In this document: positions 1-64,000 of the stretch, piece by piece
Layout of the letters: each line of letters begins with the position of its first letter
Numbering within the stretch: position 1 is the first letter of the stretch
Program-made: the position numbers and the translations under genes
The notes under the pieces: model-generated
Databases searched by the model: none
The model's input: the letters and a program-made list of their open reading frames with translations, nothing else
What the model was told of the DNA's origin: nothing
Assembly (NCBI GenBank): GCA_964527425.1
Contig: CAZGOA010000001.1
Span: forward strand, 20,842-84,841
DNA: 64,000 bases
Reading direction: 5' to 3'
DNA from: an uncultured Gammaproteobacteria bacterium
GTDB lineage: Bacteria > Patescibacteriota > Microgenomatia > UBA10105 > UBA927

Positions 1-741
1 TTTTTCTACTTGAGGATATATTTCGTGTAATGTTTGTTGAAAACGGGAAGTACCCCACGTGTCTGCAATATGACCAATATCGCTGTGTAAATTGGGTGCA
101 AAATGCTTATACTGCTTCCACAAAAATGATGGTGTTGTTACAAAATATCCTAAATTCCATGCATGTTTTCCACTTTCCAGATATCTTTTTGCAGTTTCTT
201 TGTCAGGACGATATTGAAAATTCTTAAATGAATGAAATGAAATATTATTTAATGTTTTTTTAACTTCTCCATATTCTATCCATCCCAAATTTTCACTGGC
301 AAAGCGCGGTTTTTGACCAATAAATACTATTGTATTAGGAGATTTTGTAACTATTTCACCTGCTCTAGTAAGTAATTCTCTAAATAATGATTCTTTTTTT
401 ACTAAATGATCACTCCATAAAATTGCCATTGGTTCAGAAGGAGCAATTTTATTAAGAATAGCAGTTAATAATCCAACTGCAGGTCCTACATCTCTCATTG
501 CAGGTTCTCCGATAATATGTGCTGAAGGTAATTTTTCAAGTTGCTCTTTAACCAGATCCACATACTGAGCCCCGGTAGATACAAACATATGATCCCAATT
601 AAAATCAGGCTGAAGACGTTCAGCTGCTAATTGAAGTGTAGATTTATTTCCAAAAATTTTCTCAAATTGTTTCGGAGAATTCTTTCGCGATAAAGGCCAT
701 AGCCTAGTTCCTGCACCACCTGCAAAAATTATACAATTCAT
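1..741 (-). CDS. mannose-1-phosphate guanylyltransferase (nucleotidyltransferase domain); partial, runs off window start
   Basis: Reverse-strand translation from ATG at 741 reads 'MNCIIFAGGAGTRLWPLSRKNSPKQF...', the classic 'GGxGTRLWPLS' sugar-1-P nucleotidyltransferase signature. No stop before position 1, so it is absent from the ORF track. Confidence 0.75.
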   Translation of the reverse strand, partial: MNCIIFAGGAGTRLWPLSRKNSPKQFEKIFGNKSTLQLAAERLQPDFNWDHMFVSTGAQYVDLVKEQLEKLPSAHIIGEPAMRDVGPAVGLLTAILNKIAPSEPMAILWSDHLVKKESLFRELLTRAGEIVTKSPNTIVFIGQKPRFASENLGWIEYGEVKKTLNNISFHSFKNFQYRPDKETAKRYLESGKHAWNLGYFVTTPSFLWKQYKHFAPNLHSDIGHIADTWGTSRFQQTLHEIYPQVEK

Positions 742-795
742 AATTAATTTAGAATTAACGATATCTAATCACGATACAAACAATATAGATAGTAT

Positions 796-1935
796 TTATC
801 TACGTTCTTGTATGTTTTCAGTGTTATATTCTTTTAATACATTTGCAACAAATAATGAAATTTGTTTCTTAAATCTCACTATATCAAACTGACTCGCCTG
901 TTTTCTACACGCAACTGGATCATATGTTTCAAGGTGAAATTGAGATAACGCGTTAACTAAACACTCCACAGTCTGCTCTTCAAATACTTCCCCTGTCTTA
1001 CCTGGAATGATAATTTCTGCTATGCCACTTTTTTTGTAACACAATACTGGTTTCCCGGAGGCTTGAGCTTCTGCAGCAACTATTCCAAAATCCTCTTCCC
1101 CAGCAAACAAAAACGCTCTGCACTGTTGATAATATCGAGCTAATTCTTCTGTTGTCAATTTATTCCGTATAAATGTTACATTTTTGCCAGCTCTCTTAAT
1201 TAGCCGCTGAGCATCTTTTCCATCTCCAATGACAACTAAGGGAAGGTTAAGTTTTGTACAGGCATCAATTACTATATCAATTCGTTTATAAGACACAAGG
1301 CGAGATACAACTAAAAACGGTGCATGTTCAGTATTTGTTTTTTCTGCTAAAGGAAATGCTGACATAGTTACAGGTGGATAGATAACTGCATCGACTGTAC
1401 GCTTGTAAAATGACTCAATTCGATGAGACACTAAGTTTGATATAGCTATAAAGTAATCAGGCTTTTGCGCAGCATAAAAATCCCACTTTTTTAAAATGCT
1501 GTGTGATAAAGATAATACTATTTTTGATAACCAACTAAACCTACCAAGCCCGGGTTCTTGTTGATATGAGGTATATCCACTCCACAAATATCTGGTTGGT
1601 GTTAAACAATAACAAATATGTAACGTATGTGGTTTCGTAATAATCGTTTTTGCTTCTGCAGAAGTAATGCTTATAACCACATCAAACATATCAAAATTAA
1701 ACAATTCAAATCCAAGTGGAGTTAACCATGGAAATAACTCATGATGCCGTTTTGCACTAGGTATTCTTTGAAGAAAGGAGGTGTGGACTTTAAATACTTT
1801 TGCCCATGTAGCTTTTTGTTTATCATAAACAGCTGTATATAGTGGAGCATTTGGCCATACTTCATGCAATGCCAGTAATACTTGTTCTGCACCTCCAAAC
1901 TTATTTACTCGATCATATACAAGCGCTATTTTCAT
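796..1935 (-). CDS. glycosyltransferase family 4 (GT-B, retaining)
   Basis: C-terminal 'FLFAGEEDFGIVAAEAQASGKPVL...GIAEII' E-x7-E motif; 379 aa; ATGA overlap with the upstream gene. Confidence 0.8.
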   Translation of the reverse strand: MKIALVYDRVNKFGGAEQVLLALHEVWPNAPLYTAVYDKQKATWAKVFKVHTSFLQRIPSAKRHHELFPWLTPLGFELFNFDMFDVVISITSAEAKTIITKPHTLHICYCLTPTRYLWSGYTSYQQEPGLGRFSWLSKIVLSLSHSILKKWDFYAAQKPDYFIAISNLVSHRIESFYKRTVDAVIYPPVTMSAFPLAEKTNTEHAPFLVVSRLVSYKRIDIVIDACTKLNLPLVVIGDGKDAQRLIKRAGKNVTFIRNKLTTEELARYYQQCRAFLFAGEEDFGIVAAEAQASGKPVLCYKKSGIAEIIIPGKTGEVFEEQTVECLVNALSQFHLETYDPVACRKQASQFDIVRFKKQISLFVANVLKEYNTENIQERR

Positions 1936-3068
1936 AGAAAGCTGTTTTTCAACTCACCAACTTTGTTATAAATATCCAATGTCTTTTGAGCCATGGATTT
2001 CCAAGAAAATTTTTGAAAATACAATTGTTTTTCCTTTGCATCTTTCCATGGAGTTTTTTTACCTTTTTTAATAACATCTTTAATTTTTTCAAACCAATCA
2101 TGAGCACTATCCGGATCGAAAAATGCGGTAGAAGAAGGTAAAAGCTCTCTAAACACTGGGATATCTGAAACCAATATCTCACAATCTGCAGCAAGAGCTT
2201 CCAGTAAAGGAAGTGCGAATCCTTCTGCTTTTGAAGGAGAAAGTGTTATTAATGCTTTACTAAAATATTGAGCCAGCTGAATATCAGTAACATTTTCTGG
2301 AAACAAAAAGAGGTCGTCGAGATCTTTTGAGTGTACTTCGCTAACAAACTTCCTGAAAAAGTAATCATGAGGACCTATCATCATGATTTTCAAAGGAGCA
2401 ATGCTTTGAACTGGTATTTCTTTTTTAAATAATATGGCAATATCAATTAATAATTTTACGTTTTTATGAGGATACGTGTTGCCCACATATAAGATATATG
2501 GAACATGAATTAATTCGTTATTAGTTGAAACATTAAAAAAAACCTCATCAACTCCCTCTAATGTAACACTAATCGGATTTTTAATATTCCAGGTTTGAAT
2601 TACATCATGTTTTGTTGTTTCAGAAACCGCAATAATATGTTTAGACTTTTTTAAACCATTCTTTAATACAATTTGATATCCTATTTTTTTTAACCAGTAC
2701 AACGGGTAGGGCAACGTAGTCGCCTTGCCTGTATTAATTCTTAATATAGTTAGATCATGGATTGTTGTGATTATTGAATGGGAATAAAACAGTGGCACGG
2801 TAAAATATGGTACATGCAATATATCCAGTTTTTCACGGTAGTAAATTATTGGCAGTTCAAGTTGTTCTCGCAGTGTATGCCAGCGAGCACAAACATAATG
2901 AACACGCCAATTTGATTTGGGCAATTCAAATGGAAAAACTGTATCGTTAAGTACATACAATATATATTCGTTCTTTTTATCTATATTGATTAGCTCAACA
3001 ATAAGATGACGAATATAACGACCTACACCTGTTTCATTTATAAGTCGTGCATCAATTCCAATTTTCAT
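1932..3068 (-). CDS. glycosyltransferase family 4
   Basis: 'KAEGFALPLLEALAADCEILVSDIPVFRELL' GT4 C-domain motif; N-terminus 'MKIGIDARLINETGVGRY'. Confidence 0.8.
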   Translation of the reverse strand: MKIGIDARLINETGVGRYIRHLIVELINIDKKNEYILYVLNDTVFPFELPKSNWRVHYVCARWHTLREQLELPIIYYREKLDILHVPYFTVPLFYSHSIITTIHDLTILRINTGKATTLPYPLYWLKKIGYQIVLKNGLKKSKHIIAVSETTKHDVIQTWNIKNPISVTLEGVDEVFFNVSTNNELIHVPYILYVGNTYPHKNVKLLIDIAILFKKEIPVQSIAPLKIMMIGPHDYFFRKFVSEVHSKDLDDLFLFPENVTDIQLAQYFSKALITLSPSKAEGFALPLLEALAADCEILVSDIPVFRELLPSSTAFFDPDSAHDWFEKIKDVIKKGKKTPWKDAKEKQLYFQKFSWKSMAQKTLDIYNKVGELKNSFL

Positions 3069-3076
3069 ACAAACGT

Positions 3077-3979
3077 TTATAAGCCGAACTTTTTTACTAT
3101 AAAAAGTCTCATATTAATGATTGTTATTACAAATATTGTTAACAACGCAGAATATTTATTTTGATAATGTTTCTTATAAAATAATTTCATCGTTGAATAA
3201 AAATATTCTTTTGTTTTTTTTCTTGTTTCGAGGTTACTATTATTTCTGCCACTTTGCTTTTTTTTATGAAGTACCTTAGCTAAAGGCTCATACCATATCT
3301 CCCATCCATTTTCTTTTATTCTAAATGCCCAATCTAAGTCTTCACCATACATAAAAAACGCTTCATCTAGTACTCCCACCTGATCTATTACTTCTTTTCT
3401 AACCATAAAAAATCCACCACTAATCGCATCAACTTGATGAGCTGAATTCATTTGTTTATACCACTGGTGATACTGACTAAACATACTGCTATGAGGAAAT
3501 AAAGACTCCATACCCACAAAGTAACTGAAAGATGCCCATGGAGTTGGAAAACCACGATGACAGGCTGGATCTATATTTCCATTAGGAAGAAATAACTTAC
3601 TCCCCACCACCCCAATCTTTGATGAAGAATATAACTTTTTAAGGCAAACTTGTATTGCATCAGATTGTATTTCTGTATCAGAATTGAGTAATAACACTGT
3701 CTTTCCTAAAGCAATAGCTAAACCTTTATTATTGCCTGCCGAAAATCCATAATTATTATCAAGTGCAAGAATCCTTATCCAACTCTTATTGGCAGTGTAT
3801 TCATTAACTGAAGTCAAAAATTCTACACTGTCATCAGAAGATCCATTATCTACAATTATTATTTCCCATAAATCAGTGTTTTTTTTTGAATGAATAACAC
3901 TCTTTAAACACTCCAGAGTTAACTCTTTAGTATTATAATTTACAATAATAATCGACAACTCAAGATTTTTTTGACTCAT
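3077..3979 (-). CDS. glycosyltransferase family 2
   Basis: 'LSIIIVNYNTKELTLECLKSV...IIIVDNGSSDDS' and 'LLNSDTEI' DxD motifs. Confidence 0.8.
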   Translation of the reverse strand: MSQKNLELSIIIVNYNTKELTLECLKSVIHSKKNTDLWEIIIVDNGSSDDSVEFLTSVNEYTANKSWIRILALDNNYGFSAGNNKGLAIALGKTVLLLNSDTEIQSDAIQVCLKKLYSSSKIGVVGSKLFLPNGNIDPACHRGFPTPWASFSYFVGMESLFPHSSMFSQYHQWYKQMNSAHQVDAISGGFFMVRKEVIDQVGVLDEAFFMYGEDLDWAFRIKENGWEIWYEPLAKVLHKKKQSGRNNSNLETRKKTKEYFYSTMKLFYKKHYQNKYSALLTIFVITIINMRLFIVKKFGL

Positions 3980-5168
3980 ATTTTTTCCAAATAGCTTCTT
4001 GTATATCTGCTATATGTGACCAACTATATTTTTTTTCTACTATTTGCCTAGCGTTTCGTGTTATTTTTTTGACATTCACCGAATCATTACATAATGTTTG
4101 TATATTACCTATCCACTCATTTGTTGTATCTCCAATTAAAATTGAATGATTATGCTTAACATCTAATCCTTCAATTCCTTTTGTAGTCGAAATAACTGGA
4201 ACTCCTGCTGCCATTGCTTCTAAAATTTTATATTTAGTACCACCACCTATTGCTATTGGAGCAAATGACATATGTGCTTTTCTCAATACATCACGAATAT
4301 CATCTACATTTTCTGTTAACGTAACAGATGATGAGAGATATTTTTTGAACGCTTGTGGAAAATGTTGACCAACTAACTCAAGTGAAGCTTTTGGATAATT
4401 TTTTGAAATAACCGGCCAATATAATCGTAATAACGATTTAACAGCGTCTTGATTTTGAATCCATCTGAAATTGCCAATAAATACTGCATGAAAATCTTTC
4501 GGTATGACATTATTAGGCAAAAATTCAAACCAAATATCATCTACCCCATTGGGAACAACAGTTACATTATTAAATCCTTTACTGTTAATATATGCTTTAT
4601 CTGATAACGATACAGTAATTATTTGATCTGCATTTTCCCAAATGGTTTGTTCCCATTTTTTTATTTTATGCACATCATTTCGAAGAAAAGACTTCATTAA
4701 AGGTAACTTAAATCGTTGAATATAACCTTCATAAATCCTATGTTCAATATTATGTTCACTAACAATAAGAGGAAGATCTAATTGGGGTAATCCAGTAAAT
4801 ACATATCCAGGTTCAATATGTACTACATTAATCGATTCCTCACTGATTATCTGAGCAATACGTTTTTGGGCCATAGTATGATGATATGTTGCGTGTAAGA
4901 GTGATTTATTGGTAAATAACGATTTTGTTATATAACCAGGTTGCCATGCTGTTCCTCTCAGAATCGTTTCAATCCGATGGCAGAAAGATAATTCTTTACA
5001 GAATTTAGTTTCTTCCTCTGTCCGAATATACGATATTAGGGTAATGTTATGATGTTCTGATAGCCTTTTTAAGAGATTATAAAGACGTACCTGACCTCCC
5101 GAATACAACGGGAAGGGTAGTACTGCTGAAACAACAAGAATATTCATAGGTACATTAATTTGAAGCAC
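3960..5168 (-). CDS. glycosyltransferase family 4
   Basis: 'GGGTKYKILEAMAAGVPVISTTKGIEGL' GT4 C-terminal motif; 402 aa. Confidence 0.8.
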   Translation of the reverse strand: MLQINVPMNILVVSAVLPFPLYSGGQVRLYNLLKRLSEHHNITLISYIRTEEETKFCKELSFCHRIETILRGTAWQPGYITKSLFTNKSLLHATYHHTMAQKRIAQIISEESINVVHIEPGYVFTGLPQLDLPLIVSEHNIEHRIYEGYIQRFKLPLMKSFLRNDVHKIKKWEQTIWENADQIITVSLSDKAYINSKGFNNVTVVPNGVDDIWFEFLPNNVIPKDFHAVFIGNFRWIQNQDAVKSLLRLYWPVISKNYPKASLELVGQHFPQAFKKYLSSSVTLTENVDDIRDVLRKAHMSFAPIAIGGGTKYKILEAMAAGVPVISTTKGIEGLDVKHNHSILIGDTTNEWIGNIQTLCNDSVNVKKITRNARQIVEKKYSWSHIADIQEAIWKKYESKKS

Positions 5169-6663
5169 TATTTGGTTTTGTTAAATCAATAATCGCAAAT
5201 GTATCATTTCGAACAATAACTTCGTACTCTTCACTTAAAGCCTTAGTTTCTCCATCTGCATCAGTAGGAGATACGGTAACATAATGGGTTGCTCCCAGTT
5301 TAATTTTTTCTTCAATATCAAATCCAATAGGCCAACCTTGACGTTTAGTTTGATAAAGAAATGTTGTGTCACCATTGTACGGAGCTATTACTTTTGCATC
5401 CGGAGGTAATAAAGAATCTGCAACCTTTCCTGCTTCAACTATTTCAGGTCGGTTTATCCAATAAAATCCTCGAATTTCAAACCAGGAAAATGCCACAGTA
5501 AAGAGCACTATGAAAAGTAACACTATTGAGTTGCGGAGTTTAGCTATGAATGATCTTGGACTTATAAGATGTTCAATACCAAATCCTAAACATAAACTAA
5601 TTACAGGTAAAATTAACTGCTGGTAATAATCATGTTGCACATTTCCTCTTGCTATTACGATAAAAAACAATAGACTACCAAATAATAACGAATATACTAT
5701 CACCCATTTTTTTTGAATTGATAGTATTCCCAAAATAAATAGTGCTATCCCCCAATACCCTAATATTAATTTTGAAACTCGTTCAGCAAACAGCCAATGA
5801 AACCATGCACCTTTAAAGCGAAGATTTCCTTCATTGTATAACCAATTTGAAACCGGAATTCCTTCTGGAAAGAATACTATCCACTGTCTCCATACATAAA
5901 GAGGCACTATAGCTATGACAAAAAAGATTCCTAATAACACTGTAGATGTTAATACTTTTCTTGTAAAAGAACGATTTAACAATGGAAAAGCTGAAACAAT
6001 ATTCCATACACTCGTTATAAAAAGCAAAGGAAGAGGAATTAATAAAAATACTGCAAAAGGCTTTACTAATAATGCAAATGCTGCACTAAACGTACTGACT
6101 ATGAGTAAAAAAAGTGCACTGACACCATTACTTTTTGTAGATTTTAAAGAAGCAAATAGAGCAAGCAGACTCAAAAAGACCATTAATGGCTCCGGTAATA
6201 TAGATCGGCCATAAAAAAAACTATATGGCAATACGGCATACATGAATGCACTTCCTAATCCCACAATTGAATTCTTTAATTGTTTCCCTATGTAAGCCAA
6301 CAATATTATTGTACCTATACTTGCAGCGATACTTGTAAGTCTGAGTGCCTGCTCAATACTAACTTGAGGCAACATAGTATATAACCCGTACGCTATACTT
6401 TGGTACAACGGAAACTCAACCATTCTCCATCCTTCTAGGTTGTTTTTACCCGATTGAATGTTCGACAAATCATCATATCTGGGTCTGAAAGGATCAAACC
6501 CAAGATCTCTAAAATTTCTCGCAACTGCTGCTGTATCAGCCTGTCTCCAACTATGCCAATCGGCAATAGGATTACTAAACTTATAACTACGCACACTAAC
6601 TCCTAATGCAACGATAACACCTAAGAATAATATAAATACATGTTTTTTTAGAAATTTCATCAT
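5155..6663 (-). CDS. polytopic membrane protein, GT-C-like (ArnT/PMT_2-like) with C-terminal soluble domain
   Basis: About 11 predicted TM helices. Loop motif 'HSWRQADTAAVARNF' follows TM1. C-terminal ~100 aa are hydrophilic. The track start at 6672 is TTG; ATG at 6663 gives 'MMKFLKK' and is the more likely start. Confidence 0.5.
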   Translation of the reverse strand: MMKFLKKHVFILFLGVIVALGVSVRSYKFSNPIADWHSWRQADTAAVARNFRDLGFDPFRPRYDDLSNIQSGKNNLEGWRMVEFPLYQSIAYGLYTMLPQVSIEQALRLTSIAASIGTIILLAYIGKQLKNSIVGLGSAFMYAVLPYSFFYGRSILPEPLMVFLSLLALFASLKSTKSNGVSALFLLIVSTFSAAFALLVKPFAVFLLIPLPLLFITSVWNIVSAFPLLNRSFTRKVLTSTVLLGIFFVIAIVPLYVWRQWIVFFPEGIPVSNWLYNEGNLRFKGAWFHWLFAERVSKLILGYWGIALFILGILSIQKKWVIVYSLLFGSLLFFIVIARGNVQHDYYQQLILPVISLCLGFGIEHLISPRSFIAKLRNSIVLLFIVLFTVAFSWFEIRGFYWINRPEIVEAGKVADSLLPPDAKVIAPYNGDTTFLYQTKRQGWPIGFDIEEKIKLGATHYVTVSPTDADGETKALSEEYEVIVRNDTFAIIDLTKPNSASN

Positions 6664-6696
6664 AGATAGCAATTCAAGATAACAATGGTAATTAAA

Positions 6697-9675
6697 TTAT
6701 TTGGGATTAACTTTCCCTTCCAATTGTTGTAATTTAAAATCTTCAAAAAGTAATAACGTCTTTTCTGTACCATATGGTTCTGGGTAGCCGAAAGCTGCTT
6801 CTATTGAATTTACTTGAGCGACATTATACGGTGATTGGCGAAACATATGCCATAAGGCATCATTTAATCCAGTAGGAAAAATCCAGGCCCGTCCAATCCG
6901 AATAGGTACATCGATAAATACAAACGTTCTTGTAAAATTTGGAGGGAAAAATCCTGTTCGTATTGATTTTAATGTTTGTTCTGTTACATATCCTGCAAAT
7001 TCCCATTCTTTTTCAATTCGTTTGAATTCAATAGTATTCCACCATATACAACTCACTATAAGAATAATTGAACCTATCTTTAATACCCATGACATACGCG
7101 ACTGAAACAATCGAGTAACAACTAAGCCTGCCAACATAACAATAAATACTGAAGGCAGCAGTGCATATCTTTCAGAGGCAGCACCTAATCCAATGAACGG
7201 TATAAGTGAGATAAAAATACTTGCCACTAAGCCCCATACCATACGCCTTTTAAGCAAATAGACTTTATATTTCCATACAGTAAACGACAGAAATGCTACT
7301 GCTCCCAGCCCGATAAACGTGAGTGTTTGAACGTATTGTCTCATCATTTCTCTTGCACTAAATCCAATCTCTATTGCTCTGGGTCCGACAATAATTGCCA
7401 AGAGATAAGTCCCTATATTTCCAATACCATTTACCAATAATTTACTCAGGTTGTAACCGTAATCTCCACTCGGTGCTACTGCTCCACTATACATACGTAT
7501 TATCCAATAGGCAGGAATTAATAATAATAACGGCCATTTAGTTTTCCTTTGATAAATAAGCCAATCAAATAACACAATTAATGCTGGGCCTATTATTACC
7601 GTTTCCCATGAACCCATTGCCAATAATAGAGTAAATGTACCCAGTCCCAATTTATATTTCTCCCATTTTGCACTCCGATCTATTAAAAATATGTTCATAG
7701 ATAGTAATAAAAACATAACCGCAAGCAGACTGCTTTGACCTGATATCCAAATGATATTTTCATGATGGACTGCGAGCACTGCAAAACAAATAGTAAGTAA
7801 CCCTGCAATGAATCGATTTACCCCAACTTTCCTCATGAATAAAAAGGTTAAAACAGAAATAACAAAGAATAAGAAAATTGATGCTAAATGATAGGCTTGA
7901 GGCATTAACCAAAAAACAGAAAATAATGAAAAATACCATAATTTAGGTATGGGTCTATAGAAGAAACCTTGAGCATTTGTAAAGTAAGCCCCAATATCTG
8001 CAGTTGAAGTTTCAGCTGCCCATCTCAACCAGGTAAAATCATCACCTATAAAGTAATAATTCAATATTGTTCCAAAGAATAAAAACATTCCGATTGCCAA
8101 ATATGAAGCAACTACAAATTTATTTGTAAAAAATTTATACAGTACCGAAAAGTATCCCTGTTTCATTTCATGTTTTGACAATAGTGCCATGGCGATACCA
8201 AGCATCATCCATAACGGAAAGGCTACTTTTGAAGCTTCAAAAACATCGATTAAGATAGCATTTGCACTTAAGCCAACAATACCTGCAAATAAACCGATAA
8301 CAAACGATTTTTCAAATGGTTCGAGTAAATCTTTTTTTCTCCAAAACCATACAAACGCATACAATAATATCCCTAAAAATGATATTGTACCCAAAATACC
8401 AGTTTCTCCTAACATTCGGTGATAGTTTCCATCTGCTGCTAAATTGAGACTTGAATATCCACTTCCTGTAAAAATGTTGCGTTTAAACGCAGCTATTGCT
8501 CTAGGCCATTGGCCTTGAAAACGCGTAGTTATAGAAATGTCAAGTACAAATGCTTTTTGGATTAAATAACTACCAGAAATAGTTGCAACTTCACCTTTTC
8601 CTGCAACTAATTCTTTTTTGTTTATAAATTCTACTTCATCAATTGGAGCAGTTGATGGTGTCACCCCTTGAGAAGGTACATTAATAAATCCACTACCCTT
8701 AGGTAAATTTTCTACATCAGGTTCACTGATTGGTTCTAATACTGCTTTCCCGCCTTCAACTTTTTCTAATGTACCAATAGGTTTTCCAGTTGATAAATCT
8801 ACGACTACATCATTAAATCTCAATGTTTTTAAAAACCGTTCTGAAGCACCACTAACAAAATTAACCATTATAATACTAGCTATTATCACTGGAACGATTA
8901 GCCAGCGTTTTTTTTGCCACCACAGCATGACCGAAATAGTTACCAAATATACCCCAAAAGAAACTCGTGATGCTGTAAGCAACAACAATATAAATGACGC
9001 AATTGTAATTGCCAACAATAAAACCTTGAACATCAATCGTTTAGTACCAAATATTAAGCTGCCCAATATTGGAATGGTTAACACCAAATATGCTGCTAAA
9101 TCATAATGCCCAGCAAATGTTGACATTATTCGTGCAGTAGGCGGGAGACGCAATGGAACACCTTTTGCAAACTCTTCATTCATTGTCGAAAAGGCCGGCA
9201 AGCCATAATATTTTTGACCTAATCCATATATGACAATAAAAATTCCAGTAACAGCAATTACACAAACAAGTATTGGTAATAGTTTTCTATTTCTTGAAAC
9301 TGCAGCAAAGGCAAGAAAAAACAACAGCATATACTCAATACGCCGGAGATAATGAAGTATTGCTATATGAGGCAATACATTAGGTAACTGAGGGAAAATA
9401 AATAAAATAGCAAGTATTACTGAAATTAAACCTACTCCCCAGAAAGTTACAATAGGAATACTTAGAGGAGTTTTTAATGATTGTTTCTTAAAAATAACTA
9501 ACATCCCCAAAATAGCTGCTGCTAAAAACACCAAAAAATCTTCTAACCGGATATATACCCATGTGCCAACAATATCTAAAATAGGAAGTTTTGGGTACAA
9601 CGGTATAAATGCTAAGAAGAATATCAGCATTCCGGGGACAAGCCACTTAATCAAGAATTGCCAGAGCTTTTCCAT
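6697..9675 (-). CDS. 992-aa membrane protein: N-terminal Wzy_C (O-antigen ligase/polymerase/PglL-like) domain fused to a second polytopic GT-C-like region
   Basis: 'LLLTASRVSFGVYLV' and 'GSGYSSLNLAADGNYHRMLGETGILGTISFLG' match the Wzy_C signature (R...GxG...H...GxxG). A large extracytoplasmic loop is followed by about 12 further TM helices with a 'DDFTWLRWA' loop. Confidence 0.6.
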   Translation of the reverse strand: MEKLWQFLIKWLVPGMLIFFLAFIPLYPKLPILDIVGTWVYIRLEDFLVFLAAAILGMLVIFKKQSLKTPLSIPIVTFWGVGLISVILAILFIFPQLPNVLPHIAILHYLRRIEYMLLFFLAFAAVSRNRKLLPILVCVIAVTGIFIVIYGLGQKYYGLPAFSTMNEEFAKGVPLRLPPTARIMSTFAGHYDLAAYLVLTIPILGSLIFGTKRLMFKVLLLAITIASFILLLLTASRVSFGVYLVTISVMLWWQKKRWLIVPVIIASIIMVNFVSGASERFLKTLRFNDVVVDLSTGKPIGTLEKVEGGKAVLEPISEPDVENLPKGSGFINVPSQGVTPSTAPIDEVEFINKKELVAGKGEVATISGSYLIQKAFVLDISITTRFQGQWPRAIAAFKRNIFTGSGYSSLNLAADGNYHRMLGETGILGTISFLGILLYAFVWFWRKKDLLEPFEKSFVIGLFAGIVGLSANAILIDVFEASKVAFPLWMMLGIAMALLSKHEMKQGYFSVLYKFFTNKFVVASYLAIGMFLFFGTILNYYFIGDDFTWLRWAAETSTADIGAYFTNAQGFFYRPIPKLWYFSLFSVFWLMPQAYHLASIFLFFVISVLTFLFMRKVGVNRFIAGLLTICFAVLAVHHENIIWISGQSSLLAVMFLLLSMNIFLIDRSAKWEKYKLGLGTFTLLLAMGSWETVIIGPALIVLFDWLIYQRKTKWPLLLLIPAYWIIRMYSGAVAPSGDYGYNLSKLLVNGIGNIGTYLLAIIVGPRAIEIGFSAREMMRQYVQTLTFIGLGAVAFLSFTVWKYKVYLLKRRMVWGLVASIFISLIPFIGLGAASERYALLPSVFIVMLAGLVVTRLFQSRMSWVLKIGSIILIVSCIWWNTIEFKRIEKEWEFAGYVTEQTLKSIRTGFFPPNFTRTFVFIDVPIRIGRAWIFPTGLNDALWHMFRQSPYNVAQVNSIEAAFGYPEPYGTEKTLLLFEDFKLQQLEGKVNPK

Positions 9676-10513
9676 AAACTGCCGAGAGGTCTCGGTCTCT
9701 TATTATGCCACAAATACCCAATACAAACCACGCTTTAAGCTTTAACATGTATACTAAAAGCTTAGTTTCCAGTATAGACTTATGTTTCTTATAAAAATAG
9801 AGAAGACCTTTATAAATATTTATAACAGGTTCCCTTCTATTTTCTGAACTAGCTGCACCCGTATGAATAAACTGGGCTTTAGGAGTAAACCATGTAAGAA
9901 AGCCCATATTTTTTGCACGATACAGTAAATCAACCTCTTCCATGTACATAAATATCGACTCATCAAACCCTCCTACTTTTAAGAAATCGCTTTTACGGAC
10001 CATGATACAAGCCCCCGAAATCCAATCAACTTGCCTTTCTTTATTAGGAGAATATCGAGAAAGATGTAACTGGTCTCCTTTTAAAAACAACATCAGAGCT
10101 ATGATTAATAATGAATAAAATGGCCCACATGACTGCTGAGGAGTTTTGTCTTCATTAAATAACTTTCCCCCAACAAAAGATTTTGGTTTTCTTGATAAGT
10201 ATTCAAAAAGTGTCTCTATACCTTTATCTAAAACTTCGCAGTCGGAGTTAAGAAAAAGCACGTATTCTCCCTTAGCTAGTTGAACTCCCTTGTTATTTGC
10301 CATTCCAAAACCTATATTTTTCTTGTTAAAAACAGACTCTACTTGAGGATATTTTTTTTTAATTAATTCTACAGACCCATCTGTAGAATTGTTATCTATG
10401 ACAATAATTTCATACTTAATTGATGAATTTTTTAGTGATGCACAAACAGATCCAAGACACCTATCCAATAACGCTTTTGTATTAAAGCTAAGAATAATTA
10501 TAGAAAGCTTCAT
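9647..10513 (-). CDS. glycosyltransferase family 2
   Basis: 'LSIIILSFNTKALLDRCLGSV...IIVIDNNSTDGS' and 'FLNSDCEV'. Confidence 0.8.
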   Translation of the reverse strand: MKLSIIILSFNTKALLDRCLGSVCASLKNSSIKYEIIVIDNNSTDGSVELIKKKYPQVESVFNKKNIGFGMANNKGVQLAKGEYVLFLNSDCEVLDKGIETLFEYLSRKPKSFVGGKLFNEDKTPQQSCGPFYSLLIIALMLFLKGDQLHLSRYSPNKERQVDWISGACIMVRKSDFLKVGGFDESIFMYMEEVDLLYRAKNMGFLTWFTPKAQFIHTGAASSENRREPVINIYKGLLYFYKKHKSILETKLLVYMLKLKAWFVLGICGIIRDRDLSAVYGKALAILD

Positions 10514-10520
10514 TATAGAT

Positions 10521-11135
10521 CTATTGAAACAAACGAGAAAATTTGAGGGTATATCGTAAATCTGTTGATCTTTTTTTTATTTCTTTAGCGGGAACACCTC
10601 CCACAACACTATATTCATCTACATCTTTGGTTACTACAGCTCCGGATGCGATAACAGCACCTTTTTTAATAGTTACACCAGGTAAAATTGTGACACGCGA
10701 ACCTATAACAACATAATCTTCAATTTTGACTGGTGCTCCAATTTCTGCAAAATAAGGATCATCAATATCATGCTCCATACTATATATTCTTACTTCACCT
10801 GCTATTGAAACGTTATTTCCAATTTGTATGGATCTCTGTGGCGGATTAATAAAATCCTTTAAATACCTTGCCATTTTATTTTTGTAAGAGGAAGTATGAT
10901 TATCAGACCAAGTTCGTTTAAATCTGCCATCTAGAAACGCATCATTACCGATAATAGTATTTGAACCAATTTCGATTCCACTGGGTAGATTAAATCGAGC
11001 CAACCAATGTATTGATGAGTCACGACCGATCTTTATTCTAAAAATATGCCTATAAAGAAATAAACGTATAGTATGACTCGGAATAATTCCAGTTAAGGTT
11101 GCAAGATAAACCCAAAAATCAATAAAAAATCTCAT
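10521..11135 (-). CDS. sugar O-/N-acetyltransferase, left-handed beta-helix (hexapeptide repeat)
   Basis: '[46 protein letters not shown]' hexapeptide repeats. Confidence 0.75.
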
Positions 11136-11138
11136 AGA

Positions 11139-12266
11139 TTATAACTCTCCTCTACCAACTTGTTCTAATATATCCAATGTTTTTTTTGCTGCACTATCCC
11201 AGCTAAATAAATCTACTCGTTCAAGACCAATTTCTATTCTTCTTCTTCCAGCTGGCGTTTGTTTTTCAAGTAACGCCTTTTTTATTCCTGCAGCAATATC
11301 TTCTGTATCTTCTGGCTTAATCATCACTCCTGCATCACCAGCTATTTCAGGTAAACTTGACACATTACTCACGACAATAGGAATTCCATAAGCCATAGCC
11401 TCTAGAACTGGCAAACCAAATCCTTCATATAAACTAGGTAATACAAAACATGCTCCTTGCTTGTACAGCTCAGGAAGATGTTCATCTGGCACAAAATCAA
11501 GGAATTTGACAGAGGATTCAACATTATTTTTTTTAGGTGAATCTAATATTTCTTCATATAACCAACCCTTTTTTCCTACTATGACTAACTCATATTCTTT
11601 AAAATCAGGCAATTGTTTTATCAGAGAGAATGCTTCAATAAGTTTGCTAAAATTTTTTCGCGGCTGAAGTGTTCCTACAGAAAGAATATATGGTTTATGA
11701 AGATTATAAACTTCTTGAACTGAATATTTTTTTATTGTGGTAGTCATACGAAACCCCGGATATGTAACAACTATACGAGATGATGGAATATTATATGCTT
11801 TAATTATAGCATTGCGGCTGAATTCACTTATAGTGAATACAGCTTTTGCTCGTTTTACGCTATATTCTGTCCAGTGTACAAGTTGATACAAATCCTTTTT
11901 TTTAAATAATCCCGGATACTCAAGATATGACATATCCATAATCGACATCACGCGAGGAATAGTAAGAAAACGAGGAATATAATGCGTCGGAGAAAATATG
12001 ACATCTGGTTTTTGAGGAGATTTCATTATTCCCATGGGCAAGCCAATAAACGTCCACAAAGAACGGGGTTTTAAAATAATATATTTCCACCAAGATGTTT
12101 CTAATGGCAAATCTTCAAGAGGATTTGTAGGAAGATATACTGTTACGTTGGATGTCTGATTTTTTTTCATTAAATCATAAAGACCATTAAGTGTCTCATA
12201 GGCATAAGAACCTATGCCTACTCGATTACGCACATTCGCTTCATAACCATCTATTGCAATATTCAT
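11139..12266 (-). CDS. glycosyltransferase family 4
   Basis: 'YEGFGLPVLEAMAYGIPIVVSNVSSLPEIAGDAG'. Confidence 0.8.
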   Translation of the reverse strand: MNIAIDGYEANVRNRVGIGSYAYETLNGLYDLMKKNQTSNVTVYLPTNPLEDLPLETSWWKYIILKPRSLWTFIGLPMGIMKSPQKPDVIFSPTHYIPRFLTIPRVMSIMDMSYLEYPGLFKKKDLYQLVHWTEYSVKRAKAVFTISEFSRNAIIKAYNIPSSRIVVTYPGFRMTTTIKKYSVQEVYNLHKPYILSVGTLQPRKNFSKLIEAFSLIKQLPDFKEYELVIVGKKGWLYEEILDSPKKNNVESSVKFLDFVPDEHLPELYKQGACFVLPSLYEGFGLPVLEAMAYGIPIVVSNVSSLPEIAGDAGVMIKPEDTEDIAAGIKKALLEKQTPAGRRRIEIGLERVDLFSWDSAAKKTLDILEQVGRGEL

Positions 12267-12874
12267 ACAGTAAACCCAGGATATATAACCTTTAATTTAT
12301 CGATTGAAACTCCAAATATTGTATTCATATCTCTTTTTGTCGCCTCAGAATCACATAAAAATATTCCACATTCATCAATTGCCCGATTCAATCTTCGTTT
12401 TTGTGTAGAAACAATATCTGCTTTATATATAAATGACCAAGGGTTAAATGAAATTCTTTGAGCTGTTTCATAAGGGTGTTTATAGACTATTAAATCATGA
12501 ATAGTTGTTATTCCTTTTGCAGTTTTCAGTGGTGGCTGACTCCAATCACTACTCCAGAATATATCTATATTTCCTATAAGTCGCTCTATAGAGAGAATAT
12601 GCAACCTATTCCAAAGAATGTCGAGTAACAATGGAGGAAACGGAAATAATCGCAACTGAATATTCTTATGAGTTTTTTGAAGTGTAGTTACATAATCCTT
12701 AATACGTTTTTGTTGTCTTAATGAACTTCCAAATAAGATATATTCATTTGTAGTATCTATCTTAATAAGTGCTGCAACTAACTCTTCAACATATCTTGCA
12801 ACACCAGTTCCGTTGTATACAATTTGACTAATATCTATACCAATTTTCATACTATTACTAACTACTATAGCCAT
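12263..12874 (-). CDS. GT4 N-terminal-domain-only protein (truncated/split glycosyltransferase)
   Basis: 'MKIGIDISQIVYNGTGVARYVEEL' resembles a GT4 N-domain start. The ORF ends '...KLKVIYPGFTV', exactly where the downstream full GT4's N-domain ends ('RIVVTYPGFRM'). It has no C-terminal E-x7-E domain. Confidence 0.5.
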   Translation of the reverse strand: MAIVVSNSMKIGIDISQIVYNGTGVARYVEELVAALIKIDTTNEYILFGSSLRQQKRIKDYVTTLQKTHKNIQLRLFPFPPLLLDILWNRLHILSIERLIGNIDIFWSSDWSQPPLKTAKGITTIHDLIVYKHPYETAQRISFNPWSFIYKADIVSTQKRRLNRAIDECGIFLCDSEATKRDMNTIFGVSIDKLKVIYPGFTV

Positions 12875-13850
12875 TAGGATGACTCTTATGCCATTTAAGA
12901 GCAGAAGAAATAATTGAGGGTAATTCTGAATGAGTTGGTTTCCATCCTAAATCTTTCATTATTTTCTGAGGATCGGCTACTAAAATATTCGGATCTCCAG
13001 CCCTTCTTTGCGATTCTATTACTGCAAAATCACTTCCGGTTTGTTTTTTAACTTCTGCAATTACTTCTCTATTGGTAACGCCTAAACCTGTTCCTATATT
13101 GTAGACATCAGATGCATGACCGTTTACTAACGCATCCAGCGCTAATAGATGAGCATCACACAAATCATCTAAATGAATATAATCTCTTTCACATGAACCA
13201 TCCCGTGTTTCATAGTCTGTTCCATATAAAGAGAATGTCTCTCTATATCCTAAAGCAGTTTTAATAGCCAGTGGAATCATATGAGGTTCGGGATCATGAT
13301 CTTCTCCATTTTCACCATCTTGCGAGGCACCTGAGGCATTAAAATACCGTAAAGCAATTGACTTAAATACATTCCTTCTATCATAAATATTTAACATTTG
13401 CTCCATACATAGTTTAGATAAGCCATAGGGAGATTCAGGGTTTTTTATATGGTCCTCAGGTATAGGTACTTTGGTTGGAATTCCATACACTGCCGCCGTT
13501 GATGAAAAAATCATATACTTCGTACCAAATGCTTCCATAGTTTCAAGTAAAGCAAGTGGTTCAATTAAATTATTGTTAAAATATTTAACAGGATTACGTA
13601 CAGATTCTTCTACTGATAAATACGCTGCAAAATGTATTACACCTTCAAATCGGTTTTTTTCAAAGAGACTTGTAAGTAGATCTTTATCTCCTGTAGAACC
13701 TTTTACGAAGTTAATCTCATTAGGAATTGAATCTTTATGTCCATGTTCTAGCGTATCAAGAACGGTTATAGTACTTTCAGAACGCTTTGCAAGCATTCTG
13801 ACCATGTGACTACCAATATATCCAGCTCCACCAGTAATTAATAGATTCAT
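12858..13850 (-). CDS. galE: UDP-glucose/UDP-GalNAc 4-epimerase
   Basis: 'MNLLITGGAGYIGSH', 'LRYFNASGA', 'YGxxK' (PYGLSK). Confidence 0.85.
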   Translation of the reverse strand: MNLLITGGAGYIGSHMVRMLAKRSESTITVLDTLEHGHKDSIPNEINFVKGSTGDKDLLTSLFEKNRFEGVIHFAAYLSVEESVRNPVKYFNNNLIEPLALLETMEAFGTKYMIFSSTAAVYGIPTKVPIPEDHIKNPESPYGLSKLCMEQMLNIYDRRNVFKSIALRYFNASGASQDGENGEDHDPEPHMIPLAIKTALGYRETFSLYGTDYETRDGSCERDYIHLDDLCDAHLLALDALVNGHASDVYNIGTGLGVTNREVIAEVKKQTGSDFAVIESQRRAGDPNILVADPQKIMKDLGWKPTHSELPSIISSALKWHKSHPNGYSS

Positions 13851-13897
13851 ACATTTATTCTACCCTAAACCCAATAGAATATGAATTGTTAAAGTAA

Positions 13898-14122
13898 TTA
13901 TTGTTTTTTATTAATCAGTGACACTATTACTGATATAAACATAAAAAAAGCCCCATACATTACCAGCCGCTGTGCAGTAAAAAAAATCCATTGTGAGTAT
14001 AGGGGTATTGCAACAAAAAAACAGCACAAACCGGCTGCTACAAATAACCTTCTTCTGCCTAACCATAAAAGAAGAAATAAGACCATAACAAAAATAACAT
14101 CTTGAATCTTAATATCCATCAT
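13898..14122 (-). CDS. small hypothetical membrane protein (2 TM)
   Basis: 74-aa ORF with two hydrophobic segments between the epimerase and decarboxylase genes. No recognisable motif. Confidence 0.3.
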   Translation of the reverse strand: MMDIKIQDVIFVMVLFLLLWLGRRRLFVAAGLCCFFVAIPLYSQWIFFTAQRLVMYGAFFMFISVIVSLINKKQ

Positions 14123-14125
14123 TGT

Positions 14126-15076
14126 CTATGTTGACTGCAGTTTTTTGTAGTAATCGATAGTCAATTCCAAACCTTCATCAATAGATACTTGAGGTTTCCA
14201 CCCCAATGACGAAGATACTTTATGAATATCAGGCTTTCTTTTTTGAGGATCATCTTCTGGGAGTGTGTGTGACTGAATACCAGAAGATGATTGTGTTAAT
14301 TCTATTATTTTTTGAGCTAAATTATTCATTGTGTATTCTTCGGGATTTCCAAGGTTATACACTTCACCAGAAGATCCATCAAACATTACTGAAATTATCC
14401 CAGAAACTAAATCAGATACATAACAAAATGATCTTGTTTGCTCTCCATTTCCATACATCGTAATAGGCTGGTTATTAATTGCTTGATTAATAAAATTAGA
14501 AATTACTCGACCATCTGTAGGTCTCATTCTTGGACCGTACGTATTAAAAATTCTAATGATTCGAGTATCTATGTTATATGTTCTTTTATAGAGCATAGTT
14601 ATCATTTCTCCAAAACGTTTTGCTTCATCATAACAAGCTCTCACTCCAATAGGATTTACATTTCCCCAATAGTCTTCAACTTGAGGGTGTACCAATGGAT
14701 CACCATAAATTTCTGAGGTAGAAGCGAATAAGAAACGAGCGTTATGTTGACGAGCAGTCTGCAGTAAATATCTTGTGCCTTGTGTATTAACTAAGGCTGT
14801 TTCCTCTGGTAATTGTTGGTAGTCTATAACTGATGCTGGAGATGCTAAATGAAATATATAATCAGCTTCTATTGTGGAAGGAAGCGGTTGGCTTACATCA
14901 TATTCTAAAAATAAAAAATACGGATTTGTAAGCGCAGATTCTATATTCGTTTTTGAACCAGTACTAAGATTATCTATACAAATTACCCTCAAACCCCTTT
15001 CTAATAAGACATCACATAAATGTGAACCTATAAAACCTGCACCACCTGTAACTATTGCTGACTCTTGTTTACCCAT
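14126..15076 (-). CDS. UDP-glucuronate decarboxylase (UDP-xylose synthase)-like NAD-dependent SDR
   Basis: 'TGGAGFIGSH', 'YDEAKR', 'RIFNTYGPRM...DGRVISNF' are typical of UXS/ArnA decarboxylases. The track ORF has a 16-codon non-ATG extension; the likely start is ATG at 15076 ('MGKQESAIVTGGAG'). Confidence 0.8.
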   Translation of the reverse strand: MGKQESAIVTGGAGFIGSHLCDVLLERGLRVICIDNLSTGSKTNIESALTNPYFLFLEYDVSQPLPSTIEADYIFHLASPASVIDYQQLPEETALVNTQGTRYLLQTARQHNARFLFASTSEIYGDPLVHPQVEDYWGNVNPIGVRACYDEAKRFGEMITMLYKRTYNIDTRIIRIFNTYGPRMRPTDGRVISNFINQAINNQPITMYGNGEQTRSFCYVSDLVSGIISVMFDGSSGEVYNLGNPEEYTMNNLAQKIIELTQSSSGIQSHTLPEDDPQKRKPDIHKVSSSLGWKPQVSIDEGLELTIDYYKKLQST

Positions 15077-15109
15077 AGTGATATGTATTATAACCTTGGT
15101 AGTATCTTT

Positions 15110-16141
15110 ATGAAAACAACACAAAAAATAGGTATTTCAATTATAGGTGCAGGATATTGGGGACCAAACCTTATCAGGAATTTCAGTTTAGTTCCCCACG
15201 CAAGTGTTCGCTATGTATGTGATTTAGATAAAAGCAAATTGCAACAAATTAAAACTCTTTACCCTACCATTGAAACAACTGCGCAAATTTCAGATGTACT
15301 TAAAGATCAATATACTCAAGCAATTATTATTGCTACCCCTGTAAGAACCCATTATTCCTTGGCTAAAAAGGCACTTGAAGCTGGAAAACACGTATTAGTT
15401 GAAAAACCGATGACATCTTCTATAGAAGATGCCGAAGATCTAATCAACATTGCAAAGAAAAAAGGATGCATATTAGCAGTTGATCATACATTTATTTATA
15501 ACCCTGCTGTTGTGAAGATGAAACATATTATCAAAAAAAAGGAATTGGGGGATTTATTTTACTTTGATTCAGTGAGAGCCAACTTAGGATTGTTTCAAAA
15601 CGATACTAATGTGTTGTGGGATTTAGCTACGCATGATCTATCTATTATGGATTATCTGCTCGATGAAGAACCGGTAGAAATTTCGGCAATAGGTTCATGT
15701 CACATTAAGAAAGGAATCTATAATATCGTTTATGTTACTGTAAAATATCCGAATAATTTACTCGGCCATATTCATGTAAATTGGGTAGCCCCAGTTAAAT
15801 TAAGACAAACTATTGTTTCCGGTTATCATAAAATGATTGCGTACAATGATTTAGAACCTGTAGAAAAAATTAAAGTATATGACAGAAGCATTACGTATAA
15901 AGTAAATCCTGCTGATGAATCATTATACAAATATCAATATCGAGTCGGAGACATTCATTCACCAAGAGTTGATAATGTTGAAGCATTATATAACTTAGCT
16001 GAACATTTTGTCTCATGTATAAAACATAAAAAACAACCGATTACTGATGGTATTTCGGGATTACGTATAGTAAAACTATTAACAGCTGCACAACAATCAC
16101 TGGATTCAAACGGAAGTGTTGTTCTGTTTAACGCTATATAA
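15110..16141 (+). CDS. Gfo/Idh/MocA-family NAD(P)-dependent sugar oxidoreductase (WbpB-like)
   Basis: 'IGISIIGAGYWGPNLIRNF' Rossmann N-terminus. The likely start is ATG 15110 ('MKTTQK'); the track start 15065 is TTG and overlaps the divergent gene. Confidence 0.8.
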   Translation: MKTTQKIGISIIGAGYWGPNLIRNFSLVPHASVRYVCDLDKSKLQQIKTLYPTIETTAQISDVLKDQYTQAIIIATPVRTHYSLAKKALEAGKHVLVEKPMTSSIEDAEDLINIAKKKGCILAVDHTFIYNPAVVKMKHIIKKKELGDLFYFDSVRANLGLFQNDTNVLWDLATHDLSIMDYLLDEEPVEISAIGSCHIKKGIYNIVYVTVKYPNNLLGHIHVNWVAPVKLRQTIVSGYHKMIAYNDLEPVEKIKVYDRSITYKVNPADESLYKYQYRVGDIHSPRVDNVEALYNLAEHFVSCIKHKKQPITDGISGLRIVKLLTAAQQSLDSNGSVVLFNAI

Positions 16142-16145
16142 TTAT

Positions 16146-17252
16146 ATGAATGTACCTTTTGCAGATTTATCACGAATGCATAATCCGATTCGAAAAAAAT
16201 TGGATAAAGCATGGAAAGATGTAGTAGATGCGAATAATTACATTCTTGGAGATCAAGTAGAACAATTTGAACATAAATTTGCTTCTTTTTCTGGAAGTAA
16301 ATATGGCATAGGAGTAGCAAACGGAACAGATGCACTACAACTTGCACTTTTATCACTTGGCATTCAAAAAGGAGATGAAGTTATTATTCCATCTCATACA
16401 TTTATATCAACAGCTCTAGCAGTAAGTTATGCTGGCGCAACCCCTGTATTTGCAGAAATAGAAGAAGACACCTATCTGTTAGATCCAACAAAAATTGAAG
16501 AAAAAATAACTAAAAAAACAAAGGCTATTCTACCAGTATCCTTATATGGACAACCGGTTGATTTATCATCCATACAACAAATTACAAAGAAACATAAACT
16601 AGGATTACTCATTGATGATTGTCAGGCACACGGTGCTACATATAAAGGTAAACCAATGGGTGAATATGGAGATGCTCAAGCATATTCCTTTTATCCAGGT
16701 AAAAACTTAGGAGCGTTTGGAGATGCTGGGTTACTAACAACAAACAATAAAACTATTGAAAAACATGTAAGACTACTTCGCAACATTGGAAGAACAGGCT
16801 GGTATGATCATCCAATTAAAGGATACAACAGTAGACTTGACACTCTTCAAGCCAATATTTTATTAACTAAACTTAAGTATCTTAATAAATGGAATACCGA
16901 TCGTCAAAAAACAGCAGAAATATACAATAAACTACTCCAAGAGTTTCCAATTACGCTCCCAGTCGCAAAACCAGATCGTACCCATATTTATCATCTTTAT
17001 ATAATCAGAACAAAGAGAAGAAAAGAATTTATAAACCATATGTTAAAACATGATGTTCATGTTTCTATTCACTATCCTATTCCAATTCATAAACAAAAAG
17101 CATATAAAGAATTACCAAGCGTTCACCTTCCGATTACAGAAAAAGTTGCCAATGAAGTTGTTTCTCTTCCTCTATTTCCTGGCATTACAATGACGGAACA
17201 AGAATATGTTGCAGATAAAATATCGTTATTCTTTAAAAAATTAACTAAATAG
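16146..17252 (+). CDS. DegT/DnrJ/EryC1/StrS PLP-dependent sugar aminotransferase (WbpE-like)
   Basis: 'ANGTDALQLAL', 'SFYPGKNLGAFGDAG' (PLP lysine present). The likely start is ATG 16146 ('MNVPFADL'), 4 nt after the preceding stop. Confidence 0.8.
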   Translation: MNVPFADLSRMHNPIRKKLDKAWKDVVDANNYILGDQVEQFEHKFASFSGSKYGIGVANGTDALQLALLSLGIQKGDEVIIPSHTFISTALAVSYAGATPVFAEIEEDTYLLDPTKIEEKITKKTKAILPVSLYGQPVDLSSIQQITKKHKLGLLIDDCQAHGATYKGKPMGEYGDAQAYSFYPGKNLGAFGDAGLLTTNNKTIEKHVRLLRNIGRTGWYDHPIKGYNSRLDTLQANILLTKLKYLNKWNTDRQKTAEIYNKLLQEFPITLPVAKPDRTHIYHLYIIRTKRRKEFINHMLKHDVHVSIHYPIPIHKQKAYKELPSVHLPITEKVANEVVSLPLFPGITMTEQEYVADKISLFFKKLTK

Positions 17253-18410
17253 CTTCAAAATCGTTTTAATATCTTTCATTGTCATATCTGGATTATTACC
17301 AAAATACAAACCCTGTTCATGAATCATATTTGCATTAGGATAAGTAGATTTACTTTTTTTGGAGTATTTTTTCATAAATGGTTGAAGGGTCATATCACCA
17401 CCCACAATTGGTCTTATTTCTAAAACACCTTCGCATTTTTTAACTAATTCATCTCGAATCTTCTGAGATTTACAGATTATTGGGACTGCAAAGTTAGATA
17501 ATGTATCTAAATGTGTAAATTTTATAGGGTAAAACCTATCAGATTGCAGGTATAATGTCGAAAAATGATGGAAATTTTCTTCTCTTTTCTTCACTATCTC
17601 ATCTAAGTACGGTAATTGTAATTGTCCGGTAAAACCAGTAATTTCTGTAGGACGAAGATTATATCCTAAATCATAAAAAGTATACCTAGAATAGAATGTC
17701 GAGTTTACTTTAAATTTTCTTCGTATTTCTTCTTGTTTATGAAAAGAAAGATTTCTATCCCATCCATGAGCACGTACTAAATGGAGCATCGTTGCAAGTG
17801 TTTCATCATCAGTACAAATCGCTCCACCTTCAATTGTGGACATATGATGTCCTACATAAAAAGAGAATGTACTAGCTAAACTGTAATTTCCTAATTTTTT
17901 CCCTTTATATACGCTACCTAATGATTCACAATTATCTTCTATTAAGATAATTTTTCTTTTTTTACATATTGCTTCAATTTCATCAATATCATCGCAAAAT
18001 CCTAATAAATTAGTGACAAAAAGTACCTTTAATGACGTTTTTTTTAGTACTGCTAATAAAGTTTTTGAAGATATATTTAATGTATCTACTTCCACATCGA
18101 TTGGCACTGGATTTAATCCTAATTGAATTATTGGCATTACATTTGTAGACCAGGTAACTGCAGAAAATCCGACTTTGTCCCCAACTTTAATCTTTCTTAG
18201 ATTTAACAATGCTTGAATGATTGCTAAATTTGCAGAACTTCCACTATTTACTAAAACGCAATGTTTTCTTTGCTGCCAAGAGGCAAATTGCGATTCAAAT
18301 GTTTTACATTCCGGTCCAAAACTTAATTGCTTGGCGTTAAGAACAAATTGTGACAGTTTTTTTTGCGTTTCTTTTTCTTGATAAAAAGTAGATTTGATGA
18401 GTGGAATCAT
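17241..18410 (-). CDS. DegT-family PLP/PMP enzyme with His replacing the catalytic Lys: 3-dehydratase (ColD/E1-like) candidate
   Basis: DegT-like fold ('LVNSGSSANLAII', 'TIEGGAICTDDE'), but the PLP-lysine position reads 'SFYVGHHMST'. 389 aa. Its 3' end overlaps the convergent aminotransferase by 12 nt. Confidence 0.65.
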   Translation of the reverse strand: MIPLIKSTFYQEKETQKKLSQFVLNAKQLSFGPECKTFESQFASWQQRKHCVLVNSGSSANLAIIQALLNLRKIKVGDKVGFSAVTWSTNVMPIIQLGLNPVPIDVEVDTLNISSKTLLAVLKKTSLKVLFVTNLLGFCDDIDEIEAICKKRKIILIEDNCESLGSVYKGKKLGNYSLASTFSFYVGHHMSTIEGGAICTDDETLATMLHLVRAHGWDRNLSFHKQEEIRRKFKVNSTFYSRYTFYDLGYNLRPTEITGFTGQLQLPYLDEIVKKREENFHHFSTLYLQSDRFYPIKFTHLDTLSNFAVPIICKSQKIRDELVKKCEGVLEIRPIVGGDMTLQPFMKKYSKKSKSTYPNANMIHEQGLYFGNNPDMTMKDIKTILKLFS

Positions 18411-18429
18411 AAATTAATAGTGATATATA

Positions 18430-20292
18430 TCATGTGCGCACAGATACATCAAATATTATTATTTCTTTATCCTCATATACAATAGGAAATTTCTCTTTAA
18501 ACAATGGCAAAGACTCTATGTATGAATAATTATCTTTAGGCTTCAAGGGGAATAAGACATATTGAATATTGTTGTGTTGAAATATTTCCCTATTATCAAT
18601 AGCAGTTTCATTGAACAAGATTGGTACTTCTTTTGTTCTATCAGGTTGTCCAAAATTTCTAAAAAATCCCCAATAGTTTCTGCGTCCTGCTAATGATACT
18701 GGGTCAAAAATATCAGCATATGAAATGAATGTAGATTTCGGAGGCGTACTATCGTGTATCCATTGAATTAACTCGTTTTTACCTGAATATGGAATTCTGT
18801 ACATAAAATCATTTTTTATAACCATAAAATCAATAAAACCTGATGGGATATATAATATAAAACCAATGATACTAATGACCTTAAAGATACGACTTTTCGT
18901 CCATAGTACTGCCAAACCATGTGATGAGACTATTGCAAATAAAATTAAAAAAAGGTTCAAAAATTTTTGATCAAGTTCTGATCCCATCAATATTTTTAAA
19001 CCATAAGCTCCTAGAACTAAAAATAAAAAAGGTAACAGTAATAATTTTTCTGATTTTCTTAAGAAATATATTCCAACTGGAACAGTAATTAAAGCAATTC
19101 CATAATTAACAAAAAATCTATAAAAAACACTAAATTCAGAAGAAAATTTTAGAGAATTTATAGTTGAGATATCTGTTGAAACTGAAGAATACGTAATGTT
19201 CATAATCCATGGTAATAATTCTATTAATCCAATAAAGCTGGAGAGCAATATAAATAAAGACAACGATTGCCATTTTCTGTAAAGTAAATATATTAATCCA
19301 ATTGAATATCCAAATGCTAATGTTAATAAGACATGCCAGTATGGCATTAAACCAATAGATATACCGGCCAATATCGACATTCGTGTTACTGACTGTTTAT
19401 TCTTTAAACTTAGAATCACACATATAAAAAGCATTAAACCAAAAGCCAGTGGAAAAGCTAAATGACGTTGATTCACATACACATTTAAAGTGTGATAAAT
19501 ACTTATAGCAGAACCGTCATACGGTGCTGCAAACATATATGTTGGAATATTCCAAAGTGCAGATAAAGAAATAGAATACTTCTGTAAATAAAACCACCAT
19601 GTTAATGTACTATGACTTAAGACAAATATAACTGCGACTAGCCCAACTATTTTTTTTGATCGCATCAAAATAATTGGAAAATAATAAACAATCATCAATA
19701 AAAGTGTAAATGAGATTATACTAGTAATATTCAACGCATAACCTATTGATAAACCCAGTCGTTCGATAAATCCAGTCCAATAATAAAAAAAGAAATGATA
19801 TATATCTACTGCTCCAGACACGAACGGAGACAAATACGGCACATTATCACCCCAAGAAAAACTACGAATAATTGAGATATTATGACCGAAATCAAATACA
19901 AGATTACTGGCTACCACCAAAGCTTCATCCTGGGTGCGAAACGTTTTATGCATAATATATGAAGAAATAACTAATAATAGAAATAAAACGAGATAGTCGA
20001 AATGGGGAGTAAATATAGCTCGTATAGAAATAGTTTTTTTATGTTTTAGAAAAAACACATAACTTGAAAGAAGAGCTATGCTAATAAACATACCATATGT
20101 AATTTTTAAATTATTCTGTGAAAGAATATCGATTATATAGAGACAAGGAACACTAAAAAATATTCCAAACATTAAAGAAATAAGTGTTTGAAATAGAGTA
20201 TTATTACTCCTAATCTTTACAATTTCTACAATTGCTCTGCCGATGCAATATTGAGTAAAAAAAAGTAGTAAACCCAATAAAATATTAGTCAT
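18430..20292 (-). CDS. polytopic membrane protein with C-terminal extracytoplasmic domain (GT-C-like, family unassigned)
   Basis: 620 aa, about 13 TM helices then a ~140-aa hydrophilic tail. No diagnostic motif recognised. Confidence 0.45.
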   Translation of the reverse strand: MTNILLGLLLFFTQYCIGRAIVEIVKIRSNNTLFQTLISLMFGIFFSVPCLYIIDILSQNNLKITYGMFISIALLSSYVFFLKHKKTISIRAIFTPHFDYLVLFLLLVISSYIMHKTFRTQDEALVVASNLVFDFGHNISIIRSFSWGDNVPYLSPFVSGAVDIYHFFFYYWTGFIERLGLSIGYALNITSIISFTLLLMIVYYFPIILMRSKKIVGLVAVIFVLSHSTLTWWFYLQKYSISLSALWNIPTYMFAAPYDGSAISIYHTLNVYVNQRHLAFPLAFGLMLFICVILSLKNKQSVTRMSILAGISIGLMPYWHVLLTLAFGYSIGLIYLLYRKWQSLSLFILLSSFIGLIELLPWIMNITYSSVSTDISTINSLKFSSEFSVFYRFFVNYGIALITVPVGIYFLRKSEKLLLLPFLFLVLGAYGLKILMGSELDQKFLNLFLILFAIVSSHGLAVLWTKSRIFKVISIIGFILYIPSGFIDFMVIKNDFMYRIPYSGKNELIQWIHDSTPPKSTFISYADIFDPVSLAGRRNYWGFFRNFGQPDRTKEVPILFNETAIDNREIFQHNNIQYVLFPLKPKDNYSYIESLPLFKEKFPIVYEDKEIIIFDVSVRT

Positions 20293-22249
20293 GTTGTTTT
20301 AATTGAATGATACTTATTACTAATAACAATACAATCATGCTGATAAACGATATAGTTGCACCCCATATCGCATAATACTGAGGTATAAAAACCAGTTCAA
20401 CAGAATGTAACAATTCATTTTTAGGTAATGGAAAAGACATGAAACCCAAAGAGGTTTTTACAGGTTCGATCTCTCTATTCTTAGTTTTTAATATCCACTG
20501 TGGATGATAATTCATCAAAAAAAATACCTCGGATATATTCTTATCTTTAATATTCACTGAATAATGTGAAGAAGTATGTTGAATATAGGATAAACCTGTA
20601 CCACTTGAATCTGAGATAAGTGGTGGTGGTAAACCTAAATCATACAAATGTAATTCATTAAACCCTGAAATTTTCGGTATTTGCATCTCGTTTAAAATAG
20701 TAATGTATTTTTCGCGTCTAGTAGGATCATACCGATATTCTGTAAGATACACTTTTTGGGATATATCTGTGGCAACAGCTATATAACGTATTCCTTTACT
20801 TTTTACCGCCTCAATAAAAGATGAAGATGTTGCCTGCTCTGCTAATACATTTTCGTTAAAAGAATCAATTAGCACATTTGCATCAACCATCGGATGCAAA
20901 CTGCTATTGTATGCAAATCGATCATGTTCAGGAATCCATAATACTCTACTAAACTCTTGATCATTCATCATGTAATCTTTGTATCTTTTATACTCGTTAG
21001 AATATTTCGGAGGTGAAAAATTACCTGTAAGCATACCCAAAAATAACTCTTTATGCACAATTCCCCAAAAAATGATTATAAGTAGACTAAATATGTATAC
21101 GAACTTAGAATACTTTTTTTTATCAATTCGAAATTTTTGTAGTATTGCTACCACTGATGCTGGAATTAACACTGAATATGATAGCGATATCAAACTATAA
21201 AACTTGGTTGGATCTCGAAACATGACAAAGCCAGGAATGTGTTCAAAGAAGAAATTATAAACACCACCAAATGGTTCGTTAGTACCTTTAGCTAAAAAAG
21301 ATCCAACAAGACTCAAGACTACAAAAAATAGAATAAATCGGTTAGATGAAAAAACTAATACTGAAAAAGCGATTAATGGGATCAATAAAAATCCAGATTG
21401 GAAAAAATGAACATATCCAAACAGATTTTCTGGCCAGTTGGGGTGCAACAAACTGATAGTATGGCTAAAATCTGCAAAACTCAAAAAATCAACCATTCCA
21501 ACACTATTAATTTCATTTCCTAAACTCGAAACAATATTGTTTGTTAGTATTGCTGGTACAAGCCAATATGAGTGTATGAGCAGGAATAATACACCCACTA
21601 TGCTAAATGAAATAATACTGTTATATAAAATAACGCTAGAAAATAATTGTTTATTATAATAAACAATTAAACCCAATAAGTACATACAAATTAACAGCAT
21701 ACCAACATATCCGAATCTCAAATCACTGGCTATTAATGAAGAAGTAATCAACGATGTTTTTATTAATATGAGAAGATTTTTATTACAATGATACTTTACA
21801 ATAAAGTGACTACCCAACAAAGATTTAGTCAGAATTATCCAATAATAAAAAAAGAGAGGAAGTAACGAATATCCTACAAATACACCTAATTGACCACCTC
21901 CAAATATCATAAGTGCATATGTGTTTGTAGAATAAATAATTGCTGAAATTATTGAAAGCTGAGATGATGCAAAAAAATATTTACTTAATTTAAATGCAGA
22001 ATAAAAACATAACCCAACAATTCCCAACCAAATACATTTATCAATTAACCACCAATCAAACCCAAACAAACTTAATACCTTAATTGTCAATTGAAGTGGA
22101 TAATCATACCAAAGTCTATATATAACTGATTCACCCAAACCATGTACATCATTCCACACAACTGGATACCATGTGATTGATTGTATTTGATCTGAATAAA
22201 AAAATGGTGCGTCTCCCCCAGCAAAATAACGAGAAAACCAATCAATCAT
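20285..22249 (-). CDS. polytopic membrane protein, GT-C-like, sharing N-terminal loop and C-terminal 'YHPQW'+TM module with the 1019-aa protein
   Basis: 654 aa. C-terminus 'MNYHPQWILKT...' is followed by a final TM helix, paralleling 'TYHPGWKIVKS' in 23271..26309. Confidence 0.5.
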   Translation of the reverse strand: MIDWFSRYFAGGDAPFFYSDQIQSITWYPVVWNDVHGLGESVIYRLWYDYPLQLTIKVLSLFGFDWWLIDKCIWLGIVGLCFYSAFKLSKYFFASSQLSIISAIIYSTNTYALMIFGGGQLGVFVGYSLLPLFFYYWIILTKSLLGSHFIVKYHCNKNLLILIKTSLITSSLIASDLRFGYVGMLLICMYLLGLIVYYNKQLFSSVILYNSIISFSIVGVLFLLIHSYWLVPAILTNNIVSSLGNEINSVGMVDFLSFADFSHTISLLHPNWPENLFGYVHFFQSGFLLIPLIAFSVLVFSSNRFILFFVVLSLVGSFLAKGTNEPFGGVYNFFFEHIPGFVMFRDPTKFYSLISLSYSVLIPASVVAILQKFRIDKKKYSKFVYIFSLLIIIFWGIVHKELFLGMLTGNFSPPKYSNEYKRYKDYMMNDQEFSRVLWIPEHDRFAYNSSLHPMVDANVLIDSFNENVLAEQATSSSFIEAVKSKGIRYIAVATDISQKVYLTEYRYDPTRREKYITILNEMQIPKISGFNELHLYDLGLPPPLISDSSGTGLSYIQHTSSHYSVNIKDKNISEVFFLMNYHPQWILKTKNREIEPVKTSLGFMSFPLPKNELLHSVELVFIPQYYAIWGATISFISMIVLLLVISIIQLKQHD

Positions 22250-23274
22250 ATGTTTTTATTTCGTGTACTTTTTTTTAGTTTAATAAATAAATTATCTATT
22301 TCTGATTTAGTGTACCCAAATAACGTTACCCAACAAGCAATTGGATGCATGAACCATGCTATATCTGGTTTTACAATATATCCGCGCAAACTCATTAATA
22401 TATTTGGAATCAGTGTAATTGTACAAAAACAAAAAATCATTAATGAGAGTAAATCGTTAACGTTTTTAAAATCAAAAACAATATAATCTCTTTTTTTTAT
22501 AGACGTATCTATATACTGGTTTCGGTAAATAACTCTTCTCTTTATAAAACGTCTTAAACTTTTCCCGGTAAAATGTACTATGGAATTATTTACTACTCCG
22601 AATTGATTATATTGCTTTATTACTAATCTCATAAACATATCAGTGTGTAAAAATTGTTCTCCTTCAATAATTACCGATTTTAATTCTTTTATGCGAACCA
22701 TATGACCATTATCACCTAATGTTGGAAGATTATTAGGATTAAACATAACTGTCTCATATTTTGAATTTTTTGAAATAATATGACCTTTCTTATAATCGGT
22801 TTCATAATGGGTTAATTTTTCTGACTTACCAAGAAACAACACAAAAGGATCATTAATGCCAAATAATCCACAATACCGAGTCAATAAAGGCATACGTTTA
22901 TCAACATAATTATATTTGCTAAAAGTTCCAACAATATGAGGATTATCAATAAACGGTTGAACCATATATGCAAGCCACGTTTTAGATGTAACAAAATTAT
23001 CAAATTCTAGTATTAATAATAAATCACCATTTACTAATTTAATTCCTTTCGCTGCCCTCATTAACGCAAAATCTTTATATTGTCTTTGAACTATAACTTC
23101 ACACCCAAATGATTTAGCTATTTCAATAGAACCATTTGTAGAACCACCATCCATAACAATATGGCGAATTCTATTTTTAGGATACTCTTGCTGAGCTAAA
23201 TTTATTAAACATTGCTTAACAAGATATATATCAGTGTTGTAAGAGACTGTTAATATTGTTACAAATGGTTTCAT
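22246..23274 (-). CDS. glycosyltransferase family 2
   Basis: 'VTILTVSYNTDIYLVKQCL...IVMDGGSTNGS'. Confidence 0.75.
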   Translation of the reverse strand: MKPFVTILTVSYNTDIYLVKQCLINLAQQEYPKNRIRHIVMDGGSTNGSIEIAKSFGCEVIVQRQYKDFALMRAAKGIKLVNGDLLLILEFDNFVTSKTWLAYMVQPFIDNPHIVGTFSKYNYVDKRMPLLTRYCGLFGINDPFVLFLGKSEKLTHYETDYKKGHIISKNSKYETVMFNPNNLPTLGDNGHMVRIKELKSVIIEGEQFLHTDMFMRLVIKQYNQFGVVNNSIVHFTGKSLRRFIKRRVIYRNQYIDTSIKKRDYIVFDFKNVNDLLSLMIFCFCTITLIPNILMSLRGYIVKPDIAWFMHPIACWVTLFGYTKSEIDNLFIKLKKSTRNKNI

Positions 23275-26200
23275 ATTTTTGATTTTTTTATATCCATATA
23301 TATATAGACAGAAAATACTCCTAAACTTAAGAAGGTTATAAGAAAACCACTAATTACAAATATTTGAGGTAAAAAGTAAAATGTATACTTAGTACTTTCT
23401 GAAGATGCAGGGATTACCCAACCATTACTAAATCCAAACAACTCTATATGTTTTTCGGTAGATTCTTCATTTGAACTAGAAAATAAGGCTAATACATATA
23501 AAAAGACAGAAAAAATATTTTCATTAGTATTTTTTGACTTTACTATTTTCCAACCAGGATGATATGTAGAAGGGATAGAAAGTATACGCGGATATTTTGA
23601 TGAAGGAATGGTAACGGTAAACACTACAGGACTCATTTGAACATATCGTTCTACCTCTTGCGCGGGCTGATTTATTTCATTAATGACCCTCTTAACATAT
23701 ATACTAGGAATATGTTTATGAACAATATTCCTAATAGTGCGTAATTCTATATTATGTAGACCTTCATTGAGCATCAACGGTTTATTATCATTTACCTTAT
23801 TACCGTCGATAAAGATGTCCCAAAAAATCTTATCCGTATCTTTAAAAATAATTTCAAGATTTTCTTCAGTTTCAGGCAGCGTTACAGCATATTTGTAAAT
23901 ATTTCTTTCTGGATCAGAGATAATAACTTTTTTACTAATTTTGTTTAGCATTTCATTAAGGAATGGGTTAATCTCAGTAAATTGATTTTTGTTTGCTTCT
24001 ACATACCGTAATTGTGCTAATAAAAATGCATATATACGAGATCTATATTCCTGTTGTCTTTCTGGAACAAGTTTACTCAAATTGATAATAATATCTTCTA
24101 TAAAGGTTTTGTAAACTGCTATTTTTTGAAATTCATTAGGAATCTTTAGTAGTGCTCTATTAGAGAATGATAAATCCATATCAATTTTTGAACCTGGATC
24201 TATTGTTGGATTGTTGTATAGCTTTGTTTCTTTATGTGAAAGTAATCCCTGACTATTTATTGAAGATGTATTATACGCTGCTATATCGATGCTACTCACA
24301 AAATTTTCAAATTCATTCTCTTTGCAATACAAACAATTAGCTTTCCATATTTGTGTATTAACTTCTTTCAAAACAGATTGAGCTGGCAAAAAAGAATCAT
24401 ACATTACAGCAGCATTACTGGCATTTAATGATAAAAGATGGTTCATTGAATCTTTAGGAGCAAACACCTGCGTTAATGAATTATAAACAAACGGCTTAAC
24501 ATCAGCGTTAATCTCATACAAAGACCATTCTCCTCTCTCTAATACTTTTTTAATCAAAGGAGTTGTATCAAGTAGAGTAGACCATGTACTAATCATTTTT
24601 TGTTTAAACTGTGTATCTTTTATTTCAATATCTTTTCTAAAGAGTATATGAGATATACCCATTAAGTTACTAAGTTGATTTACACTTTTTATTTCTTCAT
24701 TTTTTAAAGAGTTTAGTAATGATTGAATAATTTCTGGAGTTCCTGCAGAATTACCTACTACTGGTTTATCAAATAACAACCATTGAAAAGGTTCCAAACT
24801 ATAATAACCCCATGTGTAAGTATCAGTTGGTACATTAATATACCCTGTATCAATTTCAGGAACAATTAATATTTTTTTGACAGCTTGAGATGATTTTATA
24901 TATTCATCTACCTGATATACATACGTTGGAACGTTAACAAGTGTCGAAAATCCCCAAGTAAACGCAAAAGGATTATTTATAAAAATTGGTATGTGATACA
25001 GAAATATTCCTAAGATTATTACCGCAGAAATTAATAATCGATTTTTTTGGAAAATATTTTTAACATCAGTAAGTATATAGATACTGTATGAAAATAATAT
25101 GCTCATTGAGAAAATTGTTAATGGCATGAATTTGTAATAACTTGAACGAAATATCGCAAAACCAGGAATCTTTCGCATCATTAATTCAAAAATAATTCCT
25201 GTTGGGGGATGTGTTCCTGTAGAAAAAATAATTCCTAAGACAAACAATAATAATAATGTATAAAACCAAAAAGTATAATATTTCCTTTTTCTCTTGAACG
25301 TAATATAAATTAATGCAGCGAAAATTAGTAATATGGGAATTAATCCCATACTATACAAAATAATGTTTGAATAGTTGTTTGAATATGAATATGCATTTTC
25401 ACCAATCCAATTTGGTGAGCCTGTTATTCTGATTACGTTCAGTATGCTTGCATTAACACTTACCATTTTCTCCCAAAGAATAGCACCCTCGATACCTCCC
25501 ACTGCTGATACTGTAGATGAATAACCTGTTGTTAAATATGATAAAAAAGGTAATAACCAATACGCTTGAGATAATATACCTGAGAAGAGTAACCCAATGA
25601 CTATTAATAGAGTTCTTCTTAATCCAGCAATACGAAATAAGGTAATTTCTCTTAATCCGAATACAAAAACCAATAGGAATACTGCGATACCATAAGCTCC
25701 TAATAAAGGAGGTAATCCTGCACTATTAAATAAAAAAAACACAAAAAAATAATATACTAATGATCGAATAATAGTAGACCTTCTAATAAATAGATTATGT
25801 AAAATTAGACACGTTAATGGTAATAAAACAAATAATGAAAACTTAGGCCTATCTGCAATAAACCACAATTCAAACATAAAAAAATTTATTGTATAAAAAA
25901 CTGGACCTATGATTCGTATAATTCTGTAATCAATTGCAGGAAATAACGTTCTCAAGAAGATGTACATAGATATACTCATTAAGAAAAACCATCCTAAGAG
26001 TATAATTCGTTGACCAATATCGATCCCACATATGTACATAACTGTTGTTTCAACAACATTCATAGTAAAAAAGCCACGGGGATACGGCCAATCATTTCCC
26101 GTACTAAAGTTATTATTCCAAGCATAAAAGTGATTTATCACCTGATTTTGAGGTTGTAAGGAAAACGCAGAATCATGACCTAAAACTATACCACCCGACC

Positions 26201-26309
26201 TCATCCACCATAGAGGTAGTAAAGAGAGTAAAAAAAGAAATAATACCTCAGGTATATAATGTTTCCATTGCTTGAGCATAGGACTTCCAAGTAAAGGTTG
26301 ATAGTACAT
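23271..26309 (-). CDS. large (~1010 aa) GT-C-like membrane protein: N-terminal polytopic domain plus ~550-aa extracytoplasmic region plus C-terminal TM anchor
   Basis: Loop motif 'LGHDSAFSLQPQN...WPYPRGFF' after TM1; about 14 TM helices; C-terminal 'YHPGWK' beta-rich region and a terminal TM. The track start 26330 is TTG; ATG at 26309 or 26279 is more likely. Confidence 0.5.
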   Translation of the reverse strand: MYYQPLLGSPMLKQWKHYIPEVLFLFLLSLLPLWWMRSGGIVLGHDSAFSLQPQNQVINHFYAWNNNFSTGNDWPYPRGFFTMNVVETTVMYICGIDIGQRIILLGWFFLMSISMYIFLRTLFPAIDYRIIRIIGPVFYTINFFMFELWFIADRPKFSLFVLLPLTCLILHNLFIRRSTIIRSLVYYFFVFFLFNSAGLPPLLGAYGIAVFLLVFVFGLREITLFRIAGLRRTLLIVIGLLFSGILSQAYWLLPFLSYLTTGYSSTVSAVGGIEGAILWEKMVSVNASILNVIRITGSPNWIGENAYSYSNNYSNIILYSMGLIPILLIFAALIYITFKRKRKYYTFWFYTLLLLFVLGIIFSTGTHPPTGIIFELMMRKIPGFAIFRSSYYKFMPLTIFSMSILFSYSIYILTDVKNIFQKNRLLISAVIILGIFLYHIPIFINNPFAFTWGFSTLVNVPTYVYQVDEYIKSSQAVKKILIVPEIDTGYINVPTDTYTWGYYSLEPFQWLLFDKPVVGNSAGTPEIIQSLLNSLKNEEIKSVNQLSNLMGISHILFRKDIEIKDTQFKQKMISTWSTLLDTTPLIKKVLERGEWSLYEINADVKPFVYNSLTQVFAPKDSMNHLLSLNASNAAVMYDSFLPAQSVLKEVNTQIWKANCLYCKENEFENFVSSIDIAAYNTSSINSQGLLSHKETKLYNNPTIDPGSKIDMDLSFSNRALLKIPNEFQKIAVYKTFIEDIIINLSKLVPERQQEYRSRIYAFLLAQLRYVEANKNQFTEINPFLNEMLNKISKKVIISDPERNIYKYAVTLPETEENLEIIFKDTDKIFWDIFIDGNKVNDNKPLMLNEGLHNIELRTIRNIVHKHIPSIYVKRVINEINQPAQEVERYVQMSPVVFTVTIPSSKYPRILSIPSTYHPGWKIVKSKNTNENIFSVFLYVLALFSSSNEESTEKHIELFGFSNGWVIPASSESTKYTFYFLPQIFVISGFLITFLSLGVFSVYIYMDIKKSKI

Positions 26310-27435
26310 AATCTTTACCTTTATTTGCAATATTCTTTTTTCTATTTTCCGAACGAATATAATAAATTATCGCATTACTTAACTGTTCAATATTTCCTCC
26401 ATCATATAAAAGTGCATCTATTTTATCATGTAAAACTTCTGCTACTCCTGATCCTCGAGATACTATTACTGGCGTTCCCAAAGCCAAAGATTCAAGAACC
26501 GTAAGCCCCCATGTTTGCGGAGAATTAGGAAATACTAACATATCTGCAGCAGATATATATTCCATTCGATCATTATCATTGACGAATCGGTTAATTATGT
26601 ATACTTTATGATTAATTTCCAAAGTATTAATTAACTTTTTGAGTTTATTTGCATATTTTAGATCGGCATTTAAATTAGAAAGTAAAATGAATACAAGATC
26701 ATATGATTTTTTATTTAAAACGCTTAGTGCTGAAAGGATATCTTCGTATCTGCGATGAGGAGAAAGAATATTTGCACCTATAGAAATTATGGAATTGGGA
26801 GAAATACCCAATTCTTTTCGTATATCCTTGGTTGGTATAAATTCTAAATATTTTTTTCTATCTACACCGCTTCGTATGATATGTATTTTTGAGGTATCTT
26901 TCTTAAGCCAAGATGTAACTAGACTGTAATTGCGCTTATCTAATACTGTTATTGCATCAATTGTAGTACCTGCATGTCTATCAATAAATAATTTGAAACG
27001 AGTGAATAAAGACTTACTAAGTCTCGGTGGAACATCATTAATTGTAGTAATTTTTCTTGTTGAAGAACTTTTTATTCCTGATTGAATCCACATCGTCATC
27101 CAATCATGACCGTGTAAAATATCAAATTTATTCCGACGTATTATTATGTGAAATAAAGGAGTATTTAATAAAGCTATGTATAACATTATTGTTTCAATAA
27201 AAAATATATTTATGTTAAACATTCTTATTAATATACTGGGAAAAGGTAATATAGATTTAACCTTAAACTTTTTATAACCTATATCCGCTGTTTCTGGTAT
27301 ATATATACAAGTAAGAATGGTAATAGTATACCCTTCTTCAACCAAAGATTTTGATAATTCTAAACATTGTTTTGCAGTCCCATTCTGCGTAATTAACACA
27401 GGAAGTAGCATACAAACATGCAGTTTTTTTTTCAT
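26248..27435 (-). CDS. glycosyltransferase family 4
   Basis: 'WGLTVLESLALGTPVIVSRGSGVAEVL'. The gene starts 'MKKKL', encoded by an A9 tract. Confidence 0.8.
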   Translation of the reverse strand: MKKKLHVCMLLPVLITQNGTAKQCLELSKSLVEEGYTITILTCIYIPETADIGYKKFKVKSILPFPSILIRMFNINIFFIETIMLYIALLNTPLFHIIIRRNKFDILHGHDWMTMWIQSGIKSSSTRKITTINDVPPRLSKSLFTRFKLFIDRHAGTTIDAITVLDKRNYSLVTSWLKKDTSKIHIIRSGVDRKKYLEFIPTKDIRKELGISPNSIISIGANILSPHRRYEDILSALSVLNKKSYDLVFILLSNLNADLKYANKLKKLINTLEINHKVYIINRFVNDNDRMEYISAADMLVFPNSPQTWGLTVLESLALGTPVIVSRGSGVAEVLHDKIDALLYDGGNIEQLSNAIIYYIRSENRKKNIANKGKDYVLSTFTWKSYAQAMETLYT

Positions 27436-28353
27436 TTATAAAGTTATGTTAAGGAGTTTTAAAATTATTGCCTTTTGTATGTGAAGTCTATTTTCAGCTT
27501 CATCCCAAACAATGGATTGTGGCCCATCAATAATTTCATCGGTAATTTCATCATTTCTATGTGCTGGTAAACAATGCATAACAACGACATTCTTTTTTGC
27601 ATATTGCAATAGTTTTTTGTTTACTTGATAAGGTCTTAACGCTTTTTCTCGCTCCTCTTTGTCTGTTTTTCCCATACTTACCCATACATCTGTAACTACT
27701 ACATCTGCATTTTTTACAGCTACAGAAGGGTCTGTTATCATATCAAATGTTCCGTTATATTTTTTAGATAATACTTCTATTTCTTTAACTATTTCTTTAT
27801 TCATTTCATACATTTTAGGAGATGAAACACGACAGTGCATACCTAATTGCATAGCTAGTATAGCTAAACTATTTGTCATATTATTATCTCCGTCTCCTAC
27901 ATATGTTAATGTAAATTTAGATAATTCTTTCTGTCTTTCCCATAAAGTAAACATATCTGCTAATACTTGACATGGATGAAATTCATCACTTAGTCCGTTA
28001 ATAACTGGCTTACCTGAATATTTAGATATCGTAACCACATCATCGTGAGAAAAAACTCTTGCCATAATAATATCGACATATCTGCCTAATACTCTGGCTG
28101 TATCAGCAATTGTTTCCCCTCTAGAAAGTTGTAGATCATTTGCACCTAAATACAACGCATGTCCACCCAATTCTGTCATCCCGACTTCAAAACTAACTCG
28201 TGTTCTTGTTGATGGTTTTTGGAAAATCATTGCCATTGATTTTCCTTTCAAATATGAATAATATCTTTTTTGCTTTATTTTTTTAGCAGTTTTAAACAAT
28301 TCATAAATTTCTTTTAGTGAGAAATCAGTAGTGGTTAATAGAGATAGAGGCAT
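27436..28353 (-). CDS. argF: ornithine carbamoyltransferase
   Basis: 'STRTRVSFE' carbamoyl-P site, 'DVWVSMG', 'HCLPAHR' ornithine-binding motif; 305 aa. Confidence 0.85.
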   Translation of the reverse strand: MPLSLLTTTDFSLKEIYELFKTAKKIKQKRYYSYLKGKSMAMIFQKPSTRTRVSFEVGMTELGGHALYLGANDLQLSRGETIADTARVLGRYVDIIMARVFSHDDVVTISKYSGKPVINGLSDEFHPCQVLADMFTLWERQKELSKFTLTYVGDGDNNMTNSLAILAMQLGMHCRVSSPKMYEMNKEIVKEIEVLSKKYNGTFDMITDPSVAVKNADVVVTDVWVSMGKTDKEEREKALRPYQVNKKLLQYAKKNVVVMHCLPAHRNDEITDEIIDGPQSIVWDEAENRLHIQKAIILKLLNITL

Positions 28354-28414
28354 AATAGACGGTTTTCTATTTATTTAATTGCTCTTCTTTAATTTTAGAA
28401 GTATTATTGCACTT

Positions 28415-29425
28415 ATGCAGAAGTTAGTCTACCCTAAAGTTACGTTCATAATACCCACATTAAATGCATCTTTTTACTTGCCAAAATGTTTAGATGCTAT
28501 TCGATCTCAAAAGTATCCACAAAAAAAAATCGAAATTATTATTGCAGATGGTGGATCTTGTGACAATACAATAAAAATTGCAAAAAAATATAACACAAAG
28601 ATTATTTCTAATCCTGAGGTTCTCCATGAGCAAGGCAAATCTAGAGCTTCAAAGGTTGCAACTGGAGGCATTTTATTCTATACCGATGCTGATAATATTC
28701 TATCTACTCAACACTGGATAGAAATGATGATTAAACCTTATATTAAAGAAAAAAATGTTGTCGGGTTCCTACCTCAAACGATTCCAGCTCCTGACTCAAA
28801 CCCGCTTGATAAATATTTAGGTTATTTGTTTACTGATCCTTTCACATGGTTTGTTTATGGGCTTAGCGCTAACCCTCAAACATATCACCTAAAATACAAA
28901 CCAATTAAAATAACAAAAGATTACGAATTATATAAATTTAAAGGACTTGATTATCCTTTATTTGGACTTTCACAAGGCGTGGGTACTGTAAAAGATTTTA
29001 AACGCTCACAACATGCATATGCCGATGATTTACTGGCTGGTATAAAACTCATGAGAGATGGTGGTGTTATCGCATATATACCTCAAGCGGGAGTTTATCA
29101 CTATCATGTGTCAGGCTTTTCGAACTATATAAATAAATACAGATGGCGAGTAAGAAATAATCTTACTAAAAAAATTAAGGGTATGGGCATTTCCAACCGA
29201 ACTATTTATTTCAGTACAATGAGAAAAGTAAAAATGTTTTTATTCATTCCCTATGCACTTTCAATAGTATTCCCTATTATTGATTCAATTACACTCTCTA
29301 TTAAATATAAAGATAAAGTTATGCTGTACCACCTCCCTGCTACTTTAGTCCTTGCTTATCTAGTCATAGCAGAATATTTTCAATATTTATTCAAAACTAA
29401 TAATAATTTAGGAACATATGAATAA
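28415..29425 (+). CDS. glycosyltransferase family 2
   Basis: 'VTFIIPTLNASFYLPKCLDAI...IIIADGGSCDNT', 'YTDADNIL'. Likely ATG start at 28415. Confidence 0.75.
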   Translation: MQKLVYPKVTFIIPTLNASFYLPKCLDAIRSQKYPQKKIEIIIADGGSCDNTIKIAKKYNTKIISNPEVLHEQGKSRASKVATGGILFYTDADNILSTQHWIEMMIKPYIKEKNVVGFLPQTIPAPDSNPLDKYLGYLFTDPFTWFVYGLSANPQTYHLKYKPIKITKDYELYKFKGLDYPLFGLSQGVGTVKDFKRSQHAYADDLLAGIKLMRDGGVIAYIPQAGVYHYHVSGFSNYINKYRWRVRNNLTKKIKGMGISNRTIYFSTMRKVKMFLFIPYALSIVFPIIDSITLSIKYKDKVMLYHLPATLVLAYLVIAEYFQYLFKTNNNLGTYE

Positions 29426-30572
29426 ATACTCTTCAATTATATATGTTAATTTTGCACCGTATGAAAATGCGGGACATATACTTGATTATTTATTAGATAC
29501 ATATGAGATAGTAATACTCTTTTGCTTTAATTTTCATAAATTAACTAATAAAGAAGAACCAAGTTTGTTAAAAATTTATAAACTAAAAAAACTAACTTAT
29601 ACTCATAAACTTTACTATATACCTACTCCTCAAGCATTAGTTTTTGTACTTCTTCCTTTACGATCGGCAATAATTTTTTTGCAATTACTATGGCATATAC
29701 TAAGACTTCATATATCTATAGGTAAAATAGATACCTATTTTACTGTAAACGCTTTTACTGCTTGGTGTGGAATTATTTTTAAACGTTTACATTTTGTTAA
29801 CAGAACAATTTTCTGGGTATGGGATTATTACCCTCCAATTCATACGAATAAGATTGTCATGTTTATGAGATGGTTATATTGGTTGTATGATAAACCTGCC
29901 ACATTGCATTCAGACAAAATCGTTTTTTTGAATAAAAACTTAATAGAACTTAGAAAAAGACATAATATTCTAAAAAAAGATACAAAGTATTCTATTGTAG
30001 AAATCGGAACTAATCCTGTAAAAACAATCTCAATAAAGAAAAAATCATCAGTTAATCTTGTTTTTTTAGGTGTAATCAAGAAAAGTCAGGGATTAGATTT
30101 GTTATACGATGCTGCATCTGAAATCAAAGAAAATTTTCCATCTATTACTATTACAGTAATTGGATCTGGACCTGAAGAATCGCATTTTAAAAAAAGAGCC
30201 AAAAATACAAAATTAAAAACGAAATTTCTTGGATTTGTAGCAGATGATCAATTAGTAGATCTCACTATTAAACAAGCACACATTGGGTTGGCTTCTTATA
30301 TTCCAGAAAAGAGCAATGTTTCTTATTATAGTGACCCATCTAAGATAAAACGATATATTAGTTCAGGTATTCCTGTAATTACTACAGATGTTTTCGACTT
30401 TTCAAAAAAAATTAAGAAATTTAAAGCGGGTATATTAATTGAATATGATAAAAAAGAATTAGCTAGAGCTATAACTACAATATTAAAATCCTATTCTTTT
30501 TATCAAAAGAATGCATTAAATCTATCAGAGCAATATAAATATTCTACCATATACAAAAGAATTTTTAATTAA
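29418..30572 (+). CDS. GT-B glycosyltransferase (GT4-like), paralog of 33922..35097
   Basis: C-terminal 'KFLGFVADDQLVDLTIKQAHIGLASY...SGIPVITTD'. The N-domain architecture matches gene 33922..35097. Confidence 0.65.
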   Translation: MNKYSSIIYVNFAPYENAGHILDYLLDTYEIVILFCFNFHKLTNKEEPSLLKIYKLKKLTYTHKLYYIPTPQALVFVLLPLRSAIIFLQLLWHILRLHISIGKIDTYFTVNAFTAWCGIIFKRLHFVNRTIFWVWDYYPPIHTNKIVMFMRWLYWLYDKPATLHSDKIVFLNKNLIELRKRHNILKKDTKYSIVEIGTNPVKTISIKKKSSVNLVFLGVIKKSQGLDLLYDAASEIKENFPSITITVIGSGPEESHFKKRAKNTKLKTKFLGFVADDQLVDLTIKQAHIGLASYIPEKSNVSYYSDPSKIKRYISSGIPVITTDVFDFSKKIKKFKAGILIEYDKKELARAITTILKSYSFYQKNALNLSEQYKYSTIYKRIFN

Positions 30573-31680
30573 GCTTCTGTTTTTGTATTGCAATCATTCC
30601 TGAGAGTAATTTTATTACTTTGGTTGAAATATTTAATTCTTGATAATGAATAGACGGATTCAACTGATTGGCTAAATGCTGTGTCGAGAGTGTTGTCGAT
30701 ATTGCTTGCATTACATCTCCTGCTTCTAGCCCACAGACTATGATTGAACCAGCATCAAATGCTTCAGGTCGCTCCGTTGATGTTCGAAGCTGAATAGCAT
30801 TACATTTAAGTATCGATGATTCTTCTTGAATTGTGCCAGAATCAGATAATACACATAAGGCATTTTTTTGAAGCTTAATATAATCAAAAAACCCAAATGG
30901 TTTATGAAATATAATATTCTTATTATTCATTATGAATCCTTGTAAACGCATTTTAGTGCGTGGATGTAGTGAAACAATTATAGGTTTTTTATATTCATCT
31001 ACAACAGCTTGTAACGTGTTAATCAACTTCCTTAAAGGTTTTGGATCATCAACATTTTCTTCTCTATGAACACTTACTAAAAAATATGAATTAGGATTTA
31101 ATGACAGTTTTTTAAGAATATTTGATTTTTCAATAGATTCTGCATAGTAATCAATTACTTCTTTTAGAGGAGAACCAAACACAAAGATAGAGTCAGGGTC
31201 TATACCTTCTTCAAGTAAATATCTTCGTGCATGTTCGGTATAACATATATTAAAGTTGCTGATATGATCTACTATTCTCCTATTAATTTCTTCAGGAACA
31301 CGCCAATCAAAGCATCTATTACCTGCTTCCATATGAAATATTGGTATATTCATACGTCTTGCTATGATTGCTGAGAGAGAACTATTAGTATCTCCCAAAA
31401 TTAAAATTGCATCTGGATTAATTCTACTAATAATATCTTCCGTTTGTGATAAAATATTACCAATTAATCTACTAAGGATATTAGATTTTACATCCAAAAT
31501 ATGATCAGGCGCCCGCAAATTAAGCTCATCAAAGAAAATCCCACTTAATTCAAAATCATAATTTTGGTTAGTATAAACAAATACATGCTTAAATACTACA
31601 TCAAGAGCAGGAAGTATCCGTGATAAGCGAATAATTTCAGGTCTAGTCCCTAAAATAGACATTACTGTATATTTATGCAT
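30565..31680 (-). CDS. UDP-N-acetylglucosamine 2-epimerase family (CapG/FnlC/WecB-like)
   Basis: 'MSILGTRPEIIRL', 'HMEAGNRCFDWRVPEEINRRIVDHIS'. Confidence 0.8.
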   Translation of the reverse strand: MHKYTVMSILGTRPEIIRLSRILPALDVVFKHVFVYTNQNYDFELSGIFFDELNLRAPDHILDVKSNILSRLIGNILSQTEDIISRINPDAILILGDTNSSLSAIIARRMNIPIFHMEAGNRCFDWRVPEEINRRIVDHISNFNICYTEHARRYLLEEGIDPDSIFVFGSPLKEVIDYYAESIEKSNILKKLSLNPNSYFLVSVHREENVDDPKPLRKLINTLQAVVDEYKKPIIVSLHPRTKMRLQGFIMNNKNIIFHKPFGFFDYIKLQKNALCVLSDSGTIQEESSILKCNAIQLRTSTERPEAFDAGSIIVCGLEAGDVMQAISTTLSTQHLANQLNPSIHYQELNISTKVIKLLSGMIAIQKQKLN

Positions 31681-31684
31681 ATTT

Positions 31685-32722
31685 TTATTTTAATTCCTCT
31701 TTAATCTCAGGAAGTGATAAAAGTAAAGAAATAGTCTGTTCTTCACTTAACTGTTGAGTATTTCCAGATGTATAAGCTTGTAGATTATCTTTATATGTTG
31801 ATTTTCCTTCACTAAAATAGGTTTGATAATTAAAATGCTTTCCTTCTGGAGCTATTTTATAATAATCACCAACATCAAATGCCCTTAAAAATTCTTCACT
31901 GGTTATTAAAGTTTCATGTATTTTTTCTCCCGATCTAATTCCTACATATTGAATACCTTTTTTATAAGAAAAAATTTTATTAATACTTTGTGCTAGGGTT
32001 TCTATAGTACATGCCGGAGATTTTTTTACGTACATAAATCCATTTTCTCCTTTTGAAAGAGCGTAAAGTACTAAGCCAACAGCATTTGGCAATGGCAATA
32101 AAAATCGAGTCATCGTAGGGTCTGTTATTGAAAGTTTTTCTCCTTTTTTAATTTGTTCTACGAAAAAAGGAATTACTGACCCTCGTGAATATAATACATT
32201 TCCATAACGCACACCGCAAATAGTTGTAGTATGTTTTTTTTCATCTAATTCTCTAGCCTTTGCTACCATAACTTTTTCCATAAGTGCCTTAGACATTCCC
32301 ATTGCATTGATAGGATAAACAGCTTTGTCAGTACTCAATACAACTACTCGTTTTACCTTGTGTGATATAGCACTTCTTAAAATATTTTCTGCTCCAATGA
32401 TATTTGTTTGTACTGCTTCAAGAGGGAAAAACTCACATGAAGGTACCTGTTTAAGAGCAGCTGCATGAAACACATAATCTACTTTCTCCATGGCAGATTC
32501 AATACTTTGATAATTTCTAACATCTCCTATAATGAATTGCAATAATGGTGATTGAAACTCATTTCTCATATCAAATTGTTTCTTTTCATCTCTGCTGAAA
32601 ATTACTATTTTTTTTGGATTTTTAGGTAACAATTGTTTAATTACTGCATGACCAAAAGATCCTGTACCTCCTGAAATAAAAAACACTTTATTTTTTATAT
32701 ATTTATTAAATAATTCATTCAT
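31685..32722 (-). CDS. UDP-GlcNAc 4,6-dehydratase (CapE/FnlA/WbjB/PseB-like polysaccharide biosynthesis protein)
   Basis: 'ISGGTGSFGHAVIKQLL', 'VFHAAALKQVP'. Confidence 0.75.
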   Translation of the reverse strand: MNELFNKYIKNKVFFISGGTGSFGHAVIKQLLPKNPKKIVIFSRDEKKQFDMRNEFQSPLLQFIIGDVRNYQSIESAMEKVDYVFHAAALKQVPSCEFFPLEAVQTNIIGAENILRSAISHKVKRVVVLSTDKAVYPINAMGMSKALMEKVMVAKARELDEKKHTTTICGVRYGNVLYSRGSVIPFFVEQIKKGEKLSITDPTMTRFLLPLPNAVGLVLYALSKGENGFMYVKKSPACTIETLAQSINKIFSYKKGIQYVGIRSGEKIHETLITSEEFLRAFDVGDYYKIAPEGKHFNYQTYFSEGKSTYKDNLQAYTSGNTQQLSEEQTISLLLSLPEIKEELK

Positions 32723-32724
32723 AA

Positions 32725-33111
32725 TTATATTGTGTAAGTATCAGAGTCATTAGGATTATACTCTTCACTAATGTAAACTAATAATATTAATTCTTCTACT
32801 CCAATATTTTCTATTTGATGAAATATGCCCATAGGCATCTCTACTATGGTTGGGTTATCAGCACTTAATTCAATTATTTCACTGTCTTTAGTATTCAAAT
32901 TCTTCAATGTTAATAATCCTTTTCCCTTAATAACACAATACCATTCACGCTTTCGATTATGATAATGCCCTCCTTTTTTCATTCCAGGTTTAGCTGTTGT
33001 TATTAGAATCTGTCCAAATGTTGATTTACCTACATGTTCAGCTCTTAATAGTTCATACAACATTCCACGTTCATCTCTTTTTACTTGTAATTTTCTAATA
33101 GATACTTTCAT
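32725..33111 (-). CDS. cupin-fold sugar epimerase/isomerase (CapF C-domain-like or FdtA-like)
   Basis: 128 aa, 'KKGGHYHNRKREWYCVIKGKG' His-containing cupin motif. Overlaps the upstream SDR gene by 17 nt. Confidence 0.6.
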   Translation of the reverse strand: MKVSIRKLQVKRDERGMLYELLRAEHVGKSTFGQILITTAKPGMKKGGHYHNRKREWYCVIKGKGLLTLKNLNTKDSEIIELSADNPTIVEMPMGIFHQIENIGVEELILLVYISEEYNPNDSDTYTI

Positions 33112-33910
33112 AATCTTTATTCAAAATTTCTTGAATACCTTCCAGAATATTCGTCCTAGGAAACCAACCATCATTTGTTTGTATAGTATCTGGAACGATT
33201 TTTGGTAATTCTTTTGGTTCAGGATTATTCGTTTTAAGTATTTTAATTTTTCTTCCCGTAATATTTCGAATAACGGTAATTATATCGTTAAGAGATAGTT
33301 GTGTACCAGAACAAATATTATAAGTACTACTATATATAGTAGTCTTTTTAGACTGAATAATTAATAAAAAAGCGTTTACTACATCTTCAATATATATATA
33401 ATCTCTTTTTTGCTCACCATCATTATTTAAATTTATTGATTGATTATGTAATATTTGATAAAGGTATGTAGAAATAACAGAATTATAGAAAGGCTTACAA
33501 CCAGGACCATATACATTACTTAACCTCAAAATTGTAGATTTAATCTTGTTTCTTTTTGCATATAATGCAAGTAATTCTTCACAGGTTTTTTTTGATAAAC
33601 CATATATAGAATTTTCATAGAATATTTGAAATGAAGAAGAGAACAGAATGTGTGCTTTTGGATTAAAATTATTTACAACATCCAGTAATGAAAGAGTAAG
33701 ATTAATATTTGTGTTAAAAATATCTATATCAGATCCACGATTTTTTCCTCCTAGATGAATAATAATATCTGCATTAGTTACTTCTTTTGTGAAATTTTTA
33801 TTTATCTTTTTTGGGATTCTACAGACATTAAACGCTATATTATATTTGTTTAGTTTTTTAACAAGATGCCTTCCTATAAAACCTGTATGTCCAGTAACTA
33901 ATATTTGCAT
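33095..33910 (-). CDS. short SDR NAD(P)-dependent reductase (CapF N-domain-like)
   Basis: 'MQILVTGHTGFIGRHLVKKL', 'YGLSKK'; 271 aa. Confidence 0.7.
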   Translation of the reverse strand: MQILVTGHTGFIGRHLVKKLNKYNIAFNVCRIPKKINKNFTKEVTNADIIIHLGGKNRGSDIDIFNTNINLTLSLLDVVNNFNPKAHILFSSSFQIFYENSIYGLSKKTCEELLALYAKRNKIKSTILRLSNVYGPGCKPFYNSVISTYLYQILHNQSINLNNDGEQKRDYIYIEDVVNAFLLIIQSKKTTIYSSTYNICSGTQLSLNDIITVIRNITGRKIKILKTNNPEPKELPKIVPDTIQTNDGWFPRTNILEGIQEILNKDYESIY

Positions 33911-33921
33911 ATACGATTATA

Positions 33922-35097
33922 TTAACTTAATATTCTATTCAAATTCTTTTTAAAAATGATATTCCAATCATACTCTTTAGCATAAGAACGGGCATTTTCA
34001 CGATATTCATTATATCGTTTTGATGATGACAATAGGATCGATACAGCATTTATAAAGGACTCAATCGTATAGTTTATTACAACTCCCGCCCTTTTTTTAG
34101 TAATATCTTTATTTGTAGATATTGCATCTGTTACAATTACAGGCATCCCGTATTGTGTATATTCTTTTATTTTAATAGGATCAGCATTTTGTACTTTTTC
34201 ATCTAGAATAAGAGTATTAAATGTAGCCAGACCTATCGCTCCATCTCTTAGTAAATGTTCTCTCTCCACTTCTGTCTTAATCCATCCATGAAAAGTTACA
34301 ATTTCTTTTATTTTCAATTTATCAACGAGTTTTTTTAAATAAAGTTCCGCTTCTCCTCCGCCTATTATTTCTAAATGAATATTAGGAAATTTTTTACGAA
34401 GTTTTGTTAATGATCGAATCGGCAAATCTACTCCCATAAAATCAACTAAATGACCAATAAAAACTAACTTATTAATATCAATCAAATGTTTTGGTACTTT
34501 TTTTGCTTTATTAAACCATATACCTATTGGTACATGATACTGTCTTCTAAATGCATCACTTTTCATTCCATTTTTTTCTCTTGCTTTTTTCATAGCACTT
34601 GAAACATTCCATGTTTCATCACATAAAAATACGCAAATTTTATCTAATAAATGATATATAAAATTCATTATTTTATTACTAAACCTTTCTGGAAAATAAT
34701 CTATTGAATAATAAATATTTTTTTTGGTAAACCCGAACAATTTTAATAGAATACCTGCCAACGCATTTAAAGGATCCAATCCTATATATAGATCAAATTT
34801 TTTATTACTACTAATAACCCAATACAAAGAATATAAAACATCTTTAATATACAAAAAAGATTCCGGTAATCGTATATGAGGAGCAGTAGATGACTTTATA
34901 GAAACACTATCCAGATATAACTCCTTTCTAGAAGATTGGCTATAGCACTCGTTTATATACAATAAAGGATGTGCAATAAATAATACTGTTCCTGTATAGT
35001 TGGTGAGACAGAAATCTCGCAAATTATGACCTGGCCCACTGGGTGTAATTGACTCATGAACAACTATTGCAATATTAAAATTATTAGAAAAATTCAT
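33922..35097 (-). CDS. GT-B glycosyltransferase (GT4-like), paralog of 29418..30572
   Basis: C-terminal 'LEIIGGGEAELYLKK...IGLATFN' and shared N-domain pattern. Confidence 0.65.
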   Translation of the reverse strand: MNFSNNFNIAIVVHESITPSGPGHNLRDFCLTNYTGTVLFIAHPLLYINECYSQSSRKELYLDSVSIKSSTAPHIRLPESFLYIKDVLYSLYWVISSNKKFDLYIGLDPLNALAGILLKLFGFTKKNIYYSIDYFPERFSNKIMNFIYHLLDKICVFLCDETWNVSSAMKKAREKNGMKSDAFRRQYHVPIGIWFNKAKKVPKHLIDINKLVFIGHLVDFMGVDLPIRSLTKLRKKFPNIHLEIIGGGEAELYLKKLVDKLKIKEIVTFHGWIKTEVEREHLLRDGAIGLATFNTLILDEKVQNADPIKIKEYTQYGMPVIVTDAISTNKDITKKRAGVVINYTIESFINAVSILLSSSKRYNEYRENARSYAKEYDWNIIFKKNLNRILS

Positions 35098-36878
35098 TTA
35101 ATGTTTCTTTTTGATAGAAGATAATTGCCTAATGCTAGATACTCTAAGCCTGAATGTTCAAATGCATGTATCGCTTCTCTTGGTCCTAGTACTATTGGAA
35201 AACCATGGAGATTAAAGGATGTGTTTAAAACACCACCTATTCCGGTCAATCGTTTAAATTCACTTATTATTTTGTGGTACGAAGGATTCCATTCGGAGTC
35301 AACTAGTTGAGGCCTTATTGTAAAATCATATGGATGCATAGCAGCTCTAAGTTCTTGTTTCGCTTTTTCTGTAGAGTTAAACGTAACTATCATATATGGC
35401 GCAGAAATATTTTTAGGATTAACTATATAATCATTTGCATATTCTTTAAGAATTGAAGGTGTAAAAGGCATCCAAAAATCTCTCAGTTTCATTTGTTCGT
35501 TAATAATACGCACATTATCAGGATTAGAAGGATTAGCAAGAATAGACCGGTTACCTAATGCTCTAGCACCCCATTCCATTTTATTATTCATTCTAGCTAC
35601 TACTTTATTGCTTTGCAACAATTTCGCTATTACTGATTCTATTTCTTTATGATGTTTTACAACAAATTTTTTTTGAATATTGTATTTCTTTATATATGAA
35701 TAAATATCTTTATCACTAAATTCCGGTCCTAAATATAATTCTTTTAATTGTTGAGGATTAATTTTGATACCATATTTTCTGCATTCATCAATATATCCTA
35801 AATACGCTGCACCTAATGCTGTTGATTCATCTCCGGCACTAGGACAAGGAAAAAATTCTTTTACTCCTGCAAGCTCTGCAACTCGCATATTAGCTTTTAC
35901 ATTCATGACTACACCCCCGGCCATACAGATTGTATGAATACCTGTATGCTTAACTGCAGCAGAAACCCATTCAACAATTCTTTCTTCAATGAGTTTTTGA
36001 AATGCACCTGCAATATTGTCAAATCGTAATTCTTTCATTTCATTTTGAAGGAAAAAACCAGAAAGATGTGTATCAAATAATTCTTTAAAAACTAATGGAT
36101 TATTCGGATCAAGGGTAACAATATTTTTTATTTTTTCATATATAGGTAATACACCATAATCTTTAGCATACGGCGCTAAACCCATTACTTTATATTCGTG
36201 TTCATTACGCTTCATTCCAAGATAACCGGTAACTTCCATGTAAAGATATCCCAGAGAACAAGAAGAAGGAGTAGATGCCAATCTTGTCCATTCTCCATCT
36301 TTTACGACATTTACTGTAGCTGATAAAAGATCTCCTTCTCCATCAATAGTTAGAACTAAAGCATTCTTCTTATTGTAGGGACTTCCATAATATGCTGCTG
36401 CCGCATGAGCCATGTGGTGTTCATATTGATGAATTTTTCTCTCAGAAATTGTAAGATATTCAGCAATAACTCGCTTCATCTTATCCGAAGTTCTTTTTCC
36501 AAACACCCTGAAAGCTAATGAGTATAACGGCCATGTAATGGTATGAAGTATTGGAAATTTATATTCCAGGAAACCAATATAATATCGCAATTTCAATAAA
36601 GGGCTATATAAATTACTAACAATATTTAAAATAGAATCATTTTTAATTTTTTTGTCTTGATAAACTGGTACACCCCATAATCTTGGGATTGCTACATGAT
36701 CTATATCGCTACCACTGATTGATTCATTTTCTAATAGCCAATCAATACTTTTATATGGAAATCCAATATAGTTTTTTATACCATTAAATCTCTCTTCACT
36801 AACAGATCCGACAACCACACCATCTTTTATAAGAGTAGCTGTTGCATTGTGACCATCATAAATACCCAATATATACAT
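35094..36878 (-). CDS. carbamoyltransferase, NodU/CmcH family
   Basis: 'MYILGIYDGHNATATLIKDGVVVGSVSEERFNGIKN' (Carbam_trans_N); 594 aa. Confidence 0.8.
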   Translation of the reverse strand: MYILGIYDGHNATATLIKDGVVVGSVSEERFNGIKNYIGFPYKSIDWLLENESISGSDIDHVAIPRLWGVPVYQDKKIKNDSILNIVSNLYSPLLKLRYYIGFLEYKFPILHTITWPLYSLAFRVFGKRTSDKMKRVIAEYLTISERKIHQYEHHMAHAAAAYYGSPYNKKNALVLTIDGEGDLLSATVNVVKDGEWTRLASTPSSCSLGYLYMEVTGYLGMKRNEHEYKVMGLAPYAKDYGVLPIYEKIKNIVTLDPNNPLVFKELFDTHLSGFFLQNEMKELRFDNIAGAFQKLIEERIVEWVSAAVKHTGIHTICMAGGVVMNVKANMRVAELAGVKEFFPCPSAGDESTALGAAYLGYIDECRKYGIKINPQQLKELYLGPEFSDKDIYSYIKKYNIQKKFVVKHHKEIESVIAKLLQSNKVVARMNNKMEWGARALGNRSILANPSNPDNVRIINEQMKLRDFWMPFTPSILKEYANDYIVNPKNISAPYMIVTFNSTEKAKQELRAAMHPYDFTIRPQLVDSEWNPSYHKIISEFKRLTGIGGVLNTSFNLHGFPIVLGPREAIHAFEHSGLEYLALGNYLLSKRNIK

Positions 36879-36883
36879 ATCGA

Positions 36884-37459
36884 TTAATCTACATACTTTA
36901 CTACTTTAGCTGGATTTCCCGCAACGACTGAATAAGCTGGAACATCATGAGTTACAACACTGCCTGCACCTATTATTGCACCCTTTCCTATAGTAACTCC
37001 TTTCATTATCATAGCTCTTCTCCCAATCCAAACATCATCTTGAATTATTATAGGTTTTGATTCAGGAGGTACTCGTTTATATTTACTTGATTCTAATCCG
37101 TATATTGAAAATGACTTAATATCTTTCCTTCGATCTTTACTATGTAGTGAATGACTATTGTTATCCTGAATATAAACATCAGCAGAAACCATAACATACT
37201 TCCCTATTTTTATAGAATTCATCGCTCTAATTACACTTCCACGGGCAATATTAGTAAATTCATCAATTTCTATTTTTCCATTTAATTCAACTATTAACCA
37301 TCCAAAAATACATGCATTTTTTTTAATAATTATTTGATCTTTATTTTTAATTCCTAATATACCTGAACCAATGAAAAAAAATACAGGTTTATTTAACGTA
37401 ATAAGATTGTTATAGAATATTGTATATAACCAAGAAATAAGTTTTTGAATAAATGTCAT
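36884..37459 (-). CDS. hexapeptide-repeat acetyltransferase
   Basis: '[34 protein letters not shown]'. Confidence 0.7.
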
Positions 37460-38433
37460 GATTTATAAGTATTAATATACCAATCTATTGTTTTTCTTAG
37501 TCCTGTATCAAACTTAGTTTTTGCTTTAAATTCTAATACTCTTTTCGCTTTACTGTTATCACTATTCCGTCTAGGACTACCATCAGGTTTTGTTTTATCA
37601 AATAAAATTTTGGGGTTTTTTCCAGTATATCTTACTATTTTATTGATTAATTCCTTAATTGAAATTTCTTCATCTGTTCCAATATTCACAGGATCAGATT
37701 TAGGATATTTTTCTATAGCTTTTAACATACCAGATGCCAAATCTTCCACATACAAAAACGCTCTTGTTTGATTTCCACTACCCCAAACTACCACTGGATT
37801 CTCGTCACTTAATACTCTTTTTATAAGCGCTGGAATAACATGAGAAGAATATGAGTCAAAATGATCTCGAGGACCGTACGCATTATACGGTCTAATAATA
37901 CTAATATTCATTCCAAACTCCTCAGCATAATACACACCTAATTTTTCTGCCATTCGTTTTCCCCAACCATATCCACCGTTTGTTGGTTCAGGTTCACTTC
38001 TAAATCCTTCTTCTTCTGGGGTAGGGATAATCGCATCACGGGGATAAACACAAGCTGAAGACACTACTAAAAAACGATTAACTTTTTCTACTCTAGCTGC
38101 CTCAAGCATTGTCATTCCTATATTAAGATTATCTCTTAACATTGTTGCTTGATGCATTCTATTATATTCTATTCCTCCTACATGAGCTGCTAAATTCATA
38201 ACAATATTTTTCCCCTGACAAGCTCGCTTAGCAGTATTTAAATCTGTACAATCACCATTTATAAAATTTATTTGATCTTTTAAATAACCAATGTTCTTTA
38301 TAGTATTGTTCTTTATTCTATCCAGAACAGTTACTTTAGCATTTTTTTTAATTAATAGTTCAACTACATGACTGCCTATAAATCCTGTCCCTCCAGTTAC
38401 TAATACTTTCTGATTGTTCCAAAAATTTATCAT
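37456..38433 (-). CDS. GDP-L-fucose synthase-like (GDP-4-keto-6-deoxy-D-mannose 3,5-epimerase/4-reductase; Fcl/ColC-like)
   Basis: '[13 protein letters not shown]', 'VSSACVYP', '[12 protein letters not shown]', 'HVIPALIKR' parallel Fcl motifs. Confidence 0.7.
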
Positions 38434-38448
38434 GTATTTGGTCCTTTC

Positions 38449-40161
38449 TTATAATTCGTCTGTTCTGTCTTCTAATATATGTTCATCACCTTTATAAAAC
38501 CAATAGACTATCTGACTTTTATCAAATTTACCTGATTTCATATTACTGAGTAAAGTAGCTTTATCATTGTAGTATCCAAAACCCTTATCCGCTTGCTCAA
38601 TATATCCAGTCTCACCAAACCCTTCAAATATTCTATTTGCAAGTATTTCATCAGGAATTTTACCTGTAGGATACAATAAAACGCTCAATATAAAACCATC
38701 TCCTAGAAAAAAAGGGATTCTAGTTTTATCGATAAAATAATTTCTATCACTGTCGAGTAATATTACTGGTTTAGCAGGTAGTTTTTCTATATTTTTGTTC
38801 ATTTCACTAATGAAGATTTTCATATCTATTCCTCTTATAGCTGCGTGTCTAACTTCCCGATGTGTAATATTCATTTGTTTATAAAGAAAAATGGTAAACA
38901 GACAAATACCTCCGAACATTGTTAGTTTATTGTTTATTAATTTCAATATTATTTTTTTTATTCCAACTACGAGTCCTCCTACTAGCATCCAAAAAGGGAT
39001 ACCTCCATAATACATATAGATAGAATAAATATATGAATCATATCTGTTGATTAACCGTAGACTAATGGGTAGAAAAGTAACCCAGTACCATAAAAAACAT
39101 ATAAATAGAAATAAATAATGGTTACTATTTCTTTTTAAAATTACATATGCGGTCAATAAGAAAATTCCTGAAAAAAATATACTAACTGTGTCTGATAAAA
39201 TAAAATTTATTATTACATCAATGTTATTGTTATTACTTAACAATCCGTAGTTAAAATTTAACATAAATGTTGCTATACGTTTTACGAATCTAAATGGAAT
39301 AATATATTGAGATAATGATACTAAGGGGTAAAAAAAACTATTAAATACAAACTTAGGGAAAACTAATTTTGGTTCTATAGCATCAACATTTGCAATATTT
39401 ATTGAATATAATTTCACAATATATAGCGATATGCTAATAATAAATAAACTAAATATTGTAGTAATTTTTTTATGCACATAAATCCACGGCAAGACATTCT
39501 TTCTGTTAAAATATCCGGAAATAAAAGCAACTAATACGAAAGTAAAAGCACTAGCCTCTTTAAATAAAAATGCTATATATGCAAATAGTAAAGACAATCC
39601 AACTCTATAAATGTTATTTTTACTTGAAAAAGCAGAATAAATTGCAACTAGTGAAAAAAAACTAGAAAACAAAATTTGATTTCCAGCTCCCATCCAAGTA
39701 AGCACCTGTTCATATCGTGAGGATGATGCAAATAATAAAGAACTTACGGCAGCCCAAAGGATATTACTAGTTATTTTTTTAACGAATAAAAATATTACAA
39801 ATGAATTAATTATATGCATAAACAAAAAAATAACAACAAATGGATTCTGATTAAAAGAAAAAAAATGAAAAAAAAGAATACTCATTCTTGAACCTAAAAT
39901 TCTACCTTTTCCCAGTAATATTTCTAAAAAAGTAAAATTTCTTGTGTCAGAATTAATTCCATATAGAAGATAGTCTCCATATTGCTTCCATTCATCATGA
40001 AGAAAATATATATTTGGAAGCATTCTATACGAATATAATATGCACCCTATTAATAGAAACAAAAAAAAGAAATTAATAAAGGATAAACTTTTGCTAAGTC
40101 GATGTATTAAACTAAAAATCAATCCTGTAGCAGTCTTTTTATTTCTAATTTTACGTCTCAT
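38449..40161 (-). CDS. GT-C membrane glycosyltransferase (PMT_2/ArnT-like) with C-terminal soluble domain; tandem paralog A
   Basis: 'HDEWKQYGDYLLYG' DE loop after TM1. The C-terminal 'PFFLGDGFILSVLLYPTGKIPDEILANRIFEGFGETGYIEQADKGFGYY' is nearly identical to its neighbour. Confidence 0.55.
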   Translation of the reverse strand: MRRKIRNKKTATGLIFSLIHRLSKSLSFINFFFLFLLIGCILYSYRMLPNIYFLHDEWKQYGDYLLYGINSDTRNFTFLEILLGKGRILGSRMSILFFHFFSFNQNPFVVIFLFMHIINSFVIFLFVKKITSNILWAAVSSLLFASSSRYEQVLTWMGAGNQILFSSFFSLVAIYSAFSSKNNIYRVGLSLLFAYIAFLFKEASAFTFVLVAFISGYFNRKNVLPWIYVHKKITTIFSLFIISISLYIVKLYSINIANVDAIEPKLVFPKFVFNSFFYPLVSLSQYIIPFRFVKRIATFMLNFNYGLLSNNNNIDVIINFILSDTVSIFFSGIFLLTAYVILKRNSNHYLFLFICFLWYWVTFLPISLRLINRYDSYIYSIYMYYGGIPFWMLVGGLVVGIKKIILKLINNKLTMFGGICLFTIFLYKQMNITHREVRHAAIRGIDMKIFISEMNKNIEKLPAKPVILLDSDRNYFIDKTRIPFFLGDGFILSVLLYPTGKIPDEILANRIFEGFGETGYIEQADKGFGYYNDKATLLSNMKSGKFDKSQIVYWFYKGDEHILEDRTDEL

Positions 40162-41864
40162 ATCTTAAACTTTAGTTCTGCTGTTTTGTTTTCTAATTTA
40201 TGGATATAGCCATCATAATACCAATATACAAGTTGTTCTTTCAGGAATAACCCGTTTTGAAGATCAACAATTAGTTTATTTATGTCAGTATAAAATCCAT
40301 ATCCTTTATCATTTTCCTCAATATAGCCATGTTCACCAAATGTTTCAAATAATCTATTAGCTATTACTTTATCTGGAATTTTACCTGTAGGGTATAACAA
40401 AACACTTAACACAAAGCCATCCCCTAATAAAAAGGGTGTTCTATTATATTCTCGAATGTAATTTTTATTACTTTCCAGCAGAATAACTGGCTTTTCTGGA
40501 AGTGTTGAAGAAATCTTCATCAATTCTTGAGTAAATTTCTTCATGTCACTACCTCTTATCGCTTCTGCTCTTACCTCCCTATTCGTAATATCTATTTGCT
40601 TCCATATAAAAAAAGTAAAACTTATAATCAGAAACATTGTCATTATTTTTTTATACGGTCGTACTTGAATATATTGATGTATTGCTGTTATCATCCCACC
40701 AATTAGTATCCAAAAAGGCATCCCTCCATAATACATATACAAAGAATTTATATATGAATCATATCTATTTATTAACCGAAAACTTATAGGAATTAGCGTA
40801 GCAACAAACCAAAATAATGATATATATACTAAACGTTTATTAATTGATCGTTTACGTAATAACAAGTATCCTACAAGTAATAATAAAATCGATCCAATCA
40901 CTGAAATAAAATCTGCTAATATAAAATGTACTATACTTTCTCTATTCTCATCATTAAACATAAAATTATAATTAAACTGCAAAAATCCATATCCTAATCT
41001 TTCCATAAAACGGAAAGGAATAAGAAATTGAGATAAAGAAACAATTGGATAATAAACTGTGTTAAAAACACCTTTTGTAAGAATATATACAATTCCAAAC
41101 CCATCGGTATTAGCTACCTTAGATGAATAAATTTTGCTAATTATAAATATACAAATTAATCCGACCGTACTAAGTGAGACAAGTGAAAAAAGTTTGAAGT
41201 GAAAATTATTATTTCTTTTAATGAGATAATAGATGCTGTAAATAAATATTAGTAGAAAGACGTATGCACTCGCATCTTTAAATAGAAATCCAATGCATGC
41301 AAATAACAAAGATATCGTAAAATATATTTTCGACCTATCTGCTTTTAATAAAAACATAATACTAATGAGGGAGAATAAGGCTGAATATAAAGTTTGATTG
41401 CCAGCACCGATCCATGTTAGTGCTTGTTCATACCGAGAAGAAGTTGCAAAAAGAAGTGCACTACTTATTGCCCAAAAGGTACTATTCGTTTCTTTTATAA
41501 CTAATAAATATAAAAAATATGAATTTAAAATATGTGCTATTAAAAAACTTATTATAAACGGAGTTGTGTTGTATGGGGCATAAAGATAAAATACACTGTT
41601 GAGAAATGACCCTAGCATTCTTCCCTTACCAAAAATAATTTCAATAAGTGAATTATTTCTTATATCTGTCCATACTCCATACAAAAAAACATCTGATAAA
41701 GCACGCCACTCATCATGCAAATAATAAACAGAAGGTAAAAAATGATATGCTCTTAAAATCACTATAATAATAAGTGCCAGTACTATGAGTTGCAATGGAG
41801 TTATCCAACGCTTAACGGATCTAATATTCACGCCTGCATGAAATTGATAGCGTTTCTTTTTCAT
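40158..41864 (-). CDS. GT-C membrane glycosyltransferase (PMT_2/ArnT-like); tandem paralog B
   Basis: 'HDEWRALSDVFLYG'; C-terminal 'PFLLGDGFVLSVLLYPTGKIPDKVIANRLFETFGEHGYIEENDKGYGFY'. Confidence 0.55.
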   Translation of the reverse strand: MKKKRYQFHAGVNIRSVKRWITPLQLIVLALIIIVILRAYHFLPSVYYLHDEWRALSDVFLYGVWTDIRNNSLIEIIFGKGRMLGSFLNSVFYLYAPYNTTPFIISFLIAHILNSYFLYLLVIKETNSTFWAISSALLFATSSRYEQALTWIGAGNQTLYSALFSLISIMFLLKADRSKIYFTISLLFACIGFLFKDASAYVFLLIFIYSIYYLIKRNNNFHFKLFSLVSLSTVGLICIFIISKIYSSKVANTDGFGIVYILTKGVFNTVYYPIVSLSQFLIPFRFMERLGYGFLQFNYNFMFNDENRESIVHFILADFISVIGSILLLLVGYLLLRKRSINKRLVYISLFWFVATLIPISFRLINRYDSYINSLYMYYGGMPFWILIGGMITAIHQYIQVRPYKKIMTMFLIISFTFFIWKQIDITNREVRAEAIRGSDMKKFTQELMKISSTLPEKPVILLESNKNYIREYNRTPFLLGDGFVLSVLLYPTGKIPDKVIANRLFETFGEHGYIEENDKGYGFYTDINKLIVDLQNGLFLKEQLVYWYYDGYIHKLENKTAELKFKI

Positions 41865-41867
41865 TGT

Positions 41868-42896
41868 TTACTTTTGATATAAACTCATATGCTGCATTAA
41901 GGAAATATAATATTGAACATTCCGATTTTTTACAATAAGGGGTAGAATATTCTTATCCTTAATACACTGTATTTTATTACGTACGATGTATCGTTTATGC
42001 ATAATTTCAGACAGATGTTTTATATTCCAGAGTACTGATTTTTCTACAGCAATAAATAATGAAACATTCCCTTTAATAAACGCAAACAATGCGAAAAATT
42101 GTACTGCCAATAAATGAATAGGCAACATCAACAATAACCACTCAAAAGATAAATTTGTTAAATAGCAATGAATACGATTTTTAAAGGAATGAAATTGAAT
42201 AACTTGATTGCAAATCTTTGTACTTGTTCCTCCAGCTTTATGATAAACAACTGATTCAGGTACAAACATCATTTTATATCCACTGAGCCAAATCCGATGA
42301 CATAAGTCAGTCTCTTCAAAGTATGCAAAATAAGAAGGATCAAAAATGTGATTATCTATTGCCACAGCATTCAGCACTTTTTTTCTGAAAATCATACATG
42401 CACCTTTGACTGTATAAACTGCAACTGTTTGATTAAAAGTTCCATCATCTTTTTCATGAAATCCATAATGATTTAAGAAACCAGTATTTGTTAAATAAGC
42501 ACCCGCAGCATCAATAATTGTAGGGTTATCCATCAATAATAATTTACTCTGTGCTCCTCCGACATCAGGATTTTGTTCCATATACGAAACTAGTGATGTT
42601 AGAAAATTTATTGTTACTTTTGTATCGTTATTAAGGAATAATATGTAGGTACCTTTCGCATGACGATATCCAATATTATTGGCATCTGCAAAACCTACAT
42701 TTTTATTGTTTATAATAAGCTTAATATTGGGATAGTAACGCTTAACGTAGTCTACAGAGCCATCAGTCGAAGAATTATCTACAAGTATTATTTCAAAGTG
42801 TTTATAATTCTGCTTTTCAAGGGATGCTAAGCAGGATGTTAGCCACTTTTTACCATTCCAGTTTACGATAATAATTGAAACGAGAGGTGTGCTCAT
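41868..42896 (-). CDS. glycosyltransferase family 2
   Basis: 'VSIIIVNWNGKKWLTSCL...IILVDNSSTDGS', 'FLNNDTKV'. Confidence 0.8.
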   Translation of the reverse strand: MSTPLVSIIIVNWNGKKWLTSCLASLEKQNYKHFEIILVDNSSTDGSVDYVKRYYPNIKLIINNKNVGFADANNIGYRHAKGTYILFLNNDTKVTINFLTSLVSYMEQNPDVGGAQSKLLLMDNPTIIDAAGAYLTNTGFLNHYGFHEKDDGTFNQTVAVYTVKGACMIFRKKVLNAVAIDNHIFDPSYFAYFEETDLCHRIWLSGYKMMFVPESVVYHKAGGTSTKICNQVIQFHSFKNRIHCYLTNLSFEWLLLMLPIHLLAVQFFALFAFIKGNVSLFIAVEKSVLWNIKHLSEIMHKRYIVRNKIQCIKDKNILPLIVKNRNVQYYISLMQHMSLYQK

Positions 42897-43615
42897 GAAG
42901 GTTTTCTTATTTTTATAGTTATGAAATGAGCATGTGTAGTATCAATATGACCAAATAGAGATGGCAATGGAAAATAACCTGCACCTTTTACTGCTTCAAT
43001 TTTAAAACTAAATGCTTCTGCATATTCGATTAAACCTCGTATATTATAAATTCGAATATGGAACCAAGAAGGGTGTTCTAATTCACCCCCTCTATGGAGA
43101 GCAAAAGGATTACCAATACCTCTTTTCTTTGCAGAAATATTGGTTAGTGAAAATATCTGCCATCCTAATATACTGGCCGCAATATTACACCAACTAGAAG
43201 CATTTTCAGTACTGATAATGGCGTACCCTCCAGGTTTTAATATTCTATAAATTTCTGACAATAATAAATCAGTATTCCAAAGATGTTCTATTACTTGATT
43301 TGCATGAATTACATCAAACGAATTATTTCTTAACGGAAACTTTTTACTAATATCATGCTTGACTATTTGTATTCCATTTGATTTTGCTATTTTAAGTCGC
43401 TCATCAACAATGTCTATTCCCCATACTTTTTTTGCATGTATCTTATGTTTTAATTTTTTTGTTAATACACCATCATCGCATCCAATATCAAGTAACACTG
43501 CGTTTGCATTCTTTTCTAACAATGAATATATTTGGTTGTGATTATCTTCCACAGCATATTCAAATAATGATTGAAGATATTTTTTATACATATGACCTAT
43601 TTTTGTACCTATCAA
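42893..43615 (-). CDS. class I SAM-dependent methyltransferase
   Basis: 'VLLDIGCDDGVLT' (motif I), 'FDVIHANQVIEHL', 'LKPGGYAIIST'. Confidence 0.75.
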   Translation of the reverse strand: MIGTKIGHMYKKYLQSLFEYAVEDNHNQIYSLLEKNANAVLLDIGCDDGVLTKKLKHKIHAKKVWGIDIVDERLKIAKSNGIQIVKHDISKKFPLRNNSFDVIHANQVIEHLWNTDLLLSEIYRILKPGGYAIISTENASSWCNIAASILGWQIFSLTNISAKKRGIGNPFALHRGGELEHPSWFHIRIYNIRGLIEYAEAFSFKIEAVKGAGYFPLPSLFGHIDTTHAHFITIKIRKPS

Positions 43616-44438
43616 TTATTGCCTTATAATATCCGATTTTATATGGTATACCTTTTATCAATAATAATAGTAAAGAACCTATACTTTCAGCATACAAACC
43701 TTTATGAAATAATCCTTTACGAAATCGCTCTTTGCTAGACATAAGCTTGTAATATTTCGTCTCCGTTTTTGCAGTTTCACCTGTGTATCCCCAACGGTAA
43801 CATTTTTTAATTACTGAACGTATAGAATCTGATTCCATATGTTTAACCGCGTGCCCAAGGGTTGTTATTTTTTTAGTTAATAACCACGACTCATAATACA
43901 ATATTGCATGATCAGGGCCACCGACGGTATCAACTATTGAATGTGGTATTGAAGTAATTGCCTTAAGCAGGAGTGATTTTCGAAAAAAACGAGGTAAAAT
44001 TGCACTTGTATACGGATTATAATCTTTCGCTTGCTCTATTATTTTTCGATCTGCAGCGAATAAATATTGTATTAACGTTTTTTTTTCATACACATCTTCT
44101 CCTAGCGCTAACATGTCATAATTTACAGTCGTACATTTATACACTGCCCTTTCAATGGTATCTTTTTCTAAAATCTGATCACTATCTAGAAGGAGTATAA
44201 ATTCACCTTTAGTTTTATTAATCCCTATAATTCTTGATTTAAGCAAACCACCGTTAACAGAAATCATACTAACATGCTCTTGTTTCGCTATATCTCTTGT
44301 GCCGTCTGTTGATCCGCTATCCATGAGAATAATTTCTATTGGTTTGTATGTTTGACTTTTAACAGCTTTTAAACATAACTGAATAGTTTTTTTACTATTA
44401 AATGTGGGAATAGTGATAGATACTAACGGTTTTTTCAT
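43584..44438 (-). CDS. glycosyltransferase family 2
   Basis: 'VSITIPTFNSKKTIQLCL...IILMDSGSTDGT', 'LLLDSDQIL'. Confidence 0.8.
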   Translation of the reverse strand: MKKPLVSITIPTFNSKKTIQLCLKAVKSQTYKPIEIILMDSGSTDGTRDIAKQEHVSMISVNGGLLKSRIIGINKTKGEFILLLDSDQILEKDTIERAVYKCTTVNYDMLALGEDVYEKKTLIQYLFAADRKIIEQAKDYNPYTSAILPRFFRKSLLLKAITSIPHSIVDTVGGPDHAILYYESWLLTKKITTLGHAVKHMESDSIRSVIKKCYRWGYTGETAKTETKYYKLMSSKERFRKGLFHKGLYAESIGSLLLLLIKGIPYKIGYYKAIIDRYKNRSYV

Positions 44439-44442
44439 AAAT

Positions 44443-45783
44443 TCACTTATATATCAAAATCGAGATAACATTTAATGAACATAGGAATAATAAAAGTAAA
44501 AATGTTGCAAACGTTGAAATAAACCGCAATCTCTTTTCAGGAAAAATAGACATAATTGAAGGAATACCGCAGCATACCAAAAATATTCTATATACATAGA
44601 AGGAAAATCCAAAAATAACTTCCCACGTGTGTTTTAGTAAGGGTAAACCAATCAAGGATAAACTGAAAAAAGTAAATAACGAACGTTCTTTGATAGATTG
44701 GATAAGCATATAGCTTAAAGCGATTATAAGAAAGGGATAAAACGGATATCTATACCACCCATGACCAGGTTCGTTGGGAATACCTAATATATATATAACA
44801 AAATATCCAAAAAAACCTAATAAAAGAAACTTATGTTCTTTAAAAGATGAAAGTAACATAAATAAAGCAAACCAGCCAACATAAATCCACCCATCAATGT
44901 AAATCTCATTCACTAAATATGGTGTTGTAAACAATGAGAATATTCCATCAAATGTAATATCATATCGAGCTGTTTGTAACTTTAGTAAATCAAAAAATAC
45001 AGTTTTATCCCAATACACACCCCAGAGAAAAAACATGCAAAAAGTTATAGCAACTATTACGAAAAATAATATAGCTTCTTTATATTTTTTTACAGAGGAT
45101 AACAAGAAAATACAACTCAATGCAGAACCCCACCAAGGAACTTTAGCAAGTGTTAGTAGCCCACAAATAAGTGCTGGAATTATGTATAACATAGGTTTAT
45201 GTATCAGAGAGTATTTATTACTTTTATGCTTTATGTAGCGGATTGTTAACCAAGTAACTAATACATACAAAGGAATAAAAAAATTTTCATTTTGTACTAA
45301 TCTTGATCCAATAACTACTGTTGGAATTGTTGCATAGAATAATGCAGACATAAGTCCGACTAAATCACCATAAATCTCTTTTGCGAGTAAAAAAACCAAA
45401 TAGATAGTAAGCACACCCAGTATAAGTGAAAGACTACGAACATGAATTAGTTCAACAGTAAACATGTCTTTCGCACCATTTAACAATGCCCATGAACCAG
45501 CTAGTAAACCAAAAAATGGAGGGTGTTCTAAATATGGTTGAACTAACCAAAATGTAGTGCCATATTGATCTATGTAATGCTCCCGCTGATTGTATTGAGA
45601 ATGAGGTGACCAAGATATTGGGACACCTTTTTGAAGAATATTCATACCTAACCAGGTCCAAGCAAATTCGTCAAACGTTGCTCCACGAGGAGGAAATGCT
45701 GTTAAATTATAAGCACGTAAAAAAAGTCCTAATAATAATATGAAAAAAACAATAATAACTTTGTATCTAACTACTAAATTCAT
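44443..45783 (-). CDS. GT-C membrane glycosyltransferase (PMT_2/GT39-like)
   Basis: 'LRAYNLTAFPPRGATFDEFAWTWLGMNI' loop-1 DE motif; about 11 TM helices. Confidence 0.55.
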   Translation of the reverse strand: MNLVVRYKVIIVFFILLLGLFLRAYNLTAFPPRGATFDEFAWTWLGMNILQKGVPISWSPHSQYNQREHYIDQYGTTFWLVQPYLEHPPFFGLLAGSWALLNGAKDMFTVELIHVRSLSLILGVLTIYLVFLLAKEIYGDLVGLMSALFYATIPTVVIGSRLVQNENFFIPLYVLVTWLTIRYIKHKSNKYSLIHKPMLYIIPALICGLLTLAKVPWWGSALSCIFLLSSVKKYKEAILFFVIVAITFCMFFLWGVYWDKTVFFDLLKLQTARYDITFDGIFSLFTTPYLVNEIYIDGWIYVGWFALFMLLSSFKEHKFLLLGFFGYFVIYILGIPNEPGHGWYRYPFYPFLIIALSYMLIQSIKERSLFTFFSLSLIGLPLLKHTWEVIFGFSFYVYRIFLVCCGIPSIMSIFPEKRLRFISTFATFLLLLFLCSLNVISILIYK

Positions 45784-45794
45784 AACAATAATTT

Positions 45795-46916
45795 CTATTT
45801 ACTAGATGCTACAGATAGTAGTAAAGTTTCACTTTTGTTTATAACTTCTTCCCAATTGAGAAAATCTACCCATTTTTTACCTTCAGCTTGATAGTTCTTA
45901 TATCTATCTGCATCTTTATACAATTCAAACGCTGCTGTAGCAAGCTGTTTTGGAGTATTTTCTTTTACTAAGTAACCTGTTTTATCATGTTTAACAACGT
46001 CTTTTAATCCAGGCACATTGTATACAACTGATGGAGTACCCTGACTTGCTGCTTCTAACACTACTAAACCCCACCCTTCTTTTACAGACGCATGTAACAA
46101 TATATGTGATTTTTTCATTAATGCTAATTTGGAATTCTCGTCTAGCTTTCCCATAAAACGAATGTGTTGTTCAATATGTAGATTATGAATATATTTTTTT
46201 AAATAATTGATATATCGTGTTTCTCCACTCCCTACAATATATAGTTGTGAACTCGGCAATTCGTTTAAGATATACCAAAATGAAGTGATGACATCCTTGA
46301 TACCTTTCATTGCAACTACTCTACTAACAAAAATAAAGGTTGGATTTTTTTCTTTTTTAGTGATATTCTTTATTTCTTTTTTATAAATAGGACAAGGTAT
46401 TGCAACACAATTGCTTTTAGGAATTCCCATTTGTTCTAACTCTTCAATCGTAGAATTTGAATCAGTCCAAAATGTAACCGATTTATAGAAGTGAAAATAA
46501 ACTTTTTCAAATATTTTACCTATAGTGCTTATTGGGAAAGGAGCCATATAATCCCAAATTGTTCCTGCTACTTCATGAATAAATGCAATCTTTGGTGTTC
46601 TAGTTGCGAGAGGCGTTAAGAATGGTATTGCATGAATTTCATCTATTATTACATCATACTTATTCCCAAATAATAGAGTATAAAAAAACCCCCATATATA
46701 TATAATTAAGGATCCTGATCTTCTCATTATATATACTCCCTCTACCATCTCATCTTTTATTGCTCCTTTGTAACGAGAGGTAAGCCAGGTAACTGAATGA
46801 CCTTTTTTTACCCAACCTTTTGCATGTTCTATGGTGACAATTTCTGCTCCTCCAGCTTTTGGATGTCTAATATCTCGCCAATTAAGAAGTAAAATTCGTA
46901 ATTTTTTGGATGCCAT
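45795..46916 (-). CDS. glycosyltransferase family 4
   Basis: 'KEGWGLVVLEAASQGTPSVVYNVPGLKDVV'. Confidence 0.8.
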   Translation of the reverse strand: MASKKLRILLLNWRDIRHPKAGGAEIVTIEHAKGWVKKGHSVTWLTSRYKGAIKDEMVEGVYIMRRSGSLIIYIWGFFYTLLFGNKYDVIIDEIHAIPFLTPLATRTPKIAFIHEVAGTIWDYMAPFPISTIGKIFEKVYFHFYKSVTFWTDSNSTIEELEQMGIPKSNCVAIPCPIYKKEIKNITKKEKNPTFIFVSRVVAMKGIKDVITSFWYILNELPSSQLYIVGSGETRYINYLKKYIHNLHIEQHIRFMGKLDENSKLALMKKSHILLHASVKEGWGLVVLEAASQGTPSVVYNVPGLKDVVKHDKTGYLVKENTPKQLATAAFELYKDADRYKNYQAEGKKWVDFLNWEEVINKSETLLLSVASSK

Positions 46917-46924
46917 AGTAATTT

Positions 46925-47731
46925 TTAGCCAGTATTTATTCTGAAGTTTAATTCAGGATCATATACCCATTTTCTTTTATTCCCGTGATCGTAGTATTTT
47001 AATAAACGCAAACGATAATAAATTGCTAGCGTATCTCGCAACATTCCCGCTACCGCTTTGGAAACACTTTTCTTATTTAAACTAGAAGTAATTTGTTGAA
47101 AATCTAACTCTATGGGTGATTCATATATCCGGTCGTATCCTAAATGCTTAGCAACAGCTAATATTTCTATATCAAAAGCAAATTCTTTCACTAATAATCG
47201 AGGAAGAACATCTTCAAGAACACTTCTCTTATATAACTTTAATCCAACCTGTGAATCACGAATGTTTAGACCAAATAATAATTTAATTAGTATTTGATAA
47301 CCAATGGATAATATTTTTCTGTACCAAGGGTATGATATTTTTGATACCGGATGACGCTTACTTCCAATTACAATATCTGCGTTATACCAACGCATATGTT
47401 CTATTAACATGGGAATACCTGATTCTCTAATCTCGCCTCCTGCATCAATAAACCCTATTACATCTCCTTTTGCTTTCGCCATACCATACCTAACTGCATA
47501 CCCTTTCCCTTTATTCGTTTTATATCCAATAATTTTTATTTTGGGTGTTCCTATTTTTTTAACTGCTTGCGCACTGTTGTCGGAAGATCCATCATCCACC
47601 ACAATTAATTCATAAGGAGTGTTAAATAATTCTAATTCTTGTACGATTCCTTGAATATTTTTTCGTATAGTTGATCCCTGATTGTATACTGGAACTATAA
47701 CTGAGAGAAGTTTTGGGAAATCACGATTCAT
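46925..47731 (-). CDS. GT2 polyprenyl-phosphate sugar synthase (DPM1/GtrB-like)
   Basis: 'LSVIVPVYNQ...ELIVVDDGSSDNS...NKGKGYAVRYGMAKAKGDVIGFIDAGG'. Confidence 0.65.
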   Translation of the reverse strand: MNRDFPKLLSVIVPVYNQGSTIRKNIQGIVQELELFNTPYELIVVDDGSSDNSAQAVKKIGTPKIKIIGYKTNKGKGYAVRYGMAKAKGDVIGFIDAGGEIRESGIPMLIEHMRWYNADIVIGSKRHPVSKISYPWYRKILSIGYQILIKLLFGLNIRDSQVGLKLYKRSVLEDVLPRLLVKEFAFDIEILAVAKHLGYDRIYESPIELDFQQITSSLNKKSVSKAVAGMLRDTLAIYYRLRLLKYYDHGNKRKWVYDPELNFRINTG

Positions 47732-48962
47732 GGATGTAGTATACTAAAATAGAAATAAACAAAAAAAGCGTTACTAATGCATTTGAAACGATTAGGGAAA
47801 AGAGTGTTGAGTGAAAAAGGAACATTCCTGCTATTTGAATACAAACTCCAATACATAATAACCTCCATACTCTTGTTCTATTTATAGCAAGGCACATCAT
47901 AGAAAGATAATTTATAGTTGTAATACATGCTAAAAATAATCCATATATTCCTAAATATTGTCCAGCATTAGCATAAGCACTACCAAATAATAATGCAGGA
48001 ATTACTGAAGATAACAATAAATAGATAACTGATATTCCTATACTTATACCTCCCACACCAAGTAGTCCGACTCGTATGATTGATGTATATTCTTTACCTG
48101 ATACTTTTCTCTCAGCTGCCATTGGAAACAACACAATAAGTAAGGCTGATGAAGCAAAAAATATAATTTTCCCAAATATATTGAGAGATGCATATATTCC
48201 AGCATCTTGTGCTTGAAAAAACATCTTTACTAACACTACATCAATGTTATAGAGCATAGTTATTGCAAGCGTTGTCATTAGTGTAGGAAAAGCAAATTGT
48301 ATAGCATCTTTTTTAAGGAGAGAATGATTTACCGGTTTTGCTTTTAGAACAAAACGTAAAGGAAACATTCCATATATTAGGGTAATAACATTACTAATAA
48401 TCATCCCCAATAAGGTAGTAGCTGCTCCAAAAGGCGCGAGTAAAAGACCTGTAATGAGCCGGGTTGCGATATTTATGATTTGATAAATGCTGGATGATAA
48501 AAACTTTTGATAACCATTGAGAATTCCATTGCCAGCGGTTATATAAAATGAAGATGCTACAATTCCAAATAGCCAAATAAAACTCATAAAATCTTGAATT
48601 CTTAGCATTTTTTGCAGAAACGGAATAAATGGAAGAAACAATAACCCACCGACTATACTACCTATGGTTAAATACTTTACTATACGCAGCAACAAACTTT
48701 TAGCTTGTCCTGTATTTCCTTTTGCTTTTATTTCTGAATAAAACTTTGTTAGTGATATTTGAACTACATTGGCTGGAACACTTAAAATGAATAAAAGTGA
48801 AAATAGTGCTGCAAATTCACCATATCGCTCTGGTCCCATAATTCTTCCAACAATAACATGGTATAAATATGCACCAATATTTACGACCATTGTACCGACA
48901 AACATTATTCCGCTGTTTATTAAGACTGTATTATTTGCAAGCAACAAGACATATTTTTTCAT
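47721..48962 (-). CDS. Wzx-type oligosaccharide/lipid-linked sugar flippase (Polysacc_synt, MOP superfamily)
   Basis: 'VGRIMGPERYGEFAALFSL' (RxLGxxxYG motif), about 12 TM helices, 413 aa. Confidence 0.7.
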   Translation of the reverse strand: MKKYVLLLANNTVLINSGIMFVGTMVVNIGAYLYHVIVGRIMGPERYGEFAALFSLLFILSVPANVVQISLTKFYSEIKAKGNTGQAKSLLLRIVKYLTIGSIVGGLLFLPFIPFLQKMLRIQDFMSFIWLFGIVASSFYITAGNGILNGYQKFLSSSIYQIINIATRLITGLLLAPFGAATTLLGMIISNVITLIYGMFPLRFVLKAKPVNHSLLKKDAIQFAFPTLMTTLAITMLYNIDVVLVKMFFQAQDAGIYASLNIFGKIIFFASSALLIVLFPMAAERKVSGKEYTSIIRVGLLGVGGISIGISVIYLLLSSVIPALLFGSAYANAGQYLGIYGLFLACITTINYLSMMCLAINRTRVWRLLCIGVCIQIAGMFLFHSTLFSLIVSNALVTLFLFISILVYYIHES

Positions 48963-49642
48963 ATAAATTTAAATTTAATAAGAGTCCAAACTGCCATAAT
49001 TCCATCTCTCCATGTTAATTTTTTTCCTTCTTCAAACTTTCTCCCAAAATACGATATTGGGACTTCATATATTTGATAGCCAGCTTTCAGTACTTTTGCT
49101 GTAAATTCTGGTTCAAAATCAAATCTGTTGCTTTGTAAGGTAAACGAATTAAGTACGCTTTTTCGAAATGCTTTGTACCCGGTTTCCATATCAGTAATAT
49201 TCGTGTTGTACAAAATGTTGGTTAAAAAGGTTACAAATTTGTTTCCTATTGTATAAAGATACATAGTAGATAAGTGTGATCCTAAAAACCTTGAACCATA
49301 TACCACTTGAACACGTTCATGAGTAAAAGGACTAATAAGTTGTTCATAGTCATTTGGTGTGTATTCAAAGTCAGCATCTTGAATAAGAATAATTTCACCT
49401 TTTGCATGTTTAAAACCTTCAATTAAGGCTGCACCTTTACCTCGGTTATATCGCTGCAAAATTACGTTATATTTATTTTTTACTTTTCTTAATAATTCTT
49501 GAGTACCATCGGTTGAACCATCATCAACAATAATAATTTCTTTTTTCCATCCTTTTATCTGCTGATTTTCCACTAATTTTAATAACTTAAGTATAGTATT
49601 CTTTTCGTTAAATACAGGAATGATAATTGATACAAGTTTCAT
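48959..49642 (-). CDS. GT2 polyprenyl-phosphate sugar synthase (DPM1/GtrB/CsbB-like)
   Basis: 'VSIIIPVFNEKNTI...IIIVDDGSTDGT...NRGKGAALIEGFKHAKGEIILIQDADFEYTP'. Confidence 0.75.
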   Translation of the reverse strand: MKLVSIIIPVFNEKNTILKLLKLVENQQIKGWKKEIIIVDDGSTDGTQELLRKVKNKYNVILQRYNRGKGAALIEGFKHAKGEIILIQDADFEYTPNDYEQLISPFTHERVQVVYGSRFLGSHLSTMYLYTIGNKFVTFLTNILYNTNITDMETGYKAFRKSVLNSFTLQSNRFDFEPEFTAKVLKAGYQIYEVPISYFGRKFEEGKKLTWRDGIMAVWTLIKFKFI

Positions 49643-49645
49643 ATG

Positions 49646-50656
49646 TTAAGATAAACATTTCTTATATATAGTTAGTGTTTCTTGTGCTGTTTTCTCCCAC
49701 GAAAACTGCCGGGCATACGACATTAATTCTTTTTGATTCCATTTTTTATGTACTGCTTCCTTAATACCATTAACAATACTGTTTACATTAAATGGATCAA
49801 CTAATACAGATGGACCTGCAATTTCTACTAAACTAGAACTTGAGGATACCACACAAGGAATTCCACAGGCCATAGCTTCTAATATGGGTAATCCAAACCC
49901 TTCTGCAATAGAAACTTGTACACATACAGTTGCTACACTATACACTAAAGGCAAATCCTCCTGAGGAACAAACCCCAGTTTAATAATGGTATTCTCAGCT
50001 TTGCATTCTTTAATAAGTGAGTTGATTATCTTCACTTCTTGTAATCCGTCATTGAGAAAAGCTTTACCAACCAGTACTAGTGGAATATCACTTTGAGAAA
50101 TTGCTTTAATTAGATTAGGAATATTCTTATTCCAATTAACGTCTCCAACATAAAGCAGGAATTTTTCAGGTAACGAATATTTATCACGAATAAATTTTTT
50201 TTTGTCGTTATCTGCTAGGATAAATTCTGCTCCAGGTGCTAAATAGCTGACAAATACTCTTGATTCTGGTACGTGTAGTGCTTGTACTATGTCTTTTTTT
50301 GATGCATATGAATCAGTAATAATCGCCGTTGCTTTCTGTAGAGTTTTCTTTTGAATGAACCATTTAATATTTCCACGCAGACCAACTGGGAAATGTTTTT
50401 TATAAACTATAGGAATTAAGTCATGTACAGTTACGATAAATGGCACATGGATGTTTCTGGGTAGTGTTAAAAAAAATGGATCAAAATAAGGGAAATGAAC
50501 TAGATCCACATTCGAGGGAATATCACCTTTAAAAGGTATCAGGATACATGTTTCAGAATATTTTTGTAATGATTCCAGTAATTGTTTAGTATAAGTTCCA
50601 GTTCCGCGACCTGCATGAGAAGAAGTTAATGGTGAAATATCTAAACCAATATTCAT
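49646..50656 (-). CDS. glycosyltransferase family 4
   Basis: 'AEGFGLPILEAMACGIPCVVSSSSSLVEIAG'. Confidence 0.8.
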   Translation of the reverse strand: MNIGLDISPLTSSHAGRGTGTYTKQLLESLQKYSETCILIPFKGDIPSNVDLVHFPYFDPFFLTLPRNIHVPFIVTVHDLIPIVYKKHFPVGLRGNIKWFIQKKTLQKATAIITDSYASKKDIVQALHVPESRVFVSYLAPGAEFILADNDKKKFIRDKYSLPEKFLLYVGDVNWNKNIPNLIKAISQSDIPLVLVGKAFLNDGLQEVKIINSLIKECKAENTIIKLGFVPQEDLPLVYSVATVCVQVSIAEGFGLPILEAMACGIPCVVSSSSSLVEIAGPSVLVDPFNVNSIVNGIKEAVHKKWNQKELMSYARQFSWEKTAQETLTIYKKCLS

Positions 50657-52272
50657 AATTTCCTGCTCCCAAGAGTAAATCGCTTAGGTCTAATTAATAC
50701 TGATAGCAACAAAAAACTCATAGCTGTAATAGAAATTATATTACTAATCATCCTTAATGGAGTATCTTTAAATACTGCAGTTATAGTATGCGCTCCTGGT
50801 GGGATCGTTACTTCAATAATTCCATCGTTGTTGTTAATAGGAATACTTTTGTTATCCGAGTATACATACCAACCTGGATAATATAGTCTGTTAATTAAAA
50901 CGGTGCTTTCTTTCTCGCCTTGTATGGTAAATCTGTCGGTTGTAGTCGTTGAAGATAAGGAAGTAACAACGCCGTCTCCCGATAGAATTGATATCCTAGA
51001 AGTGGGTCGTTCTTTTTTCCATGTTGTCCACTTAGTTGAGAAACTATTTCCCATAGAAGATGTACCATCAGTATAATTTTTTTCTGACGTATAATATTCA
51101 TCAGACCTTGGTTCATACAAAACCGGCTGTGAGTATGCAAATGTTAAGACGATACTAGCAAGTACAATAACCAATATCATCCATTTGCGCATATATTCAA
51201 AACTATACACAGCCAGAAATGGAATACTAATTACTATAAGTGATAGTAATCGCCAAGGATATTGGACTAGCTGAAGTGGCTTAAGGATAGTCCAAAGAGG
51301 AATACTTATCTCTAACAATAAGAAGAAAACTATTATGATTATTACAAGAAAAAAACGAACCAAATTAATGTATAGTGGATGTTTATTAATTTTTATAAAG
51401 GTGATAATAGTAATAAAAAATATTAATAGAGGAATTATTCCAATCTGCTGTGACATCTCAGTACCAGAAGCTCCAGGATTTGAAAATCCACTACCCCATG
51501 ATGGTATTAATAACTGAAAAAGTTGAGGAAAATGATCACTATAGGTAGAAGTATTTAAACCTACCATATACTTACTTTCAAACAAAGCTGGCAGCCAAAA
51601 ATATGCCGCTCCAAGAAACCCGAGTATATAGTGTATTATTGCAGTTTTGTTTGTTAGAAATATATAAACTGCTATGATCGGCAATGTAATCATTGCCATA
51701 ATATTGTGTGTTATACATAAAAGAAAAATAGATAAACCGAGTACTATTTTTTTGTTCCAGCTAACTGATGCTAATGCTAACATACACCATGCTATTCCCC
51801 ATATTTCACCGATTGATCCTCTAACTGCTATATCCACAAACCAATACGGTACAGTGGCAAATACTAGTGTTGCCCCTACTGCGATAAATAGTTTTGTAAA
51901 CTTTAGCATCAGGATATAGCAGCTTATGAGAGCAATAAGATAACCGATTACTAAGCTGAGTTTATAGCTATCAATGAGACTAAATCCTAATAAATGTATT
52001 ACTGAACCTACATAATTGGGAAATGGATAATGAAAAATAAATAGCGGAAGACCGTATCCACTGTTTAATCCTGGAGACCACCGAGGAAATAAGTGTCCAT
52101 CTTGTAACATCTTTGTAAATTCATAAAAGCGTATAATATGAAATTCACCGTCATGAGTAGGGATATATGATCGACCTGCATAGGGAATAGAAATAATCGC
52201 CCAAAAAGAAAAAATAATTCCTAGCCCAACCAAAAATGCAATATATTGATTCTTACCTTGAAAGGTATTCAT
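50653..52272 (-). CDS. GT-C-like membrane protein, 'THDGxxH...PRW' family, paralog 1
   Basis: 'PTHDGEFHIIRFYEFTKMLQDGHLFPRWSPGLNSGYGLP', 'VPYWFVDIAVRGSIGE', C-terminal 'YYPGWYVY' plus a terminal TM. Confidence 0.55.
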   Translation of the reverse strand: MNTFQGKNQYIAFLVGLGIIFSFWAIISIPYAGRSYIPTHDGEFHIIRFYEFTKMLQDGHLFPRWSPGLNSGYGLPLFIFHYPFPNYVGSVIHLLGFSLIDSYKLSLVIGYLIALISCYILMLKFTKLFIAVGATLVFATVPYWFVDIAVRGSIGEIWGIAWCMLALASVSWNKKIVLGLSIFLLCITHNIMAMITLPIIAVYIFLTNKTAIIHYILGFLGAAYFWLPALFESKYMVGLNTSTYSDHFPQLFQLLIPSWGSGFSNPGASGTEMSQQIGIIPLLIFFITIITFIKINKHPLYINLVRFFLVIIIIVFFLLLEISIPLWTILKPLQLVQYPWRLLSLIVISIPFLAVYSFEYMRKWMILVIVLASIVLTFAYSQPVLYEPRSDEYYTSEKNYTDGTSSMGNSFSTKWTTWKKERPTSRISILSGDGVVTSLSSTTTTDRFTIQGEKESTVLINRLYYPGWYVYSDNKSIPINNNDGIIEVTIPPGAHTITAVFKDTPLRMISNIISITAMSFLLLSVLIRPKRFTLGSRKL

Positions 52273-53417
52273 GCTCTCATTTCCTTCATATGTTTTCTAA
52301 AAAAATAATTCCAATTTTTATAAGTAAATAGTATAGCTACAGGAGTAATCATACTGATTACACGCAATATTGGACCATATCCTTCATAATACCCCATAAA
52401 TATATAAGGGCTATGCCTTAATATAAGTCCAAAACTAAATGCTATAGAATATTCATATAAAATTTTATATTCTTTGTACGGCAAAAAACTTAACATTGTT
52501 AAAAACCACACAGCGTACCACGGATACATCTCTTCCCTCAAGGGAGTTAATAAAAATGCAAAAAACATACAAAAAAAACCAATAAAAAATAATTGTTTCA
52601 TGTCTCTTTTTATAAAAAATATTGGAATCATTGCTACTGTTGCACCTTTCACAAAAACTGAAAGAAGCCATACCAATATTCCCATGAGTTTATAAATTTT
52701 CTTTTGTTCTTTAAAAATAAAAAATCCCCACACCGCAAACAGCATCATAGTAATATCGTTATGTCCACCTACAATAACTTCTACTAAAATTAAGGGATTA
52801 AATGCAAATACGCTTACTTGAAATACATTGTTCGTTTTTTTATAAAGTAAGAATATAAAAAGTAAGTAACAAATTGTAACGAGACCTTTAAATGAAATAA
52901 TAGTTAGCCAAACATTATTTAAGCCTAAGAAATGAGGTATAGCAGTAAGTAATATCCAGGTGGGTCCATATAACGCAACTTTATTCGCTGCTCTCGTATA
53001 AGCCAAAGCAGGTTCATTCGGAATATCTATAGGCATAGTTATCCATGGATTTTCTTTCCAAAAAAAAGTTACTTTTGCCGTCGCGATATAATTAAAAATG
53101 TCATAGGAAAATGCAGGAAAAGCGATTAACAAGAAAAAAACGACTATCAGTAATAACGTTCGTATCTCTTTAATACTTATGCGTTTAGTATACGAAAGAT
53201 AAAGAACTCTTAAGTAGAGTATAAACAACGAAATAATAATACTCACATAAATAATCCCAAACATAAAACGATTATTCTGAAGTAATGATTGCAACGTAGT
53301 CTGAAACGATTGGTATATTTGTCTATCAAGTAAGAATAGATTTAAATCTACAAAACAATACGAGAACACTATCAAAACTAATGAGGTAATAATGAATCCA
53401 ATCGACAATATCTTCAT
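52269..53417 (-). CDS. polytopic membrane protein (DUF2029/GT87-like candidate)
   Basis: 382 aa, about 10 TM helices, 'FNPLILVEVIVGGHNDITMMLFAVWG'. Confidence 0.4.
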   Translation of the reverse strand: MKILSIGFIITSLVLIVFSYCFVDLNLFLLDRQIYQSFQTTLQSLLQNNRFMFGIIYVSIIISLFILYLRVLYLSYTKRISIKEIRTLLLIVVFFLLIAFPAFSYDIFNYIATAKVTFFWKENPWITMPIDIPNEPALAYTRAANKVALYGPTWILLTAIPHFLGLNNVWLTIISFKGLVTICYLLFIFLLYKKTNNVFQVSVFAFNPLILVEVIVGGHNDITMMLFAVWGFFIFKEQKKIYKLMGILVWLLSVFVKGATVAMIPIFFIKRDMKQLFFIGFFCMFFAFLLTPLREEMYPWYAVWFLTMLSFLPYKEYKILYEYSIAFSFGLILRHSPYIFMGYYEGYGPILRVISMITPVAILFTYKNWNYFFRKHMKEMRA

Positions 53418-53420
53418 AAT

Positions 53421-54938
53421 CTATAAATAAGGTTCTTCATCTCTAAACGAAGAATTATCCGGTTCCAGTAATAAGTCATCTTCTGCTTTTTTAAGCTTTT
53501 CCTGTGACTTTAAACATTCGTCTAAACCATCTCCATCGACTGGTTTAGATGAAGTATTTATACAAAAATCTATAATATCAAGCCTCATCAATTCACTATT
53601 GTGTAGTAGAATGGCCTCATCAATTAATGTGTGCAAATTTAATACCGTCTCAGCTTCATGCTCTGGAGTCCACGTAACTTGTTGTGGTACTTTGCCTTTT
53701 AATTCTTCCAGAACCTTAATATGCGTCTTTAATGCCTCGGCATATAATGTAATTGTAGGCTTAATATCTTTTCCCTCACTGTATGCATTTAGAATAACCG
53801 CTTGAAGAGTGCCTATGTAATTTATAGAGGTTTTTAACCCTTCAGAGCCTAACAAATATTGCTTATACTCGAACAATGTTTTTGATTGAACAAGATACTT
53901 ATCTGCCTGTGCTAAATTAAATCTAAATCGGGCAATACTTCCCCAAACCCAATAGGATTGAAGAGTATCGATGAACAAAGATAATTTATAAAATTTACTT
54001 CCTGGCATTGCTGATGGATATGGCAGTACATAATCTGCCCTAACCTGACTTACAATACTTAATAAACAGAAACAGAAAACTAAAGCAGAAAGTACTGTTT
54101 TAATATGAAAGGATTTAAAATATGCAACTGGATAATGTAAAGCAGAGAAAAATGAAAAAATAAATCCTCTTATTCCGTCTAGTATTCCCTTATGTCGTAT
54201 ATACAAAGACAAAAAAACTTGCAGTGGTTTTATTATAGTATAAATGATAAATCGTAATATTCCGATTTGTTTTTCTGTGCGTATTTGCTTTGCTAATAGA
54301 CTGGTATATTTCGCTGCACCTTCAAAGTATCGTTTAAATGTTGGATTGGAATAATGATTTAAATCATGATGCAGCCAACCCACTCGACCTTCTATAATAA
54401 TTTGTTCATGAACACTTTTTGCAGGAACTGTTCCTTTATTTTTTTTGAATAGACGAATAACACCATCAGGATACATACCTGCATACGTCATTGGTTTTCC
54501 TAGAAAGAAATTTCTTCTCGGTAAATAATAGCCATTAACAGGTCCTTGTTCTGGTCTTTTTATGGAATCTCTAGATTCAACTAATAATTGATGACGCAAA
54601 AAAAGCTCACTAGTATTTGATTCTTGAGTGCTTTTTGCTAATACAACACGTTTAATCTCGTTTGATAAATTTTTAGTAACTTCTTCATCAGCATCTATTT
54701 GAAGTATCCATTCTCCAGAGCATGCTTCTACTGCTTTTTTCTTATTAATATGAAAGACTTTGGGATTATCTGTATTCAGGATAATTGCATTAAACTCTTT
54801 TGCAATAGACAGGGTGTTATCAGTCGAACCCCCATCAACTATTACAATTTCATCTGCCAATTCTTTAATTGATAACAAGCATCTCTTTAAATTTGACTCT
54901 TCATTATATACTGCTAATGCTACAGATAAATGCTTCAT
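53421..54938 (-). CDS. GT2 glycosyltransferase with ~250-aa C-terminal extension (TM segments plus acidic tail)
   Basis: 'LSVALAVYNEESNLKRCL...IVIVDGGSTDNT', 'LQIDADEEV'; the C-terminus ends 'DDLLLEPDNSSFRDEEPYL'. Confidence 0.7.
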   Translation of the reverse strand: MKHLSVALAVYNEESNLKRCLLSIKELADEIVIVDGGSTDNTLSIAKEFNAIILNTDNPKVFHINKKKAVEACSGEWILQIDADEEVTKNLSNEIKRVVLAKSTQESNTSELFLRHQLLVESRDSIKRPEQGPVNGYYLPRRNFFLGKPMTYAGMYPDGVIRLFKKNKGTVPAKSVHEQIIIEGRVGWLHHDLNHYSNPTFKRYFEGAAKYTSLLAKQIRTEKQIGILRFIIYTIIKPLQVFLSLYIRHKGILDGIRGFIFSFFSALHYPVAYFKSFHIKTVLSALVFCFCLLSIVSQVRADYVLPYPSAMPGSKFYKLSLFIDTLQSYWVWGSIARFRFNLAQADKYLVQSKTLFEYKQYLLGSEGLKTSINYIGTLQAVILNAYSEGKDIKPTITLYAEALKTHIKVLEELKGKVPQQVTWTPEHEAETVLNLHTLIDEAILLHNSELMRLDIIDFCINTSSKPVDGDGLDECLKSQEKLKKAEDDLLLEPDNSSFRDEEPYL

Positions 54939-54939
54939 A

Positions 54940-56589
54940 CTATTTTTTTAATAATCGTTTTTTGATAAAGGGAACACTTACCAATAAAACTAATCCAAAC
55001 ATACCAACTAAAGACATACTATTAGCAACACTTCTTAATTTTGTATCTGTATAAATAATTTCAATATCATGCTCACCAGGTTCTAACCAGAATGTCATTC
55101 TTCCTCTCCAATTAGGATCCTGAAATTCAATTGGTATTTGAGTTCCATTATCTATAATAATCCACCCTGGAAAATAAAGTGTATTTTCAACAAATCTAGT
55201 TCGTTCAATAACGTGTATATTGTATGTTCTCTTTGTAGAATTTCTGAAAAGCATTTCAATCGTCGCATTTCCATCTATTATCTGTAATGGTGCGATTGCT
55301 TCTGATTCCATAAAACGCACAGACCAAATAGGACTACTTTCTCCAGTATCAGTTGTTCCATGATAAATATTTGTAAAAAAAGAATCATCGTATAGTCGAT
55401 ATTCTTTTGGTTTCCACATTTGATACGTTGTAATGATCAACATAATAATAGTAAATACTAGTACTAATTGTTGCTTTTTTTCTGAAATGAATGAACATGC
55501 AAATCCACCTATTGCTGATGTTACGAAAACGGTAATAGTTAAAAGTCGCCAGGGAAACTGAAATTTTTGAAGGATTGTTACCGTATTCCAAACAGGAATA
55601 GACCATTCAGTCATAAGAAATAATGATCCAGCAAAAACTCCTAACATTGCAAAACCAAATATTCTTTTTTTCATTTTTTTTGTTGTGATGACGATGTACA
55701 TAGTACTTACTACGAACATCCATTGAATTATTCCTACCTCTTTTGAAAATTGAGCTCCCCCTCCATAATTCCAGGGTGAATATATAAACGATAACGGATT
55801 AACCATTCGGGTTATCACCTCGCCCTGAGTGACAATATCTCTAAGCGTATACTTACCTTCCAAAAAAGCAGGCATTAAGAAAAATGAAGACAAAAGCACA
55901 CCCAATACAGTTCCTATACCTATATAGAGACTACTTTTATACCGATGTTTAGTTTCAAAAAAAACTAAATATATAGAATATAGGAAACCGATAGGAATCA
56001 TCATCAGACTAACAGCATTATGAGAAAGAAGTAATCCTGCAACTGAAAGAGCAAGTAGACTTATCCAAATATGTTTTTTAGAATTTTTTATTAACCCATC
56101 AAGAGCAAACAATATTAATGGAATAAACACAAAAGCTACATGTTCTCCTATTGCTCCTCTAACAGTTAAATCCACGAATCGATACGGAGCAAAAGTGTAC
56201 AAAAAACCTGCAATCAAACCAGCAGTAGTTCCCCATCTGCCTTTTGCCCAATAATACATACTAAATCCACTTAACAAATAGCTTACTGCAAACACTAATT
56301 TTGTACTGCTAAGTATGGAAAATCCTAAAACATGAAACAATGAAGCAACATAAGAAGGTAAGGGATATAAAAACATTACTACAGGATGGCCAAATCCCCA
56401 ATTTAAATTACCAGCCCATCTTGGTACTATATTTCCTTCACTTAAAGACTGATAAAAATTAGCAATCCGAACTACATGATCTTGCCCATCATGAGTAACG
56501 GGCAATCCTGGAACAAGCAAATGCGCTATAGGTAATAGTAATAGCAACAATAATAATACTGGTATATATTTCATTACTTTACCATCCAT
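54940..56589 (-). CDS. GT-C-like membrane protein, 'THDGxxH...PRW' family, paralog 2
   Basis: 'PVTHDGQDHVVRIANFYQSLSEGNIVPRWAGNLNWGFGHP', 'APYRFVDLTVRGAIGE', C-terminal 'LYFPGWIIIDNG...EFQDPNWRG' plus a terminal TM. Confidence 0.55.
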   Translation of the reverse strand: MDGKVMKYIPVLLLLLLLLPIAHLLVPGLPVTHDGQDHVVRIANFYQSLSEGNIVPRWAGNLNWGFGHPVVMFLYPLPSYVASLFHVLGFSILSSTKLVFAVSYLLSGFSMYYWAKGRWGTTAGLIAGFLYTFAPYRFVDLTVRGAIGEHVAFVFIPLILFALDGLIKNSKKHIWISLLALSVAGLLLSHNAVSLMMIPIGFLYSIYLVFFETKHRYKSSLYIGIGTVLGVLLSSFFLMPAFLEGKYTLRDIVTQGEVITRMVNPLSFIYSPWNYGGGAQFSKEVGIIQWMFVVSTMYIVITTKKMKKRIFGFAMLGVFAGSLFLMTEWSIPVWNTVTILQKFQFPWRLLTITVFVTSAIGGFACSFISEKKQQLVLVFTIIMLIITTYQMWKPKEYRLYDDSFFTNIYHGTTDTGESSPIWSVRFMESEAIAPLQIIDGNATIEMLFRNSTKRTYNIHVIERTRFVENTLYFPGWIIIDNGTQIPIEFQDPNWRGRMTFWLEPGEHDIEIIYTDTKLRSVANSMSLVGMFGLVLLVSVPFIKKRLLKK

Positions 56590-57013
56590 ATTCTGAAAAG
56601 ATTATCTGTTTATTTACACAGTCAATAGCGTATTTAATATAAGTTATTGTGTTAGATGGAAGAGAATTTAATTGAAAAAACTGCAAATCATCACATTTGT
56701 TAGGTTCTGCATTAATGATTTCTCCTTTCCACTTTAAGCATCTAAAGAAAAAATCTACTCGCTCGTCATCTTTTTTTCTATGCATTACGTGTACTAACTG
56801 TAAATCTTCAGGCTGTATATGAAGGCCAATTTCTTCCTTAATTTCTCTGCAGGTGCCTTTCCTGATAGGTTCTCCTTGTTCCATATGACCTGCAGGAACA
56901 CTATATTTTCCATCTTCATATCCTGTTTGAAATCGTCGAGAAAGCAAAATAGTATTATTGACTATGTGTAATAAATATCCGGATATAATAACTTTATGAC
57001 GATTTACATGCAT
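56579..57013 (-). CDS. NUDIX hydrolase
   Basis: Nudix box 'GHMEQGEPIRKGTCREIKEEIGL' (GX5EX7REUXEEXGU). Confidence 0.8.
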   Translation of the reverse strand: MHVNRHKVIISGYLLHIVNNTILLSRRFQTGYEDGKYSVPAGHMEQGEPIRKGTCREIKEEIGLHIQPEDLQLVHVMHRKKDDERVDFFFRCLKWKGEIINAEPNKCDDLQFFQLNSLPSNTITYIKYAIDCVNKQIIFSEYGW

Positions 57014-57019
57014 ATCGTT

Positions 57020-58645
57020 TTAGTGAGAAATAAGCATTGCAACTGTACCATCTAAATAATAAACAGTTTTTAATGTTCCTTCATTCATTTCTATAGGTGC
57101 ACCTAAATAAAGCGTCTTTTTATCTCTTTTTTCTTTATCCCACTGGAGAGTCCTGAACTCAAATTTATCAAACTTATTAAAACGCTCCGCAAAACTTCCT
57201 GAAACTGTTCCACCTTCTTCTAGATACTTTTTTGGATCATATTTTAGATAAAATAAGAAGAACATGTGTGGTTGTTCAAGTTTTGTAGAAACAACTATTT
57301 TGTCATAATCATCATAACGCTCCATGACAAAAGGAATAGCCTCTTTGTATCCGTATTGCCAAAAATTTGAAAATTCTTTATTCTGATGAACAAAATACAT
57401 CACTAGATAATAGGAAACATTAAATAGATAACTTCCTATAAATACTGCGAGAACAAAAGCTGTAACATATTTTCGAAAGGTACTTATATATACCAGAAAG
57501 TGCAAGATACCCAATCCAATTACTATTTGAAAGGTAGGCAAAAACACTAACGTTCTTATAGCATGAGGCAATTCTGTAGTAGGAGATGCCGCAATAGGAG
57601 CTATTAACATCCAGGCAAGTACTAATTTACCAGCTTGTCTTCCGTATCTTATTAAAAAAAATAATCCGATAAATAAAAATGGTAACTCGATATGATATAA
57701 CAATCCCATTCCAGGGGCATGATGACGAGGATTATCTCCAGTTAAGAACAACCAATTTAATGAAAAACTAGATAAATATCCTGAAAGCAATGTCTGTGCG
57801 AAAACAATTCTACGATTATCTAAAATTTTACCAAGTAAATTATTTGTAGTCTGATTTCTTTCCAGTTTAATTACTGATCGTTCTAATAATCTCGTTTGAT
57901 CAGCAAGAGCACTGGTTCCTCGAAGTCTTGTTAGTGTAGATGAATCTGTTAATACAGGAATTAATGGTCCTATTGTTAACAAACCAACGACAGTTGCTAT
58001 TAATACTGACTTCCATTTTTTTATTACCATATTAAAAAACACACAACCCAATACTATTACTAATAGTGGAGAAAAAATTCTCTGGCTGTGATAGGCATAT
58101 ATTGAAAGACTAAATAAAAATGCTGATAACGAAAAAAATATTCCTTTCTTTAAACCCCATAAAAAACTTACTACTGCCCAAATAGTTACAGTAAGCCCTA
58201 TTCCTGCCTCAAATGCCATACGCGAAAATTGTAAATGCCACGGGGATATTGCAAGTAGCAATGAAACAATAAATGGTAAATACTGAAATTTAGTGCTCTT
58301 TGAAAAATAGCTAACAAGTTCTTTCGTAAGAAAATACGTTCCAATTACTGCTAATACACCCATGACGACAGCAGGTAATCGAACAGACCAAATATCTAAT
58401 CCAAACATCCACATACTAGGAACCGTTAAATACATATATAACGGTGGTTTATAATCATCATAAGAGCGAAGTGAAAGTGGAAACCAATTACCATATTCAT
58501 CTCTTCCAGTTTTCAGTATCGAATAGGCATTATACCCTAAAGCAGCTTCATCCCAATTAGGTCCGGGGGGAACGATCCCAAGATTCCATAATCTTAAAAT
58601 TGTAGCGAGTAAAATAATAAAACCTAATACAATATAATTCTTCAT
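57020..58645 (-). CDS. PMT_2/ArnT-family GT-C glycosyltransferase (GT39/GT83-like), tandem paralog A
   Basis: 'LRLWNLGIVPPGPNWDEAALGYNAYSI...RLPAVVMGVLAV'; C-terminal soluble domain. Confidence 0.7.
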   Translation of the reverse strand: MKNYIVLGFIILLATILRLWNLGIVPPGPNWDEAALGYNAYSILKTGRDEYGNWFPLSLRSYDDYKPPLYMYLTVPSMWMFGLDIWSVRLPAVVMGVLAVIGTYFLTKELVSYFSKSTKFQYLPFIVSLLLAISPWHLQFSRMAFEAGIGLTVTIWAVVSFLWGLKKGIFFSLSAFLFSLSIYAYHSQRIFSPLLVIVLGCVFFNMVIKKWKSVLIATVVGLLTIGPLIPVLTDSSTLTRLRGTSALADQTRLLERSVIKLERNQTTNNLLGKILDNRRIVFAQTLLSGYLSSFSLNWLFLTGDNPRHHAPGMGLLYHIELPFLFIGLFFLIRYGRQAGKLVLAWMLIAPIAASPTTELPHAIRTLVFLPTFQIVIGLGILHFLVYISTFRKYVTAFVLAVFIGSYLFNVSYYLVMYFVHQNKEFSNFWQYGYKEAIPFVMERYDDYDKIVVSTKLEQPHMFFLFYLKYDPKKYLEEGGTVSGSFAERFNKFDKFEFRTLQWDKEKRDKKTLYLGAPIEMNEGTLKTVYYLDGTVAMLISH

Positions 58646-58648
58646 ATA

Positions 58649-60343
58649 TTATTCAAACACTGTTAACACTTCTGTTCCATTTAATAATGTAATATGTTTG
58701 ATCACTGTGGCATCCATTGGTTTTAAATGAGGTGGCAGCACATACAAAACACGTCCTTCTAATACTGGCACTTCACCATCTACAAATGTATATTTTCCAA
58801 AACCTTTTACTTTATAAAATCCTGCCGCATCAAAGAAAGATATTTTTGACTCCCAAAATTCCTGTGGTGAATACTTGCCATAAAATAATGCATACATATA
58901 TGGTCTACCGATTGTCTCTGAAACAACTATATGATCATATCTATCTTTCAATGATTCTGTAACTTCCAGGGCCTGCTTGTATCCATATTGCCATTCACCA
59001 GAGAATTCATACGGATAATGAGCATAATAATTATGAAGATAGAAAACTATAAGTGCTGCATACATTAATACAAGATTCAGACCATAGAAATATTTAACAC
59101 TCTTTCTTTTTAAGATGTCCCATACAGAAATAATACCTACACCAATAGCTATATGCCATGTTGGAAGTGTATTCAATATTCGTAATGCATGCGGAGTTTC
59201 TCTAGCAACACCAGCTGGTACGATAGCTAATAATAACCATCCCAATAAGAGTATACCTATTTTTACATTCATTGAAAAAATCACATACCATCCAATCGCC
59301 AAAAATACAACTTCTATGATGTAGAATTGACCAGTATCCTGAATCGAAAATTTTGGATTACCGTCTCCTTTAATAAATAGAAATGATGGATCAAAATGAT
59401 CTAAATAGTGTTTCAAATACGAAATACCATACCCTACTCTTCTATTATTAAGTACGTTTGCCCACCAACTGTTTCCGGCATGCTCTATCCTGGCATTTGC
59501 TGTAGTTACAATAAGTGGATCAGAAAAAATATTTACCTCTTTAAAACGAAGTCTTGCCTCGGGCGATAATAAATGTGGTAACAAAGGCAACATAAATATA
59601 CTTGCAATAAAAATACTTACCACTAATCTCATAACTGTAATGTTCATCGAAGTATTTAGTGATTTTGATTTACTTTTAAAAACCGATTTACGTATCGCCG
59701 AAAAAAACATCTGAAGCTCTTTACCATATGTAAACCACAGCAGAAGTAATGCAAAAAAAGGTAGAAAATACCGAGCACTATTAAATGTATACATAGCGGC
59801 CACAAATGGAAGCCACATCAGTAACTGTAATTTTGGTTTATTCTTTGAACTAAGGATGATCAATACACCCAAAACAACAAAAAAAAGCGCTATAACAGCT
59901 TCAAAACCCGCCCTTGATAGATTAATATGCCAGGGTGATACAGCTAACACTGCTGCAGATAATAAAGCAAATCTATGAGGAAACTTATATGAACTGAACA
60001 GTACCATAACCAATGCGTACGTCAATAAAACTGTAAGAGTACTTACTATCACTACTGGTAAACGTACAGATAATTCATTAAGTCCCAATAAACCTACAAA
60101 AGGAGCAGTTAGATAGATAGAAACTGGTGGTTTATAGTCACCATAAGCAATAAATGTATCTAGTGGTAAAAACCTTCCATGTTCATCTTTTCCAGTATTC
60201 CAAATGCTCCAAGCATTATAACCAATAGAAACCTCATCCCATGTCAATGCTGGCGGGATATCTGTAATTTTATAAAAACGTAATAAAAAAGCGACACAGA
60301 TTATTATTATGAGTAGAAACCTTGTTTTTGATAAATCTTTCAT
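58649..60343 (-). CDS. PMT_2/ArnT-family GT-C glycosyltransferase, tandem paralog B
   Basis: 'LRFYKITDIPPALTWDEVSIGYNAWSI...RLPVVIVSTLTV'. Confidence 0.7.
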   Translation of the reverse strand: MKDLSKTRFLLIIIICVAFLLRFYKITDIPPALTWDEVSIGYNAWSIWNTGKDEHGRFLPLDTFIAYGDYKPPVSIYLTAPFVGLLGLNELSVRLPVVIVSTLTVLLTYALVMVLFSSYKFPHRFALLSAAVLAVSPWHINLSRAGFEAVIALFFVVLGVLIILSSKNKPKLQLLMWLPFVAAMYTFNSARYFLPFFALLLLWFTYGKELQMFFSAIRKSVFKSKSKSLNTSMNITVMRLVVSIFIASIFMLPLLPHLLSPEARLRFKEVNIFSDPLIVTTANARIEHAGNSWWANVLNNRRVGYGISYLKHYLDHFDPSFLFIKGDGNPKFSIQDTGQFYIIEVVFLAIGWYVIFSMNVKIGILLLGWLLLAIVPAGVARETPHALRILNTLPTWHIAIGVGIISVWDILKRKSVKYFYGLNLVLMYAALIVFYLHNYYAHYPYEFSGEWQYGYKQALEVTESLKDRYDHIVVSETIGRPYMYALFYGKYSPQEFWESKISFFDAAGFYKVKGFGKYTFVDGEVPVLEGRVLYVLPPHLKPMDATVIKHITLLNGTEVLTVFE

Positions 60344-61662
60344 GATATTTGATCAGAACGTATTATCTGTTCTTCATAATGAAATAACACACCAAGAATA
60401 AAAATTGTCGATAAAAACGCAATATGACTATTATTAAAATACCTACTGAAATACCAAATAATAAAAAGAAACACACCGTAGGATAAGAAGAGTTTAGAAA
60501 TTGATGGTTTTTTTCGTATCCAGAGTAGTAATAAGCCTAATACGGGTAATCCCAGACCTAACTGAAATATTGTAAACGGAAAGTAGTCTTTAATGTTGCC
60601 TATAAATCCGTGTTCAAACAGTATCATACTAAAACCATATCCAGAAACAGGATATCCTGTTTCTCCACCAGCACTCAAGTACAAAATCACACTATTAATA
60701 AAAGCTTGAGCATCCCATAGTAAAAAAGGCAACATTATTACTACTGCAGTACTCACGGCGATACATACATAAAAAACAAATTGTATTGTTCTGCTATTAT
60801 GAAACTTTAACCTTTTTATTAAAAGTTTTTTATTAGAGTAATGAGGAATTCCTAAAGCCAACCAAACATAGTAAATCCAAAATGGAAAAGCAAACCAAAG
60901 TGTCTGTTTTGACATCAAACCCAAACCGATTGATATTGCTGATAATACAATTCTTTTATTGTGTAATAAATAAACTGCATAAACTAACCACAATAAAGCA
61001 AATGTATCACTTCTTCCTTCTATAAAATAATGAGTAACTGCTGGAGACAGTGCTACTAGAATAATAGATATCTCTTTTAACACTGGATCTTTAAACCACC
61101 TCCATAAAACTACAATAATTCCAGTTAAAGCTATGAGCGATACTAATCTCACATCAAAGAATCCCAATGTTCGATTAGCTATCCAATAAACAGGAAATGG
61201 AAATAATAGATACCACGGAGGCATTACAAAATGGTATAACGCAGGATTTACTGCATCTTTACCTAATTCTGAGTATCTAAATAATTCAACAGGTGTATTA
61301 AAATAGGTTTCTTTATAGGGATTTTTACTTTGATGCAGATAACGCATAGCTGCTTCAAGCTGAAGTACAATGTCATGAGTACCCCATTGCGGTGCAATTT
61401 TATGCCGATCAATAATTGCAGTGTACGTAGTTCCTCCTATCACTATACTTAATACGATAATTAATAATACAAAGGATATTCGTCTATTCCACATACCAAA
61501 AGTACGTGGGTAAATATCAATGAATACTTTTCCAATTAAAGTAAAAAAAACTATGCCAAATAATGTGTATGGAGTTGTTTCAACAGGCCATATTCTAAAG
61601 TGCATAATCACAGGTATAGATAATGCAAAAAGTAGAATTGCCGGTATTGCAGAAAACGTCAT
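60340..61662 (-). CDS. polytopic membrane protein (GT-C-like candidate, family unassigned)
   Basis: 440 aa, about 11 TM helices, 'GRSDTFALLW...GLMSKQTLWFAFPFW'. Confidence 0.4.
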   Translation of the reverse strand: MTFSAIPAILLFALSIPVIMHFRIWPVETTPYTLFGIVFFTLIGKVFIDIYPRTFGMWNRRISFVLLIIVLSIVIGGTTYTAIIDRHKIAPQWGTHDIVLQLEAAMRYLHQSKNPYKETYFNTPVELFRYSELGKDAVNPALYHFVMPPWYLLFPFPVYWIANRTLGFFDVRLVSLIALTGIIVVLWRWFKDPVLKEISIILVALSPAVTHYFIEGRSDTFALLWLVYAVYLLHNKRIVLSAISIGLGLMSKQTLWFAFPFWIYYVWLALGIPHYSNKKLLIKRLKFHNSRTIQFVFYVCIAVSTAVVIMLPFLLWDAQAFINSVILYLSAGGETGYPVSGYGFSMILFEHGFIGNIKDYFPFTIFQLGLGLPVLGLLLLWIRKKPSISKLFLSYGVFLFIIWYFSRYFNNSHIAFLSTIFILGVLFHYEEQIIRSDQIS

Positions 61663-61680
61663 AGGTGTATTGTACTAAAA

Positions 61681-61709
61681 TTGAACAGCATACATGAAAG
61701 AGATACTAT
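61681..61709 (+). promoter_or_regulatory. candidate sigma70-like promoter for the + strand gene at 61724
   Basis: TTGAAC (61681-61686), a 17-nt spacer, TACTAT (61704-61709); AGGA about 9 nt before the ATG. Lies in a 61-bp divergent intergenic region. Confidence 0.3.
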
Positions 61710-61723
61710 AGAATAGGATTCTC

Positions 61724-63397
61724 ATGAAATCATTATATTTACTTTTTTTTATTATCATACTCTCTCTTCTGCCTTTTGTAAGCATTTTTACCACAAATCA
61801 ACTACCTCATACGAGTGATGGTGGAGTTCAAATACCGCGTATGGCAGCATTCTACACAGCGCTCAAAGATGGACATATTCCTGTTAGATGGGCAGGCGAT
61901 CTCAATTATGGATACGGATTGCCCCTATTTAATTTTATCTATCACACTCCTTTTTTTATTTCTTCATTTCTAATTTGGCTGGGAATCGGGTTAATAGATT
62001 CCTTTAAATTACTTTTACTTATCAGCTTTCTTCTTTCTGGTATATTTATGTTTCTTTTCTCTTCTGTTTTTTTCAAAGATACAAAAACTGCATTGTTTGT
62101 AACGATGCTCTATCAATTTGCACCATATAGATTAGTAGAGATATTAACCAGAGGAAGCATTGGAGGTATATATGCGTATACATTTTTACCACTCATGTTG
62201 TGGTGTATTGTATTAGTCTGGAATAAAGCAACTATTTATCGAATATTGGGTATTATAATAGCAGGTGGTTTGCTTATTCTTTCACACAACGCTTTAGCAC
62301 TATTGTTCTTTTTTTGTGTAGTGCTGTTTATATTATTAATGGGACCAAATAAACCATCTAAGTATTATTCTTTGTTCGGAGTATTGGGTAGCTTGGGTTT
62401 ATCTTCATATTATTGGATTCCTGCACTTTTTGAACACAAATACACCTATGGTGATTTATTTATGAAAGATTTATATCTTTCACATTTTCCTGAAATAGTT
62501 AAATTTTTTATTCCAAATCTTATCAATGCTCAAAATCTTCGAGTTGCTGAAATAAATATACACATAGGAATAATACATACAGTTGTGTTTATAATTGCGT
62601 GCCTCGTATTGATAACAACAAAACAAATGTTATCTCTACGAAATTTTATTAAGGAACCTCGCAATAGACTATTGGTTTATTCAATAAGTATATTTTTTTT
62701 GAGTATATTCTTTATGTCACGATTTTCAGTATTATTCTGGCAACATATTTCGTTTCTAAGACAATTTCAATTTCCATGGCGATTTCTTGCGCTCACTGTA
62801 TTTTCAACTTCACTCATGGGCTCGTTTGTCATGAGTATTCGTTTATTTAGACAACGCTATATTTTTGTTCTTTTATTACTTTTAACAATCGTTCCAACGC
62901 TCTATTATTGGCGTCCACCGCAAGGATACACCTATGGTGCAACTGACGAAAAATTTTGGAACTATCCACTAAATACTACCTATTTCGGTGAAACAGATGT
63001 AATTTGGTCAGCTGGTCCTGCAACATCATACCCGCCTTCTCGTATTCAAATAGTAGATGGAAACGCCCAAATCAGTAACTTTTCAAAAAAAACACATCAA
63101 CAATTTTTTACTGTAGAAGCAATAATTCCTTCAACTATCGTTAGCAACACACAATACTTTCCAGGATGGAAAGTATATGTAGACGATCAACTTGTTCCCA
63201 TAGAATTTCAAGATCAGAATTGGAGAGGACTTATTACCTTTGCAGTTCCACAAGGTATTCATCAAGTTAAGATACTATTTAAAGAAAGTAAAATTAGAAT
63301 CCTTGCTGATTGCATTACGCTTGGAACAATAGTCATTATGGGAATCTCACTTCTTGCGTCTACTCGATTAAAACGTCTCACGAGGAAAAATGTATGA
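61724..63397 (+). CDS. GT-C-like membrane protein, 'THDGxxH...PRW' family, paralog 3
   Basis: 'PHTSDGGVQIPRMAAFYTALKDGHIPVRWAGDLNYGYGLP', 'APYRLVEILTRGSIGG', C-terminal 'QYFPGWKVYVDDQLVPIEFQDQNWRG' plus a terminal TM. Confidence 0.55.
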   Translation: MKSLYLLFFIIILSLLPFVSIFTTNQLPHTSDGGVQIPRMAAFYTALKDGHIPVRWAGDLNYGYGLPLFNFIYHTPFFISSFLIWLGIGLIDSFKLLLLISFLLSGIFMFLFSSVFFKDTKTALFVTMLYQFAPYRLVEILTRGSIGGIYAYTFLPLMLWCIVLVWNKATIYRILGIIIAGGLLILSHNALALLFFFCVVLFILLMGPNKPSKYYSLFGVLGSLGLSSYYWIPALFEHKYTYGDLFMKDLYLSHFPEIVKFFIPNLINAQNLRVAEINIHIGIIHTVVFIIACLVLITTKQMLSLRNFIKEPRNRLLVYSISIFFLSIFFMSRFSVLFWQHISFLRQFQFPWRFLALTVFSTSLMGSFVMSIRLFRQRYIFVLLLLLTIVPTLYYWRPPQGYTYGATDEKFWNYPLNTTYFGETDVIWSAGPATSYPPSRIQIVDGNAQISNFSKKTHQQFFTVEAIIPSTIVSNTQYFPGWKVYVDDQLVPIEFQDQNWRGLITFAVPQGIHQVKILFKESKIRILADCITLGTIVIMGISLLASTRLKRLTRKNV

Positions 63398-64000
63398 AAC
63401 TAAAAAATGTATTTATGCGATACTTTCCAATATTCGTACTTGTATGCATTACGATCCTCTTTTTTTATAAATCGTTTTTTAAAGGCTATATACCTTTTCC
63501 TGGTGACCTACTCATTGCAGAATATCAGCCTTGGAAGTCATTTCAGTTTGAAGGATACAATCCAGGAAGTTTTCCCCATAAAGCACAATATTTTGATACA
63601 ATTCGTCAATTATATCCCTGGAAATTTTTTAGCATTGAAGAACTTAAAGCTGGTAGGTTACCACTTTGGAATCCTCATAATTTTTCTGGTGCCCCATTAT
63701 TTGCAAATCTTCAATCGGCTCTTCTCTATCCAACAACCCTACTATTTTTAGTATTTCCATTTAACCTCAGTTGGACTCTATCTGTTATTCTTCAACCGTT
63801 AATTGCCGCACTGTTTACCTATGTTTTTGCGAGAAGGTTACAGTTTTCTAAATCAGCTTCACTTTACTCTAGTATCGCATATGGATTTTCTTTATATATG
63901 ACTGTATTTCTTGAATATAATACTATTGGTCACGTCATTTTATGGCTTCCTGCGATTCTTTTCTGTATCGAAAGTTATTTTCAATTTAAAAAGAATCGTT
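63394..64000 (+). CDS. YfhO-like polytopic membrane protein (GT-C candidate); partial, continues past window end
   Basis: My translation from ATG 63394 in frame 1 is 'MKLKNVFMRYFPIFVLVCITILFFYKSFFKGYIPFPGDLLIAEYQPWKSFQFEGY...'. It has no stop to position 64000 and overlaps the upstream stop by ATGA. The track ORF 63407..63751 is in another frame. Confidence 0.5.
   Translation, partial: MKLKNVFMRYFPIFVLVCITILFFYKSFFKGYIPFPGDLLIAEYQPWKSFQFEGYNPGSFPHKAQYFDTIRQLYPWKFFSIEELKAGRLPLWNPHNFSGAPLFANLQSALLYPTTLLFLVFPFNLSWTLSVILQPLIAALFTYVFARRLQFSKSASLYSSIAYGFSLYMTVFLEYNTIGHVILWLPAILFCIESYFQFKKNR

Follow-up and report, generated by a model that had tools for sequence, protein, structure and literature searches.

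A possible carbamoyl relay between an ornithine carbamoyltransferase and a class III carbamoyltransferase in a glycan locus of a probable patescibacterium

An ornithine carbamoyltransferase (OTC) gene placed within a run of glycosyltransferase genes raises the question of what this enzyme does there. The window analysed here, a 64 kb stretch of DNA out of a 249 kb contig, lies within a locus for glycan biosynthesis that exceeds 64 kb. The locus belongs to a low-GC bacterium, probably one of the Microgenomates group of Patescibacteria (CPR). The window also encodes a class III carbamoyltransferase (CTase) of the TobZ/NodU/CmcH/NovN type. The most likely explanation, to which we give a probability of roughly 0.45, is that the OTC supplies the CTase with carbamoyl phosphate from citrulline, forming a two-enzyme carbamoyl relay. 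The underlying chemistry is known, and the relay is a plausible but unproven variation on it. If it is wrong, the OTC would be an ordinary arginine-pathway gene, oddly placed.

Two carbamoyltransferases among glycan genes

The window has 55 ORFs that reach 100 aa, and 53 of them were scanned with Pfam; the other two run antisense within annotated genes. The matches were only to glycosyltransferases and GT-C-like membrane proteins, to enzymes of sugar conversion (epimerases, dehydratases and aminotransferases), to acetyl- and methyltransferases, to a flippase-type transporter and to a NUDIX protein, and about 10 ORFs had no Pfam match. No arginine, carAB, arcA or arcC gene was found among the 53 ORFs scanned in the 64 kb window, in agreement with a previous reading of the sequence alone, which had placed the OTC among glycosyltransferases and not arginine genes. 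The genes around the two carbamoyltransferases are as follows.

22246..23274 (-): GT2 glycosyltransferase (Pfam Glycos_transf_2), in the same leftward operon as the OTC
23271..26330 (-): polytopic membrane protein (about 1012-1019 aa) with weak resemblance to GT-C/AftD, farther down the OTC operon
26248..27435 (-): GT4 glycosyltransferase (Pfam Glycos_transf_1, Glyco_transf_4)
27436..28353 (-): OTC (Pfam, TIGR00658, motifs), heading the leftward glycosyltransferase operon
28379..30572 (+): a GT2 gene followed by a GT4 gene (Pfam), both read rightward, between the OTC unit and the CTase unit
30565-31680 (-): WecB/FnlC-like 2-epimerase (NCBIfam wecB, 243.4 bits, above the cutoff of 210)
31685-32722 (-): FnlA/PseB-like 4,6-dehydratase (FnlA model, 416.9, below the cutoff of 730)
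32725-33111 (-): FnlB/WbcJ-like reductase, cupin ORF, matching one half of WbcJ
33095-33910 (-): FnlB/WbcJ-like reductase, reductase ORF, matching the other half of WbcJ
33922..35097 (-): GT4 glycosyltransferase (Pfam Glycos_transf_1), sharing 4 bases with the CTase gene at its stop codon
35094..36878 (-): CTase (Pfam Carbam_trans_N/Carbam_trans_C, solved-structure matches, aligned motifs)
36884-37459 (-): hexapeptide-repeat acetyltransferase (Pfam Hexapep; NCBIfam WbbJ-like, below cutoff)
37456-38433 (-): SDR epimerase/reductase (Pfam Epimerase; NCBIfam GDP-fucose-synthase-like, below cutoff)

The OTC gene encodes a canonical short-type enzyme of 305 aa. Its two-domain fold is complete, with near full-length matches to both the carbamoyl-phosphate domain (Pfam OTCace_N, 1.2e-50) and the ornithine domain (OTCace, 1.1e-55), and it passes the cutoffs of the NCBIfam argF equivalog TIGR00658 orni_carb_tr (412.5 bits, cutoff 280.85) and of NF001986 (416 bits, cutoff 306). 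The carbamoyl-phosphate motifs STRTR (S48-R52) and HPCQ (H126-Q129) and the ornithine motifs DVWVSMG (D222-G228) and HCLP (H260-P263) are intact in the translation, and all four are invariant across 20 clade members. The OTC assignment previously made from the STRTR and HCLP motifs is thus confirmed. The top solved-structure match is the Pyrococcus furiosus enzyme (1A1S/1PVV, 350 bits), and the protein shares about 57% of its residues with a characterised OTC. As the enzyme is canonical, citrulline and ornithine are its expected substrate pair.

The OTC family also includes enzymes acting on other amines, with dedicated NCBIfam models for YgeW and for the carbamoyltransferases of putrescine and N-acetylornithine, and the presence of DegT-type aminotransferases, and so of amino sugars, could point the same way. 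The substrate might be a non-canonical amine, for instance an amino sugar or a glycan or lipid that carries ornithine, or else ornithine, and not carbamoyl phosphate, might be the product of use to the envelope. However, the protein stays under the cutoffs of the putrescine (313.9, cutoff 500), N-acetylornithine (187.5, cutoff 288) and YgeW (51.7, cutoff 500) models, as well as that of the aspartate model (160.8, cutoff 237). Together with the equivalog match, the invariant motifs, the identity to a characterised OTC and a window lacking any amide ligase or Mur-type gene, this makes either alternative very improbable.

The CTase (594 aa) has a Kae1-like Carbam_trans_N domain (9.7e-43, residues 3-358) and a YrdC-like Carbam_trans_C domain (1.5e-56, residues 418-590), the latter spanning profile positions 1-170 of 170. 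It matches the solved structures 7XB6, NovN (9S2T), TobZ (3VEN) and GdmN, and the motifs GH(N/D)A with its His, HHxAH, GxRALGNRS, KxR and NTSFN can be aligned to solved structures, with GH10N, H154-H158 (HHMAH), K464-L-R466 and NTSFN falling opposite their counterparts in 7XB6, NovN and TobZ. Going by TobZ and Sua5, these residues presumably serve as the catalytic His near the N-terminus, the HxxxH metal motif, and the KxR and SxN motifs of the YrdC-like domain. On the NodU model NF041651 the protein reaches 91.7 bits where 1000 are required, which makes it a member of the family but no ortholog of NodU. The nearest named homologs among the best 120 matches come from Levybacteria (64%) and Amesbacteria (62%). 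Class III CTases require carbamoyl phosphate and ATP, and act via carbamoyl-AMP (PMC9633730). Given the architecture and motifs shared with TobZ-type enzymes, the expected chemistry runs from carbamoyl phosphate and ATP through carbamoyl-AMP to an O-carbamoyl product, and we propose that the CTase consumes both substrates as a putative glycan O-carbamoylase.

The stop codon of the OTC abuts the start codon of the GT4 gene (TAA ATG), so that the two genes are probably co-transcribed. The same junction is found in L001-L004 and in the relative L085. The membrane protein further downstream scores 21.8 bits against Pfam GT-C_AftD, under the cutoff, has 10 TM-like segments and is kept in L085. GC3 of the OTC (0.186) is the same as that of its neighbours, indicating native composition. 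On the other side, gene calls on identical contigs start the divergent GT2 (336 aa) at an ATG near 28415, which, going by the calls in L001 and L085, is probably the true start and would make the intergenic gap to the OTC 61 bp, not 25 bp.

Directly upstream of the CTase, and in the same unit, are the acetyltransferase and SDR genes (36884..38433). The cassette at 30565..33910 resembles FnlA/FnlB/FnlC (UDP-L-FucNAc) genes and is predicted to synthesise a 6-deoxy-N-acetylhexosamine nucleotide sugar; the N- and C-terminal halves of WbcJ are here two separate ORFs (scores of 110 and 72, cutoff 500). The window also encodes DegT-type aminotransferases, evidence that the glycan genes produce amino sugars.

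OTC-CTase pairing in other lineages

The sequence-only reading had put a NodU/CmcH-type CTase about 7 kb from the OTC, in the next leftward unit. The distance is 6.7 kb, and the two genes belong to different leftward transcription units since two plus-strand genes (28379-30572) lie between them. The same layout, including the CTase, is kept in L085, in which the OTC is 79% and the CTase 80% identical to those of the window. A second lineage is represented by L087 and L088, where an OTC 61% identical to the window's is found 200 bp from a CTase (66 bp in L088) and has a Bac_transf gene on its other side; the glycan cluster around them differs from the window's. The CTase in L087/L088 is only 29% identical to the window's, and represents a different subfamily.

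At 160 background OTC loci (1.9 Mb; 91 loci of at least 10 kb) no NodU-type CTase was present. Pairing in 2/6 lineages against 0/160 gives p ~0.001 by Fisher's exact test, and random placement in a genome of 0.6-1.2 Mb gives P ~0.004-0.015 for at least two of six lineages within 10 kb, with only five or six OTC lineages sampled. When contigs were matched by length across three match lists (best 120 each), no additional OTC-CTase pair occurred on one contig. No OTC lies within 10 kb of the orthologous CTases in glycan loci of one Levybacteria genome (L177) and one Amesbacteria genome (L178-L180). P0003 and P0004, the OTCs that follow in similarity (66% and 64% identical), adjoin genes for mevalonate-diphosphate decarboxylase, a NUDIX protein and PAP2; these contigs are only 2.9 kb long, so a CTase could still be near.

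Catabolic or anabolic use of the OTC

Close relatives of the OTC (L090 and L174-L176) adjoin carbamate kinase (arcC), and in two of these lineages an ArcE-like (arginine-synthetase-like) gene lies between arcC and the OTC. In a neighbour-joining tree the CTase-linked OTCs form one subclade with moderate bootstrap support (126/200), and their sister groups are arcC-linked. These neighbours point to a catabolic, carbamoyl-phosphate-producing use of the OTC in this group. The sequence itself groups with short enzymes known as anabolic (Pyrococcus, Bacillus), apart from the annotated catabolic structures 1ORT, 2W37 and 4AMU.

This grouping, together with the argF equivalog match, would suit an anabolic ArgF making citrulline for arginine, with carbamoyl phosphate coming from carAB or reversed carbamate kinase and the location being incidental. 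We consider this improbable, as the 64 kb window holds no other arginine gene and the relatives pair with arcC and ArcE-like genes, not argG/argH. CPR/Patescibacteria genomes are usually without amino-acid biosynthesis, which also counts against it.

The arcC and ArcE-like neighbours would also be seen if the OTC were a housekeeping catabolic ArcB, with the remaining genes of its pathway (arginine deiminase or arginine synthetase) elsewhere, carbamoyl phosphate going mainly to carbamate kinase for ATP, and the glycan-locus position reflecting loose CPR gene order and no dedicated link to the CTase. OTC neighbours vary in nearly every lineage examined (mevalonate-diphosphate decarboxylase, DUF7897, a ribosomal-protein operon), CTase orthologs occur elsewhere with no OTC nearby, and Saccharibacteria are known to have an arginine deiminase system (PMC8764695). 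However, the embedding in the glycan locus is kept at 79% identity with the GT4 gene translationally abutting, the second lineage has its OTC immediately beside a CTase of another subfamily against a low chance expectation, and searches of L085, L087 and the 64 kb window found neither an arcC nor an ArcE-like match. On balance we find a housekeeping role somewhat unlikely as the full account. It is compatible with the relay, because the CTase could draw on the same carbamoyl-phosphate pool.

From citrulline to a carbamoylated glycan

In the proposed relay the OTC would run in the phosphorolytic (ArcB) direction, converting citrulline and Pi to ornithine and carbamoyl phosphate. The YrdC-like domain of the CTase would then form carbamoyl-AMP from carbamoyl phosphate and ATP, which could pull the unfavourable OTC equilibrium forward, and the Kae1-like domain would move the carbamoyl group to a sugar hydroxyl of the glycan made by the neighbouring genes. 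The acceptor may be the 6-deoxy-HexNAc of the FnlA/B/C-like cassette, or an adjacent residue. Citrulline could be taken up directly, or be made from scavenged arginine by an arginine deiminase or an arginine synthetase whose gene lies elsewhere. That a catabolic OTC feeds the CTase had been suggested from the sequence alone, and the suggestion holds in part. The L085 layout, the L087 pairing, the 0/160 background, the arcC-linked relatives and a precedent in Thermococcus kodakarensis are in its favour; CTase orthologs in two other CPR genomes with no OTC nearby and the separate transcription units are against it.

T. kodakarensis has no carbamoyl phosphate synthetase. Genetic work has established its ArcB/OTC as the source of carbamoyl phosphate (PMC13260591, 2026), within an arginine synthetase pathway consisting of ArcE-ArcB-ArcC (PMC13260591, PMC11032458). 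The product serves pyrimidine synthesis and hydrogenase maturation, the latter dependent on the carbamoyltransferase HypF (PMC13260591), which works via a carbamoyl-AMP intermediate (PMC9633730), as the window's CTase would. The window's OTC is of the same short type, with a Thermococcales enzyme as its top solved-structure match. It is proposed to make carbamoyl phosphate from citrulline in an organism presumed to be without the synthetase, and has close CPR relatives in arcC/ArcE-like/OTC cassettes. In contrast to the archaeal system, the window's proposed consumer is a glycan O-carbamoyltransferase and not the pyrimidine or hydrogenase route, and its OTC is embedded in a glycan locus with no arcE or arcC within 64 kb. 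The arginine deiminase system of Saccharibacteria (CPR) similarly combines a catabolic OTC, a reduced genome and scavenged arginine (PMC8764695), but is an arcABC(D) module for energy and acid tolerance, whereas the window lacks arcA, arcC and arcD and has its OTC beside glycosyltransferases. The window's CTase is only about 25-30% identical to TobZ, NodU, CmcH, NovN and GdmN despite the common Kae1-like and YrdC-like architecture, and it lies among surface-glycan genes instead of in a cluster for an antibiotic or a Nod factor. The characterised enzymes draw on the carbamoyl phosphate synthetase of their host and are not known to have an OTC linked to them.

More broadly, and as a tentative extension, OTC may have been recruited into surface-glycan loci of Patescibacteria without carbamoyl phosphate synthetase as a dedicated generator of carbamoyl donor, such that host-derived arginine or citrulline ends up in an O-carbamoylated cell-surface glycan via class III CTases. 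Both CTase subfamilies (the window's and the L087 type) are widespread in Patescibacteria, and citrulline-fed glycan carbamoylation would therefore be a common CPR surface feature. If so, amino-acid scavenging would be tied to cell-surface decoration in ultra-small, host-dependent bacteria, and the origin of carbamoyl phosphate for the numerous TobZ/NodU-type CTases of many Patescibacteria would be explained. The idea of OTC as a carbamoyl-phosphate source, recently shown for pyrimidine and hydrogenase metabolism in archaea, would also widen to the modification of glycans in bacteria.

In Pseudomonas, the putative carbamoyltransferase WapO (PA5005) O-carbamoylates heptose II of the LPS core (PMC8005017). 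By function and context WapO would resemble the window's CTase, being a sugar O-carbamoylating enzyme encoded within a surface-glycan cluster. Pseudomonas has carAB, and its WapO cluster is not known to contain an OTC. The description of a carbamoylated surface glycan as unusual was overstated, since such glycans are already known in Pseudomonas and the CTase subfamilies are so widely distributed in Patescibacteria. On the glycan of the window, the relay predicts a carbamoyl modification of +43 Da (+43.006 Da).

Two carbamoyltransferases and their glycan locus

Two genes of the window are central to this analysis:

27436-28353, minus strand: ornithine carbamoyltransferase (OTC), 305 aa
35094-36878, minus strand: class III (TobZ/NodU/CmcH-type) carbamoyltransferase (CTase), 594 aa

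The reading we favour, with a confidence of about 0.45, is that citrulline serves the OTC as the source of carbamoyl phosphate, which the CTase would use for O-carbamoylation of a sugar in the glycan made by the locus. Neither enzyme is unusual for its family, and both families are well known. The OTC has both OTCase domains (Pfam; OTCace_N, 1.2e-50; OTCace, 1.1e-55) and scores 412.5 bits against the NCBIfam ornithine carbamoyltransferase equivalog TIGR00658 (cutoff 280.85), while staying under the cutoffs of the putrescine, N-acetylornithine, aspartate and YgeW models. Its translation holds STRTR and HPCQ for carbamoyl phosphate binding and DVWVSMG and HCLP for ornithine binding; none of these motifs varies among 20 OTC clade members. 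The identity, coordinates and motifs in the sequence-only reading were correct. Given the motifs and the sister-family scores, a non-ornithine substrate is unlikely, and a non-canonical substrate or ornithine-supply role is highly improbable, less likely than the general catabolic role weighed below.

Among solved structures the top match of the OTC is that of Pyrococcus furiosus (1A1S/1PVV, 350 bits), and the catabolic-annotated structures 1ORT, 2W37 and 4AMU score about 190-210 bits. Of the 55 ORFs that reach 100 aa, 53 were searched against Pfam, the other two being antisense ORFs nested in annotated genes; no arginine, carAB, arcA or arcC gene turned up in the 64 kb window, bearing out the claim that the OTC lies among glycosyltransferases rather than arginine genes. 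We regard a role as anabolic ArgF as improbable, and as less likely than the general catabolic one. Recent horizontal insertion was rejected on composition, since the OTC has a GC3 (0.186) like that of its neighbours (0.14-0.235). A tRNA scan found no tRNA genes in the window, and hence no taxonomic or integration marker.

The window, of about 31% GC and with dense, same-strand genes, is one very large glycan locus encoding GT2 and GT4 glycosyltransferases, a flippase-type transporter, sugar epimerases, dehydratases, aminotransferases, two hexapeptide acetyltransferases and one methyltransferase. The OTC stop directly abuts the ATG of a GT4 gene (TAA ATG), so the OTC is the first gene of a leftward operon that continues with the GT4, a membrane protein of about 1012-1019 aa, a GT2 and further genes. 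The CTase unit consists, in order, of an epimerase, a hexapeptide acetyltransferase, the CTase, a GT4 and then a FnlB-like (split), FnlA-like and WecB/FnlC-like cassette, which suggests a putative 6-deoxy-HexNAc sugar, with matches below equivalog level. Two plus-strand glycosyltransferase genes separate the units; the spacing of about 7 kb and the place of the CTase in the next leftward unit were rightly described. The OTC and CTase are not co-transcribed, which counts against the favoured reading. Promoter and terminator counts in the window were at or below shuffled expectation and did not inform operon boundaries.

The FnlB/WbcJ-like reductase (32725-33910, minus strand) is encoded by two overlapping ORFs, an SDR (33095-33910) and a cupin (32725-33111), that match the two halves, N- and C-terminal, of a single NCBIfam model. 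L001, a contig with an identical OTC, and L085, the locus of a relative, have it split in the same way, so it looks like a real two-gene arrangement rather than a sequencing error.

The CTase family and recurrence of the pairing

The CTase has Carbam_trans_N and Carbam_trans_C domains (Pfam) and can be aligned to the carbamoyltransferase 7XB6, NovN, TobZ and GdmN. Structure alignments show conservation of the N-terminal catalytic His, the HHxAH metal motif, GxRALGNRS, KxR and NTSFN. It is a member of this family and not a NodU ortholog (91.7 bits vs a cutoff of 1000). Named homologs come from Levybacteria (64%), Amesbacteria (62%), Microgenomates and Daviesbacteria. Taken with the base composition and gene layout of the window and with the affiliation of many OTC relatives (below), they suggest that the DNA comes from a Microgenomates-group member of the Patescibacteria (CPR).

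The pairing recurs in relatives. L085, whose OTC is 79% identical to that of the window, keeps the entire arrangement, with a CTase 80% identical, and contigs with an identical OTC from four sequencing runs (Logan contigs of up to 11 kb) have the same neighbours. A second lineage, L087 (strain variant L088), has an OTC 61% identical that also passes the OTC equivalog cutoff. It lies between a Bac_transf phosphoglycosyltransferase and a CTase, 200 bp from the latter in L087 and 66 bp in L088, in a cluster with an epimerase, a Wzm/Wzt-type ABC transporter, a radical SAM enzyme and a GT2. This CTase is 29% identical to that of the window, and its homologs are also from Patescibacteria, as are many OTC relatives at 54-60% identity (Parcubacteria or Patescibacteria).

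The background comprised 160 listed OTC loci, drawn from a variety of genomes and metagenomes (1.9 Mb in total; 91 loci of at least 10 kb). These included at least 80 diverse loci from a reference-genome scan, 44-52% identical, and a metagenome scan with the OTC clade alignment, in which the matches listed were mostly distant OTCs used as background only. A NodU-type CTase was found in none of the 160, with a search sensitive enough to detect the 29%-identical CTase pair at 1e-56. Linkage in 2/6 lineages vs 0/160 gives p of about 0.001 (Fisher's exact test), and the chance of at least 2/6 lineages falling within 10 kb is about 0.004-0.015 under random placement in a 0.6-1.2 Mb genome. Among the top 120 matches of three lists, the pairs sharing a contig were just the three known (contigs of 248987, 192223 and 61373 bp), with no further ones. 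The glycan loci of orthologous CTases in one Levybacteria genome (L177) and one Amesbacteria genome (L178-L180) had no OTC within 10 kb. Both observations count against the favoured reading.

The two CTase subfamilies (35094-36878 of the window and L087:11122-12828; mutual identity 29%) each have thousands of homologs. Named matches in the best 120 of both are nearly all Patescibacteria (Levy-, Ames-, Davies-, Gottesman-, Woese- and Uhrbacteria), with one Omnitrophota, and the homologs lie in glycan loci wherever checked. Glycan carbamoylation may be common in Patescibacteriota (CPR), and the abundance of CTase homologs raises the question of the source of carbamoyl phosphate in these organisms.

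Proposed carbamoyl phosphate supply and the relatives of the OTC

Citrulline phosphorolysis catalysed by OTC is thermodynamically unfavourable. What lets it proceed in the arginine deiminase and arginine synthetase pathways is the removal of carbamoyl phosphate. Class III carbamoyltransferases convert carbamoyl phosphate and ATP to carbamoyl-AMP in the YrdC-like domain, and the Kae1-like domain carries out carbamoyl transfer (PMC9633730); this ATP-driven adenylation would exert the same pull on the OTC equilibrium. Thermococcus kodakarensis is without carbamoyl phosphate synthetase, and deletion of its arcB (OTC) abolishes both carbamoyl-phosphate-dependent pyrimidine synthesis and hydrogenase-dependent growth, which needs maturation by the carbamoyltransferase HypF; deletion of arcC has little effect (PMC13260591). 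It is this chemistry, pull and precedent that lead us to favour supply of the CTase by the OTC.

Some relatives have a catabolic context. A carbamate kinase gene precedes the P0007 OTC (L090), and those of P0010 and P0012 are in a cassette of arcC, a 439-aa protein and OTC between the ribosomal protein genes S10 and L3. The kinases of P0007 and P0012 (L174) score above the arcC equivalog cutoff.

Carbamate kinase/439-aa ArcE-like/OTC cassettes in CPR-like relatives (S10-L3 insertion)
L174:7732-10936
L175:7717-10936
L176:2603-5822

In L175 and L176 the kinase is present as two ORFs (180 aa and 107 aa), which may be a frameshift or pseudogene. The 439-aa protein recurs beside OTC in at least 18 loci, including a Thermococci genome, and has weak matches to cyclic 2,3-diphosphoglycerate synthetase and to cobW/GTPase. 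ArcE is itself weakly similar to that synthetase, has some homologs annotated as putative GTPase, and is often encoded near arcB and arcC (PMC11032458); from these likenesses the 439-aa protein looks like an arginine synthetase of the ArcE type.

The arcC-linked close relatives give a catabolic context for OTCs near that of the window, and the main rival, that the OTC is the cell's general catabolic ArcB and its position incidental, is compatible with the favoured model. We consider it rather unlikely. The neighbour-joining tree groups the OTCs of the window, P0002, P0003/P0004 and P0011 in one subclade (126/200 bootstraps), with the arcC-linked OTCs outside it. After P0002, the closest are P0003 and P0004 (66% and 64%; L181:649-2554 and L182:123-2719), directly downstream of a mevalonate-diphosphate decarboxylase gene (4-base overlap in L182), and beside NUDIX and PAP2 genes (in L182 the PAP2 phosphatase follows the OTC). 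Since both contigs measure just 2.9 kb, a CTase could still lie close by. The genes around these two OTCs have to do with isoprenoid or lipid-carrier metabolism rather than with arginine. The P0013 and P0022 OTCs adjoin a DUF7897/CiaB-like gene, whose 563-574-aa product ends 14-25 bp upstream of OTC (L089:8295-10918, L172:8251-10918); this lineage also has genes for an M20-family peptidase and MFS transporters close by. The gene contexts of P0003, P0004, P0013 and P0022 weigh against the favoured reading.

Supply of a CTase by OTC joins elements already known separately: a carbamoylated surface glycan in the Pseudomonas LPS core, via the putative enzyme WapO/PA5005 (PMC8005017), a catabolic OTC in CPR, in the Saccharibacteria arginine deiminase system (PMC8764695), and OTC as the cell's carbamoyl phosphate source in Thermococcus (PMC13260591). 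The literature searched yielded no earlier description of an OTC placed inside glycan loci with a class III carbamoyltransferase and repeatedly linked to them, of an OTC-CTase pairing or of CPR glycan carbamoylation.

Polytopic membrane proteins of the locus

At least 15 ORFs of the locus encode polytopic membrane proteins with 6-20 TM-like segments each; most of them match Pfam weakly (PMT_2, YfhO, Wzy_C, AftD) or not at all. Several form paralog sets.

Polytopic membrane proteins and paralog sets of the window
5155-9675, 18430-26330, 38449-41864, 44443-45783 and 50653-63397: polytopic membrane proteins (TM-like segments)
38449-40161 and 40158-41864: paralog set, 47% identical
50653-52272, 54940-56589 and 61724-63397: paralog set
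57020-58645 and 58649-60343: paralog set

The density of GT-C-like genes is unusually high for a single locus.

Follow-up and report, generated by a model that had tools for sequence, protein, structure and literature searches.

Genes A, B and C and their genomic neighborhood

The window, i.e., the whole stretch of 64,000 nucleotides that was analyzed, contains three related genes, designated here A, B and C, which according to the list of open reading frames (stop codons included) occupy positions 50653..52272 (minus strand, 539 aa), 54940..56589 (minus strand, 549 aa) and 61724..63397 (plus strand, 557 aa), respectively; in the public gene calls B starts five codons later, its product being 544 aa long. 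In BLASTP comparisons the three proteins aligned over their full length with 29% identity for A/B (E 2e-60), 31% for A/C (E 1e-64) and 33% for B/C (E 9e-85), A being the most divergent. This similarity is well past chance level and represents true paralogy, in agreement with a preceding sequence-only reading of the locus, which had described three paralogs alignable along their whole length. The genes are anciently diverged duplicates of one membrane GT-C enzyme, and they are embedded in a large gene cluster for cell-surface glycan synthesis belonging to a tiny uncultured bacterium with a Patescibacteria genome of the Microgenomates type.

Paralog C is transcribed divergently relative to the remainder of the cluster. 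The first gene of the minus-strand operon, divergent from C, encodes a membrane protein of 440 aa (60340..61662, minus strand), which is weakly GT87-like (Pfam GT87, 18.1 bits, E 0.0024) and has homologs in 35 of the 80 related loci compared. It is followed, upstream of B, by two tandem PMT_2/GT39-like GT-C paralogs of 541 and 564 aa (57020..60343, minus strand; 32% identity, BLASTP E 1e-65), the latter matched by both Pfam PMT and PMT_2; their homologs were found in 71/80 and 70/80 loci, respectively. Directly downstream of B, with one base between the B stop codon and the start codon, lies a gene (53421..54938, minus strand, 505 aa) whose product combines an N-terminal GT2 domain with a weak DUF5667 match (Pfam) and about two TM helices. 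This is a conserved partner gene of B, with a homolog in 75/80 loci; in 49 of them it follows the B ortholog at a distance of no more than 200 bp, and invariably on the same strand. Among solved or curated proteins its product is closest to GmaR and SunS-type GT2 enzymes rather than to CsbB/GtrB; GmaR and SunS glycosylate proteins and peptides. Between this gene and A, a polytopic membrane protein of 382 aa with about eight TM helices is encoded (52269..53417, minus strand; homologs in 44/80 loci), which is weakly MptA/GT87-like (TIGR03459, 25.9 bits, E 4e-6) and is probably a further GT-C protein.

The gene directly downstream of A (49646..50656, minus strand, 336 aa; homologs in 43/80 loci) encodes a cytoplasmic GT4 glycosyltransferase of the GT-B fold (Pfam Glycos_transf_1, 100.5 bits). 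Beyond it, all on the minus strand, lie a GT2 of the polyprenyl-phosphate-sugar synthase type (48959..49642, 227 aa, no TM helices; homologs in 54/80 loci), a Polysacc_synt (MOP/Wzx-type) flippase candidate (47721..48962, 413 aa, about 13 TM helices; Pfam PF01943, 42.7 bits; 34/80 loci) and a second DPMS/ArnC/PpgS-like GT2 (46925..47731, 268 aa; 53/80 loci). The 227-aa protein resembles DPMS, ArnC and GtrB (PDB: 5mlz DPMS, E 7.7e-19; ArnC, 6e-15; GtrB, 9e-7) as well as AglJ (129.9 bits) and PpgS (64.6 bits) and is a candidate maker of the lipid-linked donor.

Up to 75 of the 80 related loci share the gene order around A, B and C, with the arrangement B A in 34 and C B A in seven; C-type orthologs lie upstream of B on the opposite strand in nine related loci. 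The A-type orthologs (46 sequences from related loci, median identity 40%) scored a median of 195 bits better with A than with the other paralogs. Since A, B and C belong to separate orthogroups, every one of which has kept its own synteny across Gottesman-, Levy- and Woesebacteria, the lineage expansion suggested earlier did not hold: the three copies are not a local expansion. The persistence of all three orthogroups would imply that the proteins carry out three separate transfer steps, distinguished by acceptor or linkage.

Family placement

The Pfam YfhO model recognized paralog B above the cutoff (32.5 vs 28.5 bits) in a colinear match (residues 96-400 to profile positions 92-394). On A the same model covered the C-terminal module only (profile 763-823 of 835; 16.8 bits, E 0.002), C gave 10.5 bits with PTPS_related, and the NCBIfam search returned zero matches for all three; the matches of the window proteins to curated Pfam models are marginal. 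Within the family, PTPS_related was matched by 30 of 56 members (best 3.8e-16) and YfhO by 22 (best 1.2e-11). A search with B yielded 1753 homologs, and a family profile search 18,871 cluster representatives at 50% clustering, with members publicly tagged as PF10131 (PTPS_related), PF09586 (YfhO) or PF20176 and some named by NCBI '6-pyruvoyl-tetrahydropterin synthase-related protein' or 'YfhO family protein'. In hhalign the family aligned with the Firmicutes YfhO/PTPS-related/DUF6541 group from TM1 to the last TM helix (probability 100%, E 1.1e-52, 507 columns).

The same motifs recur in homologs from Lactiplantibacillus, Vagococcus, Sphingobium, Roseomonas, Monoglobus and Aeromonas, i.e., in Firmicutes and Proteobacteria relatives; as the Firmicutes group carries them too, the motifs are family-typical. 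A, B and C are ordinary members of a very large existing family, and this kind of protein is not new. The earlier reading was right in naming YfhO and PTPS-related proteins as candidates, as supported by Pfam, the labels of family members and hhalign; its view that the proteins might stand outside named families was not, such tags and names being already in place.

Predicted fold, C-terminal module and conserved residues

The AF2 model of paralog B (pLDDT 91.9, pTM 0.92) contains 12-13 TM helices. Foldseek placed mycobacterial AftD first (E 7.6e-6, probability 1.0), followed by STT3, AglB, ArnT, AftA, ALG12, AftB, DPY19 and PMT; the top matches were all GT-C enzymes with a probability of 1.0, at modest TM-scores of about 0.45. 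On the strength of this model the three proteins are assigned the GT-C fold, as had been supposed from the sequence. The beta-module followed by a TM anchor, likewise anticipated, corresponds to an eight-strand beta-sandwich (residues 435-513) and a TM helix (517-548) modeled with a pLDDT of 94. The structural search with the beta-sandwich gave no significant match, the sole resemblance being to accessory beta-sandwiches of glycoside hydrolases (best E 0.017). A similar module had been proposed to end two other proteins of the window. With an HMM of the C-terminal part only (filters off), the 654-aa protein (20285..22249) gave a weak colinear match ending in its terminal TM helix (E 7e-4, 11 bits), while the value for the 1019-aa protein (23271..26330) was not significant (E 0.097, 4 bits), leaving that half of the proposal unsupported. 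The 654- and 1019-aa proteins show kinship with one another (BLASTP 5e-8), but none to A, B and C was detectable.

All three paralogs carry the N-terminal loop motif T-[HS]-D-G-x2-[HQ]-x2-R, followed by [PV]RW, LN-x-G-[YF]-G-x-P, [AV]PY[RW]x-V-[DE]..RG[SA]IG, [ST]HN and Y-[YF]-P-G-W; in EL1 of B these read T32-H-D34-G..H38..R41, P56-R-W and L62-N..G..G..P69. The motifs quoted earlier are therefore present, except that QDxNWRG occurs in B and C only, A having a four-residue deletion there. In the loop motif, only D34 and R41 were conserved at 95% or more among 165 family sequences from the 80 related loci, D34 also being invariant in 56/56 family sequences; both His fell below that level, and in paralog C the motif reads T-S-D-G..Q..R, with Ser and Gln in their place. 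All 26 positions conserved at that level map to loops predicted to be extracytoplasmic, and the short cytoplasmic loops are K/R-rich. In the model, D34 directly precedes helix 35-50, which itself follows TM1. In GT-C(A) enzymes the catalytic Asp sits at the tip of juxtamembrane helix JM1 (PMC12041299), a rule that D34 fits by its position, so the N-terminal loop likely bears the catalytic Asp. Of the invariant Asp/His/Arg site proposed earlier, the Asp and Arg and a likely catalytic role were retained; the reading as a His/Asp metal site was not, the His residues being unconserved in orthogroup C. The motif is typical of the family but experimentally uncharacterized: the authors of the 2018 YfhO paper were unable to identify catalytic residues.

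Proposed function and alternative explanations

Taken together, these data make it probable that A, B and C are short (about 540 aa) YfhO/PTPS_related GT-C membrane glycosyltransferases of a conserved envelope glycosylation operon, working as follows. DPMS/ArnC-like GT2 enzymes and a flippase encoded nearby point to polyprenyl-phosphate-sugar donors and to transfer outside the membrane. The cytoplasmic 227- and 268-aa GT2 enzymes would load sugar onto polyprenyl phosphate, and the lipid-linked sugar would then be flipped, possibly by the MOP/Wzx-type protein. Each GT-C paralog would bind this donor within the outer leaflet and pass the sugar on to an extracytoplasmic acceptor, putatively a surface protein or a glycopolymer of the wall or membrane. 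Catalysis would fall to the invariant Asp at the tip of juxtamembrane helix 1 (D34 in B), and the conserved residues R41, R57, R144/E149, H190/N191, E244 and Q344/W347/R348 may form an outward-facing site for the donor and its phosphate; as the YfhO structure is not solved and the Foldseek TM-scores are modest, these roles are assigned by position and conservation. The last TM helix would hold the small beta-sandwich over the active site, where the sandwich would stand in for the extracellular domain of Bacillus YfhO, which is far larger, and would probably contact the acceptor.

It is rather unlikely that the proteins are instead oligosaccharyltransferases or ligases, which would hand over a glycan already assembled and carried by polyprenyl diphosphate, en bloc, to protein (in the manner of STT3/AglB/PglB) or to another acceptor, and would not use single sugars on polyprenyl monophosphate. 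STT3/AglB came close to AftD in the Foldseek search (E 5e-5 to 2e-4), Pfam STT3 weakly matched 2/56 family members, YfhO-like families adjoin STT3/PglB in sequence space (Durairaj et al.), and the Wzx-type, weakly Wzy_C-like and many cytoplasmic GT2/GT4 proteins encoded in the window could build a lipid-linked oligosaccharide. However, none of the 165 family sequences contains WWD[YWF]G, the motif of STT3/AglB/PglB, the extracellular part of B (about 125 residues in the AF2 model) includes no large peptide-binding domain, the conserved DPMS/ArnC/PpgS-like neighbors are makers of monophosphate-linked single sugars, and the nearest named families, YfhO, AftD and PMT_2, all use monophosphate donors.

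Still less probable is the reading of A, B and C as a new, essentially undescribed GT-C family that has a special His/Asp/Arg metal site and underwent a recent expansion in this lineage. The scores at or below Pfam cutoffs and the empty NCBIfam result would agree with it, as would the function of PF10131, listed as unknown, and a literature search that found no paper on this clade in Patescibacteria. This explanation is nevertheless largely refuted by the old orthogroups with conserved synteny, the size of the family and the hhalign match to the Firmicutes group; the existing tags and names, the motifs shared with homologs from Firmicutes and Proteobacteria and the lack of conservation of the His residues in orthogroup C argue against it as well.

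We give very little weight to one or more paralogs being non-catalytic, i.e., a scaffold, an acceptor-binding subunit or a lipid-sugar flippase partnering a catalytic copy. Rismondo et al. considered that YfhO might also flip its own donor, a review (PMC8035078) speculated about a possible dependence of small GT-C enzymes on partner proteins, and a GtrA/GtcA-type flippase was not found within the window. Yet a MOP-type flippase candidate is present, and D34, R41, R57, R144, E149, H190, N191, E244, W347 and R348 show at least 95% conservation across the three orthogroups, the pattern expected if each kept the same active site. A role in the pterin/queuosine pathway, suggested by the Pfam/NCBI name '6-pyruvoyl-tetrahydropterin synthase-related protein' alone, has a negligible probability and is ruled out by fold and gene context, these being polytopic GT-C membrane proteins, PF10131 belonging to the Pfam GT-C clan with its function listed as unknown, and the search of the window finding glycan-synthesis genes only and none of the pterin pathway.

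Comparison with known systems

The YfhO (PF09586) reference members are the YfhO proteins of B. subtilis and S. aureus (lipoteichoic acid GlcNAc transferase) and that of L. monocytogenes (wall teichoic acid GlcNAc). In extracellular teichoic acid glycosylation, YfhO works together with CsbB, a GT2 enzyme, and GtcA, a flippase (PMC5836110, PMC8035078). A, B and C share with it the GT-C fold, N-in topology, about 12 TM helices, an extracellular domain, a final TM helix and an operon with GT2 enzymes and a flippase, and the beta-module of A matches the extreme end of the profile. They are, however, about 300 residues shorter and, apart from B, do not exceed the Pfam cutoff; the 13-TM YfhO of B. 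subtilis has a 389-aa loop before its last helix, as compared with about 125 aa here. CsbB has two C-terminal TM helices that the partner GT2 enzymes lack, GtcA/GtrA is absent from the window, and the host is represented by a Patescibacteria genome for which teichoic acids are not known. As the GT2 coupled to B resembles GmaR/SunS, the YfhO-CsbB analogy fails gene for gene.

AftD, the best structural match, and the other solved GT-C(A) enzymes (STT3/AglB/PglB, ArnT, AftA, AftB) share with B the N-terminal TM module, the juxtamembrane helices in EL1 and the conserved Asp at the JM1 tip, at only 10-15% identity. AftD, at 1,400 aa, is far longer; it contains carbohydrate-binding modules and has an acyl carrier protein bound to it. 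The oligosaccharyltransferases differ by their WWDYG motif. By description only, the proteins can be likened to 'Component 27' (Durairaj et al. 2023, Nature 622:646; representative A0A7X7MB17), a large, mostly uncharacterized bacterial YfhO-like GT-C family located between YfhO and STT3/PglB in sequence space, with a median length of 665 aa vs about 545 aa here.

PTPS_related (PF10131) is the commonest label among orthologs and in the precomputed tags of homologs, and Gottesman- and Levyibacteria orthologs carry the corresponding NCBI name. A Sphingobium plasmid homolog exceeds its cutoff (34.7 bits), whereas A, B and C remain below it. In every match seen the profile began at residue 74-76, past the first extracellular loop, so the THDG motif probably lies outside it; as the members of PF10131 have no known function, the label adds no mechanism. 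The remaining counterpart is the Firmicutes short YfhO/PTPS/DUF6541 group, exemplified by a 'YfhO family protein' of the L. plantarum plasmid pBM3 (WP_237421452.1 region) and a Vagococcus '6-pyruvoyl-tetrahydropterin synthase-related protein', with inconsistent Pfam labels (PF10131, PF09586, PF20176 or none). Its genes are single-copy and plasmid-borne, unlike the three syntenic paralogs, and identity is only about 19-23%, but the proteins belong to the same length class (520-600 aa) and share with A, B and C the motifs hD..FH..RI, G.GY, DLYVR.ALGE, sH, PMLEQ, QFPWRLL and YY.GY as well as the C-terminal TM helix.

Three Paralogous Genes and Their Motifs

The genes A (50653..52272, minus strand, 539 aa), B (54940..56589, minus strand, 549 aa) and C (61724..63397, plus strand, 557 aa) were recovered in the ORF listing, and pairwise BLASTP confirmed that the three membrane proteins encoded by them are similar over their full length, with 29% identity between A and B (E 2e-60), 31% between A and C (E 1e-64) and 33% between B and C (E 9e-85). 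The motif blocks quoted in the sequence-only reading were seen in the three-way alignment, with the exception of 'QDxNWRG', which is restricted to B and C. The His described there as invariant in 'THDG..H' is not so, as in C the two His positions are taken by Ser and Gln. The full-length family HMM, searched against all ORFs of the window, matched A, B and C only, and no further paralogs were found there; the 1019-aa, 654-aa, 620-aa, 570-aa and 568-aa membrane proteins were thus rejected as family members at the sensitivity of HMMER.

The C-terminal module had also been proposed to end the 654-aa (20285..22249, minus strand) and 1019-aa (23271..26330, minus strand) proteins. When a C-terminal-only HMM was run with filters off against all window ORFs, the former was matched weakly (E 7e-4, 11 bits, colinear to the extreme C-terminus) and the latter was not matched (E 0.097), so that the proposal stands, in a weak form, for the 654-aa protein only. 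Both proteins carry at the C-terminus a [YH]-P-[GQ]-W stretch followed by a TM helix, the homology of which to the module of A, B and C is weak or unsupported. They are alike in their TM regions (BLASTP 5e-8) without resemblance to A, B or C. Additionally, the 1019-aa protein displayed a sub-threshold GT-C_AftD match (21.8 bits), and the 654-aa protein a weak MmpA-like NCBIfam match.

Family Placement and Relatives Outside Patescibacteria

The Pfam scores of the three proteins were marginal: B matched YfhO (PF09586) with 32.5 bits at a cutoff of 28.5 (residues 96-400 on profile positions 92-394), A reached 16.8 bits through its beta-module only (profile positions 763-823 of 835), and C, having no YfhO match, was the sole paralog of the window matching PTPS_related (PF10131), with 10.5 bits at a cutoff of 26.4. 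None of the three matched NCBIfam models, and the search of PDB sequences with the A/B/C profile returned only noise (eIF3c, BHRF1). A large protein database contained 1753 homologs of B, the best 120 of which, originating from Woese-, Gottesman- and Levyibacteria and unclassified Patescibacteria, shared 49-64% identity with it, except for three near-identical sequences. These best 120 homologs bear precomputed PF10131 and/or PF09586 tags, PF10131 being assigned to most public orthologs, and some B homologs are named '6-pyruvoyl-tetrahydropterin synthase-related protein' by NCBI. When 56 members of the family were scanned singly against Pfam, PTPS_related was recognized in 30 (best E 3.8e-16) and YfhO in 22 of them (both counted at E<1e-3), PMT_2 in five and STT3 in two. 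The family is very large: searched exhaustively by HMMER with its profile, a set of 1.84 billion representative sequences yielded 18,871 proteins at E<=1e-3, of which 13,406 remained at E<=1e-10 and 6,187 at E<=1e-30. Some representatives contain 2-5 tandem profile matches per predicted protein, four of them having 1116, 1093, 1670 and 3329 aa; these result either from true fusion of neighbouring paralogs or from gene calls that were merged.

True 6-pyruvoyl-tetrahydropterin synthase is soluble, adopts the T-fold and has about 120-140 aa; A, B and C, being polytopic membrane proteins of about 545 aa with a GT-C fold, are ruled out as such, and the pterin-synthase name of the family is a historical misnomer. 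PF10131 is listed in the GT-C clan of Pfam with unknown function (PMC7801869), and a large uncharacterised YfhO-like family was reported as 'component 27' (Durairaj et al., 2023). No literature tying Patescibacteria/CPR to GT-C or YfhO proteins was found.

A tblastn search of plasmids revealed full-length relatives beyond Patescibacteria, including a Lactiplantibacillus plantarum gene annotated as 'YfhO family protein' (23% identity, 94% coverage), a Sphingobium relative (E 3e-19) and others in Roseomonas, Monoglobus and Aeromonas. The Sphingobium protein exceeds the PF10131 cutoff (34.7 bits vs 26.4), and among homologs of the L. plantarum protein the tags PF10131, PF09586 and PF20176 are mixed, the homolog from Vagococcus being named PTPS-related. 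The L. plantarum gene itself is located on plasmid pBM3, where the annotated CDS starts at 3268, while the ORF and the homology reach upstream to 2791 (locus 2791..4530); the deposited CDS consequently lacks TM1 and the Asp loop and looks like a truncated start annotation. Despite its name, the full-length pBM3 ORF matched no Pfam or NCBIfam model at E<0.01.

When the Patescibacteria alignment was compared by hhalign with this Firmicutes group of homologs of the L. plantarum protein, 507 columns spanning TM1 through the final TM helix were aligned with a probability of 100% (E 1.1e-52). The consensus motifs of the Firmicutes and Patescibacteria groups, respectively, were paired as follows: hD..FH..RI with THDGqDHVaRI, DLYVR.ALGE with DLyVRGAIGEH, sH with SHN, PMLEQ with PAfFEGKY, IQFPWRLL with QKFQFPWRLL, and YY.GY with YFPGW. 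Such sharing indicates that the motifs noticed at first in A, B and C are typical of a broad, already catalogued family, the members of which are distributed inconsistently over three Pfam entries. The short YfhO/PTPS/DUF6541 clade was defined here operationally by end-to-end profile homology together with D-x3-H-x2-R in the first extracytoplasmic loop (EL1), QFPWR, and the C-terminal beta-module with its TM helix, and the A/B/C family falls within it according to hhalign and a five-sequence alignment. A, B and C are thus ordinary members of this clade of short YfhO/PTPS_related proteins, a very large one that is catalogued already and experimentally uncharacterised; for them and for approximately 19,000 representative relatives, the best reading is that of short YfhO-type GT-C glycosyltransferases.

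Predicted Fold, Topology and Candidate Active Site

The structure of B was modelled with AlphaFold2 from 56 aligned sequences, in which the three paralogs were joined by 53 database homologs, with mean pLDDT of 91.9 and pTM of 0.92. The model contains 12-13 TM helices: TM1 (residues 5-25) is followed by a short strand and a loop with T32-H-D34-G, a helix (35-50), a loop with P56-R-W and L62-N..G..G..P69, and 11 more membrane helices ending by residue 391; then come a linker of partly low confidence, an eight-strand beta-sandwich (435-513) and the last TM helix (517-548). The top 20 Foldseek matches in PDB were all GT-C enzymes (probability 0.99-1.0), AftD being the best (E 7.6e-6), followed by human and yeast STT3, archaeal AglB, ArnT, AftA, ALG12, AftB, DPY19 and PMT. 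TM-scores were modest (0.40-0.46), and PDB contains no structure of the YfhO family. The confident model and its exclusively GT-C top matches agree with the GT-C likeness initially suggested for these proteins, and by the predicted structure A, B and C belong to the GT-C superfamily, class GT-C(A), the polytopic enzymes of which possess 8-13 TM helices and a conserved TM module at the N-terminus.

The C-terminal module, modelled in isolation, reached a pLDDT of 94. It had no significant structural neighbour in the fold search and is assigned to no CBM family; its best-ranked compact alignments were with accessory beta-sandwich domains of glycoside hydrolases, at E 0.06 or worse.

Conservation was assessed with 165 family sequences (106 B-type, 46 A-type and 13 C-type) from 80 related loci, residues being numbered as in B. 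At least 95% conserved were D34, R41, R57, L62, G65, G67, P69, P135, Y136, R144, G145, E149, H190, N191, P240, E244, F262, G286, W334, Q344, P346, W347, R348, T412, P474, W476 and G496; H33 and H38 were absent from this set. According to the topology deduced from the AlphaFold2 helices and the positive-inside rule, all 26 conserved positions checked are situated in predicted extracytoplasmic loops, and F262, which was outside that list, also lies in an outside loop (239-286). Both termini are predicted to be inside, and the short cytoplasmic loops are rich in K/R and almost devoid of acidic residues.

The first extracytoplasmic loop of all GT-C(A) enzymes bears the catalytically essential Asp, which sits at the tip of juxtamembrane helix 1 (PMC12041299). 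D34, invariant in 56 of 56 aligned sequences, occupies in the model the N-terminal tip of helix 35-50, the first helix after TM1, and this position together with the conservation suggests it as the candidate catalytic Asp. We propose D34, R41, R57, R144, E149, H190, N191, E244, W347 and R348 as the candidate active-site set; for YfhO, the catalytic residues were not predictable in a study of 2018 (PMC5836110). A non-catalytic role for some of the three paralogs is disfavoured, as the conserved residue set is kept in all three orthogroups.

Orthogroups and Conserved Synteny

The scan of one genome per GTDB species yielded 197 relatives, the best 80 loci of which were taken further. The best match was 55% identical, from which it follows that the species of the window is not among the GTDB species representatives. 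Informatively named records among the 80 loci belong to Gottesman-, Levy- or Woesebacteria or are generic Microgenomates/Patescibacteria, and the window is itself placed taxonomically by its nearest relatives. Of the related records, about half bear the title 'uncultured Gammaproteobacteria bacterium'; by gene content and closest named relatives they are Microgenomates-type Patescibacteria, and these titles are probably placeholder taxonomy of the submissions.

At least two family members occur within 10 kb in 62 of the 80 loci. When each member was classed as A, B or C according to its highest BLAST score (median margins 170-240 bits), the order 'B A' appeared in 34 loci and 'C(-) B A', as in the window, in seven. 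This classing and the conserved arrangements manifest the three copies as old orthogroups and not as a recent expansion; the suggestion that the family may be expanded in this lineage is therefore replaced by an old syntenic feature of Microgenomates.

Gene Neighbourhood and Glycan Context

In the operon, the divergently transcribed C is followed by a GT87-like protein, two PMT_2-like proteins, B, GT2-TM-DUF5667, an MptA-like protein, A and GT4, and finally by two DPMS-like GT2 proteins with the flippase between them. Among the neighbours of the B orthogroup, the 505-aa GT2 (53421..54938, minus strand) is the most conserved, homologs of which were found in 75 of the 80 loci, in 49 of them at most 200 bp downstream of B. 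This protein has an unusual architecture: the N-terminal GT2 domain, which most resembles GmaR and SunS, enzymes that glycosylate proteins and peptides, is followed by about two TM segments and by a region with an acidic tail that matches DUF5667 weakly. The tandem PMT_2/GT39-like GT-C paralogs (57020..58645 and 58649..60343, both minus strand; 32% identical) have homologs in 71 and 70 loci, respectively, and their position upstream of B is kept in about 70 loci; the 564-aa copy gave a weak Agl23-like NCBIfam match. Between the PMT_2-like genes and B lies a gene for a 144-aa NUDIX hydrolase (56579..57013, minus strand), seen also in a near-identical Logan contig and in only one of the 80 related loci. 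The remaining homologs are distributed among the 80 loci as follows: 227-aa GT2 (54), 268-aa GT2 (53), 382-aa MptA-like membrane protein (44), GT4 (43), GT87-like protein (35) and the MOP-type flippase encoded between the two small GT2 genes (34). The 227-aa and 268-aa GT2 proteins are most like enzymes making polyprenyl-phosphate monosaccharides, namely dolichol-phosphate mannose synthase of Pyrococcus (E 7.7e-19 and 3e-14, respectively), ArnC, GtrB and those of the NCBIfam models AglJ, PpgS, PgfS and dolichyl-phosphate hexose transferase.

The whole window is a glycan-biosynthesis island, located nearly entirely on the minus strand, with at least nine GT2 genes, at least eight GT4 genes, about 15 polytopic membrane proteins, several NAD-dependent epimerases/dehydratases, a CapD-like dehydratase, a UDP-GlcNAc 2-epimerase, two DegT-type aminotransferases, two hexapeptide acyltransferases, one methyltransferase and carbamoyltransferases. 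The latter, encoded amid glycosyltransferases, belong to the aspartate/ornithine family (27436..28353, minus strand) and the NodU/CmcH type (35094..36878, minus strand), which hints at carbamoylated sugars. Two further loci of the window have no homologs in the 80 related loci: a 992-aa protein (6697..9675, minus strand) with about 22 predicted TM segments and a Wzy_C (O-antigen ligase/polymerase) score of 24.8 bits, below the cutoff of 31.7, and the tandem paralogs of 570 aa (38449..40161) and 568 aa (40158..41864), both on the minus strand, which are 47% identical (E 1e-166), have about seven TM segments each and match no Pfam family.

Because the operon combines a DPMS-like GT2 pair with a MOP-type flippase, a scheme of three steps may be proposed, in which a lipid-linked sugar would be synthesized inside the cell, flipped, and then used by GT-C enzymes outside, with A, B and C each catalyzing a distinct outside step. 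Such gene content, together with the placement of the conserved residues in predicted outside loops, lends indirect support to a putative extracytoplasmic transfer by A, B and C, for which the donor would be a lipid-phosphate-linked sugar. That the conserved Microgenomates operon is an extracytoplasmic assembly line, where about seven GT-C enzymes build a lineage-specific envelope glycopolymer or a heavily glycosylated surface layer from polyprenyl-phosphate sugars and A, B and C give three distinct linkages, is a tentative extension which we regard as possible but less likely than not.

The practical gain is one of annotation, since these proteins can be named short YfhO-type GT-C glycosyltransferases, neither pterin enzymes nor unknowns. 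The finding alone leaves the knowledge of glycosyltransferases unchanged; its most useful products are the candidate residues of the active site and the conserved operon, which, with its three paralogs, offers studies of the envelope and surface of Patescibacteria a defined target.

Comparison With Known GT-C Systems

An oligosaccharyltransferase-like role, with which the fold is compatible, would bring A, B and C close to STT3, AglB and PglB (GT66), the hallmarks of which are a WWDYG motif and, at the C-terminus, a large extracytoplasmic domain for peptide binding. This role is disfavoured: WWD[YWF]G occurs in none of the 165 family sequences, the extracellular domain is tiny (only about 125 aa), and the neighbouring GT2 proteins are DPMS-like. 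Teichoic acids are, to our knowledge, not established in Patescibacteria.

The short YfhO-type reading calls for comparison with YfhO itself, an extracellular GT-C enzyme for GlcNAc glycosylation of lipoteichoic or wall teichoic acid, which acts with the GT2 CsbB and the flippase GtcA (PMC5836110, PMC8035078). The A/B/C family displays the same order of elements, with about 12-13 TM helices and an extracellular domain before the final one, in a shortened version: the loop preceding the last TM helix has 389 aa in Bacillus subtilis YfhO (PMC5836110) and about 125 aa in B. The three-component arrangement of a CsbB/GtrB-type GT2 with two C-terminal TM helices and a GtrA/GtcA flippase does not occur in the window, where the DPMS/ArnC-like GT2 enzymes have no TM helices and the GT2 adjoining B has them and resembles GmaR/SunS. 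The GT2 domain of that 505-aa protein being of this kind and not CsbB/GtrB- or DPMS-like, the YfhO-CsbB analogy is inapplicable to it and B, and the pair is rejected as a yfhO-csbB analogue. Pfam scans of the window ORFs revealed no GtrA-family flippase, a MOP-type one being present in its place, and the search for a GtrA-like small flippase ended with an unassignable 74-aa ORF (13898..14122, minus strand), the only gene candidate in a 275-bp gap, with about three hydrophobic segments predicted as TM helices and no family match. If the assembly-line reading is true, the system would be like mycobacterial arabinogalactan/lipoarabinomannan assembly in its logic, the host here being ultra-small Patescibacteria.
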